Shown one piece after another: positions 1-64,000 of a stretch of DNA of 64,000 nt; within the stretch, counting starts at the first letter, position 1, and every line of letters starts with the position of its first letter. This DNA comes from an uncultured Acidobacteriota bacterium (GTDB taxonomy: Bacteria; Acidobacteriota; Thermoanaerobaculia; Multivoradales; UBA5704). The notes under the pieces are model-generated. The model saw only the letters and a program-made list of their open reading frames with translations, made no database searches and was not told the origin of the DNA. The position numbers were made by a program, and so were the translations under genes. Where the stretch lies: NCBI GenBank assembly GCA_963700145.1, contig OY969474.1, positions 96,001 to 160,000 on the forward strand, written 5' to 3'.

Positions 1-788
1 GCGGCCCGACCTCGGACCACCTCGACCTCTACTACGCCGCCAACGCCAACAGCCCGAGCTGGACGTTCCTCACCACCATCAACCCGACGGTGGGCGGCGC
101 CCAGACCTTCAGCGCCAACTACACGCTGCCCTCGGGGGCGCTCCAGGCAGTCCGCGCGCGCTTCCGCTACCAGGGGGCCGCGTCCTCCTGCGCCACCGGC
201 GCCTACATCGACCACGACGACCTGGTCTTCGCGGTCAGCAGCCCGCCGGTGACGACGGTGTTCTTCGACGACTTCGAGACCAGCCTGGGGTGGACGACGA
301 ACCCCAGCGGCACCGACACGGCGACGACCGGACAGTGGGCGCGCGCCGACCCGGCGCAGACCGACTCGAGCGGTCCGAAGCAGCTCGGCACGACGGTGTC
401 GGGGCTCAACGACCTGGTGACCGGCCCGCTGGCCGGCGCCGCGGCCGGCGACCACGACATCGACAACGGCACGACCTCGATCCGGTCGCCCGCCATCACC
501 CTGCCGTCCACCGGTACGCTGACGCTGTCGTTCAGCTACTACCTGGCGCACGGCACCAACTCCTCGACCGCCGACTTCCTGCGCGTCTCGGTCGTCGGCG
601 CGACGACGAGCCAGGTGTTGCAGGAGCTGGGAGCGGCCGACGACGACGATGCGGTGTGGGCGACGCACTCGGTGAACATCAGCTCGTTCGCCGGGCAGAG
701 CGTCCGCATCCTCATCGAGGCGGCCGACGCCTCGACCGCGAGCCTCGTCGAGGCCGCGGTGGACGACGTGAGGATCACGCAGCAGTAG
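1..788 (+). CDS. C-terminal part of a secreted multidomain protein, probably a peptidase, ending in a MAM-like/jelly-roll domain; 5' truncated by the window edge
   Basis: Frame is open from position 3 to TAG at 788. It contains FFDDFE..GW and AAVDDVRI motifs typical of C-terminal accessory domains of secreted proteases. Confidence 0.65.
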   Translation, partial: GPTSDHLDLYYAANANSPSWTFLTTINPTVGGAQTFSANYTLPSGALQAVRARFRYQGAASSCATGAYIDHDDLVFAVSSPPVTTVFFDDFETSLGWTTNPSGTDTATTGQWARADPAQTDSSGPKQLGTTVSGLNDLVTGPLAGAAAGDHDIDNGTTSIRSPAITLPSTGTLTLSFSYYLAHGTNSSTADFLRVSVVGATTSQVLQELGAADDDDAVWATHSVNISSFAGQSVRILIEAADASTASLVEAAVDDVRITQQ

Positions 789-818
789 GGGAGTCAGTCC
801 GCAGTCGACGAGCAGGAC

Positions 819-853
819 CCGCGGGGGCGCGCGAGCGCCCCCGCGGCGTCTTT
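819..853 (+). terminator. Hairpin terminator
   Basis: 12-bp stem CCGCGGGGGCGC/GCGCCCCCGCGG with a GCGA (GNRA) loop, followed by cgtcttt, 30 bp after the stop codon. Confidence 0.7.
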
Positions 854-898
854 GCGCTAGGATCGAATCACCGAACAACTCGAGCAGCCGGAGGCCCG

Positions 899-3256
899 AT
901 GGCAAACCCGTCGCGCAGCGCAGGCCGTTCCCTCGTCTTCGCGTCGCTCCTGGCGGCTCTCTGGAGCGCGGCGCCTCCCACGCTCGCCGCCGAGGACGGC
1001 CGCTGGGTCCATCGCGGGCCCTACGGCGTCGGCGTCCGCACCCTGGCCCTGGAAGTGACCGCGGACCCGCAGGGGCGCGAGACGGTGTGGGCCGGCTCGG
1101 CCAGCGGCGGGCTGTGGGTGCGGCGGCCCGGCGCGACGTGGAGCCGCGTCGACACCGGGCCGCACCGCGTCCTCGGCGTCGGCGCGATCGCGGCCCATCC
1201 GCGCCGGCCCGAGATCCTCTACGCCGGCACCGGCGAGGTCTACAAGTACCGCCAGGCGCTCGGCGGCTGGGACAACCACACCACCCGCGGCTCCTACGGC
1301 GTCGGCATCCTGGCGAGCCGCGACGGCGGCGCCACCTGGGAGGCGAGCCTCCCCTGGCAGCCCGCCGACCGCACCGGCGTGCAGGACTTGGCGATCGTGC
1401 CCGAGAGCGAGACCGCCTACACCGTCTGGGCGGCGACGACCGAAGGGGTGTACCGGCTGCGCGCGACGACCGGCGCCGCGCCCGCCGCCGGCGACTGGGA
1501 AAAAGTGCTCGACGTAGTCATGGCGACGAGCCTGTCGCCCAACCCCGCCGACCCGCGCGAGCTGCTCGCGGCCGGCGGCAGCTTCCAGAGCCCCGGGCAC
1601 GGCCTCTACCGCACCACGGACGGCGGCGAGACCTGGCAGAAGCTCGCCGGCGGCCTGCCCGCGACCTTCGCCGGCAAGGCCATGCTCGGCCGCTCGCCGA
1701 GCCAGCCCGCCGTCGTCTACGCCTCGATCGGCAACCAGATCGAGTTCGTCTACTCGAACGAGACCTTCGTCTGCCAGTACTCCGGCGCCGGCACGCCCGA
1801 CCCCGTGAACTGGCTGCTGCGCTCGGCCGACGGCGGCCTCACCTGGACGACGCAGACGACCAAGAGCTACGCCGGCTCGCAAGGGTGGTACTCGCACGCC
1901 GTCGCCGTCTCGCCGCGCGACCCGGCGCGGCTCTACCTCGCCGGCACCGGCCTGCAGCGCTCCTTCGACGGCGGCAAGAGCTTCGGCGGCTCGGGAACGG
2001 GGGTGTGGACGATCGTCAACGACGCCACCGGCCTCTACTTCATGGCCGACACCCACGAGGTCGTCGTCGTGCCGCGGGCCGCCGGCGAGCCCGACACCCT
2101 CTACTTCGCGAGCGACCAGGGGGTCTACCACTCGCGCGACGGCGGCCTCTCGATCCAGGCGATGAACGAGGGGTACGACACCGTGCAGCTCTACCGCGCG
2201 GCGACCGCCGGCGCCGCCGACCTCGTCGCCGCCACCGCCCAGGACCTCGGGCCCGGCTTCTTCCTCTACCGCGGCGCGCCGGGCGGCGCCGCGGGGACGT
2301 GGCAGTGGGTGGCCGGCTACGGGCACGAGGCGGGGGCGATCGCCTACGACCCGCGGGACGACCTCTTCTACGTCGGGCAGCACTTCAACTCCCGCGTCGG
2401 CCGCTACCGCCTCGGCGTGCCGGCGGCGGAGCAGTACGACGCGCCCGACAACGACAACGGCGGGCCGCTGTTCATCCCCGACGTCAACCCGTTCCGGGGG
2501 AGCGACAAGAGCTGTCTTCACTCGACCGCCTGGTTCGCGCCCCTGGCGATCGCCCCGGCCGGCGACGTGCTCTACGCCGGGCGCGACGTCCTTTACCGCT
2601 CGACGCGGTCGCCGTTCGAGGACCAGGACCCGTCGCACGCCGCGAAGAAGGGAGCGGCGCGGACCCTCGCCCTCGCCTGGCAGCCGACCGGGTTCGGCAA
2701 GGACAAGAACCCGATCGCCGCCATCGCCGTGGACCCGGCGGCGAGCGAGCGGGTGCTGATCGCGACCGACCCGCGCTACGAGCCGCTGCACGTCTACGCC
2801 AGCCCGGACGGCGGCTTCACCTGGCACGACCTCACGGGGGCGCTCCCCACCGGCCGGCCGCTGCGCGCTTTGGTGCTCGACGCCGCGCGCGGCAAGCTCT
2901 ACGCCGTCCTCGGCGACTTCGGCCCCGGCCACGTCTGGGCGGCGGACTTCGCCGCCGGCGCCTGGACGGGCAACGGCGGCAAGGGTCTCGAATGGAAGGC
3001 GATCGACGGCGGCGGCGCGGGCGCGCTGCCGGACGTCGACCACGGCGACCTCGCCGTCGACCCGGAGACCGGCGACCTCTACGCGGCCAACGACTGGGGG
3101 GTCTACCGCTCGCGCGACGGCGGCGCGAGCTGGCAGGCGTGGAGCGACGGGCTCTACCCGGCGGTGCGCAGCATGCAGCTCCTCGTCGCCCCCGAGCGCC
3201 GCCTGCGCCTCGTCACCCACGGCAACGGCCTCTGGGAGCGCCCGCTGCCGCGCTGA
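899..3256 (+). CDS. Secreted BNR/Asp-box repeat (VPS10/sortilin-like beta-propeller) protein
   Basis: ATG 899 follows GGAGG. Signal peptide, repeated S/TxDGGxTW boxes, and a C-terminal THGNGLW motif. Confidence 0.8.
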   Translation: MANPSRSAGRSLVFASLLAALWSAAPPTLAAEDGRWVHRGPYGVGVRTLALEVTADPQGRETVWAGSASGGLWVRRPGATWSRVDTGPHRVLGVGAIAAHPRRPEILYAGTGEVYKYRQALGGWDNHTTRGSYGVGILASRDGGATWEASLPWQPADRTGVQDLAIVPESETAYTVWAATTEGVYRLRATTGAAPAAGDWEKVLDVVMATSLSPNPADPRELLAAGGSFQSPGHGLYRTTDGGETWQKLAGGLPATFAGKAMLGRSPSQPAVVYASIGNQIEFVYSNETFVCQYSGAGTPDPVNWLLRSADGGLTWTTQTTKSYAGSQGWYSHAVAVSPRDPARLYLAGTGLQRSFDGGKSFGGSGTGVWTIVNDATGLYFMADTHEVVVVPRAAGEPDTLYFASDQGVYHSRDGGLSIQAMNEGYDTVQLYRAATAGAADLVAATAQDLGPGFFLYRGAPGGAAGTWQWVAGYGHEAGAIAYDPRDDLFYVGQHFNSRVGRYRLGVPAAEQYDAPDNDNGGPLFIPDVNPFRGSDKSCLHSTAWFAPLAIAPAGDVLYAGRDVLYRSTRSPFEDQDPSHAAKKGAARTLALAWQPTGFGKDKNPIAAIAVDPAASERVLIATDPRYEPLHVYASPDGGFTWHDLTGALPTGRPLRALVLDAARGKLYAVLGDFGPGHVWAADFAAGAWTGNGGKGLEWKAIDGGGAGALPDVDHGDLAVDPETGDLYAANDWGVYRSRDGGASWQAWSDGLYPAVRSMQLLVAPERRLRLVTHGNGLWERPLPR

Positions 3257-3272
3257 GGGCCCCGACGGGCGC

Positions 3273-3566
3273 TCAGGCGATGTCGCCGGCGGCGGGGGGA
3301 GTCTCGGGATACGGCTCGATGGGTTCGCCGAGGAAGCCCATCGCGGCGATGAACAGGTGGGGCGAGGCCAGGGGCACCGAGCGGCAGAGGTGCAGGATGC
3401 GGCGCCGCAGCTCCCTCGCGTCCTCGCCGGGGCCCGAGGCCAGGCGATAGAGCTCGCGCCACGCCGCGAGCTCGCCGCGGTCGAGGATCTGCGCCAGCAC
3501 CTCGTCGCTCGCGAGCTCCAACCGGGCGCGATTCCACAGCGCTCCGGAGGTGGCCAGCGCGCTCAC
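3273..3566 (-). CDS. Small helical protein, candidate antitoxin/partner of the upstream nucleotidyltransferase
   Basis: 97 aa. Its GTG start overlaps the upstream TGA (GTGA). The ILDRG..AWRELY segment resembles small partners of AbiEii-type toxins. Confidence 0.6.
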   Translation of the reverse strand: MSALATSGALWNRARLELASDEVLAQILDRGELAAWRELYRLASGPGEDARELRRRILHLCRSVPLASPHLFIAAMGFLGEPIEPYPETPPAAGDIA

Positions 3567-4255
3567 GTCTCCGCCTCCTCGCCGCCCAAGAGCAGGCCGG
3601 CGAGCACCTGCGCCCAGGCTCGCCCGCGGCCTACCACGTACTGCCAGCCGCTCCAGGGCGAGCTCAGCCCCCGATAGCTGGTGAGATCGATCTGCGCGGC
3701 ATCGAGCGGCTGTGCGGCGCCCAGCCGCTCGATCACCTCCGCCAGCACCGAGGCGCCGTTCGGTTGGGGGTAGGTTTCATCGAGCGATTGCAAGGCGCGC
3801 CGCGCTCCCTCCTCGCCCAATCGCTCGAGGAGGACGACGGCGTCGAGATAGTCGCGCGTCGTGTAGCGTACCGCGAGCAGCCAGGCCTTGATCCGCGCCA
3901 TCTCCGCGAGCGTGGGGACGCGAAGCCCGGCCACCTCTTCAGTCTCGAGAGGCCGCACGCGCCGCAGCTGACGAATGCCGGTCAGGATGCCGTCCAGGCG
4001 ACCCAGGATCAAGACCGGCCGGCGGACACGCGAGGTCACCCACCCCGCGGCCGACTCCAAGTCCGCCAGCACCTCATCGAACCGCTCAGCCAAGTTGGCC
4101 AGCACGTGATCTCCATCGAGGCTCAGGCGGTGCCCGGCGTGAATCGCAGCGGCAGTGCCCCCGACCAATACGGTGCCGGGAACGAGCGCCTGGAGGTGGC
4201 GCTCCGCCGCCAGCAAGCGCTCCCACTCGGGCAGCGATTCTTCGGACATGCGCAT
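3563..4255 (-). CDS. AbiEii/DUF1814-like nucleotidyltransferase, putative toxin
   Basis: LVGGTA...HRLSLDGD N-terminal motif and K...RYTTRDYLD C-terminal motif of the DNA pol-beta-like NTase superfamily. Confidence 0.7.
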   Translation of the reverse strand: MRMSEESLPEWERLLAAERHLQALVPGTVLVGGTAAAIHAGHRLSLDGDHVLANLAERFDEVLADLESAAGWVTSRVRRPVLILGRLDGILTGIRQLRRVRPLETEEVAGLRVPTLAEMARIKAWLLAVRYTTRDYLDAVVLLERLGEEGARRALQSLDETYPQPNGASVLAEVIERLGAAQPLDAAQIDLTSYRGLSSPWSGWQYVVGRGRAWAQVLAGLLLGGEEAET

Positions 4256-4317
4256 CAGGATAACGCGAGCGCTCCGTGAGCGCCTGACGAGAACGGCGGT
4301 ATTCTCGCCTGGAAACC

Positions 4318-4806
4318 ATGCACATCCAGGTCTGCCCCAAATGCGGCTCGGAGTTCCAGCCGCACGTCACGGAGTGCATCGACTGCGGCAGCGCGACGGA
4401 GACGCGGTTGGAGTCGCCGCCTGCCGGCCTGGAGGCGGCCCCCGAGGAGCGCGACGACCTCTCGGTCCCGAGCGAAGGCGAGGCGTGCAGCGTCCGCGTC
4501 GGCGATTACCCTGCCGCGCTGGACTTGGCCGCCTGGCTCGAGGAGCATGGGGTGCCCTGCCGCGTGCGCCGGCACTCGACGGAACGGCGTTCCTACGCCG
4601 TCTGGGTAGCGCCGGAGGACCTCGAGCGAGCGCTCGAGCTGGACCGCGAGAATTTCGCCTCCCAGGTGCCCGACGCGCCGGACATGCCGATCGAGCTGCC
4701 CGCGGACCGCTGCCCCGCCTGCGGCGCGCGGATCGCGCCGACCGCGCCGGAGTGCCCGGACTGCGGACTGGTCGTCGACTACGCGCCGGAGGAGCCGGCC
4801 CCCTAA
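4318..4806 (+). CDS. Zinc-ribbon protein with a central DUF2007/PII-like domain
   Basis: CPKC/CIDC at the N-terminus and CPAC/CPDC at the C-terminus; central LEEHGVPC..YAVWV..EDLERA segment. Confidence 0.7.
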   Translation: MHIQVCPKCGSEFQPHVTECIDCGSATETRLESPPAGLEAAPEERDDLSVPSEGEACSVRVGDYPAALDLAAWLEEHGVPCRVRRHSTERRSYAVWVAPEDLERALELDRENFASQVPDAPDMPIELPADRCPACGARIAPTAPECPDCGLVVDYAPEEPAP

Positions 4807-4812
4807 AGAACG

Positions 4813-7272
<2,460 letters not shown>

Positions 7273-7324
7273 GGCACGGTCCTCCCGGGTCCTCCAGATC
7301 GTACGCCGGGAGGGGCGCCGAGTT

Positions 7325-10300
7325 TCAGGCGGCGCGGACCTCGAGCGCGGTGCGCACGGCGCGGCCGAGGTCCTTGGTCGAGAAGGGCTTCTGTAGAAAG
7401 GCGGCCTCATGGTCGCCGAGCGAGAGCTCGTCCTGGCGGCCGGACACGAAGAGCACCGGCGTCTCGGGGCGCAGGGCGAGCAGGCGGCTGGCGAGCTCCG
7501 GGCCGCCCATGCCCGGCATGTTGACGTCGGTCACCAGCAGGTCGAGGGGCCCGTCGTGACGCTCGGCCAGCGCCAGCGCCTCGCGGCCGGAGGCCGCTTC
7601 CAGCACCCGGTAGCCGAGGCCGCGCAGCAGCCTCACCGTCACGCCGCGCACGGCGTGCTCGTCCTCGACCACCAGCACGGTCTCGTTGCCGCCCGGGGCG
7701 GCGGTCTCCTCGGCGCCGCCGGCGGCCGCTTCCAGCTCCGCCACCGGCAGGTAGATGCTGAAGCGCGCGCCTTCCCCCGGCGCGCTGTCGACGAAGATGC
7801 GGCCGCCGCTCTGGCTGACGAAGCCGTAGGCGGTGGCGAGCCCGAGGCCGGTCCCCCCGCCCTCCTGGCGGGTGCTGAAGAAGGGCTCGAAGACCCGCGC
7901 CCGGGTCTCGGCGTCCATGCCGATCCCGGTATCGGCGACGGTGACCAGCACCCAGCGTCCCGCCGGCACCTCGGCGTGCGGCGCCGGCCGGCCGGGATGG
8001 ACGTCGATGGCCGCCGTGCGCACCGTCAAGCGCCCGCCCTGCGGCATGGCGTGGCGGGCGTTGACCGCCAGGTTGACCAGCACGTGCTCCATCCGGCCGG
8101 GGTCGATGAGCACCAGCCCGAGCTCCGGATCGAGCTCCGTCACCAGCTCGACGTCGCCGCCGATCAGGCGGCGGAGCATCTTCTCGACCCCCGTGACCAC
8201 CTGGTTGAAGTCCACCACCTCCGGCTCCATCGCCTGCCGCCGCGCGAAGGCGAGGAGCTCGCGGGTCAGCGCCGAGGCGCGCAGGCCGGCTTCCTGAATG
8301 GCGGTCAGGCTGCTGGTGAGAGGCGCGTCGTCTTCGCGCTCCATCAGCAGCAGGTCGGCGTAGCCCAGGATGACCACCAGACAGTTGTTGAAGTCGTGGG
8401 CGACCCCGGCCGAGAGGCGGCCGATGGCCTCCATCTTCTCGGCGTGGAGGAGCTGCTGCTCGAGCCGCTTCTTGTCCGCCTCGTCGCGCTTGCGGCGCGC
8501 GATGTCGCGCACCGCGACGACCGTCGCGTCTTCGCCCTGGAAGTGGAAGCTCGCGGCCTCGACCTCGAGGTCGACGAGCCCGCCGTCGCGGCGGACGCCG
8601 CTGGTCTCGCGGGCGCCGGCGCCGGGCTCCACCGCCGCGTCGGGGAGGAGCTCGGCCAGCCGCCGGCCGATCAGCTCCGCGGCCTCGTAGCCGAGGATCG
8701 AGGGCAGCGCCTGGTTGACCTCCAGGACGACGCCGCCGCGGACGATCGCGATGCCCTCGACGGTGGCGGCGAACAGAGTGCGGAAGCGCTTCTCGCTGCG
8801 CCGGATCTCCTCCTCGGCCGCCTTGCGCTGCTCGATCTCCTGCTGCGAGCGCTCGAAGAGGCGGATGTTGTCGGCCACCGGCGCGAGCTGGTTGGCGACC
8901 GTGGCGAGCAGGTGGACGTCGCTCGCCGGGAAGTAGTCGTCCGGATCGCGGCGGCCGATGAGCCAGACGCCGATCGTCTCGCCCTGGAGCGCCAGCGGCA
9001 CGACCAGCCGCACCCAGGCGAAGCGCCCGGGCAGCGGGCCCGGCAGGAGCGGCAGGCGGGTGCCGCTGTCGGGCAGGAGCGCGTGCAGCTCGGCGGCGGC
9101 GGGCGCCGCGGCGTCGGGCGGCAAGTCGTGCTCGAAGAGCGGCTCGGCGCGCTCCTCAGCAAACAGATAGAGCGCGGAGCAGCGGATCAGCAGCGCCGGG
9201 AGGACCTGGTCGACCACGACCCGCGCCAGGGTCTCGCGGTCGAAGGCGCTCGAGACGCGCGCCGAGACCAGCTCCACCACCTGCTCGGGCAGGTGCCTGA
9301 TGCCGAAAACGTGGCGGTCCACGAACGCCTGGAAGCGGCCGCGCAGGGCGGGCGCCGCGGTCACCATGACGAGCGCGACGATGAGCGCCGCGCCGTAGAG
9401 CCCGCCCTGGTTGCGCGGCTGGCCGAGCTGCAGCAGGACGAGCAGATAAAGCGGCGCCCAGAGGGCGAAGAAGCCGAAGACGCCGAGCAGCCGGTTGGGG
9501 CGGAACTCGAGCGCGGCGAAGGAGTGCTTGTAGATCGAGTAGAGATAGGACAGCGGCAGCAGGGGAACGGCGAGCAGCGAGATCAGGCCCAGCTCGAGCA
9601 GCCCGCCCTCGAGCTCGCCGCGGCGCGACATCAGCGGCAGCGCGAAGAACACCAGGAAGACCGGCGTGAAGCCGACCGCGACGCCGAAGGCCATGATGCG
9701 GTTGGCGATCTTGACCGCCGGCGACGCCGGCAGCACCAGGCGCACGGCGAGCAGGGCCAGCGCCAGCGCCACCCCCAGGGCGAAGGAGCCGACGTAGAGG
9801 AACTGGATGGCGTCCAGCCGGCGCGCGGCGTCGAGCGCCAGCAGGACGATCGAGCCGCCGTAGAGCAGGCCGAGCAGGGGCGCGCGCCCGCGGCCGAGCA
9901 GCGGCGACGGCAGCAGGAGATGGAGGTGGACGGCCAGCGGCAGGAACAGCCAGACCACGACGTGGAAGACCACCGCCGCCCCGCCGGCGTGGCGGGCCGA
10001 GGCCATCCCCGAAGCGAGCAGGACGGCCGTCAGGTAGCTGAACAGGACGAGCACCAGCCAGCGCTCGTCGTGCGGGCGGAGGAAGATGACCAGCGCCGTC
10101 CCCATCAGCCAGAACACCAGCGGCAGCAGGGTGAGCAGGATGGCGTGCGCCAGGGGGCGTCCGATGTTGCGGCGCACCCCCACCTCCACCGTCCGCACCT
10201 CGCCGGCCCGCAGCAGCCGCACCTCGGCCCTGCCATCGCCGGCGAAGGCCGCGAACGGCTCGGCCATGCGGTCCTGGCGATAGCGCTCGAAGGTCAGTCC

Positions 10301-10519
10301 GCCGATCGACAGCACGCGGTCGCCGACCCGCGGGCAGTCCGCGCCGCGCGGGCAGGGCTCGGCCTGGACGACTTCCCATGTCATGGAGAACGGCGTGAAG
10401 CCGATGTCGGGGAGGAGCGCCGCTTGCGGGTAGTAGACGCAAGACACCAGCGCGAGGAGCGACACGGCGATCCAGACGAGGTCGCCGGCGTGGGGCGCGA
10501 TGGCGCGGCGGCGGTACAT
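7325..10519 (-). CDS. Hybrid sensor histidine kinase/response regulator with a ComP-like input region (TM-PDZ-multi-TM-GAF-PAS-HisKA-HATPase-REC)
   Basis: PDZ-like VGDRVLSIGG after TM1, several TM helices, H-box AHDFNN, NLAVNA/DTGIG/GTGLGL boxes, and receiver VLVVED..LLVTDVNMP..QKPF. ATG 10519 lies 5 bp after the upstream stop. Confidence 0.9.
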   Translation of the reverse strand: MYRRRAIAPHAGDLVWIAVSLLALVSCVYYPQAALLPDIGFTPFSMTWEVVQAEPCPRGADCPRVGDRVLSIGGLTFERYRQDRMAEPFAAFAGDGRAEVRLLRAGEVRTVEVGVRRNIGRPLAHAILLTLLPLVFWLMGTALVIFLRPHDERWLVLVLFSYLTAVLLASGMASARHAGGAAVVFHVVVWLFLPLAVHLHLLLPSPLLGRGRAPLLGLLYGGSIVLLALDAARRLDAIQFLYVGSFALGVALALALLAVRLVLPASPAVKIANRIMAFGVAVGFTPVFLVFFALPLMSRRGELEGGLLELGLISLLAVPLLPLSYLYSIYKHSFAALEFRPNRLLGVFGFFALWAPLYLLVLLQLGQPRNQGGLYGAALIVALVMVTAAPALRGRFQAFVDRHVFGIRHLPEQVVELVSARVSSAFDRETLARVVVDQVLPALLIRCSALYLFAEERAEPLFEHDLPPDAAAPAAAELHALLPDSGTRLPLLPGPLPGRFAWVRLVVPLALQGETIGVWLIGRRDPDDYFPASDVHLLATVANQLAPVADNIRLFERSQQEIEQRKAAEEEIRRSEKRFRTLFAATVEGIAIVRGGVVLEVNQALPSILGYEAAELIGRRLAELLPDAAVEPGAGARETSGVRRDGGLVDLEVEAASFHFQGEDATVVAVRDIARRKRDEADKKRLEQQLLHAEKMEAIGRLSAGVAHDFNNCLVVILGYADLLLMEREDDAPLTSSLTAIQEAGLRASALTRELLAFARRQAMEPEVVDFNQVVTGVEKMLRRLIGGDVELVTELDPELGLVLIDPGRMEHVLVNLAVNARHAMPQGGRLTVRTAAIDVHPGRPAPHAEVPAGRWVLVTVADTGIGMDAETRARVFEPFFSTRQEGGGTGLGLATAYGFVSQSGGRIFVDSAPGEGARFSIYLPVAELEAAAGGAEETAAPGGNETVLVVEDEHAVRGVTVRLLRGLGYRVLEAASGREALALAERHDGPLDLLVTDVNMPGMGGPELASRLLALRPETPVLFVSGRQDELSLGDHEAAFLQKPFSTKDLGRAVRTALEVRAA

Positions 10520-10524
10520 CTCCC

Positions 10525-11478
10525 TCAGCCGGCCGCGCCGCTGAGCACGTCGCCGGCGCCGACCGTCGCGAGCAGGCGCGAGAGCGGCTCGCATTGGCGG
10601 GAGAGGAGCCGCTCGAGGGGGCGCGGATCGCGGATGGGCGCCGCGGCGAGCAACCCCTGCGCTTCCTGCGCGAACGCGGTCAAGCGGTAGAGGCAGTAGG
10701 CGACGGCGCCGCAGCGGGCCAGGATCTGCTGCGCCTCGGCGAGCGCCGCCGGCTCGCCGGCCCGCGCCGCCAGGGCGAGGAAGGCCGCCCGCTCCGGATG
10801 CTCGGCGGTCATGGCGTAGAGGATCGCGAGGTTGCCGCGGCCGCGTCTCCAGTCGGCGCTCGCCGGCGTCTCCAGCGCATCATTGAGGTCGTCGCTCACC
10901 TGGACGAAGTGCGCCATGGCAGCGCCCAGGCGCCCCAGGGCTGCGACCGTCGCGGGCGGCGCGCCGCCCAGAAGGGCGCCGATCTCGAGCGCGGCGGCGA
11001 AGAGCGGCGGCGTCTTGGCGTCGACGACCCGCCAGTACGTCGCTTCGTCCGCCGGCTCGCGGGCGTCCAGCTCCTGCCCGCGCGCCGTCGCCAGCGCCAT
11101 GCGCGCCAGGCACGCCTGCAGGCCGGCGCGGGTAGCGCCGCCGGCCGCGGCTTCGTCGAGGAGCAGATGCGCCGCGGCCTGGAAGGCCAGGGCGAGGTTC
11201 GCGGCGCGCCCGGTCCCGAGGCGCCGGTACTCGCCATGCGGATCGTCGTCCAGCAGATCGTCCACCAAGTGGATGCCGGTGAGGGCGCAGAAGACGGCGG
11301 CGGCCCCGGGGAGTGCCGCCTCGGCCTCGCCGCCCACCGCCAGGCACGCGGCCGGCGGGTAGTCCCAGACCGAGCCGCTCTCCTGGTGCACGGCGCGCTC
11401 GGCGTAGGCCAGCGCCTCCGGCCAGCCGGCGATCTCGGGCAGACCGCGCAGGCGGTCGAGGATCTCTGCAATTGCCAT
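10525..11478 (-). CDS. Polyprenyl synthetase-fold (ComQ-like) isoprenyl transferase
   Basis: First Asp-rich motif HLVDDLLDDD, AKT motif, second motif QVSDDLND, then ADWRRGRGNLAILY. It lacks the GKxxR and DDxxD..RRG signatures of chain-elongating synthases. An alternative in-frame ATG lies near 11574. Confidence 0.8.
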   Translation of the reverse strand: MAIAEILDRLRGLPEIAGWPEALAYAERAVHQESGSVWDYPPAACLAVGGEAEAALPGAAAVFCALTGIHLVDDLLDDDPHGEYRRLGTGRAANLALAFQAAAHLLLDEAAAGGATRAGLQACLARMALATARGQELDAREPADEATYWRVVDAKTPPLFAAALEIGALLGGAPPATVAALGRLGAAMAHFVQVSDDLNDALETPASADWRRGRGNLAILYAMTAEHPERAAFLALAARAGEPAALAEAQQILARCGAVAYCLYRLTAFAQEAQGLLAAAPIRDPRPLERLLSRQCEPLSRLLATVGAGDVLSGAAG

Positions 11479-11551
11479 CGGATGGCGATCCGCGTGAGTC
11501 CGTGCCCCGATCAGGCCGGCCGGCAGGAGGCAATGCGCGTCCTTACGGCGG

Positions 11552-11728
11552 TCAGAGCGATGACCCCTCCTCATGCGTCTCGTGGTTGGTGGTGGGCCAC
11601 ACGCCCCATTCCCCGGGCGCGATGACGCTGAGGTCGTCGATCGGGGGCAGCGCGCGCAAGGCCGCGACAAACGCCTCCGGCTCGGGTGAGGTGAAGCGGT
11701 CATGGAAGCTGTCGATCGTGAGGTGCAT
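11552..11728 (-). CDS. 58-aa Trp-containing peptide, candidate ComX-like precursor (MHLTIDSFHDRFTSPEPEAFVAALRALPPIDDLSVIAPGEWGVWPTTNHETHEEGSSL)
   Basis: Perfect AGGAGG (11743-11738) 9 nt before ATG 11728; first gene upstream of the prenyltransferase and kinase; contains GEWGVWP. Confidence 0.7.
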   Translation of the reverse strand: MHLTIDSFHDRFTSPEPEAFVAALRALPPIDDLSVIAPGEWGVWPTTNHETHEEGSSL

Positions 11729-11743
11729 GGGCAGGGCCCTCCT

Positions 11744-11769
11744 AAAAAAGAGGGGGAGGATTCCCCCTC
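11744..11769 (-). terminator. Intrinsic terminator in the 5' leader of the peptide gene
   Basis: Minus strand reads GAGGGGGA-ATCC-TCCCCCTC then TTTTTT, directly abutting the RBS. Confidence 0.75.
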
Positions 11770-11845
11770 GGTTGCCTGATCCTTCCGACATCGCCTGAGC
11801 GACTGGAGTGGGCGTAGTGTGCCACGGCTTTTCAGCGTCGGGTTG
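11744..11845 (-). ncRNA. Candidate cis-regulatory structured leader RNA or small RNA
   Basis: Closing stem CCGAC/GUCGG encloses GCU-GAAA-AGC, GUGG..CCAC and UCGC-UCAG-GCGA stems, followed by the terminator. An AT-rich TAAGAAT lies just upstream. Confidence 0.4.
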
Positions 11846-11935
11846 AATGATTCTTAACGGCGACGTGCAGAAATCGGGGCAGGTGCGTGCGCGGCGCGAG
11901 CACGGCGATAGGATCGTTTCCTGCCGGAGAGAGAC

Positions 11936-14794
11936 GTGAATCGCGAAGCGGTGCTGCTCGGGATCGTGCGCGAGCTGGCGGCCGAGCTGCGGCCTGGCGG
12001 GCGGCCGGCGCGGGTCCGCGGCGACGCGGTTCTCGACGCCGCGCTCGAGCGCGACCTGGGCTTCGGCAGCCTGGCGCGGGCCGAGCTGTTCCGGCGTGTG
12101 GAGCGGGCGTTCGGCGCGCGCCTGCCGGACGGGTTGCTGGCCGCCGCGGAGACGCCGCGCGACCTCCTGCACGCCCTCGCCGCCGCGGGCTCGGCGCCGG
12201 ACCCCGCGGCACTGGCCGCCGCGCCGCTCGCCGAGCCGGCGGAGGCCGCGCCCGAGTCCACGCGCACGCTCCCCGAGGTCCTCGCCTGGCACGCCGAGCG
12301 CCACCCCGAGCGCCGGCACGTCCTCTTCGAGCCGGGCGACGGCACCAGCGAGGAGCTGACCTACGGCGGGCTGCGGCGGCGGGCGCGCGGGGCGGCGGCG
12401 GCGCTGCGCGAGCAGGGGCTGGCGCCGGGCGAGACCGTTGCCCTCATGCTCCCCACCGGGCTCGAGTACTTCGCCTGTTTCCTCGGCATCCAGCTCGCCG
12501 GCGGCGTGCCGGTGCCGATCTACCCGCCGGCGCGCCCGAGCCAGCTCGAGGACCACCTGCGGCGGCAGGCCGCCATCCTGCGCACCGCCGGCTGCGTGGC
12601 GCTGGTCGCGGCGCCGGAGGTGATGCCGCTCGCCCGCCTCCTGCGCGCCATGCTGCCGGCATTGCGCGAGGTCGTCACGCCTGCCCGGTTGGCGGCGGCG
12701 GGCGACGCGGCGGCCGCGGCGCCGCTGCCACCGGTCGCCGAGGGCGACGTCGCCTTCCTGCAGTTCACCTCGGGCTCGACCGGCGATCCCAAGGGCGTCG
12801 TCCTGACGCATGCCAACCTGCTCGCCAACCTGCGGGCGATCGGCCAGGGGATCGAGCTGCTGCCCGAGGACGTGGTCGTGAGCTGGCTGCCGCTCTACCA
12901 CGACATGGGGCTGATCGGCACCTGGATGGGGAGCCTCTACTACGGCCTGCCGCTGGTGCTGCTGCCGCCGACCTCGTTCCTGGCGCGGCCGGTGCGCTGG
13001 CTGCAAGCCATCTCGCGCCACCGCGCCACTCTCTCGGCGGCGCCCAACTTCGCCTACGAGCTGTGCGTGCGCAAGGTCGACGACGGCGAGCTCGCCGGGC
13101 TCGACCTCGCCTGCTGGCGGCTGGCGCTCAACGGCGCCGAGCCGGTGAGCCCGGAGACGCTGCGCCGCTTCGCCGAGCGCTTCGCGCCGCTCGGCTTCCG
13201 CGAGACGGCGATGAAGGCGGTCTACGGCCTCGCCGAGTGCTCGCTCGCGCTCTGCTTCCCGGCCGCCGGCGCGCCGCGGATCGACGCCGTCGCCCGCGCG
13301 CCCTTCGCGCGCGACGGCCGCGCCCTGCCGGCGGCCGCCGGCGACCCGCGCCCGCTGCGCTTCGTCTCCTGCGGCGTGCCGCTTCCCGGCCACGAGGTGC
13401 GCATCGTCGGCGAGGAAGGCCGGGAGCTGCCGGAGCGGCGGGAGGGGCGGCTGGAGTTCCGCGCCCCGTCGGCGACGAGCGGCTACTTCGGCAACCCGGC
13501 GGCCACGGCGCGCCTGCTGCGCGGCGGCGGCTGGCTCGACTCGGGGGACCTCGCCTACGTCGCCGGCGGCGAGGTCTTCGTCACCGGCCGGGTCAAGGAC
13601 GTCATCCTGATCGCCGGGCGCAACCTCTACCCGCAGGAGCTGGAGGAGGCGGTGGGGGAGCTGCCCGGCGCGCGCAAGGGGTGCGTGGCGGCGTTCGGAC
13701 GGCCCGACCCGGCGGCCGGCACGGAGCAGCTCGTCGTGGTCGCCGAGACCGGCGAGAGCGCGGAGCCGGCGCGCGAGCGGCTGCGCGAGGCGATCCGCCG
13801 GACGACGGTGGACCTCCTCGGCACGCCGCCGGACGACGTGGTGCTGGCGCCGCCGGGCACCGTGCCCAAGACCTCCAGCGGCAAGCTCCGCCGCGCGGCG
13901 GCGCGCGAGCTCTACCTGCGCGGTCGGCTCGGCCGGCGGCGCGCGGCGCCGGCGGTGCAGCTCGCGCAGCTCGCCTGGAGCGGTGCCGGGCCGCAGCTCG
14001 CGCGCTGGCGGCGGCGGGCGGGCGAGAGCCTCTACGCCGCCTGGGCCTGGCTCCTCTTCGGCCTCTTCGCGGCGCCGGCGTTCCTCGGCGTCTGTTTGCT
14101 GCCGCGCCTCTCCTGGCGGCGCCGCTTCGCGCGCCGGGCGGGGCGGCTCATGGCCCGCCTCGCCGGCATCCGGCTTGCCGTCCGCGGCCTCGAGCACCTG
14201 GCCGAAGCGCGCCCGCGCATCGTCGTCGCCAACCACCAGAGCACCCTCGACGCCTACGTCCTGACCGCCGCGCTGCCGCCCGACCTCGCCTTCGTCGCCA
14301 AGCGCGAGCTGGCGGGGAACCCCTTCGCGCGCGTCTTCCTGGCGCGGCTGGGGACCTTTCTCGTCGAGCGCTTCGATCCGCAGCAGGGCTCGGCGGACGC
14401 CGGCCGCGCCCTCGCCGCGGTGCGCGCCGGCGAGTCGCTCCTCTTCTTCGCCGAGGGGACCTTCGGCCGCGCCCCGGGGCTGCTGCCGTTTCAGCTCGGC
14501 GCCTTCGTCGCCGCGGCGGAGGCGGGAGTGCCGGTCGTGCCGGTCGTCGTGCGCGGCACGCGGTCGCTCCTGCGCGGCGAGGAGTGGTTCCCGCGCCGCG
14601 GCGCGGCGGAGGTGATCGTGCGGCCGCCGATCGCGCCGGCCGGCGCCGGCTGGGGCGCCGCGCTGGCGCTGCGCGACGCGGTGCGCGCCGAGGTCCTGGC
14701 GGCCTGCGGCGAGCCCGACCTCGCGGCCGGCGCGAAGGCCTTCGCGCCCGAGCCGCCGCCCGGGCGTTTGACCGCCCGCGCGGCCGGCCGCTAG
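11936..14794 (+). CDS. ACP + fatty acyl-AMP ligase + PlsC-type acyltransferase fusion
   Basis: DLGFGSL carrier motif; FLQFTSGSTGDPKG, WLPLYHDMGLIG, YGLAE and PKTSSGK adenylation motifs; NHQSTLD and FFAEGT acyltransferase motifs. Confidence 0.9.
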   Translation: MNREAVLLGIVRELAAELRPGGRPARVRGDAVLDAALERDLGFGSLARAELFRRVERAFGARLPDGLLAAAETPRDLLHALAAAGSAPDPAALAAAPLAEPAEAAPESTRTLPEVLAWHAERHPERRHVLFEPGDGTSEELTYGGLRRRARGAAAALREQGLAPGETVALMLPTGLEYFACFLGIQLAGGVPVPIYPPARPSQLEDHLRRQAAILRTAGCVALVAAPEVMPLARLLRAMLPALREVVTPARLAAAGDAAAAAPLPPVAEGDVAFLQFTSGSTGDPKGVVLTHANLLANLRAIGQGIELLPEDVVVSWLPLYHDMGLIGTWMGSLYYGLPLVLLPPTSFLARPVRWLQAISRHRATLSAAPNFAYELCVRKVDDGELAGLDLACWRLALNGAEPVSPETLRRFAERFAPLGFRETAMKAVYGLAECSLALCFPAAGAPRIDAVARAPFARDGRALPAAAGDPRPLRFVSCGVPLPGHEVRIVGEEGRELPERREGRLEFRAPSATSGYFGNPAATARLLRGGGWLDSGDLAYVAGGEVFVTGRVKDVILIAGRNLYPQELEEAVGELPGARKGCVAAFGRPDPAAGTEQLVVVAETGESAEPARERLREAIRRTTVDLLGTPPDDVVLAPPGTVPKTSSGKLRRAAARELYLRGRLGRRRAAPAVQLAQLAWSGAGPQLARWRRRAGESLYAAWAWLLFGLFAAPAFLGVCLLPRLSWRRRFARRAGRLMARLAGIRLAVRGLEHLAEARPRIVVANHQSTLDAYVLTAALPPDLAFVAKRELAGNPFARVFLARLGTFLVERFDPQQGSADAGRALAAVRAGESLLFFAEGTFGRAPGLLPFQLGAFVAAAEAGVPVVPVVVRGTRSLLRGEEWFPRRGAAEVIVRPPIAPAGAGWGAALALRDAVRAEVLAACGEPDLAAGAKAFAPEPPPGRLTARAAGR

Positions 14795-14828
14795 GATCGA
14801 TCGAAACGACTCGACAAACCGAGGCCTC

Positions 14829-16832
14829 ATGGCGAAGGACAAGAGCGACGCCGGCGCCGCGCCCCAGCTCACCCGCGGGCTGCTGGAGCAGCTCATGCTC
14901 GGCACCGGCCGGGTGCGGCGCTTCACCCAGGACACCCCCGTCCTGCCCGACGTCTGGCTGGAGTACGCCAAGGGACCGGACGATCCGACGCGGCGCACCG
15001 GCGGGGGAGCCGGCGAGGACCCCTACCCGGCCGTCAAGCTGCTGCTGACGCCGTACCGCGAGAACCTGAGCGGCGACGTGCGGAAGGCCCTGTGGGAGCG
15101 GCTGGGCGAGCAGCGCAAGCGCCCCGAGTGGCGGCGCTTCGGCCACGACCCCAAGAAGCCGCCGCGACTGGTCTACAACCAATCCACGGTGGCGGCGACC
15201 CTCTACTTCGAGGACCTCATCCGGGTCGTCCTGCCGATGACCGACTGGTGGGCGAAGCTGGTCAAGCGCCTGGACTTCGCGCGCCTCCAGCTCGCGCCGG
15301 TGCAGAAGGGCCTCGCGCAGGCGGTCCGCGACCCCGAGCACCCGCCGCTGCTGGAGCAGCGCCGCCTGCCGCCCGACCTGCTGTGGATGGTGCGGGTGGT
15401 GGGCGCCCTGGCGCTCGTCCACCGCGGCGAGCCGCTGCCGGCGAGCTTCGCCCCTGACCGCGGCGGCGTCGCCAATGCCAAGCCCGCCGACTGGGAGAAG
15501 CTGGTGGCGGCGGTCGCCGACCTCATCCACGACCTCGATCCCGCCCCGCCGGACGCGCGCATCTACTCGGTCAGCCTCAACCGCGAGGCCGCGCCGACCG
15601 TCGCCCGCTCCGTGCTGTCGATCAAGGCCGATGCGGCGCGGCTGCTCTTCAACATCTCCTGCCGCAGCCTCGCCTGGGCGGTCATCGACAGCGGCATCGA
15701 CGCCACGCACCCCGCCTTCCGCCAGCGTCAGGAAGGCAAGGACGGCGGGCTCTACAAGACGCCGTTCCCGGTGGAGGACAAGAAGCCCGCCAACCGCACG
15801 CGCGTCCACGCGACCTACGACTTCTCGCAGATCGACCTCCTCCTCGACCCCGACAGCGACGACCAGCCCGAGGCGCTGATGAAGCTGAAGGAGGGGAAGT
15901 CGACGGCGGCGGCGAAGCAGCTCGACGCGCAGCTCGCGGACCTCAACAGCGAGCTCCGCGCCGGCCGCACCATCGACTGGAAGCTCATCGCCGAGCTGCT
16001 GCGCGTGCCGCACGAAAAGGGCAAGTACCGGCCGCCGGTCAACGACCACGGCACGCACGTGGCGGGGATCCTCGCCGGCGACTGGCGGAAGGCCGAGTCG
16101 AACGGCGCGCTGGAAGACGACCTCGTCGGCGTTTGCCCCGACCTCCGTCTCTACGACCTGCGAGTCCTCGACGACGAGGGGCGCGGCGACGAGTTCGCGG
16201 TGATGGCGGCGCTGCAGTTCGTCCGCTACCTCAACTCCACCAACGACTACACCGCCGTTCACGGCGTCAACCTGAGTCTCTCGATCCCGCACGACGTCTC
16301 CAACTACGCCTGCGGCCGCACGCCGGTCTGCGACGAGGCCGAGCGCGTGGTCTCCTCCGGCGTCGTGGTGGTCGCCGCGGCGGGGAACCAGGGCTATCGG
16401 CGCTACTCGACGCCCGAAGGCGTGAGCGTCGACATGTACAACACCATCAGCATCACCGACCCGGCCAACGCCGAGCTGGTGATCACCGTCGGCGCCACCC
16501 ACCGCTACCGGCCGCACACTTACGGGGTCAGCTACTTCTCCAGCCGCGGGCCGACCGGCGACGGGCGCCTGAAGCCCGACCTGGTGGCGCCGGGGGAGAA
16601 GATCACCGGCCCGCTGCCCGGCGAGCTCTTCGGGCTCAAGGACGGGACGAGCATGGCGGCGCCGCACGTCAGCGGCGCGGCGGCCCTGCTCATGGCGCGC
16701 CACAACGAGCTGGTCGGCCGTCCCGCCCGCATCAAGCAGATCCTCTGCGCCACCGCCACCGACCTGGGGCGCGAGCGCTACTTCCAGGGCGCCGGGATGC
16801 TCGACGTCCTGCGCTCGCTGCAATCAGTCTGA
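14829..16832 (+). CDS. S8 subtilisin-like serine protease without signal peptide
   Basis: Catalytic triad VIDSGID / HGTHVAGI / GTSMAAPHV and oxyanion AAAGN; no hydrophobic N-terminus. Confidence 0.9.
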   Translation: MAKDKSDAGAAPQLTRGLLEQLMLGTGRVRRFTQDTPVLPDVWLEYAKGPDDPTRRTGGGAGEDPYPAVKLLLTPYRENLSGDVRKALWERLGEQRKRPEWRRFGHDPKKPPRLVYNQSTVAATLYFEDLIRVVLPMTDWWAKLVKRLDFARLQLAPVQKGLAQAVRDPEHPPLLEQRRLPPDLLWMVRVVGALALVHRGEPLPASFAPDRGGVANAKPADWEKLVAAVADLIHDLDPAPPDARIYSVSLNREAAPTVARSVLSIKADAARLLFNISCRSLAWAVIDSGIDATHPAFRQRQEGKDGGLYKTPFPVEDKKPANRTRVHATYDFSQIDLLLDPDSDDQPEALMKLKEGKSTAAAKQLDAQLADLNSELRAGRTIDWKLIAELLRVPHEKGKYRPPVNDHGTHVAGILAGDWRKAESNGALEDDLVGVCPDLRLYDLRVLDDEGRGDEFAVMAALQFVRYLNSTNDYTAVHGVNLSLSIPHDVSNYACGRTPVCDEAERVVSSGVVVVAAAGNQGYRRYSTPEGVSVDMYNTISITDPANAELVITVGATHRYRPHTYGVSYFSSRGPTGDGRLKPDLVAPGEKITGPLPGELFGLKDGTSMAAPHVSGAAALLMARHNELVGRPARIKQILCATATDLGRERYFQGAGMLDVLRSLQSV

Positions 16833-16845
16833 AGGAGGAGCCGCG

Positions 16846-17994
16846 ATGCTGGTCCTCGAAGCGCTGCGCGCCAAGTACGGCGACGCCCTGCTGCTCCACT
16901 CCGGCGACGAAGACGACCCGCAGCTCGTCGTCATCGACGGCGGCCCGCCCGGGGTCTACAACGACGCCCTCAAGCCGCGGCTGGAAGAGCTGCGCGCAGA
17001 GCGCGGGCTGGAGGAGGGGACGCCGCTCGACGTCGCCCTGATGATGGTCAGCCACATCGACGAGGACCACATCGCCGGCATCCTGCAGCTGGTGCGGCAG
17101 CTCAAGGACCTGGAGGACTCCGGCGAGCCGCGGCTGTGGAAGGTCCGCCGCTTCTGGCACAACTCCTTCGACGACATCATCGGCAACGACGACGTCGCGG
17201 TCGCCTCCACTGCCTCGGTGGTGAGCACGGCCTCGATCGGCGACCTGCTGCGGCCGGAGGGGTCGCTGGTGCTGGCCAGCGTCGGCCAGGGGCGCGAGCT
17301 GCGCAAGCTGCTCGACGCCTTGAGTCTCGACGGCAACCCGCCGTTCAAAGGGCTGGTGCGGGCCGGCAAGAAGGCGTTCAAGATCGGCGACCTCACGCTC
17401 ACCGTCGTGGCGCCGCTCGAGGAGGAGATCGCCGCCCTGCAGGAGGACTGGGACAAGAAGATCAAGCCGATCCTGAAGAAGGAGAAGGACGCGGCGGCGC
17501 GCGCCGAGGCCGCCGCCTACGTCGACGAGTCGGTCTACAACCTGTCGAGCATCGTCGTGCTGGTCGAGTCGCAGGGCAAGCGGCTGCTCCTGACCGGCGA
17601 CGGCCGCGGCGACCACACGCTGCGCGGCCTCGAGGAAGCGAAGCTCCTCGACAAGAAGGGCCGGATGAAGGTCGACGTCCTCAAGCTCCCGCACCACGGC
17701 AGCGTGCGCAACGTCGAGTCCGACTACTTCGAAGCGATCCGCGCCGACCACTACGTCGTCTCGGCCGACGGCAAGTTCGACAATCCCGACCTCGAGACCC
17801 TGGAGCTGATCTCCGCCGCCCGCCCGGACGACAAGTTCACCATCCACTTGACCTATCCGACCGACGAGTTCAACGTACCGAAAATCGGCAAGGCCGTCGC
17901 GAAGTTCTTCGCCAAGGAGAAGGCCGCCGGGCGCAAGTACAAGGTCAAGACGCGCGCTTCCGGCGACCTCTCCTTCCGTCTCGAGCTCGCCTAG
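16846..17994 (+). CDS. Metallo-beta-lactamase-fold (ComEC/Rec2-like) hydrolase
   Basis: GDALLL, IDGG, SHIDEDH, LLTGD and KLPHHGS motifs; AAGGAGG RBS; starts 13 bp after the S8 stop. Confidence 0.85.
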   Translation: MLVLEALRAKYGDALLLHSGDEDDPQLVVIDGGPPGVYNDALKPRLEELRAERGLEEGTPLDVALMMVSHIDEDHIAGILQLVRQLKDLEDSGEPRLWKVRRFWHNSFDDIIGNDDVAVASTASVVSTASIGDLLRPEGSLVLASVGQGRELRKLLDALSLDGNPPFKGLVRAGKKAFKIGDLTLTVVAPLEEEIAALQEDWDKKIKPILKKEKDAAARAEAAAYVDESVYNLSSIVVLVESQGKRLLLTGDGRGDHTLRGLEEAKLLDKKGRMKVDVLKLPHHGSVRNVESDYFEAIRADHYVVSADGKFDNPDLETLELISAARPDDKFTIHLTYPTDEFNVPKIGKAVAKFFAKEKAAGRKYKVKTRASGDLSFRLELA

Positions 17995-18052
17995 CCGGCA
18001 CGGCCGCCCGGCCTTGTAGACTCCTCGCGCTCACGCCGAGGAGGGCCCCGGA

Positions 18053-19951
18053 ATGCGCGCACGTCGTCTCCCGCTTCGCCATCTCTCTCTCGCTGCCGCG
18101 GCGGCGGCGCTCCTGCTCGCCGTCCTCGCCGGTCGCCCCGGGGCGGCGCGCACCGCCAAGCCGGTGCTCCACGCCCGGCACTGGCTGGCGATCACCGGGA
18201 AGCCCTTGGCCGCCACCGCCGGCGCGATGACCTTCCAGAAGGGCGGCAACGCCGTCGACGCCGCCTGCGCCATGCTCGCCGCGACCTGCACCATGTGGGA
18301 CACCCTGGGCTGGGGGGGCGAGACGCAGGCGCTGATCTGGAACCCCGAGACGCGCAAGGTCATCGGCGTCAACGCCCTCGGCGTGGCGCCGACCGGCGCC
18401 ACGCCCGAGTACTTCCGCGCCAAGCAGATGCCCTACCCGCCAGAGTTCGGGCCGCTCGCCGCGGTCACTCCCGGCACGCCGGGCGGGCTCCTCGTCATGC
18501 TCGCCGAGTACGGCCGCCTGTCGCTCGCCGAGGTGCTCGCCCCCGCCCTGCAGCTCGCCGACGGCTACCCGATCGAGCAGCAGCTCGCCGACCGCATCGA
18601 GCGCGACAAGGCACGCCTCAAGGAGTGGCCGTACTCGCGCACGACGCTGCTGCCGCACCTCGGCGAGCCGCGCGAGGCGCCGCGCGCCGGCGAGGTCTTC
18701 AAGCAGCCGGAGCTCGCCGCCACGCTGCGCAAGCTGATCGAGGCCGAGCGCCAGGCCCTCGCCGCCGGCAAGTCGCGCAAGGAAGCGATCCAGGCCGCCT
18801 ACGACCGCTTCTACAAGGGCGACATCGCCGCCGAGCTGGCGCGCGGCGCGCAGGAGCAGGGCGGCCTCATCACGGCCGAGGACCTGGCGCGCTGGGAGGT
18901 CAAGCTGGAGGAGCCGGTCAAGACGACCTACAAGGGCGTCGAGGTCTACAAGCTCACCACCTGGACGCAGGGGCCGGCGCTGCTCCAGGCGCTCAACCTC
19001 CTCGAGCCGCTCGACCTGCGCGGCATGGGCCTCAACAGCGCGCGCTACGTCCACACGCTCTACCAGGCGATGAGCCTGGCCTTCGCCGACCGCGACTTCT
19101 ACTACGGCGACCCCTACGCGCCGCCGGAGGAGCCGGTGCGCGGGCTGCTGTCGAAGGAGTACGCGGCGGCGCGGCGGCAGACCATCGACTGGGAGAAGAA
19201 CGACCCGGCGATCGGCCCGGGCGATCCCTACCCGTTCGAGGGGAAGGCGGCGAATCCCTACCGCGAGCTGCTGGAGCGGTGGGGGAGGCCGCGCGGCGGG
19301 GAGGAGTGGACGCAGCCCGTCCAGGGCGCGGCGCTACGCGACGCGCGGCGCGCCGACGAGGCCTTCCGCGCCGGCACCACCTCGGTCGTCGCCGCGGATG
19401 CCGAGGGTTGGGTGGTGTCGATGACGCCTTCCGGTGGCTGGATCCCGGCCACCATCGCCGGCAAGACCGGCGTCGGTCTCTCGCAGCGCATGCAGAGCTT
19501 CGTCCTCGACCCGGCGGAGAACCCGTTCAACGTCCTCGCCCCGGGCCGGCGGCCGCGCGTCACGCTGACGCCGACCCTGGCGCTCAAGGACGGCCGCCCC
19601 TGGCTGGCTTTCGCCGTCCAGGGAGGCGACACCCAAGACCAGAACCTCCTGCAGTTCTTCCTCGACGTCGTCGAGTTCGGCATGAACGTGCAGGAGGCGG
19701 CCGAGGGGCCCAACATCACCAGCTACCAGATGCGCAGCTCCTTCGGCGACCACGCGGTGCAGCCCGGGCGGCTGACCGTCCACGCCAGCACGCCTCCCTG
19801 GGTGCGCGACCAGCTGGCGCAGATGGGCTACGCGGTCGAGGTCGAGGAGCGCACGTCGGGGCCGATCAACGCCATCCTCCTCGACCACGCCCACGGCACG
19901 ATGTGGGGCGGCTCCAGCGACCACGGCGAGGACTACGGGATCGGCTGGTAG
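18053..19951 (+). CDS. ggt: Gamma-glutamyltransferase family protein
   Basis: Signal peptide, GGNAVDAA motif, autoprocessing GTTSVVAADAEG, and GGDTQDQ. Confidence 0.88.
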   Translation: MRARRLPLRHLSLAAAAAALLLAVLAGRPGAARTAKPVLHARHWLAITGKPLAATAGAMTFQKGGNAVDAACAMLAATCTMWDTLGWGGETQALIWNPETRKVIGVNALGVAPTGATPEYFRAKQMPYPPEFGPLAAVTPGTPGGLLVMLAEYGRLSLAEVLAPALQLADGYPIEQQLADRIERDKARLKEWPYSRTTLLPHLGEPREAPRAGEVFKQPELAATLRKLIEAERQALAAGKSRKEAIQAAYDRFYKGDIAAELARGAQEQGGLITAEDLARWEVKLEEPVKTTYKGVEVYKLTTWTQGPALLQALNLLEPLDLRGMGLNSARYVHTLYQAMSLAFADRDFYYGDPYAPPEEPVRGLLSKEYAAARRQTIDWEKNDPAIGPGDPYPFEGKAANPYRELLERWGRPRGGEEWTQPVQGAALRDARRADEAFRAGTTSVVAADAEGWVVSMTPSGGWIPATIAGKTGVGLSQRMQSFVLDPAENPFNVLAPGRRPRVTLTPTLALKDGRPWLAFAVQGGDTQDQNLLQFFLDVVEFGMNVQEAAEGPNITSYQMRSSFGDHAVQPGRLTVHASTPPWVRDQLAQMGYAVEVEERTSGPINAILLDHAHGTMWGGSSDHGEDYGIGW

Positions 19952-21102
19952 GCGCGCGCGCGGGCGCCGCGCCACTGCCCGATCCGGATCACCACGAACT
20001 CGGCGGGGCGCGTCGGCGCGAAGCCGATCTCGATGTTGACGACGCCGCGGTCGATCTCCTCCTGCGTCATCGTGTCCCTGCCGCAGCGGGCGTAGTACGC
20101 CTCGCCCGGCGTGCTCCCCTGGAAGGCGCCCTGGCGGAAGAGGTCGTGCAGGAACTCGCCGGCGCGGCGCCGCACCTCGTCCCAGAGCGGCTCGGCGTTG
20201 GGCTCGAAGACCGCCCACTGGGTGCCGCGGCAGATACTCTCTTCGAGGTAGAGAGCGAAGCGGCGCACCGGGACGTACTTCCACTCCGACCCCTGCGCGT
20301 CGGTGCCGGCCAGGGTGCGCGCCCCCCAGGCGACGGTGCCGTGGTCGAGGACGGTGCGCAGGCCGTTGACGCCCAGCGCGGCGAGCGTCGCGCCGTCGCG
20401 CTCGGTCAGCGCGTGGGCCGGCTCCTCGCCGCCGCGCAGCGGCAGGGCGGTGCCGCCCGGCGCCTTCCAGGCGCCGCGCACGACGTCGCTGCGGGCGTAG
20501 AGCCCCGCCAGCGCGCCGCTCGCGGCGACGTCGCGCGGCCGGCCCGGGACGCGCAGCCGCGGGAAGTAGACCGCGGCGTTGCGGTGGCGCAGGGCCTCGT
20601 TCTCGGCGACCCAGGCCTGCATGGCGGCGGCGTCGCGGACGCTCTCGGGGATGTCGACCAGGAGGAAAGCGCGGCGCTCCTCGCAGTAGGCCGCGGCGGC
20701 GGTGTAGACGGCGCGCATCTCCGCGGGGGGGAGGTCCGCCGCTTCCGGCAGGCAGAGGACGTTGAAGAGATCGACGCTGTAGAGCGCGAAGAGCCCCGTC
20801 CCGTCGGCGCGGGTGCCGGACAGCGCCGCGGCGGTGGCCGCGGCGACGCGCACGACATAGGCGGCCGTGCCGCCGTTGAGGAAGAACCGGCGGACGGCGT
20901 CGCACACCAAGCACGCCTCGTCGGGGTCGCCGAAGACGCGCACGAAGTCGGCGAGGCTCAGGACCTGGACGGGCCGGTCGAGCGGCCCCTGCGGGAAGGT
21001 GCCGACGAAGGCGGCGACGGAGGTGGCGACGCCTTCGATCGTGCGCACACCGGTGGCGACCTCCTCGAGGAAGACGCCTGGGTAGATCGGTGTGCCGGGC
21101 AT
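19933..21102 (-). CDS. Contractile phage tail sheath family protein (eCIS/Afp-like)
   Basis: YPGVFLEEV..RTIEGVATSVAAFVG, FFLNGG, WGARTL, WKYVPVRR, WAVFEPN and PAEFVVIRI motifs. Confidence 0.9.
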   Translation of the reverse strand: MPGTPIYPGVFLEEVATGVRTIEGVATSVAAFVGTFPQGPLDRPVQVLSLADFVRVFGDPDEACLVCDAVRRFFLNGGTAAYVVRVAAATAAALSGTRADGTGLFALYSVDLFNVLCLPEAADLPPAEMRAVYTAAAAYCEERRAFLLVDIPESVRDAAAMQAWVAENEALRHRNAAVYFPRLRVPGRPRDVAASGALAGLYARSDVVRGAWKAPGGTALPLRGGEEPAHALTERDGATLAALGVNGLRTVLDHGTVAWGARTLAGTDAQGSEWKYVPVRRFALYLEESICRGTQWAVFEPNAEPLWDEVRRRAGEFLHDLFRQGAFQGSTPGEAYYARCGRDTMTQEEIDRGVVNIEIGFAPTRPAEFVVIRIGQWRGARARAYQPIP

Positions 21103-21149
21103 GGGAAGGGCGGGGCGGCCGCGGCCGGCCCCGCCGGCGGGCGACTATT

Positions 21150-23918
21150 CTAGCGGCAGGTCTTGGGGTTCCCCTTGCAGCGGTTCGAGCAGCACTGGCT
21201 GTTGGTGGTGCAGCTCGCGCCGAGCGGCAGGCAGGAGCTGGTGACGTTGAGCGACATGGACTGGACGTGGAGGAGCGCGCCGCTCGTGCCCTGCGCCGAG
21301 AAGGAGTAGAGGCCGGTCGGCGTCGAGCCCGCGACGGTGACGGTGAGTGTCGAGCTCACGCTGCCGTTGGCGGGCGGGGTCACCGGGTTGGGCGCGAAGC
21401 CGCAGGCGACGCCGGCGGGCTGGCCGGTGCAGGCGAGGGCGACCGCGCCGGCGAAGCCGTCCTGCGATGTCACCGTGCAGGTGCTGCCGCCGCTCCCGCC
21501 CTGCACGACGCTCAGGCTCGACGGGTTGCACGCGAGGGTGAAGTCCGGCACCGGCGGGCCCGCGGGCGGCGTCACCTGCACGCAGTTGCTCACCGGCGCG
21601 TAGCAGGCCGAGGAGGCGCCCGCCGCCACCACGTTGTAGGAGTAGGTGCGGCCGGCGCCGACCTGGGTGTCGGTGTAGGAGAGGCCGGTGGTCTCGGCGA
21701 TCAGCGCCTTGCCGAAGTCGCAGCCGGCGTGCCCCTCGCTGCGGAACACCCAGTAGCGGGTGGCCCCCGCCACCGCGCTCCAGGAGAGCGCGGCCTGGTA
21801 GCTGCCGGCGCTGCCCGCGAGGGTCGCCGCGCCGGTCGGACCGCCGCCGCAGCCGCCGTTCTGCGGCGCCGGCGTCGCGCAGGCGATGCCGTGGCGGTTG
21901 AAGGCGGCGTGGATGGCGGTCATGTGCGGGGTGCCGTCGTTCAGGTTGCCGTTGTCGTCGTCGGCGGTGATCCACTGCATGTAGGCGTTGGTCGCGGCGC
22001 AGCCGGACGAGGAGCCGTTGCAGGTGCAGGCGTGCCAGGCCCCGATGTTGCCGCTCCCCTGGTAGAAGAGCTTGTTGCCGACGATGAAGGCGGTCCGGCT
22101 GTCGAGGTTGAAGGGCGCCTGCTGGAGGTCGCGCGCCACCAGGTCCCACGCCGCCTGCCGCGACGGCGCGGCGGCGCAGTGCACCTCCCGGCCGCACGGG
22201 CCGGAGCCGTTGCTGCAGGAGCCGCAGACGAAGCCGAGCGCGGTGTCCGGCGTGTTCGGGCTGTGCCGCAGGTAGTCGGCGTCGCGCACTCCCGAGCAGT
22301 CGAGGTCGCAGTGCGCGGCGCCCTGCTGCGCCTCGTTGATGTTGAAGCCGGTGCCGTCCGCCGTCTGGCCGCACCCCTTGTCCGCCGTCCAGAAGCCGTG
22401 GCCGATGCAGGAGGCCTGGAGGCGATAGATGGCGGCGATGTCGGCGTAGGCCTCGGAGGAGTTGGAGAGGACGCCGCCGGTGTCGTTGTCGTCCAGCGCG
22501 TGACCCCACTCGTGATCGATGATGGCGGCGATCTCCCCCGAGTTGCGGCAGCCGCCGAACGGGCGGAAGAAGTTGATGCTGCCGTCGGGCGGGTTGTAGG
22601 CGGCGTTGCAGAGAGTGGCGATGTTGACGTAGGTGGGGAGCTGGGCGAACAGCCAGGCGTTGGCGGGCAGCCAACCGCGGGCCATCTCCGCCAGCTTGTT
22701 GACCTCGTAGAAGGCGGTGCGCGACGCCGCCGTGTTGCCCGGCGAGCCGCCGGCGGAGGTGCACAGGTGCTGGCCGTTGGCGCCGCCCAAGTTGAGCGCG
22801 CCGGCGGCGCTGTTGCTGATCGTGCCGCACTCGTCGCCGACGGCGACGTACTTGCCGGTGAGCGTCGTCGTCACCGTGCCGCTCGTCCAGTCGAAGACGC
22901 CGGCGCTGTTGGTGAAGTCGTTGGGCGCGGCGAGCCCGGTGTCGGCGAAAGGCATCGGCCAGCCGCTCTGCATCGTGCCGCAGGTCTGGGGCGTGGGGCA
23001 GACCTCGGTCGCGGTGACCGGGTAGACCCCGCCGGTGATCGCCTGGTTGGCGTAGTGGTTGACGTCCTGGAAGGCGATCACCTGGCCCGAATGGGCGTCC
23101 ACGATCACTTCGAAGACGGCGACCTCGGGCGGCCGCCGGAAGACGAACGTCCACACCAGCCGGTGGCGGTAGCCGGCGCCGGGCGGGCCGCCGAAGCCGT
23201 TGCCGCGCTCGTGCTCGGGCGGCGCCACCGGCACGATCTCGAGCGCCGGCGGGCGCAGCAGCTCGTCCGTCGCCGAGCCGCCGCCGGCGTGGGCGAAACC
23301 GGCGGCGAGCGCCTCGGCGGCGCTCACCCTGGGGACCGTCGAGAGGCCGCGCACGTCGCCCCAGTGCTCGGCGCCGACGACCGCCAAGTTGCCGTGGCTC
23401 ACCGAGGCCGCCAGCCGCGCGCCGCGCACCTGCACCCCGCGGTAGACCTGCGGGATGCTGACCTGCCAGAGGTCGGGGTTCACCTGCCCGGCGCGGGCCG
23501 CGCCGAGCTGGCCGGGATCGACCCCCAGCAGATCGCGATGCCGCCGCGCGAAGTCGCGGACGGCGTCCGCCACGTCCGCCGCGCCGCCGCCGGGCGTGGG
23601 AAGGAGCGGGAAAGCCCCCACGAGGTTGGTCGCCGCTCCCGAGCGCGGATCGACGAAGGCGTGCACCGCCTCCTCGCCGGCCTGCTCGCGGGCCTGCAGG
23701 AAACTCTCCCAAGCGCCGCGGTTGGGGAGCCCCGCCAGCACTTGGTCCAACGGCACGTTCGCCGAGCTGATCGTCAGCTCCGGCAGGAGGAGCTCTTTCT
23801 GCTCGAGATAACCGCCGGGCCCCTTCGGCTCGAGCGCCCGGGCCGTGCCGCCGGCCAGGAGGCCGAGGAGCCAAGCCACCAAGCCCGCCCTGGACAGAGT
23901 GTCTCCGTTCCGTAGCAC
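21150..23918 (-). CDS. Secreted zinc metallopeptidase (M4/M36-like) with propeptide, FN3-like domain and Cys-rich tail; paralog 2
   Basis: Signal peptide, HEWGH + SEAYAD zinc motifs, DDDNGNLNDGTPH; GAGGAGG RBS before the GTG. Confidence 0.8.
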   Translation of the reverse strand: MLRNGDTLSRAGLVAWLLGLLAGGTARALEPKGPGGYLEQKELLLPELTISSANVPLDQVLAGLPNRGAWESFLQAREQAGEEAVHAFVDPRSGAATNLVGAFPLLPTPGGGAADVADAVRDFARRHRDLLGVDPGQLGAARAGQVNPDLWQVSIPQVYRGVQVRGARLAASVSHGNLAVVGAEHWGDVRGLSTVPRVSAAEALAAGFAHAGGGSATDELLRPPALEIVPVAPPEHERGNGFGGPPGAGYRHRLVWTFVFRRPPEVAVFEVIVDAHSGQVIAFQDVNHYANQAITGGVYPVTATEVCPTPQTCGTMQSGWPMPFADTGLAAPNDFTNSAGVFDWTSGTVTTTLTGKYVAVGDECGTISNSAAGALNLGGANGQHLCTSAGGSPGNTAASRTAFYEVNKLAEMARGWLPANAWLFAQLPTYVNIATLCNAAYNPPDGSINFFRPFGGCRNSGEIAAIIDHEWGHALDDNDTGGVLSNSSEAYADIAAIYRLQASCIGHGFWTADKGCGQTADGTGFNINEAQQGAAHCDLDCSGVRDADYLRHSPNTPDTALGFVCGSCSNGSGPCGREVHCAAAPSRQAAWDLVARDLQQAPFNLDSRTAFIVGNKLFYQGSGNIGAWHACTCNGSSSGCAATNAYMQWITADDDNGNLNDGTPHMTAIHAAFNRHGIACATPAPQNGGCGGGPTGAATLAGSAGSYQAALSWSAVAGATRYWVFRSEGHAGCDFGKALIAETTGLSYTDTQVGAGRTYSYNVVAAGASSACYAPVSNCVQVTPPAGPPVPDFTLACNPSSLSVVQGGSGGSTCTVTSQDGFAGAVALACTGQPAGVACGFAPNPVTPPANGSVSSTLTVTVAGSTPTGLYSFSAQGTSGALLHVQSMSLNVTSSCLPLGASCTTNSQCCSNRCKGNPKTCR

Positions 23919-23940
23919 GGGCCACCTCCTCGGTGCAACG

Positions 23941-23971
23941 AAAAGGCGGGGCGGGCCGCAGCCCGCCCCGC
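23941..23971 (-). terminator. Terminator hairpin between the tandem peptidases
   Basis: Stem GCGGGGCGGGC/GCCCGCCCCGC followed by CTTTT on the minus strand. Confidence 0.65.
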
Positions 23972-23985
23972 GCGTGGTGAAACTC

Positions 23986-26823
23986 CTAGCGGCAGGTCTT
24001 GTTGTTGGGGTTCCCCTTGCACTTGTTCGAGCAGCACTGGTTGTTGGCCGTGCAGCTCGCGCCCTGCGGCAGGCAGCTGCCGGTGACGGTCAAGGTGAAC
24101 GGCGTCGTGCGGGTGAGCGCGCCGCTGGTGCCCTGCACCTGGAAGTTGTAGGTGGCGGGCGTTGTCGAGAGGGCCACCGAGACGGTCAGCGCGCTGTTGG
24201 CGCTGCCGTTGGCGGGCGGCGTCACCGGGTCGGGGGCGAAGAGGCAGGCGACCCCGGCCGGCTGGCCGCTGCACGACAGGTCGACCGCGCTGGCGAAGCT
24301 GTTCAGCGAGGTCACCGTGCAGGTGCTGTTGCCGCTGCTGCCTTGCGCCACCGTCAGGCTCGACGGCGAGCAGGCGACCGTGAAGTCCGGCGGCGGCGGT
24401 CCCGCCTGCGGCGTCACGGTGACGCAGTTGCTCGCCCGGCCGTAACAGGCCGACGAGGCGCCCGCCGCCACCACGTTGTAGGAGTACGCGCGGCCGTTGG
24501 CGACCTGGGTGTCGGTGAAGGAGAGGCCGGTCGTCTCGGCGATCAGCGCCTTGCCGAAGTCGCAGCCGGCGTGCCCCTCGGTGCGGAAGACCCAGTAGCG
24601 GGTCGCCCCCGCCACCGACCCCCACGACAGCGCCGCCGAGAAGTCGCCCGGCGTGCCGGAGAGGGTCGCTGCCGCCGTCGGCCCGCCGGCGCAGCCGCCG
24701 TTCTGCGGCGTCGGCGTCGCGCAGGCGATGCCGTGCCGGTTGAAGGCGGCGTGGATGGCGGTCATGTGCGGCGTGCCGTCGTTCAAGTTGCCGTTGTCGT
24801 CGTCGGCGGTGATCCACTGCATGTAGCCGTTGGTGGCGCCGCAGCCCGACGACGAGACACCACAGGTGCAGGCGTGCCAGGCGCCGACGTTGCCGCTCCC
24901 CTGGTAGAAGAGCTTGTTGCCGACGATGAAGGCGGTCTGGCTGTCGAGGCTGAAGGGCGCCTGCTGGAGGTCGCGCGCCACCAGGTCCCAGGCCGCCTGC
25001 CGTGTCGGCGCCGCGGCGCAGTGCACCTGCCGGCCGCAGGGCCCCGAGCCCGTCAGGCAGGAGGTGCAGACGAAGCCCAGCGCGGTGTCCGGGGTGTTCG
25101 GGTTGTGCTTGAGGTAGTCGGCGTCGCGCACCCCCGAGCAGTCGAGGTCGCAGTGGGCGACGCCGACCTGCGCCTCGTTGGTGTTGAAGCCGGTGCCGTC
25201 GACGGTCAGGCCGCAGCCGTCGTCGAGGGTCTGGAAGAAGCCGTGGCCGACGCAGGAGGCCTGCAGCCGGTAGATGCCGGCGATGTCGGCGTAGCCTTCG
25301 CTGGAGTTCGAGAGCGCGCCGCCGGAGTCGTTGTCGTCCAGCGCGTGCCCCCACTCGTGGTCGAAGACGGCGGCGATCTCGCCGGTGTTGCGGCAGCCGC
25401 CGCCCGAGCGGTAGAAGTTGATCGTCCCGGCGCCGGGGCTGTAGAAGGCGTTGCAGGTCTGGTTGATGTTGACGTTGGTGACGAGCGTGTTCTGCAGCCA
25501 GGCGTTCGCCGGCAGGTAGCCGCGCGCCTGCTCGGCGATCTTGTTGACCTCGTAGAAGGCGGTGCGCGAGGCCGGCGTGTTGCCGGGGGAGCCGCCGCCC
25601 GAGGTGCAGTCGTGCTGGTTGTTGACGCCGCCGAGGTCGATGTCGCCGGTCGCCGAGCTGTTGCTGATCGCGCCGCAGTTGTCGAAGATGTCGACGTAGC
25701 GGCCGGTCAGCGTCGTCGTCGCGGTGCCGCTGGTGTAGTTGTAGATCCCGGCGCTGTTGGTGAAGTTGTTGGGCGAGGCGAAGCCGGTGTCGGCGAAGGG
25801 CATCGGCCAGCCGCTCTGCATGGTGCCGCAGGTCTGCGGCGTCGGGCAGATGCCGGTGTTGGTGAGGGGATAGACCCCACCCTTGATCTGCTTGTTGACG
25901 TAGCGGTTGGTGTCCTGGAAGGCGATGACCTCGCCCGAACGGGCGTCGACCAGCACTTCCCAGACGGCGTCGTCCGGCAGCCGCTGGAAGGCCCAGCTCC
26001 AGACCAGGCGATGGCGGTAGCCGGCGCCGACCGGGCCGCCGAAGCGCTCGCCCACCTGGTGCTCTCGCGGCGCCACCGGCAGGATCTCGAGCCTCGGCGC
26101 GGCGATCGTCTCGTCCATCGCCGAGCGCCCGCCGGCGTAGGCGAAGCCGGCGTCGAGCGCGGCGGCGGCGTCGATCTGCGGCACCGTCGAGAGGCCGCGC
26201 ACGTCGCCCCAGGTCTCGGTGCCGATCACCACCAGGTTGCCGTTGTTGATCGAGGCGGCGAGGCGGCCGTCGCGCACCGGCACGCCGCGGTAGACCTGCG
26301 GCGCGTTGATCTGCCAGAGGTCGGGCGTCACCTGCACGGCGCGGGCGGCGCCGAGCTGGTCGGTGTCGATCGCCAGCAGCCCGCGGTGCTCCTCGGCGAA
26401 GGCGACGAAGGCGCCGGCGACGGTCGCGGCGTCCACCGCCTCCACGGCGCGGCCGAGCCGCGCTTCCAGGTCCTCGAGACCGACCGCGTTGCCGACGCCG
26501 CGGCCGGGGATCAGCGGGAAGGCGCCGACGAGGTTCGTGGCCGCGCCGGAGCGCGGATCGACGAAGCCCTCGACGGGCCCGGCGCCCGCCTGCTGCCGGG
26601 CGGCCTGGAAAGCCTCCCAGGCGGCGCGGTTCGGGAGCTGCGAGAGCACCTCCTCGACCCGCGAGTGGGAGCTGGTGATCGCCAGCTCCGGCAGGAAGAA
26701 CTCCTTCTGCTCCAGACCGCCGCCCGGCTCCTTGGGCTCGATCGCCCGGGCCGTGCCGCCGGCCAGGAGACCGGCGCAGCAGGCGACGAGACACGTACAG
26801 CGCAGCGACGCTTTCCATGTCAT
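23986..26823 (-). CDS. Secreted zinc metallopeptidase (M4/M36-like); paralog 1
   Basis: ATG 26823 follows GGAGG; HEWGH + SEGYAD motifs; colinear and highly similar to 21150-23918. Confidence 0.8.
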   Translation of the reverse strand: MTWKASLRCTCLVACCAGLLAGGTARAIEPKEPGGGLEQKEFFLPELAITSSHSRVEEVLSQLPNRAAWEAFQAARQQAGAGPVEGFVDPRSGAATNLVGAFPLIPGRGVGNAVGLEDLEARLGRAVEAVDAATVAGAFVAFAEEHRGLLAIDTDQLGAARAVQVTPDLWQINAPQVYRGVPVRDGRLAASINNGNLVVIGTETWGDVRGLSTVPQIDAAAALDAGFAYAGGRSAMDETIAAPRLEILPVAPREHQVGERFGGPVGAGYRHRLVWSWAFQRLPDDAVWEVLVDARSGEVIAFQDTNRYVNKQIKGGVYPLTNTGICPTPQTCGTMQSGWPMPFADTGFASPNNFTNSAGIYNYTSGTATTTLTGRYVDIFDNCGAISNSSATGDIDLGGVNNQHDCTSGGGSPGNTPASRTAFYEVNKIAEQARGYLPANAWLQNTLVTNVNINQTCNAFYSPGAGTINFYRSGGGCRNTGEIAAVFDHEWGHALDDNDSGGALSNSSEGYADIAGIYRLQASCVGHGFFQTLDDGCGLTVDGTGFNTNEAQVGVAHCDLDCSGVRDADYLKHNPNTPDTALGFVCTSCLTGSGPCGRQVHCAAAPTRQAAWDLVARDLQQAPFSLDSQTAFIVGNKLFYQGSGNVGAWHACTCGVSSSGCGATNGYMQWITADDDNGNLNDGTPHMTAIHAAFNRHGIACATPTPQNGGCAGGPTAAATLSGTPGDFSAALSWGSVAGATRYWVFRTEGHAGCDFGKALIAETTGLSFTDTQVANGRAYSYNVVAAGASSACYGRASNCVTVTPQAGPPPPDFTVACSPSSLTVAQGSSGNSTCTVTSLNSFASAVDLSCSGQPAGVACLFAPDPVTPPANGSANSALTVSVALSTTPATYNFQVQGTSGALTRTTPFTLTVTGSCLPQGASCTANNQCCSNKCKGNPNNKTCR

Positions 26824-27008
26824 AGCGCTTTTTCCTCCACTCACCGCCGCCGGCGGCGTGCCGGCGGGGTCCGCCCTGTCCCCCCCAAAGGAAGTCGTGC
26901 TGCGGGCCGGCCAAACGGGACATGGCGCCGGCCGGGGGCTTCCCGAAGGGAAACATTCATAGTGCCGCGAGGAGACAAAAGCGGGACAAAATCGGCTAAG
27001 ATCGTCAC

Positions 27009-27257
27009 ATGCCGACACGAGAGAAGAAGGCCCCCCAGGGCGCCCGCGGCGCCTCCCCCCGGCCGGCGCGCACCGCTCCGGCCCCGCTGACCCCCGTCGC
27101 CGCCGCTCCGTCCGCCCCGCAGGGGATCGGCGCCGTGCGGGTCTACCTGAGCTCGCGCGAGCTCGACACCCTCCACCAGGTGGCGCGGGAGAAGGGGCAG
27201 TCCCCTTCGGGCATCCTGCGCCAGGCCTTCCGGGCCTACGTCAACTTCCAGGACTAG
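27009..27257 (+). CDS. Small ribbon-helix-helix (CopG-like) DNA-binding protein
   Basis: VRVYLSSRELDTLHQVAREKGQSPSGILRQAFRAY fits the beta-helix-helix RHH pattern. Confidence 0.65.
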   Translation: MPTREKKAPQGARGASPRPARTAPAPLTPVAAAPSAPQGIGAVRVYLSSRELDTLHQVAREKGQSPSGILRQAFRAYVNFQD

Positions 27258-27400
27258 ACGAGGCGCACCGCGCCGCGCAAGCGGCACCGGCGGCGGGAGC
27301 GAAGCGCCCCGCCCGGCGCCGCCGTCCCCTCCACTCTACTCGACAGCACTCCGGCGGCGCCATGTTCTTCTTCGGCGCGCCAACTCCGGGATGAAGGCGC

Positions 27401-27600
27401 CATCTCCGTGATCGTCGCTCCATCTCGGAGATCGGCGGCCCGTCACGGAGATGGGCACCCCGTTACCGAGATGGGCGGCCCATCTCCGAGATGGCCGAGT
27501 CGTCACGGAGATCGGAGCGCCGTCACCGAGATTGCCGCGCCGTCACCGAGATGGTCCGGCAATCTCGGAGATCGTCCGACGATCTCCGAGATCGGCCCGA
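27401..27600. repeat. Tandem array of 10 x 20 bp with palindromic core ATCTCSGAGAT and variable spacers
   Basis: Units start exactly at 27401, 27421 ... 27581; consensus C(A/G)TC(T/A)C(C/G)GAGAT + 8 variable nt. Confidence 0.9.
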
Positions 27601-27701
27601 ATCGCCGCAATGGGGCGAGCGTTCCCCGAGCTGCCGCATCGCCGAGGCGCACAGGCCGACCGCCTCGCAGCTCAGCCGGTGAGCTTGTACCCAGCCGGCC
27701 T

Positions 27702-29327
27702 TCAACCGGCGTCAGGAAGCCCGATCGCGTACAAGAGGCCTGCGTTGTCGACCAGGTACGCCACGTCGCCGACGACGGTAACCGGAGCGTTCAGAGGGAT
27801 CCTTCCCTCGGCCTCCCACTCCGGCTCGTCTCTTTCGCCGGGGAGCTCCTGGCCGCCGTAGAAAACCTCCCCCCGGTTGCTCTCGATACCAAGGGCGATG
27901 GACCAACGGCGACGGCCGGTGCGCGCGTCGATCGCGTGGAGCGCGCCGTCGTAGCGCGGGACCAGAACGTCCGCTCCGGCCGCGGCGGGGCTGCCGTATT
28001 GCGGGAATGCGGGCCAGCCGCACGGTTCCGCCCAGACGATCCCGCCGTCACGGTCGAAGGCCACGGTCAGGTTCGAGTAGGCGGCGGGTACGACGACCAA
28101 GCCGTTGGCCACGGCAGGTCGCGCCCGGATATTGCCGAAGTCCTCGTCCGGAAGGGCCGGCTCCGCGATCGTGTATCGCACCTGAAACCGGCGTCGCTCC
28201 AACGCGGCCACCGGAAGGCCCGGGAGGGTGGTCTCGCGGGAATGGGGAAGGAACACCGTCCCCTCCAGCCGGACGGGGCTGGCGGTGAAGGTACACATGT
28301 ATTGCTTGTCATCGAAGCCGGCGCGGGCGACTTGAACACGTCGTACATCGGGCGCCGCTGGATCGACTGCCCAGCGCAGCGGCTCTGCCAACGGCGCCTC
28401 GACCACCCACCCCTCTTGGGTCGCGAAGAGGATCCGATCATCGATGCGCAGGGGGTCTCCGATGACGCCGCCTGGCAGGTCCGCGTGCTCGAGCACGGCG
28501 CCCGAGCCGGGATCGAGCAGCGCTGCCTGTCCGTCCACCGCGCAGACGACGAGGCCGGCGGGTGTCCAGGCGGGTCGGGCGAGGACCGCTGACGACAGCC
28601 TCGGAGGCCTCTTCCAGGCCGCCGCACCCGTGGCGGCGTCGATGCATTCGATCGTGCCGGCGTCGGTACCGACATAGAGGAGGCTGTCCACTTGCAGGAT
28701 GGCGTTGGCGTCATGGCGGGTGCGTGCGTGCCAGACCTCCGAGAGATCGGCGGCGCGAAGGCAGGCGATCCCGTCGCGTCGATCGGGCTGGTTGTAGCGG
28801 GCGCCCGCGGTCGGCACGTAGAGCCACTCCCCGTCGGCGACGATGTCGTTCTTGATCGTCCCGATCCCGACAGTCGCCGTTCCCAGCAGCTCCGGCACGG
28901 CGCGCGAAGCGCCCACCACTCGCTCCACCCTCCTGACGAGAAGATCGACGAGATCGGCCTCGGAATTGCGCAGCAGATCGAAGTACAGCAACTGTCTGGG
29001 GAGCCACGGTGGCGGCTCGCCTTCCACCCGCACGGGGACGAGAAAAGGCGTCCGATCGGTCGTCCGCCGAGACAGGACGGCCTGACGCTCGATGTGCGTC
29101 CACGCGCTCTCCTCGTAGGCGGGCGAAAGAAGAAGTACGCACACCCGGGCCTGAGCGATGTAGACGTCGGCGAGGGCCTCCGCACCGTCATGGCCGACAA
29201 TCGTCTCCACGTCGACCCGGTCGAAGAAGACACGGAGCCCGCGTTCCCGTAGTGCCGACGAGAGGAGCGTCGCCAGTAACTGCTGTGCACTGACATAGCT
29301 CAGCGCGACGTCGAACTTGAAAGCCAT
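27702..29327 (-). CDS. TIR domain fused to a PQQ-like beta-propeller
   Basis: FDVALSY..GLRVFFD..LLSPAY..SAWTHIE TIR motifs with the conserved Glu; C-terminal repeats such as DGALHAIDARTGRRRW. Confidence 0.82.
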   Translation of the reverse strand: MAFKFDVALSYVSAQQLLATLLSSALRERGLRVFFDRVDVETIVGHDGAEALADVYIAQARVCVLLLSPAYEESAWTHIERQAVLSRRTTDRTPFLVPVRVEGEPPPWLPRQLLYFDLLRNSEADLVDLLVRRVERVVGASRAVPELLGTATVGIGTIKNDIVADGEWLYVPTAGARYNQPDRRDGIACLRAADLSEVWHARTRHDANAILQVDSLLYVGTDAGTIECIDAATGAAAWKRPPRLSSAVLARPAWTPAGLVVCAVDGQAALLDPGSGAVLEHADLPGGVIGDPLRIDDRILFATQEGWVVEAPLAEPLRWAVDPAAPDVRRVQVARAGFDDKQYMCTFTASPVRLEGTVFLPHSRETTLPGLPVAALERRRFQVRYTIAEPALPDEDFGNIRARPAVANGLVVVPAAYSNLTVAFDRDGGIVWAEPCGWPAFPQYGSPAAAGADVLVPRYDGALHAIDARTGRRRWSIALGIESNRGEVFYGGQELPGERDEPEWEAEGRIPLNAPVTVVGDVAYLVDNAGLLYAIGLPDAG

Positions 29328-29411
29328 TGGATCTTCGACGCTCCAAGGAGAGTCTCTCACGTGCCGCCTTCAGAGGCGCGAGGCCCCTTTTCTGCCAGAC
29401 TCCTCCGCCAG

Positions 29412-30152
29412 GTGACGGTCCACGCCCGCTTCCCGCCGACCCGCGGCTCGGTCGTGCTCGCCGCCGCGCACGGCGACGGGGAAGTGCAGCGCGAAGCGCT
29501 CGAGCGGCTGGCGGCGAGCTACTGGCGGCCAGTCTACGCCTACCTGCGGCTGCGCTGGCGGGCGGCGCGCGAAGACGCCGAGGACATGACGCAGGAGTTC
29601 TTCGCCCACGCCCTCGCCAAGGAGACCTTCGCCCGCTTCGACCCGGCGAAGGGGCGCTTCCGCACCTTCCTCCGCACCTGCCTCGACGGCTTCGCCGCCA
29701 ACTGGCGGAAGGCCGAGCGGCGCCTGAAACGCGGCGGCGGCGGCGAGCGGCTGCCGCTCGACTTCGCCGGCGCCGAGGCGGAGCTGGCGCGCCTGGCGGT
29801 CGAAGAGGCGGCCGCGCTCACGCCCGAGGAGCTCTTCCACCGCGAGTGGGCGCGCGGCCTCTTCGCCGGCGCGGTCGGCGAGCTGCGCGCCGCCACCCTC
29901 ACGGCCGGCCGCACCGCGCACTGGGCCCTCTTCGAACGCTACGACCTGGAAGGCCCCGACGCCGCCGAGCGTCCGACCTACGGCGCGCTCGCCGCCGAGC
30001 TCGGGCTGACTACCGTGCAGGTCACCAACTACCTCGCCGCCATGCGCCGCGATCTCCGCCGGCTGGTGCTCGCCGAGCTGCGCGCGGCGACCGCCAGCGA
30101 GGCGGAGTACCGCGCCGAGGCGCGGGCGCTTTTGGGGAGCGGCGCCGGGTGA
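29412..30152 (+). CDS. ECF-type RNA polymerase sigma factor
   Basis: FPPTRGSVV..ALERLAASYWRPVYAY..DAEDMTQEFF..KGRFRTFL; start codon uncertain (GTG 29412 or 29361). Confidence 0.82.
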   Translation: MTVHARFPPTRGSVVLAAAHGDGEVQREALERLAASYWRPVYAYLRLRWRAAREDAEDMTQEFFAHALAKETFARFDPAKGRFRTFLRTCLDGFAANWRKAERRLKRGGGGERLPLDFAGAEAELARLAVEEAAALTPEELFHREWARGLFAGAVGELRAATLTAGRTAHWALFERYDLEGPDAAERPTYGALAAELGLTTVQVTNYLAAMRRDLRRLVLAELRAATASEAEYRAEARALLGSGAG

Positions 30153-31099
30153 GCGCCTGGCTCTCGGACGGCGCGCTCCGCCACCTGCGCGCGGTCGCCG
30201 ACCTGCCGGATACGACCGGCACGCGCTACGAGGTGCTGGAGGAGGTCGGGCGCGGCGGCATGGCCGCGGTCTACCGGGCGCGCGACCGCGAGCTCGACCG
30301 CGAGGTGGCCCTCAAGGTGGAGGGGGCCGCGGTGCCGGAGCGCGAGCGGGCGCGGATGCTGCGCGAGGCGCGCATCCTCGCCCGCCTCGAGCACCCGGGG
30401 ATCGTGCCGGTCCACGACGTCGGCGTCCTCCCCGACGGCCGCACCTACTACGCGATGAAGCTGGTGCGCGGCGAGAGCCTCGACGCCCGCGCCGCGCAGA
30501 CGCCGCTCCCCGAGCTCCTCCGCCTCTTCACGCGGGTCTGCGAAGCGGTCGCCTTCGCCCACGCCCACGGCGTCGTGCACCGCGACCTGAAGCCCGGCAA
30601 CGTCATGGTCGGGGCGTTCGGTGAGGTGCTGGTGATGGACTGGGGAGTGGCGAAGCTGCGCGCCGACGCCGCGGCGGAGGAGCGGGGGACCGTCCTCGGC
30701 ACGCCCGGCTACATGCCGCCCGAGCAGGAGCGCGGCGAGGTCGAGCGGATCGACGAGCGGGCTGACGTCTACGCCCTGGGCGCTCTCCTGCGCTTCCTCG
30801 TCGAGCGCGCCGGCACCGCCCCCGGCGCCGGCGGACGGGCGCGTCGCGCGGCGCCGCTGCGACCGTTGCGCGCCATCTGCGACCGCGCCGCCGCGGCCGA
30901 GCCGGCGGCGCGCTACCCGTCCGTGGCGGCGCTCGCCGCCGACCTCGCGGCCTACCTCGACGGCGGCGCCGTCGCGGCCTACCGCGAGGGGGCGCTGGAG
31001 CGCGTCGCGCGCCTCGTCCGCCCCTACCGCACGCCGCTCCTGCTCGTCGCCGCCTACCTGCTGATGCGCGTCGTCCTGCTCCTCGCGCTCGGACGTTAA
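30149..31099 (+). CDS. Ser/Thr protein kinase with C-terminal TM helix
   Basis: GRGGM, VALK, HRDLKPGN, DWG and GTPGYMPPE motifs; GTGA overlap with the sigma-factor stop. Confidence 0.9.
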   Translation: MSAWLSDGALRHLRAVADLPDTTGTRYEVLEEVGRGGMAAVYRARDRELDREVALKVEGAAVPERERARMLREARILARLEHPGIVPVHDVGVLPDGRTYYAMKLVRGESLDARAAQTPLPELLRLFTRVCEAVAFAHAHGVVHRDLKPGNVMVGAFGEVLVMDWGVAKLRADAAAEERGTVLGTPGYMPPEQERGEVERIDERADVYALGALLRFLVERAGTAPGAGGRARRAAPLRPLRAICDRAAAAEPAARYPSVAALAADLAAYLDGGAVAAYREGALERVARLVRPYRTPLLLVAAYLLMRVVLLLALGR

Positions 31100-31162
31100 A
31101 GAGATCGCCGCCGGCGTTGGATGAGAGGGCAGGGAGACTAGACTCCCTGAAAGGAGATCGGA

Positions 31163-31534
31163 ATGAGCAAGCCGCTGCTGGGCCTCCTCCTGGGGGGCGT
31201 TCTGGGGATCTTCGACGGCCTCTCGGCGCTGGTCTCGGCGCCGGAGACCGCGCCGTACATCGCCGGCATCGTCATCGGCTCGACGTTCAAGGGGATCGTC
31301 ACCGGCGTCCTGATCGGCTGGTTCGCGAAGAAAGTGAATTCCCTGCCGCTCGGCATCCTCTTCGGCCTCGCGGTTGGGCTGACGCTCGCCTTCCTGGTGG
31401 CGATGATGCCGTCGGAGACCGGCCAGCACTACTACTGGGAGATCATGCTGCCGGGGAGCCTGCTGGGAATGATCGTCGGCTACGCCACCCAGCGCTACGG
31501 CCGCCCCGGGCGCGCCGCGCTGGCTACCCCGTGA
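31163..31534 (+). CDS. Small integral membrane protein
   Basis: About four hydrophobic helices; AAGGAG RBS. Confidence 0.7.
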
Positions 31535-32204
31535 ACTTGTACCCCAGCCGGTGGACGGTGACGATCCAGCGCGGGTCGCCGGGCTCGTCCTCGAGCTTCT
31601 TGCGCAGCTTGGCGATGTGCATGTCCACGGTGCGGGTGAAGGGGATCGAGTTGTAGTCCCAGACCGCGTCGAGGAGGGTCTCGCGCGTCACCACCTCGCC
31701 GCGGTGCTGGACGAAGAAGGCGAGGAGCTGGAACTCGCGCGGCGACAGCTCGAGCCGCGCGCCGCCTTTCGTCGCCTCGTGGCGGCGGAAGTCCAGCGCC
31801 ACCTCGCCGAAGCGGTAGCCGTCGGGCGCAGCGGCCTTGCCGGCGCTGCGCCGCAGCACCGCCTCGGCGCGCGCCATCAGCTCCATGAAGCCGAACGGCT
31901 TGGTGACGTAGTCGTCGGCCCCGAGCTTCAAGCCGATGACCTTGTCGATCTCCTGGCCGCGCGCCGTCAGCATGATGATCGGCACCCCGCTGCCGCCGGC
32001 GCGGAGCTGCTTGCAGACGTCGAGGCCGGTCATGCGCGGCAGCATGACGTCGAGGACGACGAGGTCGGGGGTGGCGGCGCTGGCGAGCTGCAGGCCCGCC
32101 TCGCCGTCCTTGGCGAGGGTGACGGAGTAGCCCTCGTACTCGAAGCCGTCGCGCAGCGCGACGGACATCGCCTCGTCGTCTTCGACGATCAGGACGCTAG
32201 GCAT
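31524..32204 (-). CDS. OmpR/PhoB family response regulator
   Basis: Receiver [22 protein letters not shown] and winged-helix [13 protein letters not shown]. Confidence 0.93.
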
Positions 32205-33927
32205 TCTGCGGCTCTCCCGCGGGCAGGGGCTCCCCGGCGGCGGAAGCCGCCTTGCCGGCGGGGGAAGCCGCCTCGCCGGCGGCGGCAGCCGCCTCCGCGG
32301 CGGCGTCGACCGGCAGCCAGATCGCGAACGTGCTGCCCTCGCCGATCTTGCTCTCCACCGTCACGCGGCCCTGGTGGGCCTCGACGATGTGGCGCACGAT
32401 GGCGAGCCCCAGGCCGCTGCCCTTGACGTCGTGCACCAGGCCGGTCGAGACGCGGTGGAAGCGGTCGAAGATCTTGCGCTGCTCGTCGCGCGGGATGCCG
32501 CAGCCGCGGTCGGTCACCGCGACCGTCACCCAGCCGCCCTCGCGCGCCACCGCGACGGCGATCTCCTTGCCGCCGTTCGAGTACTTGACGGCGTTGTCGA
32601 GCAGGTTCGACAGCGACTGGGCGATGGCGCCGGCGTCGAGCTGCACCGGCGGCAGCGGCGCCGCCGGGCGCTCGAAGCGGATGACGAAGCCGCTCTGGCG
32701 CAGGCGCACCTCGAAGGTCTTGAGCGTCTCGGCGACGACGTCGGCCAGGTCGGCGCGCTCGAAGTGGTAGCTCTTCCGCCCCGACTCGATCGAGGAGAAG
32801 TCGAGGATGTTGTTGATGAGCTGGGTCAGCCGCCGGCTCTCGGTCTCGATGTACTCGCCGTACTCGCGCGCGCGGTCGAGGCTCTCGACGCGGCCGAGCC
32901 GCAGCAGCTCGCCGAAGACGCGGATCGAGGCCAGCGGCGTGCGCAGCTCGTGGCTGACGTTGGAGACGAAGTCGCTCTTCATCGCCGAGAGCTTGACCGC
33001 GCGCGAGGCCGAGCGCAGGGCGAGGACGACGCCACCCAAAAGGACGGTGGCGAGCAGCGCCGAGAGGCCGATGTTGACGCCGAAGCTGCGGTGCGCGACC
33101 TCGGCGACGGTGGCGTGGCGGCTGGCGAGCCCCATCGTCCAGTCGGTGAAGACCAGCGAGAAGGGCTTCTTGGCCTCCTCGCGCAGCCGCTTCTTGGGGT
33201 CGGTCGTGTAGACCAGGTCGCCGCGGCGGTCGCGCACCGTGACCACGAAGTCGTCGGCCGGGTCGTCGCCGAAGTACTTGGGCAGAGCGTGCTGGATCGC
33301 CGCCGGCAGGACGGCGGTGCGGAAGTGCGCCTCGTCGAGCAGCAGGCCGGTGATCCCGACGACCTGCGAGGTCTCGTCGGTGATCGGGAAGAGGAGGATG
33401 CGCGAGCGCGGGTCCCGCTCCTCGACGACCAGCGAGGTCTTCTCGAGCGGCGCCCCCTTGTGCGCCTGCGTCGACCAGGGGCTGATGGCGATCCAGATCG
33501 CCCGCTCCTCGTCGCTCCACCCGGGCTCGTACCAGCAGCCGGCCTTGGGGTCGAAGTGGCGGAGGTCGCCCTTTTCCGGCCCGGCGAAGCTGGCGGCGAA
33601 GAGACGGCGCACGCCCGGCGGCGTCTCCTTGTGGAAGAGGTGGGCCACCTTCTCGAGCTTGCCTTCGGTGAAGATCGACGACGGCAGGTTGAGCGCCCGC
33701 TCCATCTGCGTGCTGTAGAGCCACTTGACGTCCGCCGCCACGCCTTCGAGGTAGTTGTCGAGCTGCTTCTGCTGCGCCAGGGCCGAGGTCTCGTCGAGCT
33801 TGACCAGCCAGCGGTACTGCAGGGCGAGGAGGAGGGCGAGCGGCGCCAGCACGGCGAGGAAGCCGAGCGGGAGGGCGTGCCGGCGGGCGAAGTTGGCGAG
33901 GCGCATGGTCGTCGGTCCAGGCGTCAT
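32197..33927 (-). CDS. Sensor histidine kinase
   Basis: Two TM helices, SHELRTPL H-box, [15 protein letters not shown] and GSGLGL. Confidence 0.92.
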
Positions 33928-33969
33928 GATAGGGCAGCGTACGGGCGGCGCAAGAGGCCGGACGGCCCT

Positions 33970-34024
33970 TTTACGAATTGATTACCTGGTTTGCAAGGTT
34001 TTACCGCAGCGTAAGGACATTTAC
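33970..34024. promoter_or_regulatory. Phased TTTAC-like direct repeats, candidate OmpR/CpxR-type binding sites in a divergent promoter
   Basis: TTTAC 33970, ATTAC 33981, TTTGC 33990, TTTAC 34000 and TTTAC 34020, spaced about 10 bp or a multiple of it. Confidence 0.45.
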
Positions 34025-34096
34025 GACCGCCCGCTCCTAGTCTGCCGGCATGGCGAGCGGGCACTCCGCGAAGCCGCAAACCCAAGGAGGCAGATC

Positions 34097-34579
34097 ATGA
34101 CCAAGTGGACCGCAGGATTCCTCGCAGTCGCGCTCGCGACGAGCTTCGCCGGCGTCGCCAAGGCCGGCGGCGCGCACGGCAAGTGCACCGAAGGCACCTC
34201 GGAGGCGGCCCTCCAGGCGCGCGTCGAGAAGATGAAGTCCTGGGGCTACCTCGGGGTCGAGAAGGAGAAGAACGCGGCCGGCGCCTACGCGATCACCGCG
34301 GTCGCGCCCGACAGCCCGGCGGCCAAAGCCGGGTTTCGCGTCGGCGACGTCCTGGTGGCCCTCAACGGGGTCGCTCTGACCGACTCCAACAGCGAGGCGC
34401 TCAAGAAGGCCAAGGCCAACCTCGGCCCCGGCAAGCAGATCAGCTACACCGTCCGCCGCGACGGCGCCGAGCGCCAGCTCACCGCCACCCTCGCGCCGGT
34501 GCCGGAAGAGGTCCTCGCGCAGTGGCTCGGCGAGCATCTGATGGACTCGCATCTGGGCACCGCCGTCGCCAGCAACTGA
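34097..34579 (+). CDS. Secreted PDZ-domain protein
   Basis: AAGGAGG RBS, signal peptide, GYLGV..VAPDSPAAKAGFRVGDVLVALNG. Confidence 0.85.
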   Translation: MTKWTAGFLAVALATSFAGVAKAGGAHGKCTEGTSEAALQARVEKMKSWGYLGVEKEKNAAGAYAITAVAPDSPAAKAGFRVGDVLVALNGVALTDSNSEALKKAKANLGPGKQISYTVRRDGAERQLTATLAPVPEEVLAQWLGEHLMDSHLGTAVASN

Positions 34580-34659
34580 CCTCCCTCCCTCTCTCTCCTT
34601 CTTCCCCTCCCCCCGCCCTCCCTCGCGATTCGCGGGGGAGGGCGCCCCTCCGTTCAGCT

Positions 34660-35421
34660 CTAGTCGAGCTCCTTGGCGTACTCGGACTTGTGCGCTTCGA
34701 TCCAGGGGTCGAGCTTCCCGAGCAGGCCGGAGGCCTCCCGGGTCGGCAGCGAGAAAGTTTCGGGCGGGTCCATCTCGTGGGCGTCGATGACCGCGAGCTC
34801 GGGGTGGAGGCGCGCCAGGTACTCGTTGCTGATGCTGCCCTCGCCGAAGGCGTCGATCTTGCCGCCGAGCAGGTCGGTGATCGGGTCCTGCTGGTTCGTG
34901 TAGCCGCGGAACAGCGTCCCCTCGGGCGCCCGCGCGCGAGTGTCCACCTCGGCCGTCGAGCCGGTGGTGAAGGCGACGGTGCGGCCCTTGAAGTCGGCGA
35001 TCGTGTGCAGCTCGTCCGCATCCGCCTTGCGGATCAGGAGCGTCCGCTGGACGTTGAAGTAAGGCGCGCTCCAGACCACTCCCGGGCTCTTGCGGCTGTC
35101 GAGCGGCGCGATGCCCGCCGCCGCGAGGTCGCACTCGCCGCGCCCTGGGCGCTCCCAGATGCCGGCGAAGTCGGCCTCCTTGAACTTCACCACTGGGAGG
35201 CCGTTGTCCTGCGCGAAGTGCCGGACGAAGGTGATGTCCGTGCCGACGATCTCGCCGCTCTCGTCCTTTGAGCTCACGGGGGCGAAGCCGGTGTACGTGC
35301 AGACGGTCAGCACGCCCGGCTCGATCGTCGCCAGGCCCGACGACTCGGGGGGCGCGGGCGGCGCGGGCGCGCAGCCGGCCGCGATGGAGAAAAGGCACAA
35401 GACCGCCAGCGGCATCTTCAT
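34660..35421 (-). CDS. Amino-acid ABC transporter substrate-binding lipoprotein (family 3)
   Basis: Lipobox AAGC; PGVLTVCT..FAP, GECDLAAAGI and SAPYF motifs. Confidence 0.82.
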   Translation of the reverse strand: MKMPLAVLCLFSIAAGCAPAPPAPPESSGLATIEPGVLTVCTYTGFAPVSSKDESGEIVGTDITFVRHFAQDNGLPVVKFKEADFAGIWERPGRGECDLAAAGIAPLDSRKSPGVVWSAPYFNVQRTLLIRKADADELHTIADFKGRTVAFTTGSTAEVDTRARAPEGTLFRGYTNQQDPITDLLGGKIDAFGEGSISNEYLARLHPELAVIDAHEMDPPETFSLPTREASGLLGKLDPWIEAHKSEYAKELD

Positions 35422-35441
35422 CTCTGGTCTCCTCGATGGGG

Positions 35442-36233
35442 TCACGGTGGACACTCCTCCGCGTCGAGCTCCTTGGCGCGCTGCTGCCAGAGTTCGACGT
35501 AGCGGGCCGCTTCGGCCGCCGGCTTGCGCGGCACGTAGGTCTCGATAAAGCTCGCCGGCTCGCTGCCGGCGTTGACGGCGGAATGGACCACGCCGACGGC
35601 GGCGACGAGCGCCTGCCCCACCTCGACCAGGCGCTCGCGGCCGCCGACGGTGACGCGGAGCCTGCCGCTCAAGACGTAGTTGCTGATCTCGAAGGGATGG
35701 TCGTGGGGCGCGATGAAGGCGCCGGGGGAGTAGTCGAGGTACGAGGCCTCCAGGTGCGTCCCGGAGAGGATCGGCTTGCCGAAGACGCCCTTGCGGGTGT
35801 TGTCGTGGGCGGCCGGATCGGTGGGGACCTGCGAGGCGTCGAAGTGGCCGCCGAAGCTCCCGTCGAGCGGGCCGCCGGTGTCGGGCGCCGAGCCGTGGCG
35901 CAGGAAGAAGGTGTCGCCCCCCGCGAGCTTCGGCTGCGGCGCCGAGAGCTGCCACCACCGCGCCCCCTCGGCACCCACGTTGTGCCAGGCGATGATCGTG
36001 CCGCTCGGCAGGACGGCGTAGTCGCCCGGGCCGAGGTCGTAGGCGCGCTCGCCGAACCTCCCAAGGACCCGTCCCGCGAGGACGTAGAACCCCACCTCGT
36101 AGGAGTGGAAGTGCGACGTCACGCTGCCCGCCGGATCGAGCGAGCAGACGTCGAGCCCCATGTGCACCAGGCCGCTCGCCACGTCGACGATCGGCTCGGT
36201 GCGATAGCCGATGCAGTACGGCGTCCTGCTCAT
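35442..36233 (-). CDS. Bicupin domain protein
   Basis: Two cupin motifs: HFHSYEVGFYVLAG and PHDHPFEISNYVLSG..HSAVN. Confidence 0.82.
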   Translation of the reverse strand: MSRTPYCIGYRTEPIVDVASGLVHMGLDVCSLDPAGSVTSHFHSYEVGFYVLAGRVLGRFGERAYDLGPGDYAVLPSGTIIAWHNVGAEGARWWQLSAPQPKLAGGDTFFLRHGSAPDTGGPLDGSFGGHFDASQVPTDPAAHDNTRKGVFGKPILSGTHLEASYLDYSPGAFIAPHDHPFEISNYVLSGRLRVTVGGRERLVEVGQALVAAVGVVHSAVNAGSEPASFIETYVPRKPAAEAARYVELWQQRAKELDAEECPP

Positions 36234-36308
36234 CGCCGAAGACCCCTCTCCGTTGTCCAGAAGGTCGCAGTCTACCGCTAGAGTTGGAAGCGCGGAGGAC
36301 ATGCAGCC

Positions 36309-36920
36309 ATGCGCATCGGGATCATCGGGGCCGGCAACGTCGGCGGGACGCTCGGGCGGCGGTGGGCGGGGGCGGGGCACGAGGTGGTGTTCGGGACGCG
36401 GCATCCGGGGCGCGTGGAGACGCCGCCCGGGACGCGCGCGGCCGGCGTCCGCGAGGCGGCGGAGCATGGCGAGGTGGTGGTCCTCGCCACGCCGTGGGAC
36501 GGTGTGCGCGACGCGCTCGCCGCGGCCGGCGATCTCGCCGGCAAGGTGCTCTTCGACTGCACGAACCCGCTGGCCAAGGACCTCTCGGGGCTGGCGATCG
36601 GGCACACCACCTCGGCCGGCGAGCAGGTAGCCGCGCTCGCCTCCGGCGCGCGCGTGGTCAAGATCTTCAACTCGACCGGCGCCGGCAACATGGCCGACCC
36701 GCTGTACGGGGAGCAGGCGGCGACGATGCTCTACTGCGGCGACGACGGCGAGGCCAAGGGGACGGCCGCGCGCCTCGCCGCCGACTTGGGCTTCGAGCCG
36801 GTGGACGCCGGCCCGCTACGGAACGCGCGGCTGCTCGAGCCGCTGGCCATGCTCTGGATCTCCCTCGCCTACGTCCAGGGCCTCGGCCCGGGCATCGCCT
36901 TCAAGATGCTCCGGCGGTAG
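36309..36920 (+). CDS. NADPH-dependent F420 reductase-like oxidoreductase
   Basis: GIIGAGNVG Rossmann motif, LATPW, DCTNP, VVKIFN and DAGPL. Confidence 0.88.
   Translation: MRIGIIGAGNVGGTLGRRWAGAGHEVVFGTRHPGRVETPPGTRAAGVREAAEHGEVVVLATPWDGVRDALAAAGDLAGKVLFDCTNPLAKDLSGLAIGHTTSAGEQVAALASGARVVKIFNSTGAGNMADPLYGEQAATMLYCGDDGEAKGTAARLAADLGFEPVDAGPLRNARLLEPLAMLWISLAYVQGLGPGIAFKMLRR
36813..36917 (+). repeat. Left copy of a ~100-bp direct repeat (3' end of the oxidoreductase gene)
   Basis: ccgctacgg..gctgctcgagc..gctggccatgct..cgcctacgtccaggg..ggcatcgcct..tgctccggcgg recurs at 41490-41591. Confidence 0.88.
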
Positions 36921-36928
36921 GGAGACTC

Positions 36929-39900
36929 TCACGACGGTCCCGAAGCGATATCGCCCGCTCCAATGGCGCCGGGGACCGACATCCAGCGAAGCACAACTAG
37001 TGACGAGGCAAGCTCTTGAAACCGTCTTGCTTCGGCGTCATATCGCTGCAGGTCGGGTGTCAATCTGCGATCCTCTAGACCCTCCAACTCCGTTCTTAGG
37101 CTCTTGATGGGCTCGAGAAGTACCTCCAAGATCTCCTGCGCAACCCAAGTACTTTGCTCAACTTCTCCCACAGCGCGAGGAAGCAGGTTCCGGAGATTAT
37201 CGACTTCCTGGGTTAACTGTCGCGCCGAAGCCGCTAAATAACGGTCCAAAATCGAAATGCCAACTTCATCAAGACGTGGGCTCAGCTTTGCGAGGAGGGC
37301 TAGATGAGCGAAATGTAGATGCACTTTACCTAGGCATTCCTGGAGGGCGTTGAGGCTTTCGATCCGCGCAGCCCGACTCACCTCCACTCCTAGGGTTTCC
37401 ATCTGCTCTTGAGAGAGAGGCTGCAGCACTCGAAGCCAAGGCCGGTCCGGATTCTCGCGGTCACCACCGTGCGAGAATACAAAGGACGGCACGACCCAAG
37501 CACCCGACTCTGGCGCGACACCGGCAAGTCTCGGAATTATCAAAATATTGGGCCAGTAGTACTCTAGGGCGTATTGCACAAGAGAGCCGAACCTTGCACC
37601 TTCCAGCATTTCACCGAGGCGAGCAAGAACGTCCGCTCGCGCCGCCTCGAGATCTGTGAGCGAGGTTAGATCGAGACAGAGGACCATGGCAGGCCGTCCT
37701 TGCCAGACAAATCGATCACGAATCATAACGACACTCCACATTGGCGAAGTGAGCGATCTTTTCAGCTCCTTCCGCACAAGCGCCAAAGCTTCCTCCATCT
37801 CCGAGACAGATTGCGCGCCTGCAGCTTGCATCCTCTTCTCCGGAAAATCGCAAAACTGATACCACAATGCCCAGAGTTCCGGAAAAAGGTTTGTCTCCCG
37901 CTTCGCCACTCGAATGAGCTTGTCAGTGTCGGCAAGGTGGCCGACCCGCTCATTGAAGGCACGCTGCATAGCGGAGAGGCAGATCATCACCTGAAAGAGG
38001 TTGTGCTTTGAGAGACGGATCTTATCTTCGCCATAACCATACTGCGCTGTCGCCAGAGCTATGACTTCGCTTTTGTTGCGTATGTTGCGGCCAATCATGC
38101 CATGCACCACACAGAGGATCTCCGCTTGGCTGAGGAAGTTTGAGATAGCGAATGTATAGTCCTGCATCGCCTTCGCGAAGGCGCGATGACGGCCCAGGGC
38201 AAATGTGCTCGCTATATTAGTAGAGAACGCTGATGCTTTAGCTGAACCATCGCGCTGAGTTTCACTTGAGAGGCCCCATTCATCGACAGCACTCATTGGG
38301 AGGTGAGGAACAGTGCCTGCCGCTTGCTTAGCTTGCTCCCACAGCTCCGTAGTCAATGTGCTACCGAAGAGACTTCTCGCACTGTTGTTCTCAAAATACG
38401 CGCTGAGAGCCCTGTGAAGTTGCAGGAGCACAGTTGCAATCGTCTCGCGGATGCTTAGGAGTAGCTCCGCGTACAGGTTCCACGTGTCTGGGCGCCGCCC
38501 GAAGGCTTCGAGGCTGTGCAGAGTCGCGTTGACACGAACCAGCCAAGGGGCAGGCAAGGCGGTCGGCGGCATTTGCTTCCTCGTAGAGTCATGAGGTAGC
38601 TCAACCCCCGCGACGGTTAGCTGGTGGCCGTGACCCTGCGTGCAATACTGTTCCTTATCGGGGAAGAAACCGTGGAGTAGCTCGGCCCGTCTGACGGCTT
38701 CATTGTTGAGAATCGCATCTAGACTCTCTTTCCGAGGGCCCTGCCGCGTCGCCGTAGAGGTGCGTCGTACTGGTAGGATTTCGACAGATTCGAGAACCGC
38801 CCCGTCGGTCTCAGGGCTTTCGGTGCGACTATCAGCGAGTAGGTCGAAAGGAACTAGGAATTCCGCGGTAACGGTCTCGCCGCTCTCTGTCAAGATAAGC
38901 GACTCCGTATCCTCTCGGAAGCGGGTCCGAAGGGCCTCTCCATGCAGCCTTAGAAGTTGGGCCTGTCTCGTCGGATCAGCCTCGGCTAAAGCAAGGCAGA
39001 TTTGCGCCTGGATACTGAGGGGCAGACTACCCACTGGTAAATCGGCCAACTCAAATGTGCCGGGGACAGGTATGTTCAAGCGCCCAGCCCAAAAGGTCAA
39101 CTCTGCGAGACCTTCCCAATCGCTTAGATCTGAAGGTTCGGTTGCAATCTTAGTGTTGAGCAGCCAATTTGTGATCGGCTCAAAGAGGCGTGACCTCGGC
39201 GTGAGATGGCTTCTGATACGGCGCAACATTTCAGCCACGGCTGGGTTTGTTCGCCCGAGGAGATCTAACACTCCTTCGGCCGGGTCTTGACCGAGTGCGC
39301 CAGCGACATCCGGCAGAACGAGGAATGCCCACGCTTCACTAGCGATATTTCTTGCTTCCTCAATAGTAGGCCGATTCTCCTCAAGGTAGCACTTAGTGCC
39401 CCACCACAGCAGGACTCGTCCGATACCGCCCCCGCCGGTCCAACCGAGGCGAGGAAGCTGCGCCAGAGCTGCCGGCAAGCGAGCCCAGCAGTTGGGATGT
39501 CGGGAAAGCAAATACAATAGAAACACCTCCAAATCATTCTCAGGAATGAAAGGGAGCCCCTGAAGAGCTAGCTCCTCAGCCGGCGCAAGGACCGGGTCCT
39601 GAAGTTCCAGTGCTAAGAGACCAGAGCGAACTGGATGAAGAGCCTCAACTTCCGCGCGATCCGCGGAAACTCTGAGAAGGTACTCGTTCTCGAAGAGAGC
39701 TACTATTCCTATCGGGTCCTTGAGCCCTAGATGAGCTGCGAGAGGTGCGAGGCGAACATGTGCCTCGAAGGAGGTTGCCGCCGCACAAATGTGCAGAAAC
39801 CGAAGCGCCTCCGGTGCGAGTGTTCCGGACCGGACCTCCTCTCGAAGACGCCGTACTTGAGAGGCTAGAACCGACCGCAAACTCGCCGTCTGGGTAATAA

Positions 39901-41185
39901 GGTAAACGAACTCAAGCAGAGGACCGTCCCCTCCGAAGCGGTGCCACGCTTCGTTGAAGGTTGGAAAGGCGTTGACAGCATCGCCACGAGTTACCAGCCT
40001 TGCGTAAACGTTCGCCGCCTCCGTCTCAGTGAAATCGAGTCGGATATCAGCTGGGAACCCGATTTCGCTCTCGGAAGCCGTTCGACGGGCCAGGTCTTCT
40101 TCTCGGATTGCAACCAGAATGCGTACATTCTCGATGTCCAGCAGTTCCCGAATCAGTGCGACCCATTGGAGATCCCGCGGTGCCACATCGATCAAGAGGA
40201 AGACTGGAACGTTGACTGCGCGAAGGTGATCAGCGAGCGCGTTAGCAATTTTGCTGGCGTGGCGGCGGTCGTCGATCGCAGTTACCATAAAGCGCCATTC
40301 CTCTGGCACGTAGTCATGAAGGTAGCGGAGAAGGAGAGAAGTTTTTCCCTGTCCAGAAGCTCCATGAACGATAACAACCTTCTTGCCTCGCAGATTGTCA
40401 TCAATAAGTGTTAGGAGTTCATCGCGCCTCACATCAAGACCGGCACGGATGTGGGCATACCGTGCTGCCGTTCCCCGATAGTATTCTGTCGCTAATGTGT
40501 CGATTGACGGAAGAGTAGAAGCCGGAAGATCCTCGAGCGGCTTGATAGTAGTAAACCACTCTTCATGGTGGTCCCTCCTTTCTGCGAAGTATCTCCCTAC
40601 TGCCAGTAACCGGTCACGCAGGTCACGGTACGTGATTCGGTATCGGTTCTCGGCCGCTTGGAGAACCCACCACACCAGAAGATCAAGGGCACGGGCGGGA
40701 TCGCCGGCTGTGAGAGTCTGTGTGAAGTGCCCATGGACCCGCTGGCGTACAGTAGCTTCGTCGACTTTCACGATTTGAAGCCGACGTGCGAGCTCGGCGA
40801 CTTCGTCGTTTGAATAGCCGTATTCTCTCAGCTTTCTGGAGAACTTGGCGAGCGCTTCATCCTCCCGGCGTTGAAATGCTTCTAGCTCTGGGCCCAGAGG
40901 ACCAAAGCTCGTCAGCTCGAAAGCGCTCGACTTATCTTCCGAATTAAGTAGCCGGCGCAGAAGGGAAGTCTCCTTACGTGGAAAAAGGTCGGAAAGCGTC
41001 AAGGGAGCCGAGTAGGCCTTGACCTGGATTGCTTTGATGAGGCGTGCATTCTCATAGATTGCAAGATCTTCCTTTCCTTCGGGCTGGAACTCCCTTGAAC
41101 TGCTCGCGTCACGCAGGATGAGATCGAGCGTATGAAGCGCTTGGAGGCGAAAGCCGCTAATTGCTGCCTTGGCACCTGATTCCAT
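36929..41185 (-). CDS. Large PD-(D/E)xK nuclease + STAND-like P-loop NTPase protein, candidate anti-phage effector; low GC
   Basis: N-terminal SGAKAAISGF..Q, EGKEDL and IQVK; Walker A GASGQGKT and Walker B-like FLLID; long helical C-terminus; GC visibly lower than the flanks. Confidence 0.75.
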   Translation of the reverse strand: MESGAKAAISGFRLQALHTLDLILRDASSSREFQPEGKEDLAIYENARLIKAIQVKAYSAPLTLSDLFPRKETSLLRRLLNSEDKSSAFELTSFGPLGPELEAFQRREDEALAKFSRKLREYGYSNDEVAELARRLQIVKVDEATVRQRVHGHFTQTLTAGDPARALDLLVWWVLQAAENRYRITYRDLRDRLLAVGRYFAERRDHHEEWFTTIKPLEDLPASTLPSIDTLATEYYRGTAARYAHIRAGLDVRRDELLTLIDDNLRGKKVVIVHGASGQGKTSLLLRYLHDYVPEEWRFMVTAIDDRRHASKIANALADHLRAVNVPVFLLIDVAPRDLQWVALIRELLDIENVRILVAIREEDLARRTASESEIGFPADIRLDFTETEAANVYARLVTRGDAVNAFPTFNEAWHRFGGDGPLLEFVYLITQTASLRSVLASQVRRLREEVRSGTLAPEALRFLHICAAATSFEAHVRLAPLAAHLGLKDPIGIVALFENEYLLRVSADRAEVEALHPVRSGLLALELQDPVLAPAEELALQGLPFIPENDLEVFLLYLLSRHPNCWARLPAALAQLPRLGWTGGGGIGRVLLWWGTKCYLEENRPTIEEARNIASEAWAFLVLPDVAGALGQDPAEGVLDLLGRTNPAVAEMLRRIRSHLTPRSRLFEPITNWLLNTKIATEPSDLSDWEGLAELTFWAGRLNIPVPGTFELADLPVGSLPLSIQAQICLALAEADPTRQAQLLRLHGEALRTRFREDTESLILTESGETVTAEFLVPFDLLADSRTESPETDGAVLESVEILPVRRTSTATRQGPRKESLDAILNNEAVRRAELLHGFFPDKEQYCTQGHGHQLTVAGVELPHDSTRKQMPPTALPAPWLVRVNATLHSLEAFGRRPDTWNLYAELLLSIRETIATVLLQLHRALSAYFENNSARSLFGSTLTTELWEQAKQAAGTVPHLPMSAVDEWGLSSETQRDGSAKASAFSTNIASTFALGRHRAFAKAMQDYTFAISNFLSQAEILCVVHGMIGRNIRNKSEVIALATAQYGYGEDKIRLSKHNLFQVMICLSAMQRAFNERVGHLADTDKLIRVAKRETNLFPELWALWYQFCDFPEKRMQAAGAQSVSEMEEALALVRKELKRSLTSPMWSVVMIRDRFVWQGRPAMVLCLDLTSLTDLEAARADVLARLGEMLEGARFGSLVQYALEYYWPNILIIPRLAGVAPESGAWVVPSFVFSHGGDRENPDRPWLRVLQPLSQEQMETLGVEVSRAARIESLNALQECLGKVHLHFAHLALLAKLSPRLDEVGISILDRYLAASARQLTQEVDNLRNLLPRAVGEVEQSTWVAQEILEVLLEPIKSLRTELEGLEDRRLTPDLQRYDAEARRFQELASSLVVLRWMSVPGAIGAGDIASGPS

Positions 41186-41489
41186 CGTGTAATTCCTCGA
41201 GGTTCGAGCTAACGCGCGTTCATAGCTCCCGCGTTCTCGCACGCGCCAGTGGCTTGATAGCGACCCCGTAGTCGGAAGCCGCCGCTCGATGATCCGGCCG
41301 GGGTTGCGTCGTCTGCAAAGCGAGAACGACGCGCTGGCTCGGTGAAGGGGGAGTTGAGGACAGCTTTTCGATGGCTATCTTGGGCATAAGGTGTCGTCGC
41401 GAGGCTCAGCCGCATCGTACCAGCCCTCTTTTGGTTGGTGGAAGGCGTCGGCCGAGTTGACCCCTGAGGTCGGACGGGCGCGAGACGGA

Positions 41490-41591
41490 CCGCTACGGAG
41501 CGGGGCTGCTCGAGCGGCTGGCCATGCTTTGGATCTCCCCCGCCTACGTCCAGGGGCTCGGCCCCGGCATCGCCTCAAGCTGCTCCGGCGG
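41490..41591 (+). pseudogene. Degenerate duplicate of the oxidoreductase 3' end (right direct repeat)
   Basis: Aligns by eye to 36813-36917 with substitutions and small deletions; the stop codon is absent. Confidence 0.85.
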
Positions 41592-41616
41592 CCGGAAGAT
41601 GCCAAAAAGGCACTCC

Positions 41617-41943
41617 GGGAAGCTCCCCTTCGGAAAGCGAAGCTTTTCTTTTGAAAAGCGAAGCTTCCCCTTTGAAAAGTGAAGCTTACCTTTTGGACAG
41701 GGAAGCTTCCCTCTTGAAAGGTGAAGCTTAGCTTTCCGGTAGGGAAGCTTCCCTCTCGAAAGGTGAACCTTAGCTTTCGGGTGGCGAAGCTTCCCTCTTG
41801 AAAGGGGAAGCTTGGCTTTCCGGTAGCGAAGCTTCCCTCTCGCAAAGCGAAGCTTCCCTTTTGGTTGGCGAAGCTTCCCTCTTCAAAGGCGAAGCTTGCC
41901 TTTTGGCTGGGGAAGCTTCCCTTTTGAAGAGCGAAGCTTCCTT
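41617..41943. repeat. Tandem array of ~16 x 21 bp with palindromic core GAAGCTT(C)
   Basis: Cores at 41639, 41660, 41681 ... 41933 with an exact 21-bp step (one GAACCTT variant), plus a degenerate copy at 41619. Confidence 0.9.
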
Positions 41944-41955
41944 GACGCGGGACGA

Positions 41956-41985
41956 CGGTGGCCCTGCCCGAAGGCAGGGCCACCG
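41956..41985 (-). terminator. Strong hairpin downstream of the S8 peptidase gene
   Basis: 13-bp stem CGGTGGCCCTGCC/GGCAGGGCCACCG with a UUCG loop on the minus strand; no U tract. Confidence 0.6.
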
Positions 41986-41995
41986 GTTGCAGCGA

Positions 41996-44900
41996 CTACT
42001 GGTCCGGACGGTGCGTGACCCGGATCGCGTTGATGAGCGGCTCCCTGTCGGCTTGCCGCATGATGAAGCGGACGTTCAGTTGCCCGTCGGTCACCGGGAG
42101 CATGAACGACTTGTCGTCCGCTGCGTTCTTGCCGACCTCGGCGGCGATGTCGAACGCGAACAGGGCGATGTTGCCCTCGATGGTGACGTCGAAGATCCGT
42201 TGGCCCGCCTTGCGGTTCTGGATCTCGGCGAAGCGCAGCTCCACCTGGTACGTGCCGGGCGGTAGACCGTCGAAGCGATACTCGGTCGCGCCGCGCCGGG
42301 CGGTCTTGTAGAGCTGGTCGTCCTCGGTGCCCGCGATCGCCGAGTTCGTGCTGGCCTCGTTACCGCGGGTGACGTAACCGAAGGAACCCGCAGTCCATGC
42401 CTGATCGCGTGCCCAGGCGTCGGCGTTGACGTCGACGTATCCGCCGTTGGCGGCGACGTCGACCCCTTGCTGGTACGCCGGCACGATCAGCCTCACCGGG
42501 ACGGTCAGTTGCGGCTGCCGGCCGCTGTTGGTGGCGATGAACAGCGTCGCGTTGTAGACGCCGGGCTGGAGGCCGGTGGTGTCGACCGTCACCTCGATCT
42601 CCTGCGTGTCGCCGGGTGTGACGATGCCTGCGGTCGGGCTCTCGGAGATCCAAGGCACGTCCACGAACGCCGGCACGCCGCTGTCGATGAGGTACACCGT
42701 GTTGGGGGCCTGGTCGATCATCCACAGGTTGCCCGCCTCGTCCATCTCCAGACCGGCGCCGGCGAAGCCGGGGCTCGGGTGCGGCAGCGTCGAGAGCACC
42801 TGGCAGGTGTCCGGATCGAGCTGGTAGATGGTGTCGGTCGGGCTGTTGGTCGCCGACCAGACGATGCCGAAGGCGGGGTTCCAGGCCAGGCCGGAGATGT
42901 TGGGGTCGGGCGGGCTGCACTGCCCGATGACCGCGCCCTTGTCGGGGTAGGAGAGACCCTTGACGTGATAGAGGATCCCCTCGTTCCAGCCGCCGATGTA
43001 GAAGCTGTCGTCGTCGGACCGGTAGGCGAGACCGCGCTGCGAGATGCCCGTCCAGGGGAAGGCCCCGGTGATGCTGCCTTCGACGGCGCCGCTGTTGATG
43101 TTCCAACAGTAGATGCCGTTGTCGCCCCCGACGTTGACCTGGCACATCAGGTTGTGGCCGGTGTCGAGAGCCATGTCGCCGGGCCACGCGCCCGCCCACG
43201 GCGCCGGCCAGTTGCGGCCGGTGGCCGCGCCCACGTCCGTGAACTCGTGGTTGCGGTTGTTGGTGGGGATGTCCGAGAGCCAGACGTTGCCGGTGTAGCC
43301 GACCCCCCAGGCCAGGCTGAGGCCGGTGGGCGGCCAGGAGCGGATGACGTCGCCCGGAGCCGTGGGCTGCCAGCCGGGCAGCGGGTTCTCGTACAGCCCA
43401 TCCGTGGTGGTGGAGTTGGGGTCGAAGTCGCCCTTGCGCGGCTGGGCCTGCAGCGAAGCCGCCGCCTGACCGCCGCCCGACTCCCGAATCTCCCACGTCA
43501 TGTCGACGCCGCCGGTGTTGCTGAGGCGCAGCGTCCGCGTGCGGGTCTGGTTGGCGGGCACCACGAGCTGCAGCGAGGTCGGGGTGACCACGCCGCGCGC
43601 CGTGTCGAGCGTGAAGTTCTGCACCGCCACCTCGTCCTCCTGATCCAGCACCACCTCCGCCGACTCGGTGCTGTAGTTGGTGGCGCTGGCCTCGACGGTG
43701 TAGGTGTCGAGCGGCAGCTGCGCGCGGTAGAAGCCGGCAGCGTCGGTGGTCGTCTGGCGGAAGAGCGAGCCGTCACGCAGGAAGCGGACGGTGGCGCCCC
43801 CCACGGGCAGGTTGTCGTTGCCGTCCCGCACCGTGCCCTGGATGAAGCCCGAAGGCGGCAGGCGGTAGAGGACCGCGAAATCGTTCTCGAGCGACGACTC
43901 GTCGGACGAGTACTGCAGCGCCACCGTGCCCGCCTGGTTCTCGATGCCGACGGTGGCCGAGTTGCCCGTCTCCCGCCCGTCCGCGTTGTTGATGTCCGTG
44001 TACTGGGTCAGGATGCGGCCGTTCTCGAACAGCACCACTTCGAAGCGCAGCCGCCGGCCCGGGTCGCCGAAGAAGTGCACGTTGCGCCACTCGATGACGA
44101 ACTGGCGGTTGGGCGCGGCGCCCAGGAGCTGGGTGCGCACGCTGGCGCTGCCGTCCACGAAGAGGTCGTCCCAGAACGGATAGACCGCGCCGTTGGGGGG
44201 GAAGGTGCTCGGGATGGCCGAGTTCCCGAACGTCGCGTTGGGCGCCAGGAAGTTGAGGAACCCGTTGGTGGCGACGTGCGCGGTGCTGTGGGTCTCGCCG
44301 TAGAAGGTGAACGGGAAGGGCAGGCTCACCTGCGCCGAGGCGTCGTCGCCGCTGAGCGGCAGGACGGTGTTGGCGTCGATGAAGCTGACCGGCACCACCT
44401 GGCAGAAGTAGCCGAAGGCGTCGGAGCGCTGGGGCAGGACGAAGTCCAGGGTCGTCGGCCCGGCGACCACCAGTGCCTGCTCCTGCGGATCGTTGCAGCG
44501 CCCGGCCTCGGCGCGGGCGGCGTAGGTCCCTTCCGGTACCGAGGCGAAGCTGTAGAAGCCGGCGCCGTCGGTGAACGCGGGCGGGATGGGAGTGCCCAAG
44601 ATGGTCACCTTGGCGTTGGCGATGGGATTGCCGTCGCCGTCCCTGACGTGCCCGCTCACCGGATGGGACGGAGCCTGCTGCAGGGCGAAGTCCTGGGTCG
44701 TGACGCCGCCGTCCGTCACCTCGACGCCGGTCGCGGTCTCGCTGACGAAGCCGAAAGCGCTGGCGGTGACGTCGTAGGTGCCGATCGGCAGCGTGAAGCT
44801 GTAGTTGCCGCCGGCGTTGGCGGTCGTCGTCCGGTCGGCGGGGCCGACCGCGTGGAGCGTGGCCCCGGCAATCGGCGCCCCGCCCGGATCCTCGGTCACC

Positions 44901-46369
44901 GTGCCGTCGAGCGTGCCCGTCGGGCCGCGCGGGGACTGGTCGACGGCGTCGAAGGCGTCGAGCCGGCCCTCGCCGAAGACGTTGTTGTCGTCGGCGTCGC
45001 CGCCGCACTGCGCGTCGAAGGTGTCGATGGCCGTGCCGTCGAGCAGCGTCCGGGTGGTGTCGATGTCGCCGACGAGCGCGATGGCCGCCGACCACATGAG
45101 GGCCACCGTGCCGGCCACGTGGGGCGACGCCATCGAGGTGCCGTTGAAGGAGGCGTAGGAGTTGAACGGCACCGAGCTGCGGACGTTGACCCCGGGAGCG
45201 GCGATGTTGGGTTTGAGCTCGCCACCGAACGCCGAGGGGCCGCGGCTGGAAAAGCCGGCGATGTTGTTGTTGATGTCGAAAGCGCCGGCGGCGTAGGTGT
45301 TGACGAAATCGCCGGGCGAGCCGGCGCTGAAGCACCCGGGGCCGGCGTTGCCGTTGGAGAAGGCGGGGAAGATGCCGCTCGCCACCCAGGCGTCGACGGT
45401 GGCTTGGTAGAAGGGGTTGCCGGGGCCGCCGCCCCAGGAGTTGTTGACGACGTGCGGCCGCAGGTCGGGCCGCGGGTTCTGATCGTTGAGGTCGGTCGGC
45501 GCGAGGATCCACTGGCCGCAGCCGAGGAGCGCCGAGTCCGAGCAGAAGTTCGACTCGCACCCCTTGCACGCCATGAACCGCGCATGGGGAGCGACGCCGA
45601 TCTGGTTGGCCCCGGGGTCGCCGTCGTCGCCCACCATGGTGCCCATGGTGTGCGTGCCGTGCCCGTTGTTGTCGCAGGGCACGTTGGACGGGCTGCCGCA
45701 CACGTTCGACGGGTCTCGCCAGTTGTAGTTGTGGTCGAAGCTCCCGCCTCCCAGGTTGCCGCGGTACTGCTGCACCAGCGCCGGGTGGTCGAACTGCACG
45801 CCGGTGTCGACGTTGGCCACCACGATGCCCTCGCCGCGCGTGCCGAAGGTGGACCAGGCCAGGGGCGCCCGGATGCGGTCGATGTTCCACTCCACGGCGT
45901 CGACGAGCGCCTCTTCCGTGCCGGGCTCGGGCTTGGGAATCTCGTAGCCGCCCTCGAGCACGATCCTGTCGACCTCCGGCCGGGCGGCCAGCTCGTTGAG
46001 CAGGGCCTCGTCACCGGTGACGCGGATGGCATTGACGATCCAGAACGACTTGTGGTTCACCCCGCGGTCCGCCAGCCAGCGGCGCAGGGGAGCCTGGCTC
46101 GCCTCGGCCACCGCTTGGAGCCGCTGGTGGACGAAGGCCCCGCGCTCCGTGCGGTTGTCGATGCCGTGGGCGGGGCGGAGGTCCGCCTTCTGTTTGAGGA
46201 CCACGAAGAAGGTCGCCTCGCCCTTGGCGGCCATCTCCTCGAGGAGCTCGGCCTCGACCTTCTCCGCCGCCTGCAGGCCTGAGTTCGCGGCCAGGAGAAC
46301 GAGCAGACACACGATGAGCAGGACCACTCCGCGCTGCCCGACGCGGAGTCGCCTAGCTGCGGTCGCCAT
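41996..46369 (-). CDS. Secreted multidomain S8 peptidase (bacillopeptidase F-like) with carboxypeptidase-regulatory-like domains and C-terminal malectin domain
   Basis: VDTG / HGTHTMG / GTSMASPHV triad, signal peptide, GGAGG RBS; C-terminal LRFAEI..GQRIFDV..INAIRV. Confidence 0.9.
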   Translation of the reverse strand: MATAARRLRVGQRGVVLLIVCLLVLLAANSGLQAAEKVEAELLEEMAAKGEATFFVVLKQKADLRPAHGIDNRTERGAFVHQRLQAVAEASQAPLRRWLADRGVNHKSFWIVNAIRVTGDEALLNELAARPEVDRIVLEGGYEIPKPEPGTEEALVDAVEWNIDRIRAPLAWSTFGTRGEGIVVANVDTGVQFDHPALVQQYRGNLGGGSFDHNYNWRDPSNVCGSPSNVPCDNNGHGTHTMGTMVGDDGDPGANQIGVAPHARFMACKGCESNFCSDSALLGCGQWILAPTDLNDQNPRPDLRPHVVNNSWGGGPGNPFYQATVDAWVASGIFPAFSNGNAGPGCFSAGSPGDFVNTYAAGAFDINNNIAGFSSRGPSAFGGELKPNIAAPGVNVRSSVPFNSYASFNGTSMASPHVAGTVALMWSAAIALVGDIDTTRTLLDGTAIDTFDAQCGGDADDNNVFGEGRLDAFDAVDQSPRGPTGTLDGTVTEDPGGAPIAGATLHAVGPADRTTTANAGGNYSFTLPIGTYDVTASAFGFVSETATGVEVTDGGVTTQDFALQQAPSHPVSGHVRDGDGNPIANAKVTILGTPIPPAFTDGAGFYSFASVPEGTYAARAEAGRCNDPQEQALVVAGPTTLDFVLPQRSDAFGYFCQVVPVSFIDANTVLPLSGDDASAQVSLPFPFTFYGETHSTAHVATNGFLNFLAPNATFGNSAIPSTFPPNGAVYPFWDDLFVDGSASVRTQLLGAAPNRQFVIEWRNVHFFGDPGRRLRFEVVLFENGRILTQYTDINNADGRETGNSATVGIENQAGTVALQYSSDESSLENDFAVLYRLPPSGFIQGTVRDGNDNLPVGGATVRFLRDGSLFRQTTTDAAGFYRAQLPLDTYTVEASATNYSTESAEVVLDQEDEVAVQNFTLDTARGVVTPTSLQLVVPANQTRTRTLRLSNTGGVDMTWEIRESGGGQAAASLQAQPRKGDFDPNSTTTDGLYENPLPGWQPTAPGDVIRSWPPTGLSLAWGVGYTGNVWLSDIPTNNRNHEFTDVGAATGRNWPAPWAGAWPGDMALDTGHNLMCQVNVGGDNGIYCWNINSGAVEGSITGAFPWTGISQRGLAYRSDDDSFYIGGWNEGILYHVKGLSYPDKGAVIGQCSPPDPNISGLAWNPAFGIVWSATNSPTDTIYQLDPDTCQVLSTLPHPSPGFAGAGLEMDEAGNLWMIDQAPNTVYLIDSGVPAFVDVPWISESPTAGIVTPGDTQEIEVTVDTTGLQPGVYNATLFIATNSGRQPQLTVPVRLIVPAYQQGVDVAANGGYVDVNADAWARDQAWTAGSFGYVTRGNEASTNSAIAGTEDDQLYKTARRGATEYRFDGLPPGTYQVELRFAEIQNRKAGQRIFDVTIEGNIALFAFDIAAEVGKNAADDKSFMLPVTDGQLNVRFIMRQADREPLINAIRVTHRPDQ

Positions 46370-46477
46370 ATGCACCTCCCTGTGGTTTGGAGTTTTACCT
46401 TCTAGCTGTATTCATATATCACAGGCGCAGAGGCTGCGCTATGGCGAATTTCCTACGCAGGAAGAGGGGAAGCTTCC

Positions 46478-48571
46478 CTAGGGCGTGACGATCCGCACGG
46501 CGCGGTCGCGCTCGAGAGGAACGACGGCCTCGCCCAGGATCTCGTTGTAGATCGGGTCGCGCACGGCGAGGACGTAGCGGCCGGCGCCGAGGCCCGCGAA
46601 GACGAAGCCGCCCGCCTCGTCGGTGAGGGTGCTGGTGAGCCGCTCGTCGGCGGCGTCGCCCTCCTGCCGCAGGTCGATCCACAGCCCGGCGGCCGCTTCG
46701 TCGGTCACCTGGCCGCGCAGGGTCAGCGGCGGGCCGGCCGGGAAGACGATCTCGGCCGACTCGGCGGTCCCGGCTTCGCCGACCACGATGCGGGCGCGGG
46801 CGACGCGGACGCCGCCCTCCCGCCGCAGCCGCGCGGTCAGCTCCCAGGGGCCGGGGCCGAGGTCGCTCAGCTCGAACTCGGCCGCGGGGTCGACGCGGGT
46901 GCGGTGCTCGATCTCTCCTTGGCGCGCCAGGACCTCGACGTCGATGAGCTCCTCCGCGGCGAGCCCGACGATGCGCCCGTGGAGCGGCACCGGCTCGCGC
47001 AGCCGGAGCTCGATGCCGGCGACCGGCGCCTCCCCGACCTCGATCGGCTCTTCCGCCGTGACGCTCGCCAACCCTTCCCACGAAGCGGTCAAGACGTAGC
47101 TCCCCGGGTGCACGCGGAAAGCGAAGGTGCCGTCCTTGCCCGCACCGTGACCCCACAACGGGCGCGGTTGTCCCACCGCCCGCGCCTGGACGCTCGCGTA
47201 GGCCTGCGGCGTCCCGTCGGGCGCGAGCACGCGTCCCTGGATCTCGACCAGCGGGCGGATTTCGAGATCGAAGTCGATTTCGCGCTCGCCCGGCGCGATC
47301 CGCACCTCCGCTTCGACGCCAAGACCGGGCGCGTCCGCGCGCAACCGCCAGAGACCGGGGCCCAGGCCGGTCAGGGTGAAGCGGTTCTCGGCGTCGAGCT
47401 CGGCCCGCCGGTAGACGCCGCGCTGATACGCCTCGACCTCCTGGCGTCGCTGTTCCGGGTCGGCCCCGAGGACTCGGCCGCGCAGCGTGGCGGCGTCGGC
47501 GAGCCGGATCTCCAGCCCTTCGACCGGCGCGCCGCGCACGACGACGGGGCGCTCCAGCCGTCCGGGGGCGTAGCCGGCGGCCTCCGCCGAGAGCTCGTGG
47601 ATGCCGTCGCCGCTCGGCAAGCTGAAGCCGCCGTCGGCGGCGCTCCGCGTCTCGCCGGCGACGCCGCCGCCACGCTCCTCCCACCGCACGCGTGCATCAC
47701 CGACCGGCCGGCCGGCGGCGTCCACCACCCGGCCCCGCAGCTCGTGCGCGATGCGCGCGCTCAAGCGGAAGTCGGCTTCGTTCTCTCCCGAGCCGACCTC
47801 GACGCTCTGCTGGGCGTAGTCGAGCCCTGGCGGGTGGAGCTGGACCCATACCGGACCCGGCTCGAGGCCCGTGAGGACGTAGCGGCCGTCGGCGTCGCTC
47901 TTGACGTCGTTGTGGTTCGAACGGCCCGACGAAGCGAAGAGGCGGACCTCGCCGCGCGGCTTGCCGTCGCTGCCGAGCACCCTGCCGCGCAGGACCGCCC
48001 CCCGCTCCACGAGGACGTCGGGGACTCGCGCTTCGCCGGCCGCCAGCTTCAGGTGGAAGGGCGGCGCCTTGAGGTAGCCGGGCGCCTCGACGTGCAGCCG
48101 ATAGAGACCGGGCTCGAAGTGATCGACCAGGAACGAGCCGTCGGGCCCGGTGCGGGTGGTGCGAGCCGACCGGTCGCGCGGGCAGACACCGTCGGCGAAG
48201 GAGGAGCAGCGCGCACCGGAGTCGGTGAGCTGCCGCCCCCAGACGTTGGCGCCGGCGACCGGGCTCCCCGTCACCGCGTCGAGCACCCTTCCGGCGACGC
48301 GGGCGGCAGGCTCGAGGACGACGCGGATCGGCTCGCCGCCGCGGCGCGCGATCACGCCCTGGGTGAGGAAGCCCGGACCGCAAAGCTCGACGAAGAGGTC
48401 GCTCTGCATCTCCGGGAGAACGAAACGGCCGTCGGCGCCGGTCACCGCCAGCCGCTGGGGACCGTGCCCGGAGGTGAGGTCCCAGACCTCGATCCCGGCG
48501 GCCGGCGCGCCGAGCGGATCGGTGATTCGGCCGGCGAGGAGGAGGAGCGCGGGGAGGAGGGGGCGCAGCAT
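46478..48571 (-). CDS. Carboxypeptidase regulatory-like repeat protein
   Basis: Repeated GRVLD..G.PV.GA.V...T..DG.F...L.PG.Y modules. Confidence 0.8.
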   Translation of the reverse strand: MLRPLLPALLLLAGRITDPLGAPAAGIEVWDLTSGHGPQRLAVTGADGRFVLPEMQSDLFVELCGPGFLTQGVIARRGGEPIRVVLEPAARVAGRVLDAVTGSPVAGANVWGRQLTDSGARCSSFADGVCPRDRSARTTRTGPDGSFLVDHFEPGLYRLHVEAPGYLKAPPFHLKLAAGEARVPDVLVERGAVLRGRVLGSDGKPRGEVRLFASSGRSNHNDVKSDADGRYVLTGLEPGPVWVQLHPPGLDYAQQSVEVGSGENEADFRLSARIAHELRGRVVDAAGRPVGDARVRWEERGGGVAGETRSAADGGFSLPSGDGIHELSAEAAGYAPGRLERPVVVRGAPVEGLEIRLADAATLRGRVLGADPEQRRQEVEAYQRGVYRRAELDAENRFTLTGLGPGLWRLRADAPGLGVEAEVRIAPGEREIDFDLEIRPLVEIQGRVLAPDGTPQAYASVQARAVGQPRPLWGHGAGKDGTFAFRVHPGSYVLTASWEGLASVTAEEPIEVGEAPVAGIELRLREPVPLHGRIVGLAAEELIDVEVLARQGEIEHRTRVDPAAEFELSDLGPGPWELTARLRREGGVRVARARIVVGEAGTAESAEIVFPAGPPLTLRGQVTDEAAAGLWIDLRQEGDAADERLTSTLTDEAGGFVFAGLGAGRYVLAVRDPIYNEILGEAVVPLERDRAVRIVTP

Positions 48572-48753
48572 GCCCGCTCGCCTAGCAACCCGGATGCCCG
48601 GCGTTTACGCCCGCAAACGCCCTGTTTGCAGGGCGTTCCGCCGCTCGCGCGTCCATCCGGGTGGACGGGTTCAGCGTGCCGTCTCCGGTCCGCCGGATCG
48701 TCCGCCGCGCGCGCTGAAACATGGTCCCCGGCGCGTGCGTAAGGAAACAGCAA

Positions 48754-51171
48754 ATGGACACCCTGCTGCAGGACCTGCGCTTCGGCCTCCGTACGCTCCG
48801 GCAGAGCCCCGGCTTCACCTTCGTGGCCGTGCTCTGCATCGCCTTGGGCATCGGGGTGAACATCACCATCTTCAGCGTCGTCAACGCCATCCTGCTGCGG
48901 CCGCTGCCCTTCAACGAGCCGGAGCGGATCGTCGTCGTCCACTCGACGCAGGTCAAGAACGACATCGACGACGCCGGGGTCTCCTACCTCGACCTCCGCG
49001 ACCTGAAGGAGGAGTCCGACCGGCTCTTCACCGAGATCGCCGCCACCACCGGCCGCAGCCTCACCCTGGGCGGCGGCGAGGAGCCCGAGCGCGTCCTCGG
49101 CGCCGGCATCACCGCGAACCTGCTGCCGATGCTCGGCATCCAGCCGGTCGTCGGGCGCCTCTTCCGCGCCGACGAGGACCGCCCCGGCGCGCCGAACGTG
49201 GTCCTGCTGTCGAACGACCTCTGGCTCCGCCGCTACGGCGGCGACCGCAAGATTGTCGGCAGCACCATCCTGGTCAACGCCGAGCCGCACACCGTGGTCG
49301 GCGTCATGCCCCCGCGCTTCCGCTTCCCCTACCAGCAGGACGCCTGGGTGCCGCTGGCGCCGCTGGTCTACGAGGAGGAGCGCTCCGAGCGTTCGCTCTG
49401 GGTGCTGGCGCGGCTGGCGCCGCGGATGACCGTGCCGCAGGCGCAGGCGGCGATCGAGGCCTTCGCCAAGCGCCAGGCCGAGCGCTACCCCGCCGTCCAC
49501 GCCGGCTGGAGCGCCGCGGTGTTCACGCTGCGCCGCGAGATGGTGGAGGAGGAGGTGCAGCTCATGGTGCTGACGATGCAGGGGGCCGTCTTCTTCGTCC
49601 TCCTCATCGCCGGGGCGAACGTCGCCAACCTGCTGCTGGCACGCGCCACGGCGCGGCAGCGCGAGGTCGCCATCCGCTCCGCCTTCGGCGCCAGCCGCTG
49701 GCGCATCGTCCGCCAGCTCCTGACCGAGAGCCTCATGGTGTCGCTGCTCGGCGGCGCGCTCGGCGTGCTCGTCGGGCAGTGGGGGATCAAGCTCCTCGAC
49801 GCCGCGATGCCGGCCGACAACCCGCCCCCCTACTGGATGTACTGGGAGATCGACCGCTCGGTGCTCCTCTTCACCGTCGTGCTGGCGGTCGTCACCGGCA
49901 TCATCTTCGGCCTGGCGCCGGCGCTCCAGGCCGCCAAGCCCGACCTCAACGGCGCGCTCAAGGAGGGGGGGCGCGGCTCGGGCGGCAGCGTCGCCCGCAA
50001 CAAGCTGCGCAACACGCTGGTGGTGCTCGAGGTGGCCCTGTCGCTGGTGCTGCTGGTCGGTGCCTCGCTCTTCGTGCGCAGCTTCATGAAGCTGCAGGGG
50101 GCGAGCGGCGGCTTCGACCCGGCGCACATCCTCACCCTGCGCATCCACCTCCCGGGCGACGTCTACGAGGAGGAGCTGCCGAAGACGCGCAAGGTCGAGG
50201 AGCTGGCGCGCGTGCTGGCGGCGGTGCCCGGCGTCCAGGCGGTCGGCGCCTCGAACAACATCCCGCTCGGAGGAGGAGGCGGCGGCGCCAGCGTGCTGAT
50301 CGAAGGGCAGCCGGTGGCGCCGGGGGAGGAGCCGGGGATCTTCTACACCGGCATCACCGCCGACTGGCTCCGGGCGCTGGACATCCGGCCCACGGCCGGC
50401 CGCGGCTTTACAGAAGGCGAGGCGGGCTCGCGGTCGGCGGTGGCGCTGGTCAACGCGACCTTCGCGCAGCGCTTCTGGAAGGGGGACGCGGTCGGGCGCC
50501 GCTTCCGCTTGAAGGACGAGGAGGACACGCGCTGGATCACCGTCGTCGGCGTCGTCCCCGACTTCAAGAACGAGGACCTCAACGACGACACCGAGCCCTC
50601 GGCCTACCTGCCCTTCCCCTACCTCGCGATCCGCAACACGGGGTTCCTGCTGCGCACGCGCGGCGAGCCGCTCGAGACGGCGACCGCGGCGCGCGCGGCG
50701 ATCCGCGCCGCCGATCCGGGCATCCCGGTCTTCGAGGTGGCGGACATGCAAACGGTGCGGATGAGCGGGGTCTGGGAGTACGGCCTCTTCGGCAAGATGT
50801 TCTCGACCTTCGGCATCATCGCCCTCTTCCTCGCCGCGATCGGCGTCTACGGCGTCCTCTCCTACGTCGTCGGCCAGCGGATCCGCGAGATCGGCGTGCG
50901 GGTGGCGCTCGGGGCGCAGCGCTGGCACGTGCTGCGGCTGGTGGTGCGGCAGGGGCTGGTGCTGGCGCTCTGCGGCATCGGCTTGGGGCTGATCGGCGCC
51001 TTCGGCGTGACGCGCGTGGTGGGGGAGATCCTCTACGACGTCTCGCCCACCGACCCGGTGAGCTTCGTCGCGATCTCGCTGCTCCTCGCCGGCATCGCCT
51101 GCCTCGCCAGCTACGTGCCGGCGCGGCGGGCGACCGCCGTCGATCCGCTGGAGGCGCTGCGGGCGGAGTAG
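48754..51171 (+). CDS. Duplicated MacB/FtsX ABC permease (ADOP type)
   Basis: MDTLLQDLRFGLR, ANVANLLLAR, REIGVRVALGA and VDPLEALRAE. Confidence 0.92.
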   Translation: MDTLLQDLRFGLRTLRQSPGFTFVAVLCIALGIGVNITIFSVVNAILLRPLPFNEPERIVVVHSTQVKNDIDDAGVSYLDLRDLKEESDRLFTEIAATTGRSLTLGGGEEPERVLGAGITANLLPMLGIQPVVGRLFRADEDRPGAPNVVLLSNDLWLRRYGGDRKIVGSTILVNAEPHTVVGVMPPRFRFPYQQDAWVPLAPLVYEEERSERSLWVLARLAPRMTVPQAQAAIEAFAKRQAERYPAVHAGWSAAVFTLRREMVEEEVQLMVLTMQGAVFFVLLIAGANVANLLLARATARQREVAIRSAFGASRWRIVRQLLTESLMVSLLGGALGVLVGQWGIKLLDAAMPADNPPPYWMYWEIDRSVLLFTVVLAVVTGIIFGLAPALQAAKPDLNGALKEGGRGSGGSVARNKLRNTLVVLEVALSLVLLVGASLFVRSFMKLQGASGGFDPAHILTLRIHLPGDVYEEELPKTRKVEELARVLAAVPGVQAVGASNNIPLGGGGGGASVLIEGQPVAPGEEPGIFYTGITADWLRALDIRPTAGRGFTEGEAGSRSAVALVNATFAQRFWKGDAVGRRFRLKDEEDTRWITVVGVVPDFKNEDLNDDTEPSAYLPFPYLAIRNTGFLLRTRGEPLETATAARAAIRAADPGIPVFEVADMQTVRMSGVWEYGLFGKMFSTFGIIALFLAAIGVYGVLSYVVGQRIREIGVRVALGAQRWHVLRLVVRQGLVLALCGIGLGLIGAFGVTRVVGEILYDVSPTDPVSFVAISLLLAGIACLASYVPARRATAVDPLEALRAE

Positions 51172-51183
51172 TAGGCTGGCCGC

Positions 51184-52737
51184 ATGCGACGGCCCGCCGC
51201 CCGCGCTCTCCTCGCTTTCCTCACGCTTCCCGCCCTGCTCGCCGCGGCGCCGCTCGCCGCCGAGGAGCTGGGCCGCGTCGACTTCCCGACCTCGGCGCGC
51301 TCGCCCGAGGCGCAGCGGCAGTTCCTGCGCGGCCTCGCCGCCCTCCACAGCTTCTGGTACGACGAGGCGGCCGACGCCTTCCGCGCCGCGCGCGCGGCCG
51401 AGCCGGGCTTCGCGCTGGCGCACTGGGGGGAGGCCCTCTCCCACCACCATCCGATCTGGGCCGAGGAGGACCTGGAGGCGTCACGCGCCGCGCTGGCGGC
51501 GCTCGCCCCGACCGCGGCGGAGCGGGCGGCGAAGGCGCCGACCGAGCGCGAGCGGGGCTACCTGGCCGCGGTCGAGACGCTCTTCGGCGACGGCGAACGG
51601 GCGGCGCGCGAGGCCCGCTACGCCGAGGCGATGGAGCGGCACGCCGCGCGCTTCCCCGACGACCTCGAAGCGGCGAGCCTCTGGGCGCTCGCGGTCATCG
51701 CGCCGGCGCTCAACGCCGAGGCCGGCGAGGCGCGGACCCGCGCCCTGGTGCGCGCCGCGGCGCGGCTCGAGGAGCTGTTCGACAGAAACCCCGAGCACCC
51801 CGGCGTCGTCCACTACCTGATCCACGCCTACGACGACCCGACCCACGCGCCGCTCGGGCTGCGCGCGGCGCGGGTCTACGCGCGCGTCGCGCCCGCTGCC
51901 CACCACGCCCTCCACATGCCGTCGCACATCTTCGTCCAGCTCGGGCGCTGGGAGGAGGCAATCGCCTCGAACCAGGCCGCTTGGGCCGCGTCCGCCGCCT
52001 GGGTGGAGCGGCGCGGCATGGCGCCCGACAAGCGCGACTTCCACAGCCTCTCCTGGCTGCACTACGCGCAGCTCCAGCAGGGGCGGGTCGAGGCGGCGCG
52101 AGCGACGCTGGCGATCGCCCGCGCCGCAGCCGCGGAGGCCCCGACGCCGCGGACGGCGAACGCGCTGCGGACGATGGAGGCGCGGCAGCTCGTCGAGGCC
52201 GGCGAGGCGCCGGCGGTGCGGACGGCGGCGGCGGCGGACGGCGCGGCGGCGCCCGCGAAAGGCTCTGGCCCGCACGCCGGGCACGGCGGCGGCGACAGCG
52301 GCCCGCGCGGCGCCGACCTCCTGGCGCGCGGCCTCGCCGCGGCGCGGGCGGGCGACCTCGACGGGGCGGCGGCGATCGAGACCGAGCTCGCGGCGCTGGC
52401 GGCAGAAGCCGGCCCGAGCTATCGCGACCGGCCGCTGCGCATCGCGGCCAAGGAAGTGGCCGGCGTGCTCCGCGTGCGGCAGGGGAAGGTCGAGGAGGGG
52501 CTGGCGCTCCTCGCCGAGGCCGCGGCGCTGGAGGCCGAGATGCCGCCGCCGATGGGGCCGCCGGAGCCGGTCAAGCCTGCCGCCGAGCTGCTCGGCGAGG
52601 CGCTCCTCGACCTCGGCCGCCCGGCCGAGGCCGCCGCGCGCTTCGCCGAAGCGCTCCTGCGCATGCCCAACCGCGCGCTCTCCGTCGCCGGTGCGGCGCG
52701 TGCTACGGCGGCGCTCACTCCGCCGGCGGCGCGCTGA
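51184..52737 (+). CDS. Secreted TPR-like helical repeat protein
   Basis: Signal peptide, LGRVDFPTS, HPGVVHYLIHAYD and HALHMPSHIF motifs. Confidence 0.78.
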   Translation: MRRPAARALLAFLTLPALLAAAPLAAEELGRVDFPTSARSPEAQRQFLRGLAALHSFWYDEAADAFRAARAAEPGFALAHWGEALSHHHPIWAEEDLEASRAALAALAPTAAERAAKAPTERERGYLAAVETLFGDGERAAREARYAEAMERHAARFPDDLEAASLWALAVIAPALNAEAGEARTRALVRAAARLEELFDRNPEHPGVVHYLIHAYDDPTHAPLGLRAARVYARVAPAAHHALHMPSHIFVQLGRWEEAIASNQAAWAASAAWVERRGMAPDKRDFHSLSWLHYAQLQQGRVEAARATLAIARAAAAEAPTPRTANALRTMEARQLVEAGEAPAVRTAAAADGAAAPAKGSGPHAGHGGGDSGPRGADLLARGLAAARAGDLDGAAAIETELAALAAEAGPSYRDRPLRIAAKEVAGVLRVRQGKVEEGLALLAEAAALEAEMPPPMGPPEPVKPAAELLGEALLDLGRPAEAAARFAEALLRMPNRALSVAGAARATAALTPPAAR

Positions 52738-54133
52738 GCGCCGGCGGAGGCGGCGGGCCGACCAGCAGCGGCAGGAGCGGCGGCGGCGGCAGGTCGAAGC
52801 ACTTCCCCCAGCGCACCATCTCGGCGAGCGCGCCGCCGTCGTGGGGCAGGCGGCGGCCGCTCCAGTCGACGCACACCTCGCGGCCGCCGGTGTCGCGCAC
52901 CGTCATCAGCATGAACTGCCCGTCGTAGCCGCGCCGGCCGATGCGGTTGGGGTGGACGCCCTCGCTGTACGGCCCCCCCTTGACCGAGCCGCGGCGGTCG
53001 AGCGCGGCGGCGTGGACGACGGGGAAGCCCGGGCCGCCGCCGTTCGCGTAGCCGCTGTGGCTGCCGTCGTCGATCGCCAGCATGTGCGCGTCGCCGGAGA
53101 GGACGAAGAGGTCGTCGATCCGCTCGCGGACGAGGAACTCCGCCAGCTCGCGCCGCTCGGTCGAATAAGCCCCCCAGCCGTCGTTGCGCCGGTCGGCGCC
53201 GCCGATCCAGGCGTTGGTGCTCACCCAGGCCACCAGCTCGCCGGCGTCGCGCGCGGCCAGCAGCTCGCGCTTCCACCACGCCTTCTGCGCCGCGCCCATC
53301 GCGGTCTTGCCGGCGGTGTCCGCGGCGCCGCGCGGCGAGCGCTCGGAGCGCAGGTCGGTGACGACGAAGCGCAGGCGCCCGGCGTGGAAGCTCTGGTAGA
53401 TCGGCACGTCGCCGCGGCCGGCGGCGAGCGGGTAGTGGGGGACGACCTCCTGGTAGACGCGGCGCACGGCGCGCCGCCCGCGGCTGGTGCGGTCGGAGTT
53501 GTTGCCGCCGAAGTCGTGGTCGTCCCAGACGTAGGCGATCGGCAGCGACCGGTAGAGGTGCGCCTGGCGGGGCGCGGTCAGCGCTCGGGCGTAGGCCAGC
53601 CGGTAGACCGACGGATCGTCGGCCGCCAGGTCCTCGTAGTGGAAGTCGCCGAGGTGGAGGAAGAGGAGCGGGTCGAGCTTGCGGATCTCGTCCCACACCC
53701 CGCTGTCGGAGCCGGTGCTGGCGCAGGAGCCGAAGGCGACGGTGAAGGAGGCGGGGCCGGTGGGGAAGGTGCGGAAGCGGCCGCGCCGCGCGAAGTCGAT
53801 CTCGTCGCCGGCGGCGACGGCGTAGTGGTAGAGGGTCGCCGGACGGAGGCCGGTGATGTGAAACGTGACGACGTCGCCCTGGTCGGGGTCGGGCCGCTCC
53901 GGCGGTGAGGCGATGGGGGCGGCGAGGTCCTCGCGCGGGCTGACCAGGAGGCGGACGCTGCGCCCGGCCGCGACCTTCGCCTTGACGGTGGCGCCGTCCG
54001 GCGTCACCGCCCCCGACCAGACCCATTCGACCAGCGACGCCGGCTCCGCCTGCTTCGGCGAGAGCCATGCCGGCAGGCCGCAGCGGCCGAGCGCGGCGGC
54101 GACGAGCGCGGCGGCGAGGAGCGCCCGCGTCAC
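52715..54133 (-). CDS. phoD: Alkaline phosphatase D family protein
   Basis: FGSC, HLGDFHY, WDDHD, DLRSER and SGDAH motifs; GTGA overlap with the upstream stop. Confidence 0.85.
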   Translation of the reverse strand: MTRALLAAALVAAALGRCGLPAWLSPKQAEPASLVEWVWSGAVTPDGATVKAKVAAGRSVRLLVSPREDLAAPIASPPERPDPDQGDVVTFHITGLRPATLYHYAVAAGDEIDFARRGRFRTFPTGPASFTVAFGSCASTGSDSGVWDEIRKLDPLLFLHLGDFHYEDLAADDPSVYRLAYARALTAPRQAHLYRSLPIAYVWDDHDFGGNNSDRTSRGRRAVRRVYQEVVPHYPLAAGRGDVPIYQSFHAGRLRFVVTDLRSERSPRGAADTAGKTAMGAAQKAWWKRELLAARDAGELVAWVSTNAWIGGADRRNDGWGAYSTERRELAEFLVRERIDDLFVLSGDAHMLAIDDGSHSGYANGGGPGFPVVHAAALDRRGSVKGGPYSEGVHPNRIGRRGYDGQFMLMTVRDTGGREVCVDWSGRRLPHDGGALAEMVRWGKCFDLPPPPLLPLLVGPPPPPALSAPPAE

Positions 54134-56430
54134 AGGTAGCCGAGCGCGGCGAGGGCGCGCCGCGTCTCCTCGTCCATCGCGGCCCGCTCGGGCCGCAGGC
54201 CGCCGCGGGCGGCCAGCAGCTCGCCGCGCGCCAGCGCCGCGAGCCAGGAGCGGCGCACTGGGTTTGCGTCGGCGAGGTCGCGCCGCTCGCCGGGGTCCGC
54301 TTCGACGTCGAAGAGCCGCGGCCGGCGGCCGGCGGCGACCGGGAGCGGCTGGATCAACTTCCAGCCGCCGGCGGTCACGGCGATGCCGCGGCGCCCTTCG
54401 TAGCTCAGGTGGGAGAAGGCCGGGCGCTCGCGCCAGGGCGTGTCGTCGCCCGCGGCGGCGAGCCGCGCCAGGTCGTCGGCGAGCCGCGCCAGGTCGGCTC
54501 CGGGCAGCTCGGGCGCCGGGCCGAGGCCGGCGGTCGCGAGGAGGGTCGGCACGACGTCGAGCTGCTGCGCCAGGACGGCCAGGCGCCTCCCCGCGCGCTG
54601 CCGCGGGACCTTCACGATCAGGGGGATGCGCAGCGTCTCGGCGTGGAGGTCGTGGGCGTGGCCGAGCGCGCCGCGCTCGTCGAACGCTTCGCCGTGATCG
54701 GCGAGGAGTGCCACGAGGGCGCCGTCGAGCCGCCGGCGCGCGGCGAGCGCGTCGAGCAGGGCGCCGAAGGCGCCGTCGGCGGCCGCCACCTCGGCGTCGT
54801 AGAGGCGCTCGAGGTCGGCGACGCGGCGCGCCCGCTCGGCGCCGCGGGCGGCGTAGGCGGCCTCGACCCCGGCGCGGGTCCCGGCGCGCGGCCGCACCCC
54901 GGGGGCGAAGCGCGCCCGCAGGTCGGCGGGGGGCGTGTAAGGGGCGTGCGGCTCGAGGGCGTGGAGGTAGACGAAGACGGGAGCGCCCGGCGGCTGCGCG
55001 TCGAGCCAGGCGAGGGCGCGGCGGCCGACCTCCTCGGCGCCGGTCTGGCGCGGCAGCTCCGCGAAGAGGTCGAAGCCCTGGGCGAAGCCGGTGGCCTCGG
55101 CGAGGTGCGCGTTGGTGCTGAAGGCCGCGGTGCGGTAGCCGGCGGCACGCAGCCGCTCGGCGAGGGTGACGGCCGCCTCGGGCAGTCGGTCGTCGAGGGT
55201 CGTGACCCCGTGGCGGAGCGGGCCGAGGCCGGTGAAGACGGTGGCGACGGCAGGGCGCGTCCACGGCGCCTGCGCCACCGCCCGCTCGCAGAGGAGCGCG
55301 GAGGCGGCGAAGGCGTCGATCCGCGGCGTCAGCCCACGGCGGCCGCCGTAGGCGCCGAGGCGGTCGGCACGGAGGGCGTCGATCAGGTAGACGAAGAGAT
55401 CGGGTGGACGGGGGGAGCTGGGTAGGGAAGAGATCCGGTTTGCGGCGAGGGTAGGAGCAGGGGAGGAAGACGTCGCGGCGGTCGGCCCCGCTAGCTCCGT
55501 TGTGCCCGACTCGGCTGCGACACGGAGCTCGGGCGCGAAGAGACGCAGGCCACCGCCCGGCGCGCCGTCGCCGGGGAGGGCGCGCAAGACGACCCGCAGC
55601 AAGCGTCCTCCCTCGCCCGGCAGCGGCAGCGCGTGCCCTCGCTGAACGGCATCGCTTCGCGCCACCTCTCTCTCCACCCCGCCCTCTTCCTGCGCGGCGA
55701 CGCTCAGCCACCCGCGGCCGCCCGCGACCTCGACGCGCTCGAAGGCCAGCCTCGCCTCGCCCGCTAGGTCGAAGACGTAGGCGACCTCCGTCCCCCAGGG
55801 CAGGAAGAGGGCGCGCGCGGCGGGCTCCGCGCGCGGCGGCGCTGGCGCCGCCAGCGGCCGCAGCCGCAGGTCGTGCCAGGCGATCGCCAGCCGGCGGCGG
55901 TCCCGCCGCCCGCCCGCGCCGCCGGCCGCCCGCGCTGCCGGCGCGGAGCGGAAGGCGAGGCGGTTCTCGCCGGCGCGGAGCAGCCGGCGCGGCAGGGCGA
56001 AGGAGGCGTCGTGGAGGCCCGGCGCGAGCGCCAGCGTGGCGGCGGGACGCCCGTTGACGAGCACCCTCACGCGCCGCGGCGGCGAGCCGGCGAGCGGCGC
56101 GGCGCGCAGCGTGGCGACGAGGTCGCGCGGCGCGACGAGATGGAAGGCAAGCGTCGAGACGGCCCCGCGCCCCCAGACGAACGTCTCGCCGCCGCGCCCG
56201 CGCTCGTTGCCGTGCCAGCCGGCGAGGAGGTGCGGCCGCGCCGCCGGGGTGCCGAAGTCGATGCGCCCGGTCTCCGCCCGCACCTCGGCGAGGGGGAAGG
56301 CGGCGGTCAGGTCGTGGACGCGCTCCGGAGGAGTGTCGGCGCCGCAGCCGGTGAGCGCAAGGGCGAAGAGTCCCCCCGCCCAGATCCCTCGCTGCGCTCG
56401 GGATGACAATCGTTGCAGCGCTCGTTGCAA
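54130..56430 (-). CDS. Sulfatase/alkaline-phosphatase superfamily lipoprotein
   Basis: LIDALRAD, PWTRPAVATVFTG, EPHAPY, ADHGE..GHAH and C-terminal LAALGYL; start uncertain (TTG). Confidence 0.82.
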   Translation of the reverse strand: MQRALQRLSSRAQRGIWAGGLFALALTGCGADTPPERVHDLTAAFPLAEVRAETGRIDFGTPAARPHLLAGWHGNERGRGGETFVWGRGAVSTLAFHLVAPRDLVATLRAAPLAGSPPRRVRVLVNGRPAATLALAPGLHDASFALPRRLLRAGENRLAFRSAPAARAAGGAGGRRDRRRLAIAWHDLRLRPLAAPAPPRAEPAARALFLPWGTEVAYVFDLAGEARLAFERVEVAGGRGWLSVAAQEEGGVEREVARSDAVQRGHALPLPGEGGRLLRVVLRALPGDGAPGGGLRLFAPELRVAAESGTTELAGPTAATSSSPAPTLAANRISSLPSSPRPPDLFVYLIDALRADRLGAYGGRRGLTPRIDAFAASALLCERAVAQAPWTRPAVATVFTGLGPLRHGVTTLDDRLPEAAVTLAERLRAAGYRTAAFSTNAHLAEATGFAQGFDLFAELPRQTGAEEVGRRALAWLDAQPPGAPVFVYLHALEPHAPYTPPADLRARFAPGVRPRAGTRAGVEAAYAARGAERARRVADLERLYDAEVAAADGAFGALLDALAARRRLDGALVALLADHGEAFDERGALGHAHDLHAETLRIPLIVKVPRQRAGRRLAVLAQQLDVVPTLLATAGLGPAPELPGADLARLADDLARLAAAGDDTPWRERPAFSHLSYEGRRGIAVTAGGWKLIQPLPVAAGRRPRLFDVEADPGERRDLADANPVRRSWLAALARGELLAARGGLRPERAAMDEETRRALAALGYL
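56371..56408 (-). repeat. Half copy of the REP-like element at 61001
   Basis: Reverse complement TGTCATCCCGAGCGCAGCGAGGGATCTGGGCGGGGGGA matches the left arm at about 61001-61038. Confidence 0.75.
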
Positions 56431-56434
56431 CCCA

Positions 56435-57247
56435 CTACAGCTTCTTCAGCAGCTCGCGCCAGCGCTCCCAGGCCTTGGTCCGGGCCTCGCGGTCGGCGGG
56501 GGGGCCGTCGGGCGTCTCGCCCGAGCGCATGAAGCCGTGCCCGGCGCCCTCGTAGATCACCGGCTCGAAGGTCTTGCCCGCCGCCTTCGTCAGCTCGGTC
56601 GACTTGGGGATCGTGGCGTTGACCCGCTCGTCGTTGCCGCCGTAGAAGCCGTGGACCGGCACGGCGATGCCGTCCACACCCTCCGGCGTGTCCGGGCCGG
56701 TGCCGTAGAAGGGGTAGGCCCCCGCCAGCTTGCCGCCGCGATGGTCGGCGAAGCGCCAGGTCGCCGCGCCGCCCCAGCAGAAGCCGGCCACGGCCACCTT
56801 GCCGCTGGCGGCGGGGAGGGCGGCGACGTAGTCGGCGACGGCGTCGAGGTCGCGCAGCACCTGGTCCGGCGGCAGCTTGTAGATCCCCTCGCGCGCGGCG
56901 TCCTCGCTCGGATAGTCGGAGGTTTTGCCACCCCCCGGCGCGGTGCCCGAAAGGAGGTCGGGGGCGATGGCGATGTAGCCGGCCGCCGCGAGCTGGTCGG
57001 CGACGCCGCGCACCCAGTCGGTGAGGCCGCGGTTCTCGTGGATGACGATCACGGCCGCCGCCTTGCCCGCGACCTCGGGGAAGGCGAGGTAGGCGTGGAC
57101 GGTCCGGTCGCCGGCCTTGACCGCCACCCACTCGTGGTGGCGCGGCGAGGTCTCGAGGCGCGACTTGCCGTTCTCGTCGGCGTCGCAGGCGACGGCGGCG
57201 AAGAGCGCGAAGGTGAACGTGGCGAAAGCGGAGAGAGCGGTTTTCAT
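56435..57247 (-). CDS. Dienelactone hydrolase family protein
   Basis: IHENRGL, GFCWGG nucleophile elbow, DERV and GAGHGF. Confidence 0.9.
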   Translation of the reverse strand: MKTALSAFATFTFALFAAVACDADENGKSRLETSPRHHEWVAVKAGDRTVHAYLAFPEVAGKAAAVIVIHENRGLTDWVRGVADQLAAAGYIAIAPDLLSGTAPGGGKTSDYPSEDAAREGIYKLPPDQVLRDLDAVADYVAALPAASGKVAVAGFCWGGAATWRFADHRGGKLAGAYPFYGTGPDTPEGVDGIAVPVHGFYGGNDERVNATIPKSTELTKAAGKTFEPVIYEGAGHGFMRSGETPDGPPADREARTKAWERWRELLKKL

Positions 57248-57318
57248 GGGCGTCCTCCTCGGCAGCGGTATCACGGGCCGCTCATTCTAGCGGACGCTCC
57301 CGCGGCGAGCGTTCGCGA

Positions 57319-59274
57319 TCAGGGCCGCGTGAGGAGGAACAGCCCACCTCCTCCTCCGGTCACGGCGTAGACGTCGCGCGGCCGGCCGGAATCGAGGACC
57401 AGGGCGGTGGCCGCGGAGGAGGGGAGCGGCGCCCCGCCGAGCAGCGTCCAAGTCGCACCCTCGTCGTCGCTGGCGTGGACCTCGCCGAATGCCGAGGCGA
57501 CGAAGAAGGTTCGGGGAAGGGTGACGCTGACGGCCAGGACGCGCGCCCATTCGAAGAGCGGATGCGGCGCCCCGAGCGGCGACCAGGTCCTGGCGCGGTC
57601 CTGGCTCGCGAACGCGCCCACGCCGTCGATCGACGGCCGCAGCGCGTAGAGCGTGCCGGGTTGGTGGGGGTCGCCTTCGAGGTCCTCGAGCGAGTGCGGG
57701 CTGCTCGCCCGGCGTGCCCAGGTGGCGCCGGCGTCGGTGCTGGTGTACACCGTTTCGCCCGTCAGCGCGTGAACGGTCTCGGGCTCACCGACGTCGAAGG
57801 CGAAGTCGAGGACCGCCACGCCGGGGATCGGCAGGTCGAGGCGCGTCCAGCTCGCGGCGCCGTCCTCGCTGCGGAAGAGCGCGTGCTCGGGGTGCCGGCC
57901 CTCCGGGTCCGGCACGTCGATCCAGCCCGCGGCGAGCAGGAAATCCGGGACCATGGGATGGGCCGCCAGGCGCTCGATCACGTGCCCTTCCAGCCCCTCG
58001 CCGGCGGCCTCCCAGGTCGTTCCGTCGTCCACGCTCTTGTGGACGCCGCCGTGACTCCCCACGTAGATCTCACCCGGCCGCCACGGCGCGAAGACGATCG
58101 TGTAGATGCGGAACGTGGCGCGGCGCAGCTCCTCGGAGAGGCGGGTCCAGGTGAGGCCCCGGTCGCGGCTCTCCGAGAGGCCGTCGTGGGCGGCGAGGAG
58201 CCGCCCCGGCGTGAAGGGGTCGACCGCGGCGGCGAACACGTAGGACGCGCGCAGGCCGTGGTCGGAGGGCCGCCAGGTGCCGCCGCCGTCGGCGCTGCGC
58301 AGGACGCCGCTCGCTCCGAGGCCGGCGTAGAGGCGGGCGGGATGGAGCGGATCGACCGCCACCGCGAAGACCACCTCGGTGAAGCGCAGGCGCTTCCAGC
58401 TCGCGCCGCCATCGCGGCTGCGGAAGAGCTCGCCGACCTGGCCGTGGCCCGAACGCCGCAGCACGCCCGCGTAGAGCATCGCCGGGTTGGACGGGTCGAA
58501 CGCGGGCACCACGTTGTCGAGTCCTTCTCCCATCCCCTTCACGGCGGGCGCCCAACTCGCGCCGCCGTCGCGGCTCCTGAAGAGGCCCCCGTTGCCGAAA
58601 CCGCCGAAGGCCGCGAACAGCACCTTCGGCTGCCGCGGATCGATGAGCAGCGTGTGAACGCCGAAAGGGAACCCTGTGCCGATGCGCGTCCACGTCGCGC
58701 CGCCGTCGCGGCTGCGAAAGAGACGCAGAAAGGTCGCGGCATAGACCAGGTCCGGATCGCTCGGGTGGAAGGCGACGGCGCCGGCGTGGTCCTCGAGGGG
58801 AGTGCGGGACCAGCTCGCGCCGCCGTCGAGGCTCCGCCAGAGCCCGCCGAAGTCGGTGGCGTAGAGCCGCTGCGGTGCGGCGGGTGGGAGGTACAGCCGC
58901 TGCAGCCCTTCCGGGGCGCTCATCGGGGTGAAGGTCGCGCCGCGATCGAGACTCTTGAAGAGCCCGGCCGAGGGCGAGAGCGCCCAGATCGTCCGCGGCC
59001 GGCGCGCGTGCACCGCCACCGTGAAGTCCGTAGCGCGAGGCAGCGGCGCCCGCGTCCAGCTCCGGCCGGCGTCGATCGAGCGAAAGATCCCGTTGCCGGT
59101 CTCGGCGAAGACGGTGCCCGCGGTATCTGCGGCGACCGCGAGCCCGAAGACCCGCCCGCCGAAGGGACCGGCGGCGGTCCAGCGGTCCAGGCCCGCGGCG
59201 GCGGGGCGCGGAGCGAGCGCGGCGAGGAGGAGCGGCAGGGCGAAGGGGAGGAGACGGCGGCGATCGTGCGGCAT
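57319..59274 (-). CDS. Secreted BNR/Asp-box repeat beta-propeller protein
   Basis: Signal peptide and many SxDGGxxW boxes. Confidence 0.82.
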   Translation of the reverse strand: MPHDRRRLLPFALPLLLAALAPRPAAAGLDRWTAAGPFGGRVFGLAVAADTAGTVFAETGNGIFRSIDAGRSWTRAPLPRATDFTVAVHARRPRTIWALSPSAGLFKSLDRGATFTPMSAPEGLQRLYLPPAAPQRLYATDFGGLWRSLDGGASWSRTPLEDHAGAVAFHPSDPDLVYAATFLRLFRSRDGGATWTRIGTGFPFGVHTLLIDPRQPKVLFAAFGGFGNGGLFRSRDGGASWAPAVKGMGEGLDNVVPAFDPSNPAMLYAGVLRRSGHGQVGELFRSRDGGASWKRLRFTEVVFAVAVDPLHPARLYAGLGASGVLRSADGGGTWRPSDHGLRASYVFAAAVDPFTPGRLLAAHDGLSESRDRGLTWTRLSEELRRATFRIYTIVFAPWRPGEIYVGSHGGVHKSVDDGTTWEAAGEGLEGHVIERLAAHPMVPDFLLAAGWIDVPDPEGRHPEHALFRSEDGAASWTRLDLPIPGVAVLDFAFDVGEPETVHALTGETVYTSTDAGATWARRASSPHSLEDLEGDPHQPGTLYALRPSIDGVGAFASQDRARTWSPLGAPHPLFEWARVLAVSVTLPRTFFVASAFGEVHASDDEGATWTLLGGAPLPSSAATALVLDSGRPRDVYAVTGGGGGLFLLTRP

Positions 59275-59383
59275 TGTGCAGTTCCTACGGCGCGGCGGTG
59301 GCCTGCCGTCTAACCGCTATACTGCGCAAAAGATTGCACACCGCGCCGGTCCGCCCCGAGGGGAGACCGCAGGGAGCTTCCGG

Positions 59384-61000
59384 ATGGAGGGCCGCGAGCT
59401 CACCGACCGCTACCGCCTCGAGAAGATCCTCAAATCGACGCCGGCGACGACCGTGATGGCGGCGGTGGAGGCGGCGAGCGGGCGGCCGGTGGTCATCAAG
59501 CTGGTGCACCCGCGCTCTGCGGCGGGGCTGGACGTGGCGCGCTCGCGCTTCGCGCACTGGGCCGCGACGGTCCGCGCGCTCTCCCAGCCGGCGTTCCCGG
59601 CGATCCTGGAGGCCGGCTTCGACGCCGAGGGGAGCGCCTTCCTGGTCGTCGAGAGGCTGTCCGGCCGCAGCTTCGATACGGCGCCGCCGTCGCCCGGCCG
59701 CGCGGCGGCGCTCCTCGTCGGCATCGGCGAAGCGCTCGCCCCCCTCGCCAAGCGCGGGCTCGCCCACGGCAACCTCGCCGCCGACAACCTCTGGCTGGCG
59801 CCGGCCCCACAGGGCGGCGAGGAGGTGAAGCTCCTCGGGCTCGGCACCGCGCCCTTCCGCGGCGACGAGTTCGGCGAGGCCGCCATCGCCGCCGATGCCG
59901 CGGCCCTCGCCGACCTGCGCGAGCGATTCGCCCCGGCGGACGCGGTCGCGGCGGAAGCGGCGGCCGCAGCGGCTGCCGAGGCGGCCGCCGACGCCGAGAA
60001 CGCGCCAATCGACGGTGAGCCGGAGGAGGAGGTGCTCTCGCCGGTCGACGAGGAGATCCTCCACGCCCCGCCCGAGCCGCCGCCGATGCCGGTTGCGCCC
60101 GCCGCTGCCGCGCCGGCGCCGCCTCCGGTCGAGCCGGAGACCGCGCCGGGCCTGCCGCGGGCGCTCTGGGGCGGCCTCGCGGCGGCGGCCGTGGTCGTGC
60201 TGGTCGGGTTGGCCTTTCTTCTCCTCGGTCGCGGCGAGCCGCCGCCGGCGCGCGCGGCCGCCGTGCCCGCCCCTGCCGTGCCGGCGCCGCGCGGTCCCGG
60301 GCCGGACGACCTGGTCCTCGCCGGCGACGGCGCTCACGTCCGCGAGTGGGCGGCGGCGCACTTCGAAGCGCGCGCCGAGGAGGGGGCCCGCGCCGGCGAC
60401 TACGCCGCCGCGTTGGCGGCGCTCGGCACGGTCGAGAGCGGCTGGCCGGCGCGGCCTGGGCTCGCCGCCCGGCTCGCGGCGCTGCGCGACCACCGGGACG
60501 CCGAGCCGGCGCAGCAGGCCTTCCTCGAAACGCTGCCGGGCTTCGAGCGGCGGCGGAAGCCGGACGAAGGGCTGGCGGAGCTGGCGCGCGTCGAGCCGAC
60601 GCCGCACCTGGCACCGGCCTTCGCCGAGGCGCGCCGGCGGCTGGAGGAGCAGCTCGCCGCCCTCGACCGCGAGCCGCCGGTCGTCGAGCTGCGCGAGGGG
60701 TACCTCTTGCAATACGCGCGCGGCACCGTCGCCGAGCTGAGCTTCCGCGCCCGCGACGACTACGGCGTCGAGCGGGTGCGGATCTTCGCCCGCCCACCGG
60801 GAGGCTCGTTCCGCGAGCTGCGGGCCGAGCGCGACTCCTTCGGCCATACCGTGGCGATCGGCCCCGACTTCCACGGCAACGGCACGGTCGGCGTCTACGT
60901 CGTCGCCATCGACGTCTCCGGCCACGAAGGGCGGCTCGGCAGCCGCGAGCGCCCGCTCGAGCTCCGCCGCACGGAAGGGTTCGAGCGGATGGTCCATTGA
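59384..61000 (+). CDS. Membrane-anchored Ser/Thr kinase-like protein, probable pseudokinase
   Basis: RYRLEK and VVIK motifs; HGNLAADN in place of HRDLKxxN and LLGLG in place of DFG; Pro-rich linker, TM helix and extracellular Ig-like tail. Confidence 0.72.
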   Translation: MEGRELTDRYRLEKILKSTPATTVMAAVEAASGRPVVIKLVHPRSAAGLDVARSRFAHWAATVRALSQPAFPAILEAGFDAEGSAFLVVERLSGRSFDTAPPSPGRAAALLVGIGEALAPLAKRGLAHGNLAADNLWLAPAPQGGEEVKLLGLGTAPFRGDEFGEAAIAADAAALADLRERFAPADAVAAEAAAAAAAEAAADAENAPIDGEPEEEVLSPVDEEILHAPPEPPPMPVAPAAAAPAPPPVEPETAPGLPRALWGGLAAAAVVVLVGLAFLLLGRGEPPPARAAAVPAPAVPAPRGPGPDDLVLAGDGAHVREWAAAHFEARAEEGARAGDYAAALAALGTVESGWPARPGLAARLAALRDHRDAEPAQQAFLETLPGFERRRKPDEGLAELARVEPTPHLAPAFAEARRRLEEQLAALDREPPVVELREGYLLQYARGTVAELSFRARDDYGVERVRIFARPPGGSFRELRAERDSFGHTVAIGPDFHGNGTVGVYVVAIDVSGHEGRLGSRERPLELRRTEGFERMVH

Positions 61001-61091
61001 TGTCATCCCGAGCGAAGCCGAGGGATCTGGGCGGGGGAGCGCAATGCATGCCTTCCCGCCCCCAGATTCCTCGGCTGCGCTCGGAATGACA
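61001..61091. repeat. REP/MITE-like palindromic element
   Basis: Terminal inverted arms TGTCATCCCGAGCGAAGCCGAGGGATCTGG and CCAGATTCCTCGGCTGCGCTCGGAATGACA. Confidence 0.8.
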
Positions 61092-61167
61092 AAGCAACTG
61101 GCACACCTCTTGCGACCTCGACCAGCCGGGTGCAACGGGAAGCTCACGCGAACCAAGGGAGATCGAG

Positions 61168-61602
61168 ATGGCGGAAAAAGCCGAAAAGAGACCGGCGGAG
61201 GTGCTGCGCGAGCAGGCCCGCCGGCAGTCGTCGCTGCTCGTCACGCGGGCACGCGGGCAGGTGGAAGGTCTGGTGGCGGAGCGCAAGGACCAGGCGGCCG
61301 AGCGGCTGGACGCCCTCGCCGGCTCGCTGCGCAGCACGGCGAGCCGCCTGCAGGACACGCAGGTCGGGCCGCTGGCCCAGTACGCCGACCAGGCGGCTTC
61401 GCAGGTCGACCGGGTGACCGGCTACCTGCGCGAGCGGGACCTCGAGGGGCTGCTGGAGGACGTCGAGCAGTTCGCCCGCCGGCGCCCCGAGGTGTTCCTG
61501 GCCGGCACCTTCCTCGCCGGGCTGCTGCTGGCCCGGTTCCTCAAGAGCTCGGGCGAGCGGCGGGCCGAGAAGCCCGCCCGGCGCCGGGCCAAGACGGCGT
61601 GA
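61168..61602 (+). CDS. Small coiled-coil protein with C-terminal TM (ElaB/YqjD-like stress protein)
   Basis: DVEQFARRRPEVFLAGTFLAGLLLARFLKS motif. Confidence 0.7.
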   Translation: MAEKAEKRPAEVLREQARRQSSLLVTRARGQVEGLVAERKDQAAERLDALAGSLRSTASRLQDTQVGPLAQYADQAASQVDRVTGYLRERDLEGLLEDVEQFARRRPEVFLAGTFLAGLLLARFLKSSGERRAEKPARRRAKTA

Positions 61603-61610
61603 CGGAGGGG

Positions 61611-62015
61611 ATGACGATGGCGAAGCGTTCAAAGTCGAAGACGGCCGACCGCGAGCTCGACGACCTCGAGCTCGAGCTGGACGAGAGCGGCGGCGAGAAC
61701 GGCCGCAAGGGGCTACGTCAGCTGCTGGAGGAGAAGCCGCTGGCGGCGGGGATCGTGGGGCTCACGCTCGGGCTGCTGGCCGGGCTGACGGTCCCCGTCT
61801 CGCGGCGGGAGAACGAGCTGCTCGGCTCGACCCGCGACCGCCTGCTCGAAGAGGCGCGGCGCAAGGGGCGCGAAGCCCTCGACCGCGGCAAGGAGGCGGC
61901 GCGCGGCGCCGTCGCCCTGGCCGCCGGCGAGATCGCCGGCGCCGCGGCCAGCGTGGCGACGAAGCCGGCGCGGAAGAGCCGCCGGCGGGCGCCGCGGGCC
62001 ACGACGCCGGACTAG
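61611..62015 (+). CDS. Small membrane-anchored protein (DUF883/DUF3618-neighbourhood type)
   Basis: GGAGG RBS; EEKPLAAGIVGLTLGLLAGLTVPVSRRENELLG motif. Confidence 0.65.
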   Translation: MTMAKRSKSKTADRELDDLELELDESGGENGRKGLRQLLEEKPLAAGIVGLTLGLLAGLTVPVSRRENELLGSTRDRLLEEARRKGREALDRGKEAARGAVALAAGEIAGAAASVATKPARKSRRRAPRATTPD

Positions 62016-63088
62016 AACAGGCCGAGCTGCGCGCCGGGTTCCGGCGGGCGGCGGAAAGCCGCGGTCGAGAGCTCCGGCCCCTCCTCCGGGTAGCCGAGCT
62101 TGCGGCAGCTGGTCTCGAAGAGCGCCCGCATCTGCTCGGCGAAGATCCCGTCCCCGCGCATCCGGCTGCCGAAGCGCGGGTCGTTGAGCCGGCCGCCGCG
62201 CAGGCTGCGGATGCGGTTGAGCACCTTGTCGGCGCGGTCGGGGTAGTGCTCGGAAAGCCACTGCTGGAAAAGGCCGGCCACGGCGCCTGGCAGACGCACC
62301 GGCAGGAAGCGGGCGGAGACCGCGCCGGCCTCGTGCGCCGCCTTGAGGATCGCCGGCATCTCGTGGTCGGTGAGGCCCGGGATGACCGGCGAGACCAGGA
62401 CCGCGCAGGGCACGCCCTGCGCCGTCAGGTCGGCGATCGCCTCCAGCCGCCGGCGCGGGTGCGCCGTCCGCGGCTCCATCCGCTGCGCCAGCTCGCCGTC
62501 GAGCGTCGTCACCGAGAGACAGACCAGCGCCGCATGGTCGCGCGCCAGGTCGGCGAGGAGGTCGGCGTCCCGCCGCACCAGCGCGTTCTTGGTCACGATG
62601 ACCACCGGGTTGCGGAACTCCGCCAGCACCTCCAGGCACCGCCGGGTCAGCTCCAGCTTCCGCTCGATCGGCTGGTAGCAGTCGGTGACCCCGCTCATGG
62701 CGATCACCTGCGGCGTCCACCGCGGCGAGGCCAGCTCGGCGCGCAGCAGCTCCGGCGCGTCCTCCTTGACCATGATCCGGGTCTCGAAGTCGAGGCCCGC
62801 CGAGAAGCCGAGGTACTCATGCGTCGGACGAGCAAAACAATAAAGGCAGCCGTGTTCGCATCCTCGGTACGGGTTGACGGAGGTCTCGAAGCCGACGTCG
62901 GGGCTGTCGTTGCGGGCGATGATGCTGCGCGTCGTGTCGCGCAGGTAGAGCGTCGGCACCCGGTCCGGCGGCGGCTCCTCGGCGTCGGTGAAATCGACCG
63001 AGAGGTGGGTGAAGCGGTTCGCCGGGTTCCCCGACGCCGCTCGGCCTTTGGGCGGCCCGGTGGGCGGTGCGCCGTTCATCGCAGGCAT
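62012..63088 (-). CDS. PA0069 family radical SAM protein (spore photoproduct lyase-like)
   Basis: NPYRGCEHGCLYCFARPTH CxxxCxxC motif, TDCYQPIE and C-terminal QLGLF. Confidence 0.9.
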   Translation of the reverse strand: MPAMNGAPPTGPPKGRAASGNPANRFTHLSVDFTDAEEPPPDRVPTLYLRDTTRSIIARNDSPDVGFETSVNPYRGCEHGCLYCFARPTHEYLGFSAGLDFETRIMVKEDAPELLRAELASPRWTPQVIAMSGVTDCYQPIERKLELTRRCLEVLAEFRNPVVIVTKNALVRRDADLLADLARDHAALVCLSVTTLDGELAQRMEPRTAHPRRRLEAIADLTAQGVPCAVLVSPVIPGLTDHEMPAILKAAHEAGAVSARFLPVRLPGAVAGLFQQWLSEHYPDRADKVLNRIRSLRGGRLNDPRFGSRMRGDGIFAEQMRALFETSCRKLGYPEEGPELSTAAFRRPPEPGAQLGLF

Positions 63089-63120
63089 TCTACCGCCTCT
63101 TTTACGCCTGCGCCAACGGC

Positions 63121-63300
63121 CGCGACCGTCGTGGAGGAGCTACGACCGCCGTGGACATGCCACGACCGTCGTGGAACCGCCACGACCCTCGCGGAGCGCC
63201 CGCGACCGTCGTGGAGCGCCCACGGCCGCCGTGGAGGGCCCACGGCCGTCGTGGAGCGCCTGCGGCGGTCGTAGAAGCTCCACGATCGTCGTGGAGCTCC
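63121..63300. repeat. Tandem array of 9 x 20 bp with palindromic core CCACGACCGTCGTGG
   Basis: Units start exactly at 63121, 63141 ... 63281; consensus CACGACCGTCGTGGAGCGCC. Confidence 0.9.
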
Positions 63301-63315
63301 CACGGCAGCTTCCCC

Positions 63316-64000
63316 CTACTTGATCTTCTTCCCCGGCACGTCCCGCCCGCCCTGGTGCAGCACCAGGCCGGTGGCCGTTCCCGCCCCGTCGACGACGAAA
63401 TCGACCTGCGCGTCCACCACCTCGAGGAAGAACCTGGTCTCGCTCTCGGCGAAGATCTCGAAGCGCGGCTGGCCGGTGGCCTGGGTGAAGAGCTTCTCCC
63501 CCTCCTGCGTCACCACGAGCGTGAAGCCCGGGAAGAGCTCGTACTCCCCGACGTAGCGCGCCAGGATCTCGGGCGCGATCCGCACCGCGGCGCGCTTGGC
63601 CGGCGGCACCTCGTCGGTCTTGACCGCCTCCTCGTCGCCCCCCTGGCGGTGGTGGAGGACCATGCCGGTCACCTTCCCGGCGGCGTCGCGCCGGAAGCTC
63701 GCCCGCTCGAACGAGTCGGGGTAGAAGAACTCGGTCTCCGAGAACGGCAGCGCTTCCAGCTTCTCGCTGCCGGTGCGCTGGGTGAAGAGGCGGTTCCCTT
63801 CGCGCGTCACGACGCGCGTCGTCGCTGCGTCGATGCGGTAGACGCCGGTGTAGCGGTCGAGCACCTCCGGGGCGAGCGCGACGACCGGCGGGTCCTCGAT
63901 CGACTCGCCGAGCGCCAGGAGCGCGACCTTGGTCGCCACCGTGTCGGGATCGGGCTCGTGCCCCAGGGCGTTCGAGAGCACCGCCACGAAGAGCCCCGCG
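63316..64000 (-). CDS. C-terminal part of a serine hydrolase (beta-lactamase family) with two DUF3471-like domains; 5' truncated
   Basis: FVAVLSN (end of the lactamase domain), then LDRYTGVY and LARYVGEY repeats. Confidence 0.8.
   Translation of the reverse strand, partial: AGLFVAVLSNALGHEPDPDTVATKVALLALGESIEDPPVVALAPEVLDRYTGVYRIDAATTRVVTREGNRLFTQRTGSEKLEALPFSETEFFYPDSFERASFRRDAAGKVTGMVLHHRQGGDEEAVKTDEVPPAKRAAVRIAPEILARYVGEYELFPGFTLVVTQEGEKLFTQATGQPRFEIFAESETRFFLEVVDAQVDFVVDGAGTATGLVLHQGGRDVPGKKIK

Follow-up and report, generated by a model that had tools for sequence, protein, structure and literature searches.

A tryptophan-peptide, prenyl-enzyme and sensor-kinase cassette in Acidobacteria that resembles the ComX pheromone system of Bacillus and appears not to have been described before

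A three-gene cassette

The window analysed here, a stretch of 64,000 nucleotides from an uncultured Acidobacteriota bacterium, carries a cassette of three genes on the minus strand encoding a Trp-containing peptide, an enzyme with the fold of the prenyl synthases and a sensor kinase of 1064 aa (7325-10519). Together they look like an equivalent of the ComX pheromone system of Bacillus that had not been described before. In the best reading, the system is analogous to ComQXP and not a member of it: probably a peptide-signal cassette of three parts with the same way of working as in Bacillus, but with an enzyme from another branch of the prenyl synthases and with another receptor. Prenylated-Trp pheromones have so far been a speciality of Bacillus and Firmicutes, to which a 2026 preprint added one Chloroflexi enzyme-peptide pair without a receptor. 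In this regard, the cassette would supply a receptor-linked and widespread version (at least 170 genome loci with the family and more than 500 sensor clusters) in poorly studied phyla of soil and sludge. It would further add membrane sensor modules of a new family, for which the peptide is a candidate ligand, and a connection from a peptide signal to c-di-GMP that can be tested. Its candidate Trp-prenylating enzymes, in which the second Asp-rich motif is intact, would be natural variants worth considering for peptide lipidation.

An earlier sequence-only reading had described three co-oriented and closely spaced genes, a kinase of the GAF-PAS-HisKA-REC hybrid type and an enzyme lacking the GKxxR and RRG motifs, and had proposed a ComX/ComQ/ComP-like peptide-transferase-kinase cassette in an acidobacterium. 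Coordinates and strand agree with this layout (Table 1), the kinase gene starting 5 nt past the enzyme stop. Pfam bears out the domain order of the kinase (GAF, PAS, HisKA, HATPase_c and REC), and the motif loss of the enzyme is visible when it is aligned with the genome's four canonical synthases. The proposal as a whole, with prenylation and sensing as its presumed parts, is backed by synteny, by the shared distribution of enzyme and sensor among genomes, by the Trp motif conserved in the peptides, by the lost IPP-site motifs and by a variable island reminiscent of pherotypes.

Table 1. Features of the cassette and its surroundings, in window coordinates
Feature	Position	Strand	Basis
Precursor peptide gene, 58 aa	11552..11728	-	ORF and RBS, family HMM, alignment with 105 homologs
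Shine-Dalgarno-like AGGAGG, 9 nt ahead of the peptide ATG	11738..11743	-	Read from sequence; kept in L021
G+C-rich hairpin with a T run behind it, within the peptide gene's 5' leader	11750..11769	-	Terminator-like calls
Trans-isoprenyl-diphosphate-synthase-fold enzyme, 317 aa	10525..11478	-	Pfam, NCBIfam, alignments, AF2, Foldseek
Kinase input (sensor) module, residues 1-430	9230..10519	-	AF2 model, PDZ matches, alignment, adjacency to enzyme
PDZ-like periplasmic domain, residues 36-120	10160-10414	-	AF2 model, structure matches
GAF domain, residues 431-570, within the variable island	8810..9229	-	Pfam
Kinase transmitter: PAS 578-673, HisKA 700-762, HATPase_c 806-927, REC 948-1055	7325..8809	-	Pfam
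Variable island versus L021	8900..11850		Sliding nucleotide identity, dS

The cassette in related genomes

The same reading had pointed to the neighbourhoods of homologs as the place where short Trp-containing ORFs and PDZ kinases should recur, and this is what the 84 related loci compared (83 distinct, L008 and L070 being the same DNA) contain. A Trp-bearing precursor gene adjacent to the enzyme was recognized by the peptide HMM in 77 of the 84 (77 of 85 sources when the window is counted), and is also present in the window and in L021, whose copy came from a separate search. Among the eight sources without an HMM match, the window and L021 had been removed by a length filter and both carry the gene, five have an enzyme that begins 5-488 nt from the start of the locus, and L069 is the sole locus with flanks in which no peptide was found. 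On the strand of the enzyme, 79 peptide copies lie upstream and 34 downstream, and most of these downstream (second) copies sit between enzyme and kinase. As for the sensor module, tblastn located it next to the enzyme in 77 of the 84 loci, and in 68 of these it follows directly downstream on the same strand. Moreover, the five of 401 Acidobacteriota genomes that have the enzyme are also the five that have the sensor, and in Chloroflexota the enzyme is found in four of 301 genomes and the sensor in those four plus one more (5/301). This comparison shows peptide, enzyme and kinase as one unit, which recurs in many Acidobacteria and Chloroflexi.

Two statements on the surroundings fared differently. 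That no regulator adjoins the cassette is right for the window locus, where a NarL-type regulator is not adjacent, but does not extend to the relatives, since 44 of 80 related loci have a REC-EAL response regulator just upstream. The idea of the neighbouring ABC permease as exporter or output found no support: this ADOP gene (4813-7272), separated from the cassette by a gap of 52 nt, adjoins it only in L021 among the 84 loci and lies 4 kb away on the opposite strand in L045, and is by its distribution outside the unit. Neither an exporter or protease nor immunity genes are conserved in the cassette among related loci.

The precursor peptide

The G+C content of the peptide gene at codon positions 1, 2 and 3 (0.63/0.49/0.88) matches the coding pattern of the host genome, and the peptide is also present as a called gene in a public protein collection (P0154). 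It matched no Pfam or NCBIfam family, and was the only significant match in the 5.46-Mb genome (E 1.7e-5) of an HMM built without it, so that its belonging to the peptide family is far beyond chance. The alignment reveals an N-terminal leader, with F8 invariant and L24 near-invariant, and a core in which W41-x-x-W44 is followed by 14 residues, in the manner of the ComX precursor of ~55 aa with a Trp in its C-terminal core. According to a leader-only HMM, the W-x-x-W motif follows the leader in 102 of 107 unique peptides, with Trp present in all 107, against a background of 231 among 7804 other ORF tails; any other spacing of two Trp turned up 0-2 times in the family. The second Trp is missing in the remaining 5/107 peptides and in the L021 allele. 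A 60-aa peptide recorded under the name Thermoanaerobaculia (P0232) has a leader almost identical to that of the window and a different core, in which W-x-x-W is nevertheless kept.

The enzyme

The enzyme matches Pfam PF00348 (E 2.8e-14; 53.4 bits over a cut-off of 27) only along model positions 75-239, its N-terminal third being divergent from canonical synthases, and its start at 11478 is consistent with 26 aligned homologs. The two Asp-rich motifs have been preserved in full (D73 D74 x x D77 and Q193 x x D196 D197 x x D200), the DDxxD being kept twice in all 84 family ORFs as well as in the window enzyme, which also retains the KT motif. On the other hand, neither GGKRxRP nor RRG was found in the window enzyme or in seven aligned family members, whereas the four canonical paralogs of the genome keep GGKRxRP in three cases and a variant in the fourth, and RRG in all four. 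A long branch (0.89, SH-like support 90, FastTree) parts the enzyme from these paralogs.

The AlphaFold2 model of the enzyme (pLDDT 87.7) resembles GGPP and polyprenyl synthases in Foldseek (TM 0.7-0.77), and sequence and fold searches alike gave chain-elongating synthases as the best matches of the enzyme; Ord1, an indole transferase, ranks lower (9v4g, E 1.7e-9, versus 9imq, 1.1e-15) and falls outside the Foldseek top 50. No ComQ-named NCBIfam model matched the enzyme at E<=0.01. Of the traits of the trans-IDS-like peptide Trp prenyltransferases (ComQ, PalQ, the P domain of ChrPC and StheQ), the enzyme shows the isoprenoid-synthase fold, a first Asp-rich motif of the kind that binds the donor and a Gln ahead of the second, although this Gln occurs in the canonical paralogs as well and is thus non-discriminating. 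On such sequence features the enzyme is proposed as a peptide Trp prenyltransferase, for which the full canonical second motif of the family, a pseudo-SARM in ComQ and StheQ, makes a second diphosphate substrate possible.

The sensor kinase

Residues 1-430 of the kinase had no match in Pfam. Their AlphaFold2 model (pLDDT 86.3, pTM 0.85) comprises one helix (TM1), a beta domain at 36-115 and nine more helices, that is, a predicted polytopic receptor with a ten-helix input and a PDZ-like domain, here joined to a kinase of the HisKA class with REC. The beta domain aligns with the PDZ domain 4l8n (Z 7.7, rmsd 2.9, 80 residues; VIA), Foldseek relates it to PDZ pieces of RseP, MucP and DegS with probability 0.98-0.99 but E > 0.2, and the homolog of L063 gives a Pfam PDZ_2 score of 22.7 bits, under the 27-bit cut-off. 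Conserved motifs of the module include FWLAGT, HLHL and FRANRL. At E<=1e-30 the sensor module was found in 519 representative clusters, and the best 150 matches listed all begin within the first 42 residues of the protein; this N-terminal module is fused to varied outputs, including HisKA and HATPase with or without REC, HisKA_3 and HATPase, and HD_5. Some of the Chloroflexota homologs are of the HisKA_3 type, as ComP is.

A variable island

A comparison with L021, the closest relative, showed that nucleotide identity falls to 55-77% within an island, in contrast with 93-99% on both sides, the edges being marked by two 300-base windows at 0.85 and 0.82 identity. The island takes in the peptide (53% identity), the enzyme (71%) and the PDZ (54%), transmembrane (69%) and GAF (67%) parts of the kinase, whereas PAS, kinase and REC keep about 92.5-95% and the flanking genes 91-96%. 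In the same way, dS reaches 0.44-0.61 inside and 0.08-0.17 outside (4-6 times higher inside), and dN/dS peaks at 0.75 in the PDZ part. Peptide, enzyme and sensor input have diversified jointly, then, with the transmitter conserved, in an island whose sharp form was seen in this one close pair; 26 further, looser pairs showed a weaker trend to faster change of the input domains, which could reflect lower constraint. The pattern resembles the intraspecific pherotype diversity of Bacillus comQXP, where peptide, enzyme and kinase input also co-vary between close relatives (PMC4408185, PMC4008528).

Relation to known systems

Like Bacillus ComQXPA, the window locus combines a precursor of ~55-60 aa whose variable C-terminal core contains Trp, an enzyme of the prenyl-synthase fold with a first Asp-rich motif and, as far as its sequence suggests, no role in chain elongation, and, by its model, a polytopic membrane histidine kinase on the same strand, without a dedicated exporter or protease. 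The differences in gene order, kinase type and absence of ComA noted in the sequence-only reading were upheld. The order is comQ-comX-comP-comA in Bacillus, and peptide, enzyme, (second peptide) and kinase in the new family; the second Asp-rich motif reads DDxxD in full, as opposed to the NDxxx of ComQ (10.64898/2026.08.29.745113); the core has two Trp spaced W-x-x-W, unlike Bacillus ComX; the window receptor, unlike ComP, has a PDZ-like periplasmic domain with GAF and PAS in a HisKA hybrid with REC; and ComA is absent from the family, many relatives having REC-EAL instead. The hosts of the new family belong to diderm phyla.

The 2014 census reports no comQXP outside Firmicutes (PMC4008528). 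A non-Firmicute system as such is nevertheless not new, contrary to what had been claimed, because Trp farnesylation in vitro and a stable enzyme-peptide complex are reported for StheQ/StheX of Sphaerobacter thermophilus, of the Chloroflexi, in a preprint that mentions no kinase (10.64898/2026.08.29.745113). There too a prenyl-synthase-fold enzyme lies beside a peptide, of 69 aa, with Trp near the C-terminus, and StheQ has a Gln three residues ahead of the second motif, comparable to Q193 of the window. However, the StheX peptide lies downstream of the enzyme, the opposite order to the window; StheQ has DExxD as first motif and a pseudo-SARM NDxxD that binds no metal as second (10.64898/2026.08.29.745113), in contrast with DDxxD twice in the window; and the Trp pair of StheX is WW at -3 and -2 instead of W-x-x-W.

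The PalP-PalX-PalQ genes of Paenibacillus alvei likewise encode a histidine kinase, a precursor and a Trp prenyltransferase of the isoprenoid-synthase superfamily. In PalX, however, the leader is of the NHLP type and the Trp stands strictly at the C-terminus, and PalQ falls into a cluster of its own with a terpene-synthase-like annotation, in a Firmicute host (PMC10853753). The window enzyme is a PF00348 member, and the window peptide matches no Pfam or NCBIfam family. With canonical FPP, GGPP and polyprenyl-PP synthases the window enzyme shares the fold, the KT motif, both DDxxD and the Gln ahead of the second of these; it differs in the missing GGKRxRP/RRG, the divergent N-terminal third and the long separating branch, and its family in a constant linkage to peptide and sensor. 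In the literature searched, the new family was not found described, although the supplementary network tables of the PalQ paper (PMC10853753) and of a 2026 review could contain it.

Proposed mechanism and alternatives

For prenylation, its Trp site, export, sensing and output, we infer the following route. The conserved, helical leader of the precursor would dock onto the enzyme, whose allylic-diphosphate/Mg2+ site appears retained, with both Asp-rich motifs and the KT motif, and whose IPP site appears lost; the enzyme would then ionise a prenyl diphosphate and transfer the prenyl group onto one or both indoles of W-x-x-W, Trp being the residue on which all known trans-IDS-like peptide transferases act (PMC13290415). 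The lipidated peptide would exit the cell and be trimmed by functions encoded outside the cassette, to be sensed by the co-transcribed hybrid kinase through its PDZ-like domain in the periplasm, its ten-helix membrane module or both. The kinase would signal through GAF, PAS, HisKA, HATPase and REC and, in many relatives, onward to the adjacent REC-EAL, a putative c-di-GMP phosphodiesterase. A bolder version, to which slightly less than an even chance may be given, is that of a true peptide-pheromone quorum sensing in diderms (Acidobacteriota, Chloroflexota), with a singly or doubly prenylated W-x-x-W peptide, a new receptor class (PDZ and ten helices), pherotypes like those of ComQXP and a c-di-GMP output via a dedicated REC-EAL in most of the Thermoanaerobaculia and Holophagales loci examined.

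Several observations count against the pheromone reading. In diderm hosts a lipopeptide would need to cross the outer membrane; the best matches of the enzyme are chain-elongating synthases, its second motif is canonical and no exporter or protease is conserved; some peptides lack the second Trp. Plesiocystis pacifica has peptide and enzyme, yet no sensor homolog genome-wide at E<=1e-10, and two sensors have neither enzyme nor peptide within 6 kb. These last cases would fit a RiPP pair of peptide and prenyltransferase whose product, e.g. a membrane-active or antibiotic lipopeptide, is not the signal of the kinase, which would regulate the genes by another cue. Some family peptides are moreover multi-core, with 2-3 GWxxW repeats resembling natural-product precursors, and PalQ-type prenylation yields antimicrobial lipopeptides (PMC13290415). 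This alternative is nonetheless unlikely given the joint variation of peptide, enzyme and sensor input beside a conserved transmitter, the almost one-to-one co-occurrence of enzyme and sensor in two phyla and the lack of conserved immunity or export genes.

Lower still stands the chance that the enzyme acts on a small molecule, either free tryptophan or indole, like Ord1, or an isoprenoid, like a terpene or prenyl-diphosphate synthase, with the small protein as partner, scaffold or regulator and the kinase sensing the product. The canonical second DDxxD, the PF00348 score over the cut-off and the prenyl diphosphate synthases as closest solved relatives speak for it; the IPP-binding motifs are lost, however, while the genome has four canonical paralogs, all NCBIfam equivalogs remain far under their cut-offs (best 60.1 bits against 450), and a conserved leader with a variable core and a strictly spaced W-x-x-W is the pattern of a modified precursor. 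Finally, an unmodified signalling or regulatory peptide, acting as an intracellular modulator of the kinase GAF or through a C-terminus bound by PDZ, with the enzyme in an unrelated role, would suit the lack of a signal sequence in the window peptide and the fact that PDZ domains bind peptide C-termini, but is very improbable, as the peptide adjoins the enzyme even where the kinase is missing or on the other strand and both share the same variable island.

A minor feature of the locus, the hairpin within the peptide gene's 5' leader, drew six overlapping terminator-like calls in comparison with 0.9 expected, keeps its stem in L021 and is possibly an attenuator.

Conservation and distribution of the cassette

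The peptide, enzyme and kinase genes of the window form a conserved, co-inherited unit, which confirms as real the three-gene cassette described in the sequence-only reading. Among 84 related loci carrying the enzyme family, 83 of them distinct because L008 and L070 are identical DNA, the sensor module of the kinase (its first 430 residues) adjoins the enzyme in 77, lying on the same strand and directly downstream in 68, and a profile HMM of the peptide family matches 114 ORFs spread over 77 of 85 sources (the 84 loci plus the window). When the homolog neighbourhoods were checked for short Trp-containing ORFs and PDZ kinases, such ORFs and the sensor module with its PDZ-like domain were found next to the enzyme in most loci. 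The attribution of the DNA to a probable acidobacterium was also correct, since relatives of the window genes are named Thermoanaerobaculia.

Five of the seven loci devoid of a sensor (L014, L018, L042, L083 and L084) break off no more than about 700 nt past the enzyme match, and the other two, L075 and L077, have none despite 8 kb of downstream flank. The eight sources without a peptide match include the window and its closest relative, L021, both of which do carry the peptide gene; in DNA this rich in G+C the frame runs on without a stop, and their ORFs were removed by a 260-aa filter as a result. In five of the eight the enzyme starts only 5-488 nt from the beginning of the locus, and L069 is the only locus with intact flanks yet no peptide match by HMM in the 85 sources.

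A sample of 401 Acidobacteriota genomes searched at E<=1e-30 contained enzyme and sensor in the same five and neither of them in the remaining 396; these five fall in three genera and thus are not five independent cases. Among 301 genomes of Chloroflexota, the enzyme occurs in four and the sensor in those four plus one more. Neither this additional sensor (L103, G515:C19) nor a second copy in genome G402 (L104, G402:C11) is accompanied by an enzyme or peptide within 6 kb. One of the two genomes has a full cassette elsewhere, and both sensors may be orphan receptors. The reverse arrangement is found in Plesiocystis pacifica SIR-1 (L075, genome G403), where the enzyme lies 8 nt after a peptide gene (L075 7721-7993) encoding three GWxxW repeats, and where a search of all 10.6 Mb of the genome detected no sensor homolog at E<=1e-10; the ORF located 3' of this enzyme (L075 8885-11047) is unrelated to the sensor (hhalign probability 0.3). 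Peptide, enzyme and sensor are also present in L082, a contig labelled as a Promethearchaeota archaeon. In the tree its enzyme falls within the Anaerolineae group, and the contig is probably bacterial, having been binned into an archaeal MAG.

Organization in the window

The cassette lies within a single 5.46-Mb contig, in a window with a G+C content of ~73%. The peptide gene is preceded by a hairpin rich in G+C and its T run; the stem is kept in L021 and the T run partly so, no minus-strand gene terminates at the site, and the element may attenuate the cassette. Between positions 7000 and 12100 no sigma-70-like promoter was detected, and an Rfam scan of positions 4000-17000 gave no family at gathering score.

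Features of the window in and around the cassette (window coordinates)
Feature	Position	Strand	Remarks
ADOP-family duplicated permease	4813-7272	minus	52-nt gap after kinase; TIGR03434, 919 bits
Kinase ORF, 1064 aa	7325-10519	minus	begins 5 nt past enzyme stop
Enzyme ORF, 317 aa	10525-11478	minus	73-nt gap after peptide ORF
Peptide ORF, 58 aa	11552-11728	minus	AGGAGG 9 nt 5' of ATG
Hairpin, G+C-rich, with T run	11750-11769	minus	6 nt before Shine-Dalgarno of peptide gene
PP-binding/fatty-acyl-AMP-ligase/PlsC-type acyltransferase fusion	11936-14794	plus	divergent, upstream of cassette
S8 peptidase	14829-16832	plus	after ligase fusion, divergent from cassette
Gamma-glutamyltranspeptidase	18053-19951		few kb from cassette
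Phage-tail-sheath C-terminal-domain gene, then ORFs of 922 and 1010 aa	19933-27018	minus
OmpR-type two-component pair	31524-33927
Second MacB/FtsX-type duplicated permease	48721-51171

The peptide family

The small ORFs found upstream of the enzyme in the related loci share a common leader followed by a Trp-x-x-Trp core. In the leader, position 8 is always Phe, and a Leu inside an L-R-x-L stretch hardly varies. When the HMM was built without the window and run against all stop-to-stop frames of the genome, the window peptide was recovered at E 1.7e-5, the next match being at E 2.5. Most peptide copies (79) lie upstream of the enzyme on the same strand, 34 lie downstream on the same strand, almost all of them between enzyme and kinase, and one is on the opposite strand.

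Because the first seeds had been chosen by the W-x-x-W pattern itself, an initial count of this core in 106 of 112 peptides was circular, and it was superseded by a recount with an HMM restricted to the leader. In this case the motif followed the leader in 102 of 107 unique matches, all 107 of which contained Trp, and each of the other Trp spacings (0, 1, 3, 4 or 5 residues) occurred from zero to two times; the background frequency, measured on the tails of the other ORFs in these loci, was 231 of 7804. Among matches beyond the seed set, W-x-x-W was present in 8 of 13. The core is located at or near the C-terminus in the peptides of Chloroflexota and is followed by a tail in those of Acidobacteriota (median of 12 residues over all 106), and six peptides have at least two copies of it. 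A collection of 5.8 billion proteins holds 127 members of the family at E<=0.001, none with any Pfam domain and, where named, called 'hypothetical'.

The prenyl-synthase-fold enzyme

The enzyme matches Pfam polyprenyl_synt at E 2.8e-14, covering model positions 75-239 only, and falls far under the cut-off of all the NCBIfam equivalogs for defined synthases (best 60 bits vs 450). The four ordinary synthases of the same genome score 154-223 bits in Pfam. Alignment with these four paralogs revealed that the enzyme and seven family members lack both GGKRxRP and the RRG that follows the first Asp-rich motif, and that they retain DDxLDxD, the KT motif and Q-x-x-DDxxD; both DDxxD motifs are kept in all 84 family ORFs of the related loci and in the window enzyme. 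In an AlphaFold2 model (pLDDT 87.7) the enzyme adopts the all-helical fold of the synthases, with TM 0.7-0.77 to GGPP and polyprenyl synthases, and an ESM Atlas search returned polyprenyl_synt clusters only. In a FastTree phylogeny, a quick method in which long branches converge at the outgroups, 80 family rows were set off from the four paralogs by a branch of length 0.89 (SH-like support 90), and the family itself was divided into a Chloroflexota and an Acidobacteriota group, Plesiocystis being within the latter. No fused form of the enzyme turned up at E<=1e-10 in a search for longer proteins, a negative that the tool itself rates as weak evidence.

The kinase and its sensor module

Pfam recognizes GAF, PAS, HisKA, HATPase_c and REC domains in the kinase and gives no match in residues 1-430. 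The AlphaFold2 model of this module (pLDDT 86.3, pTM 0.85) starts with one helix, continues with a beta domain spanning residues 36-115 and ends in nine further helices. As modelled, the beta domain resembles PDZ domains, and homolog L063 gave a PDZ_2 profile match under the cut-off. The helical bundle has no trustworthy structural match, as Foldseek retrieved nothing at E<=0.001 with the sensor model and the top VIA rows, ACER3 (Z 9.9) and GPCRs (Z 8-9.4), were both under the trusted level of the tool for helical bundles, any kinship with 7TM or CREST proteins being tentative at that level. A reading of the sensor as site-2-protease-like, from its TM-PDZ-TM order and His motifs, was set aside: there is neither HExxH nor an M50 Pfam match, and the matches to RseP are confined to PDZ pieces.

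The sensor module has homologs in 519 representative clusters at E<=1e-30 and constitutes a separate family. In the best 150 matches listed it begins in the first 42 residues of proteins of 368-1631 aa, and in 18 enzyme-adjacent homologs it is followed by HisKA and HATPase with or without REC, by HisKA_3 and HATPase, or by HD_5. Such a variety of output domains suggests that the module behaves as a portable sensor.

A divergent island between close relatives

The window is colinear over 15.4 kb with L021, which comes from a Thermoanaerobaculia MAG. Protein identity is 96% for the ADOP permease and the ligase fusion and 91% for the S8 peptidase in the flanks, and in the transmitter it amounts to 95% for REC and the catalytic core and 92.5% for PAS. 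The values for the kinase input are 67% (GAF), 69% (membrane bundle) and 54% (PDZ part), with 71% for the enzyme and 53% for the peptide. In 300-base windows, nucleotide identity is 55-77% from ~11850 to ~8900 and 93-99% outside, with edge windows of 0.85 and 0.82, and the leader region upstream of the peptide, including the hairpin, is 91% identical. Synonymous divergence is 0.44-0.61 inside the island against 0.08-0.17 outside, and dN/dS peaks in the PDZ part at 0.75. These values are better explained by a divergent allele that was exchanged or has been kept for a long time than by relaxed constraint alone. The core alleles themselves differ, being E-W-G-V-W-P in the window and Q-W-T-Q-W-N behind the same leader in P0232, a 60-aa homolog from Thermoanaerobaculia, with a single Trp in L021. 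In 26 more pairs of loci with kinase cores at least 88% identical, conservation falls below that of the transmitter in the PDZ part (39-91%), in the bundle (57-95%) and in the enzyme (67-96%), a trend that agrees with the island, yet weaker constraint would predict the same. Intraspecific pherotype diversity has been described for the comQXPA locus of Bacillus (PMC4408185, PMC4008528).

Comparison with known systems

A 2014 census describes ComQXPA in Firmicutes only (PMC4008528). PalP, PalX and PalQ of Paenibacillus constitute a trio of kinase, precursor and prenyltransferase, in which the precursor has a leader of the NHLP kind and carries its Trp at the C-terminus (PMC10853753), and the trans-IDS-like peptide transferases listed in a 2026 review, namely ComQ, the P domain of ChrPC and PalQ, all act on Trp (PMC13290415). 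A preprint of August 2026 reports that the Sphaerobacter (Chloroflexi) enzyme StheQ attaches a farnesyl group to a Trp of StheX, a 69-aa peptide encoded next to it on the downstream side, and that the first motif of StheQ is DExxD and its second a metal-free NDxxD pseudo-motif; the word 'kinase' is absent from the text of this preprint (10.64898/2026.08.29.745113).

Judged by the published descriptions, the window family differs from these systems in its canonical second Asp-rich motif, as well as in the W-x-x-W core of its peptides, its gene order, the PDZ-bearing putative receptor and the REC-EAL regulator of many relatives; it may represent a separate recruitment of the synthase fold. A ComQXP-like reading is regarded, with somewhat better than even confidence, as the best explanation of the cassette, which would be a putative signal system analogous to that group and not a member of it. 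The cassette lends itself unusually well to direct tests.

Accessory and neighbouring genes

A REC-EAL response regulator is encoded just upstream of the peptide in 44 of 80 loci (for instance L012 4836-6068; 44-45 loci in the survey of neighbours), being present in most loci of Thermoanaerobaculia and Holophagales and 62-96% identical among them. The window has none, and its genome has no ortholog, only EAL or REC pieces of 28-34% identity. No other conserved neighbour was found in the related loci, the rest being a gamma-glutamyltranspeptidase in 17 and antisense ORFs of G+C-rich DNA, nor is any exporter or protease conserved near the cassette. Neither the ADOP permease nor the ligase-acyltransferase fusion nor the S8 peptidase was accepted as part of the cassette, as they adjoin it only in L021; the proposal that the permease is an exporter or an output is not supported, since its linkage is limited to L021 and, at a distance, L045.

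The ligase-acyltransferase fusion and the S8 peptidase resemble a lipid or lipopeptide tailoring pair. In the window, too, a few kb separate the gamma-glutamyltranspeptidase gene from the cassette (compare L035 14247-15962), a proximity that may reflect either shared lineage synteny or a functional role such as processing of the peptide. Further along, the 922-aa and 1010-aa ORFs that follow the phage-tail-sheath-domain gene match no Pfam family, and this gene group could belong to a contractile injection system. The window also contains a second duplicated permease, of MacB/FtsX type, and an OmpR-type two-component pair.
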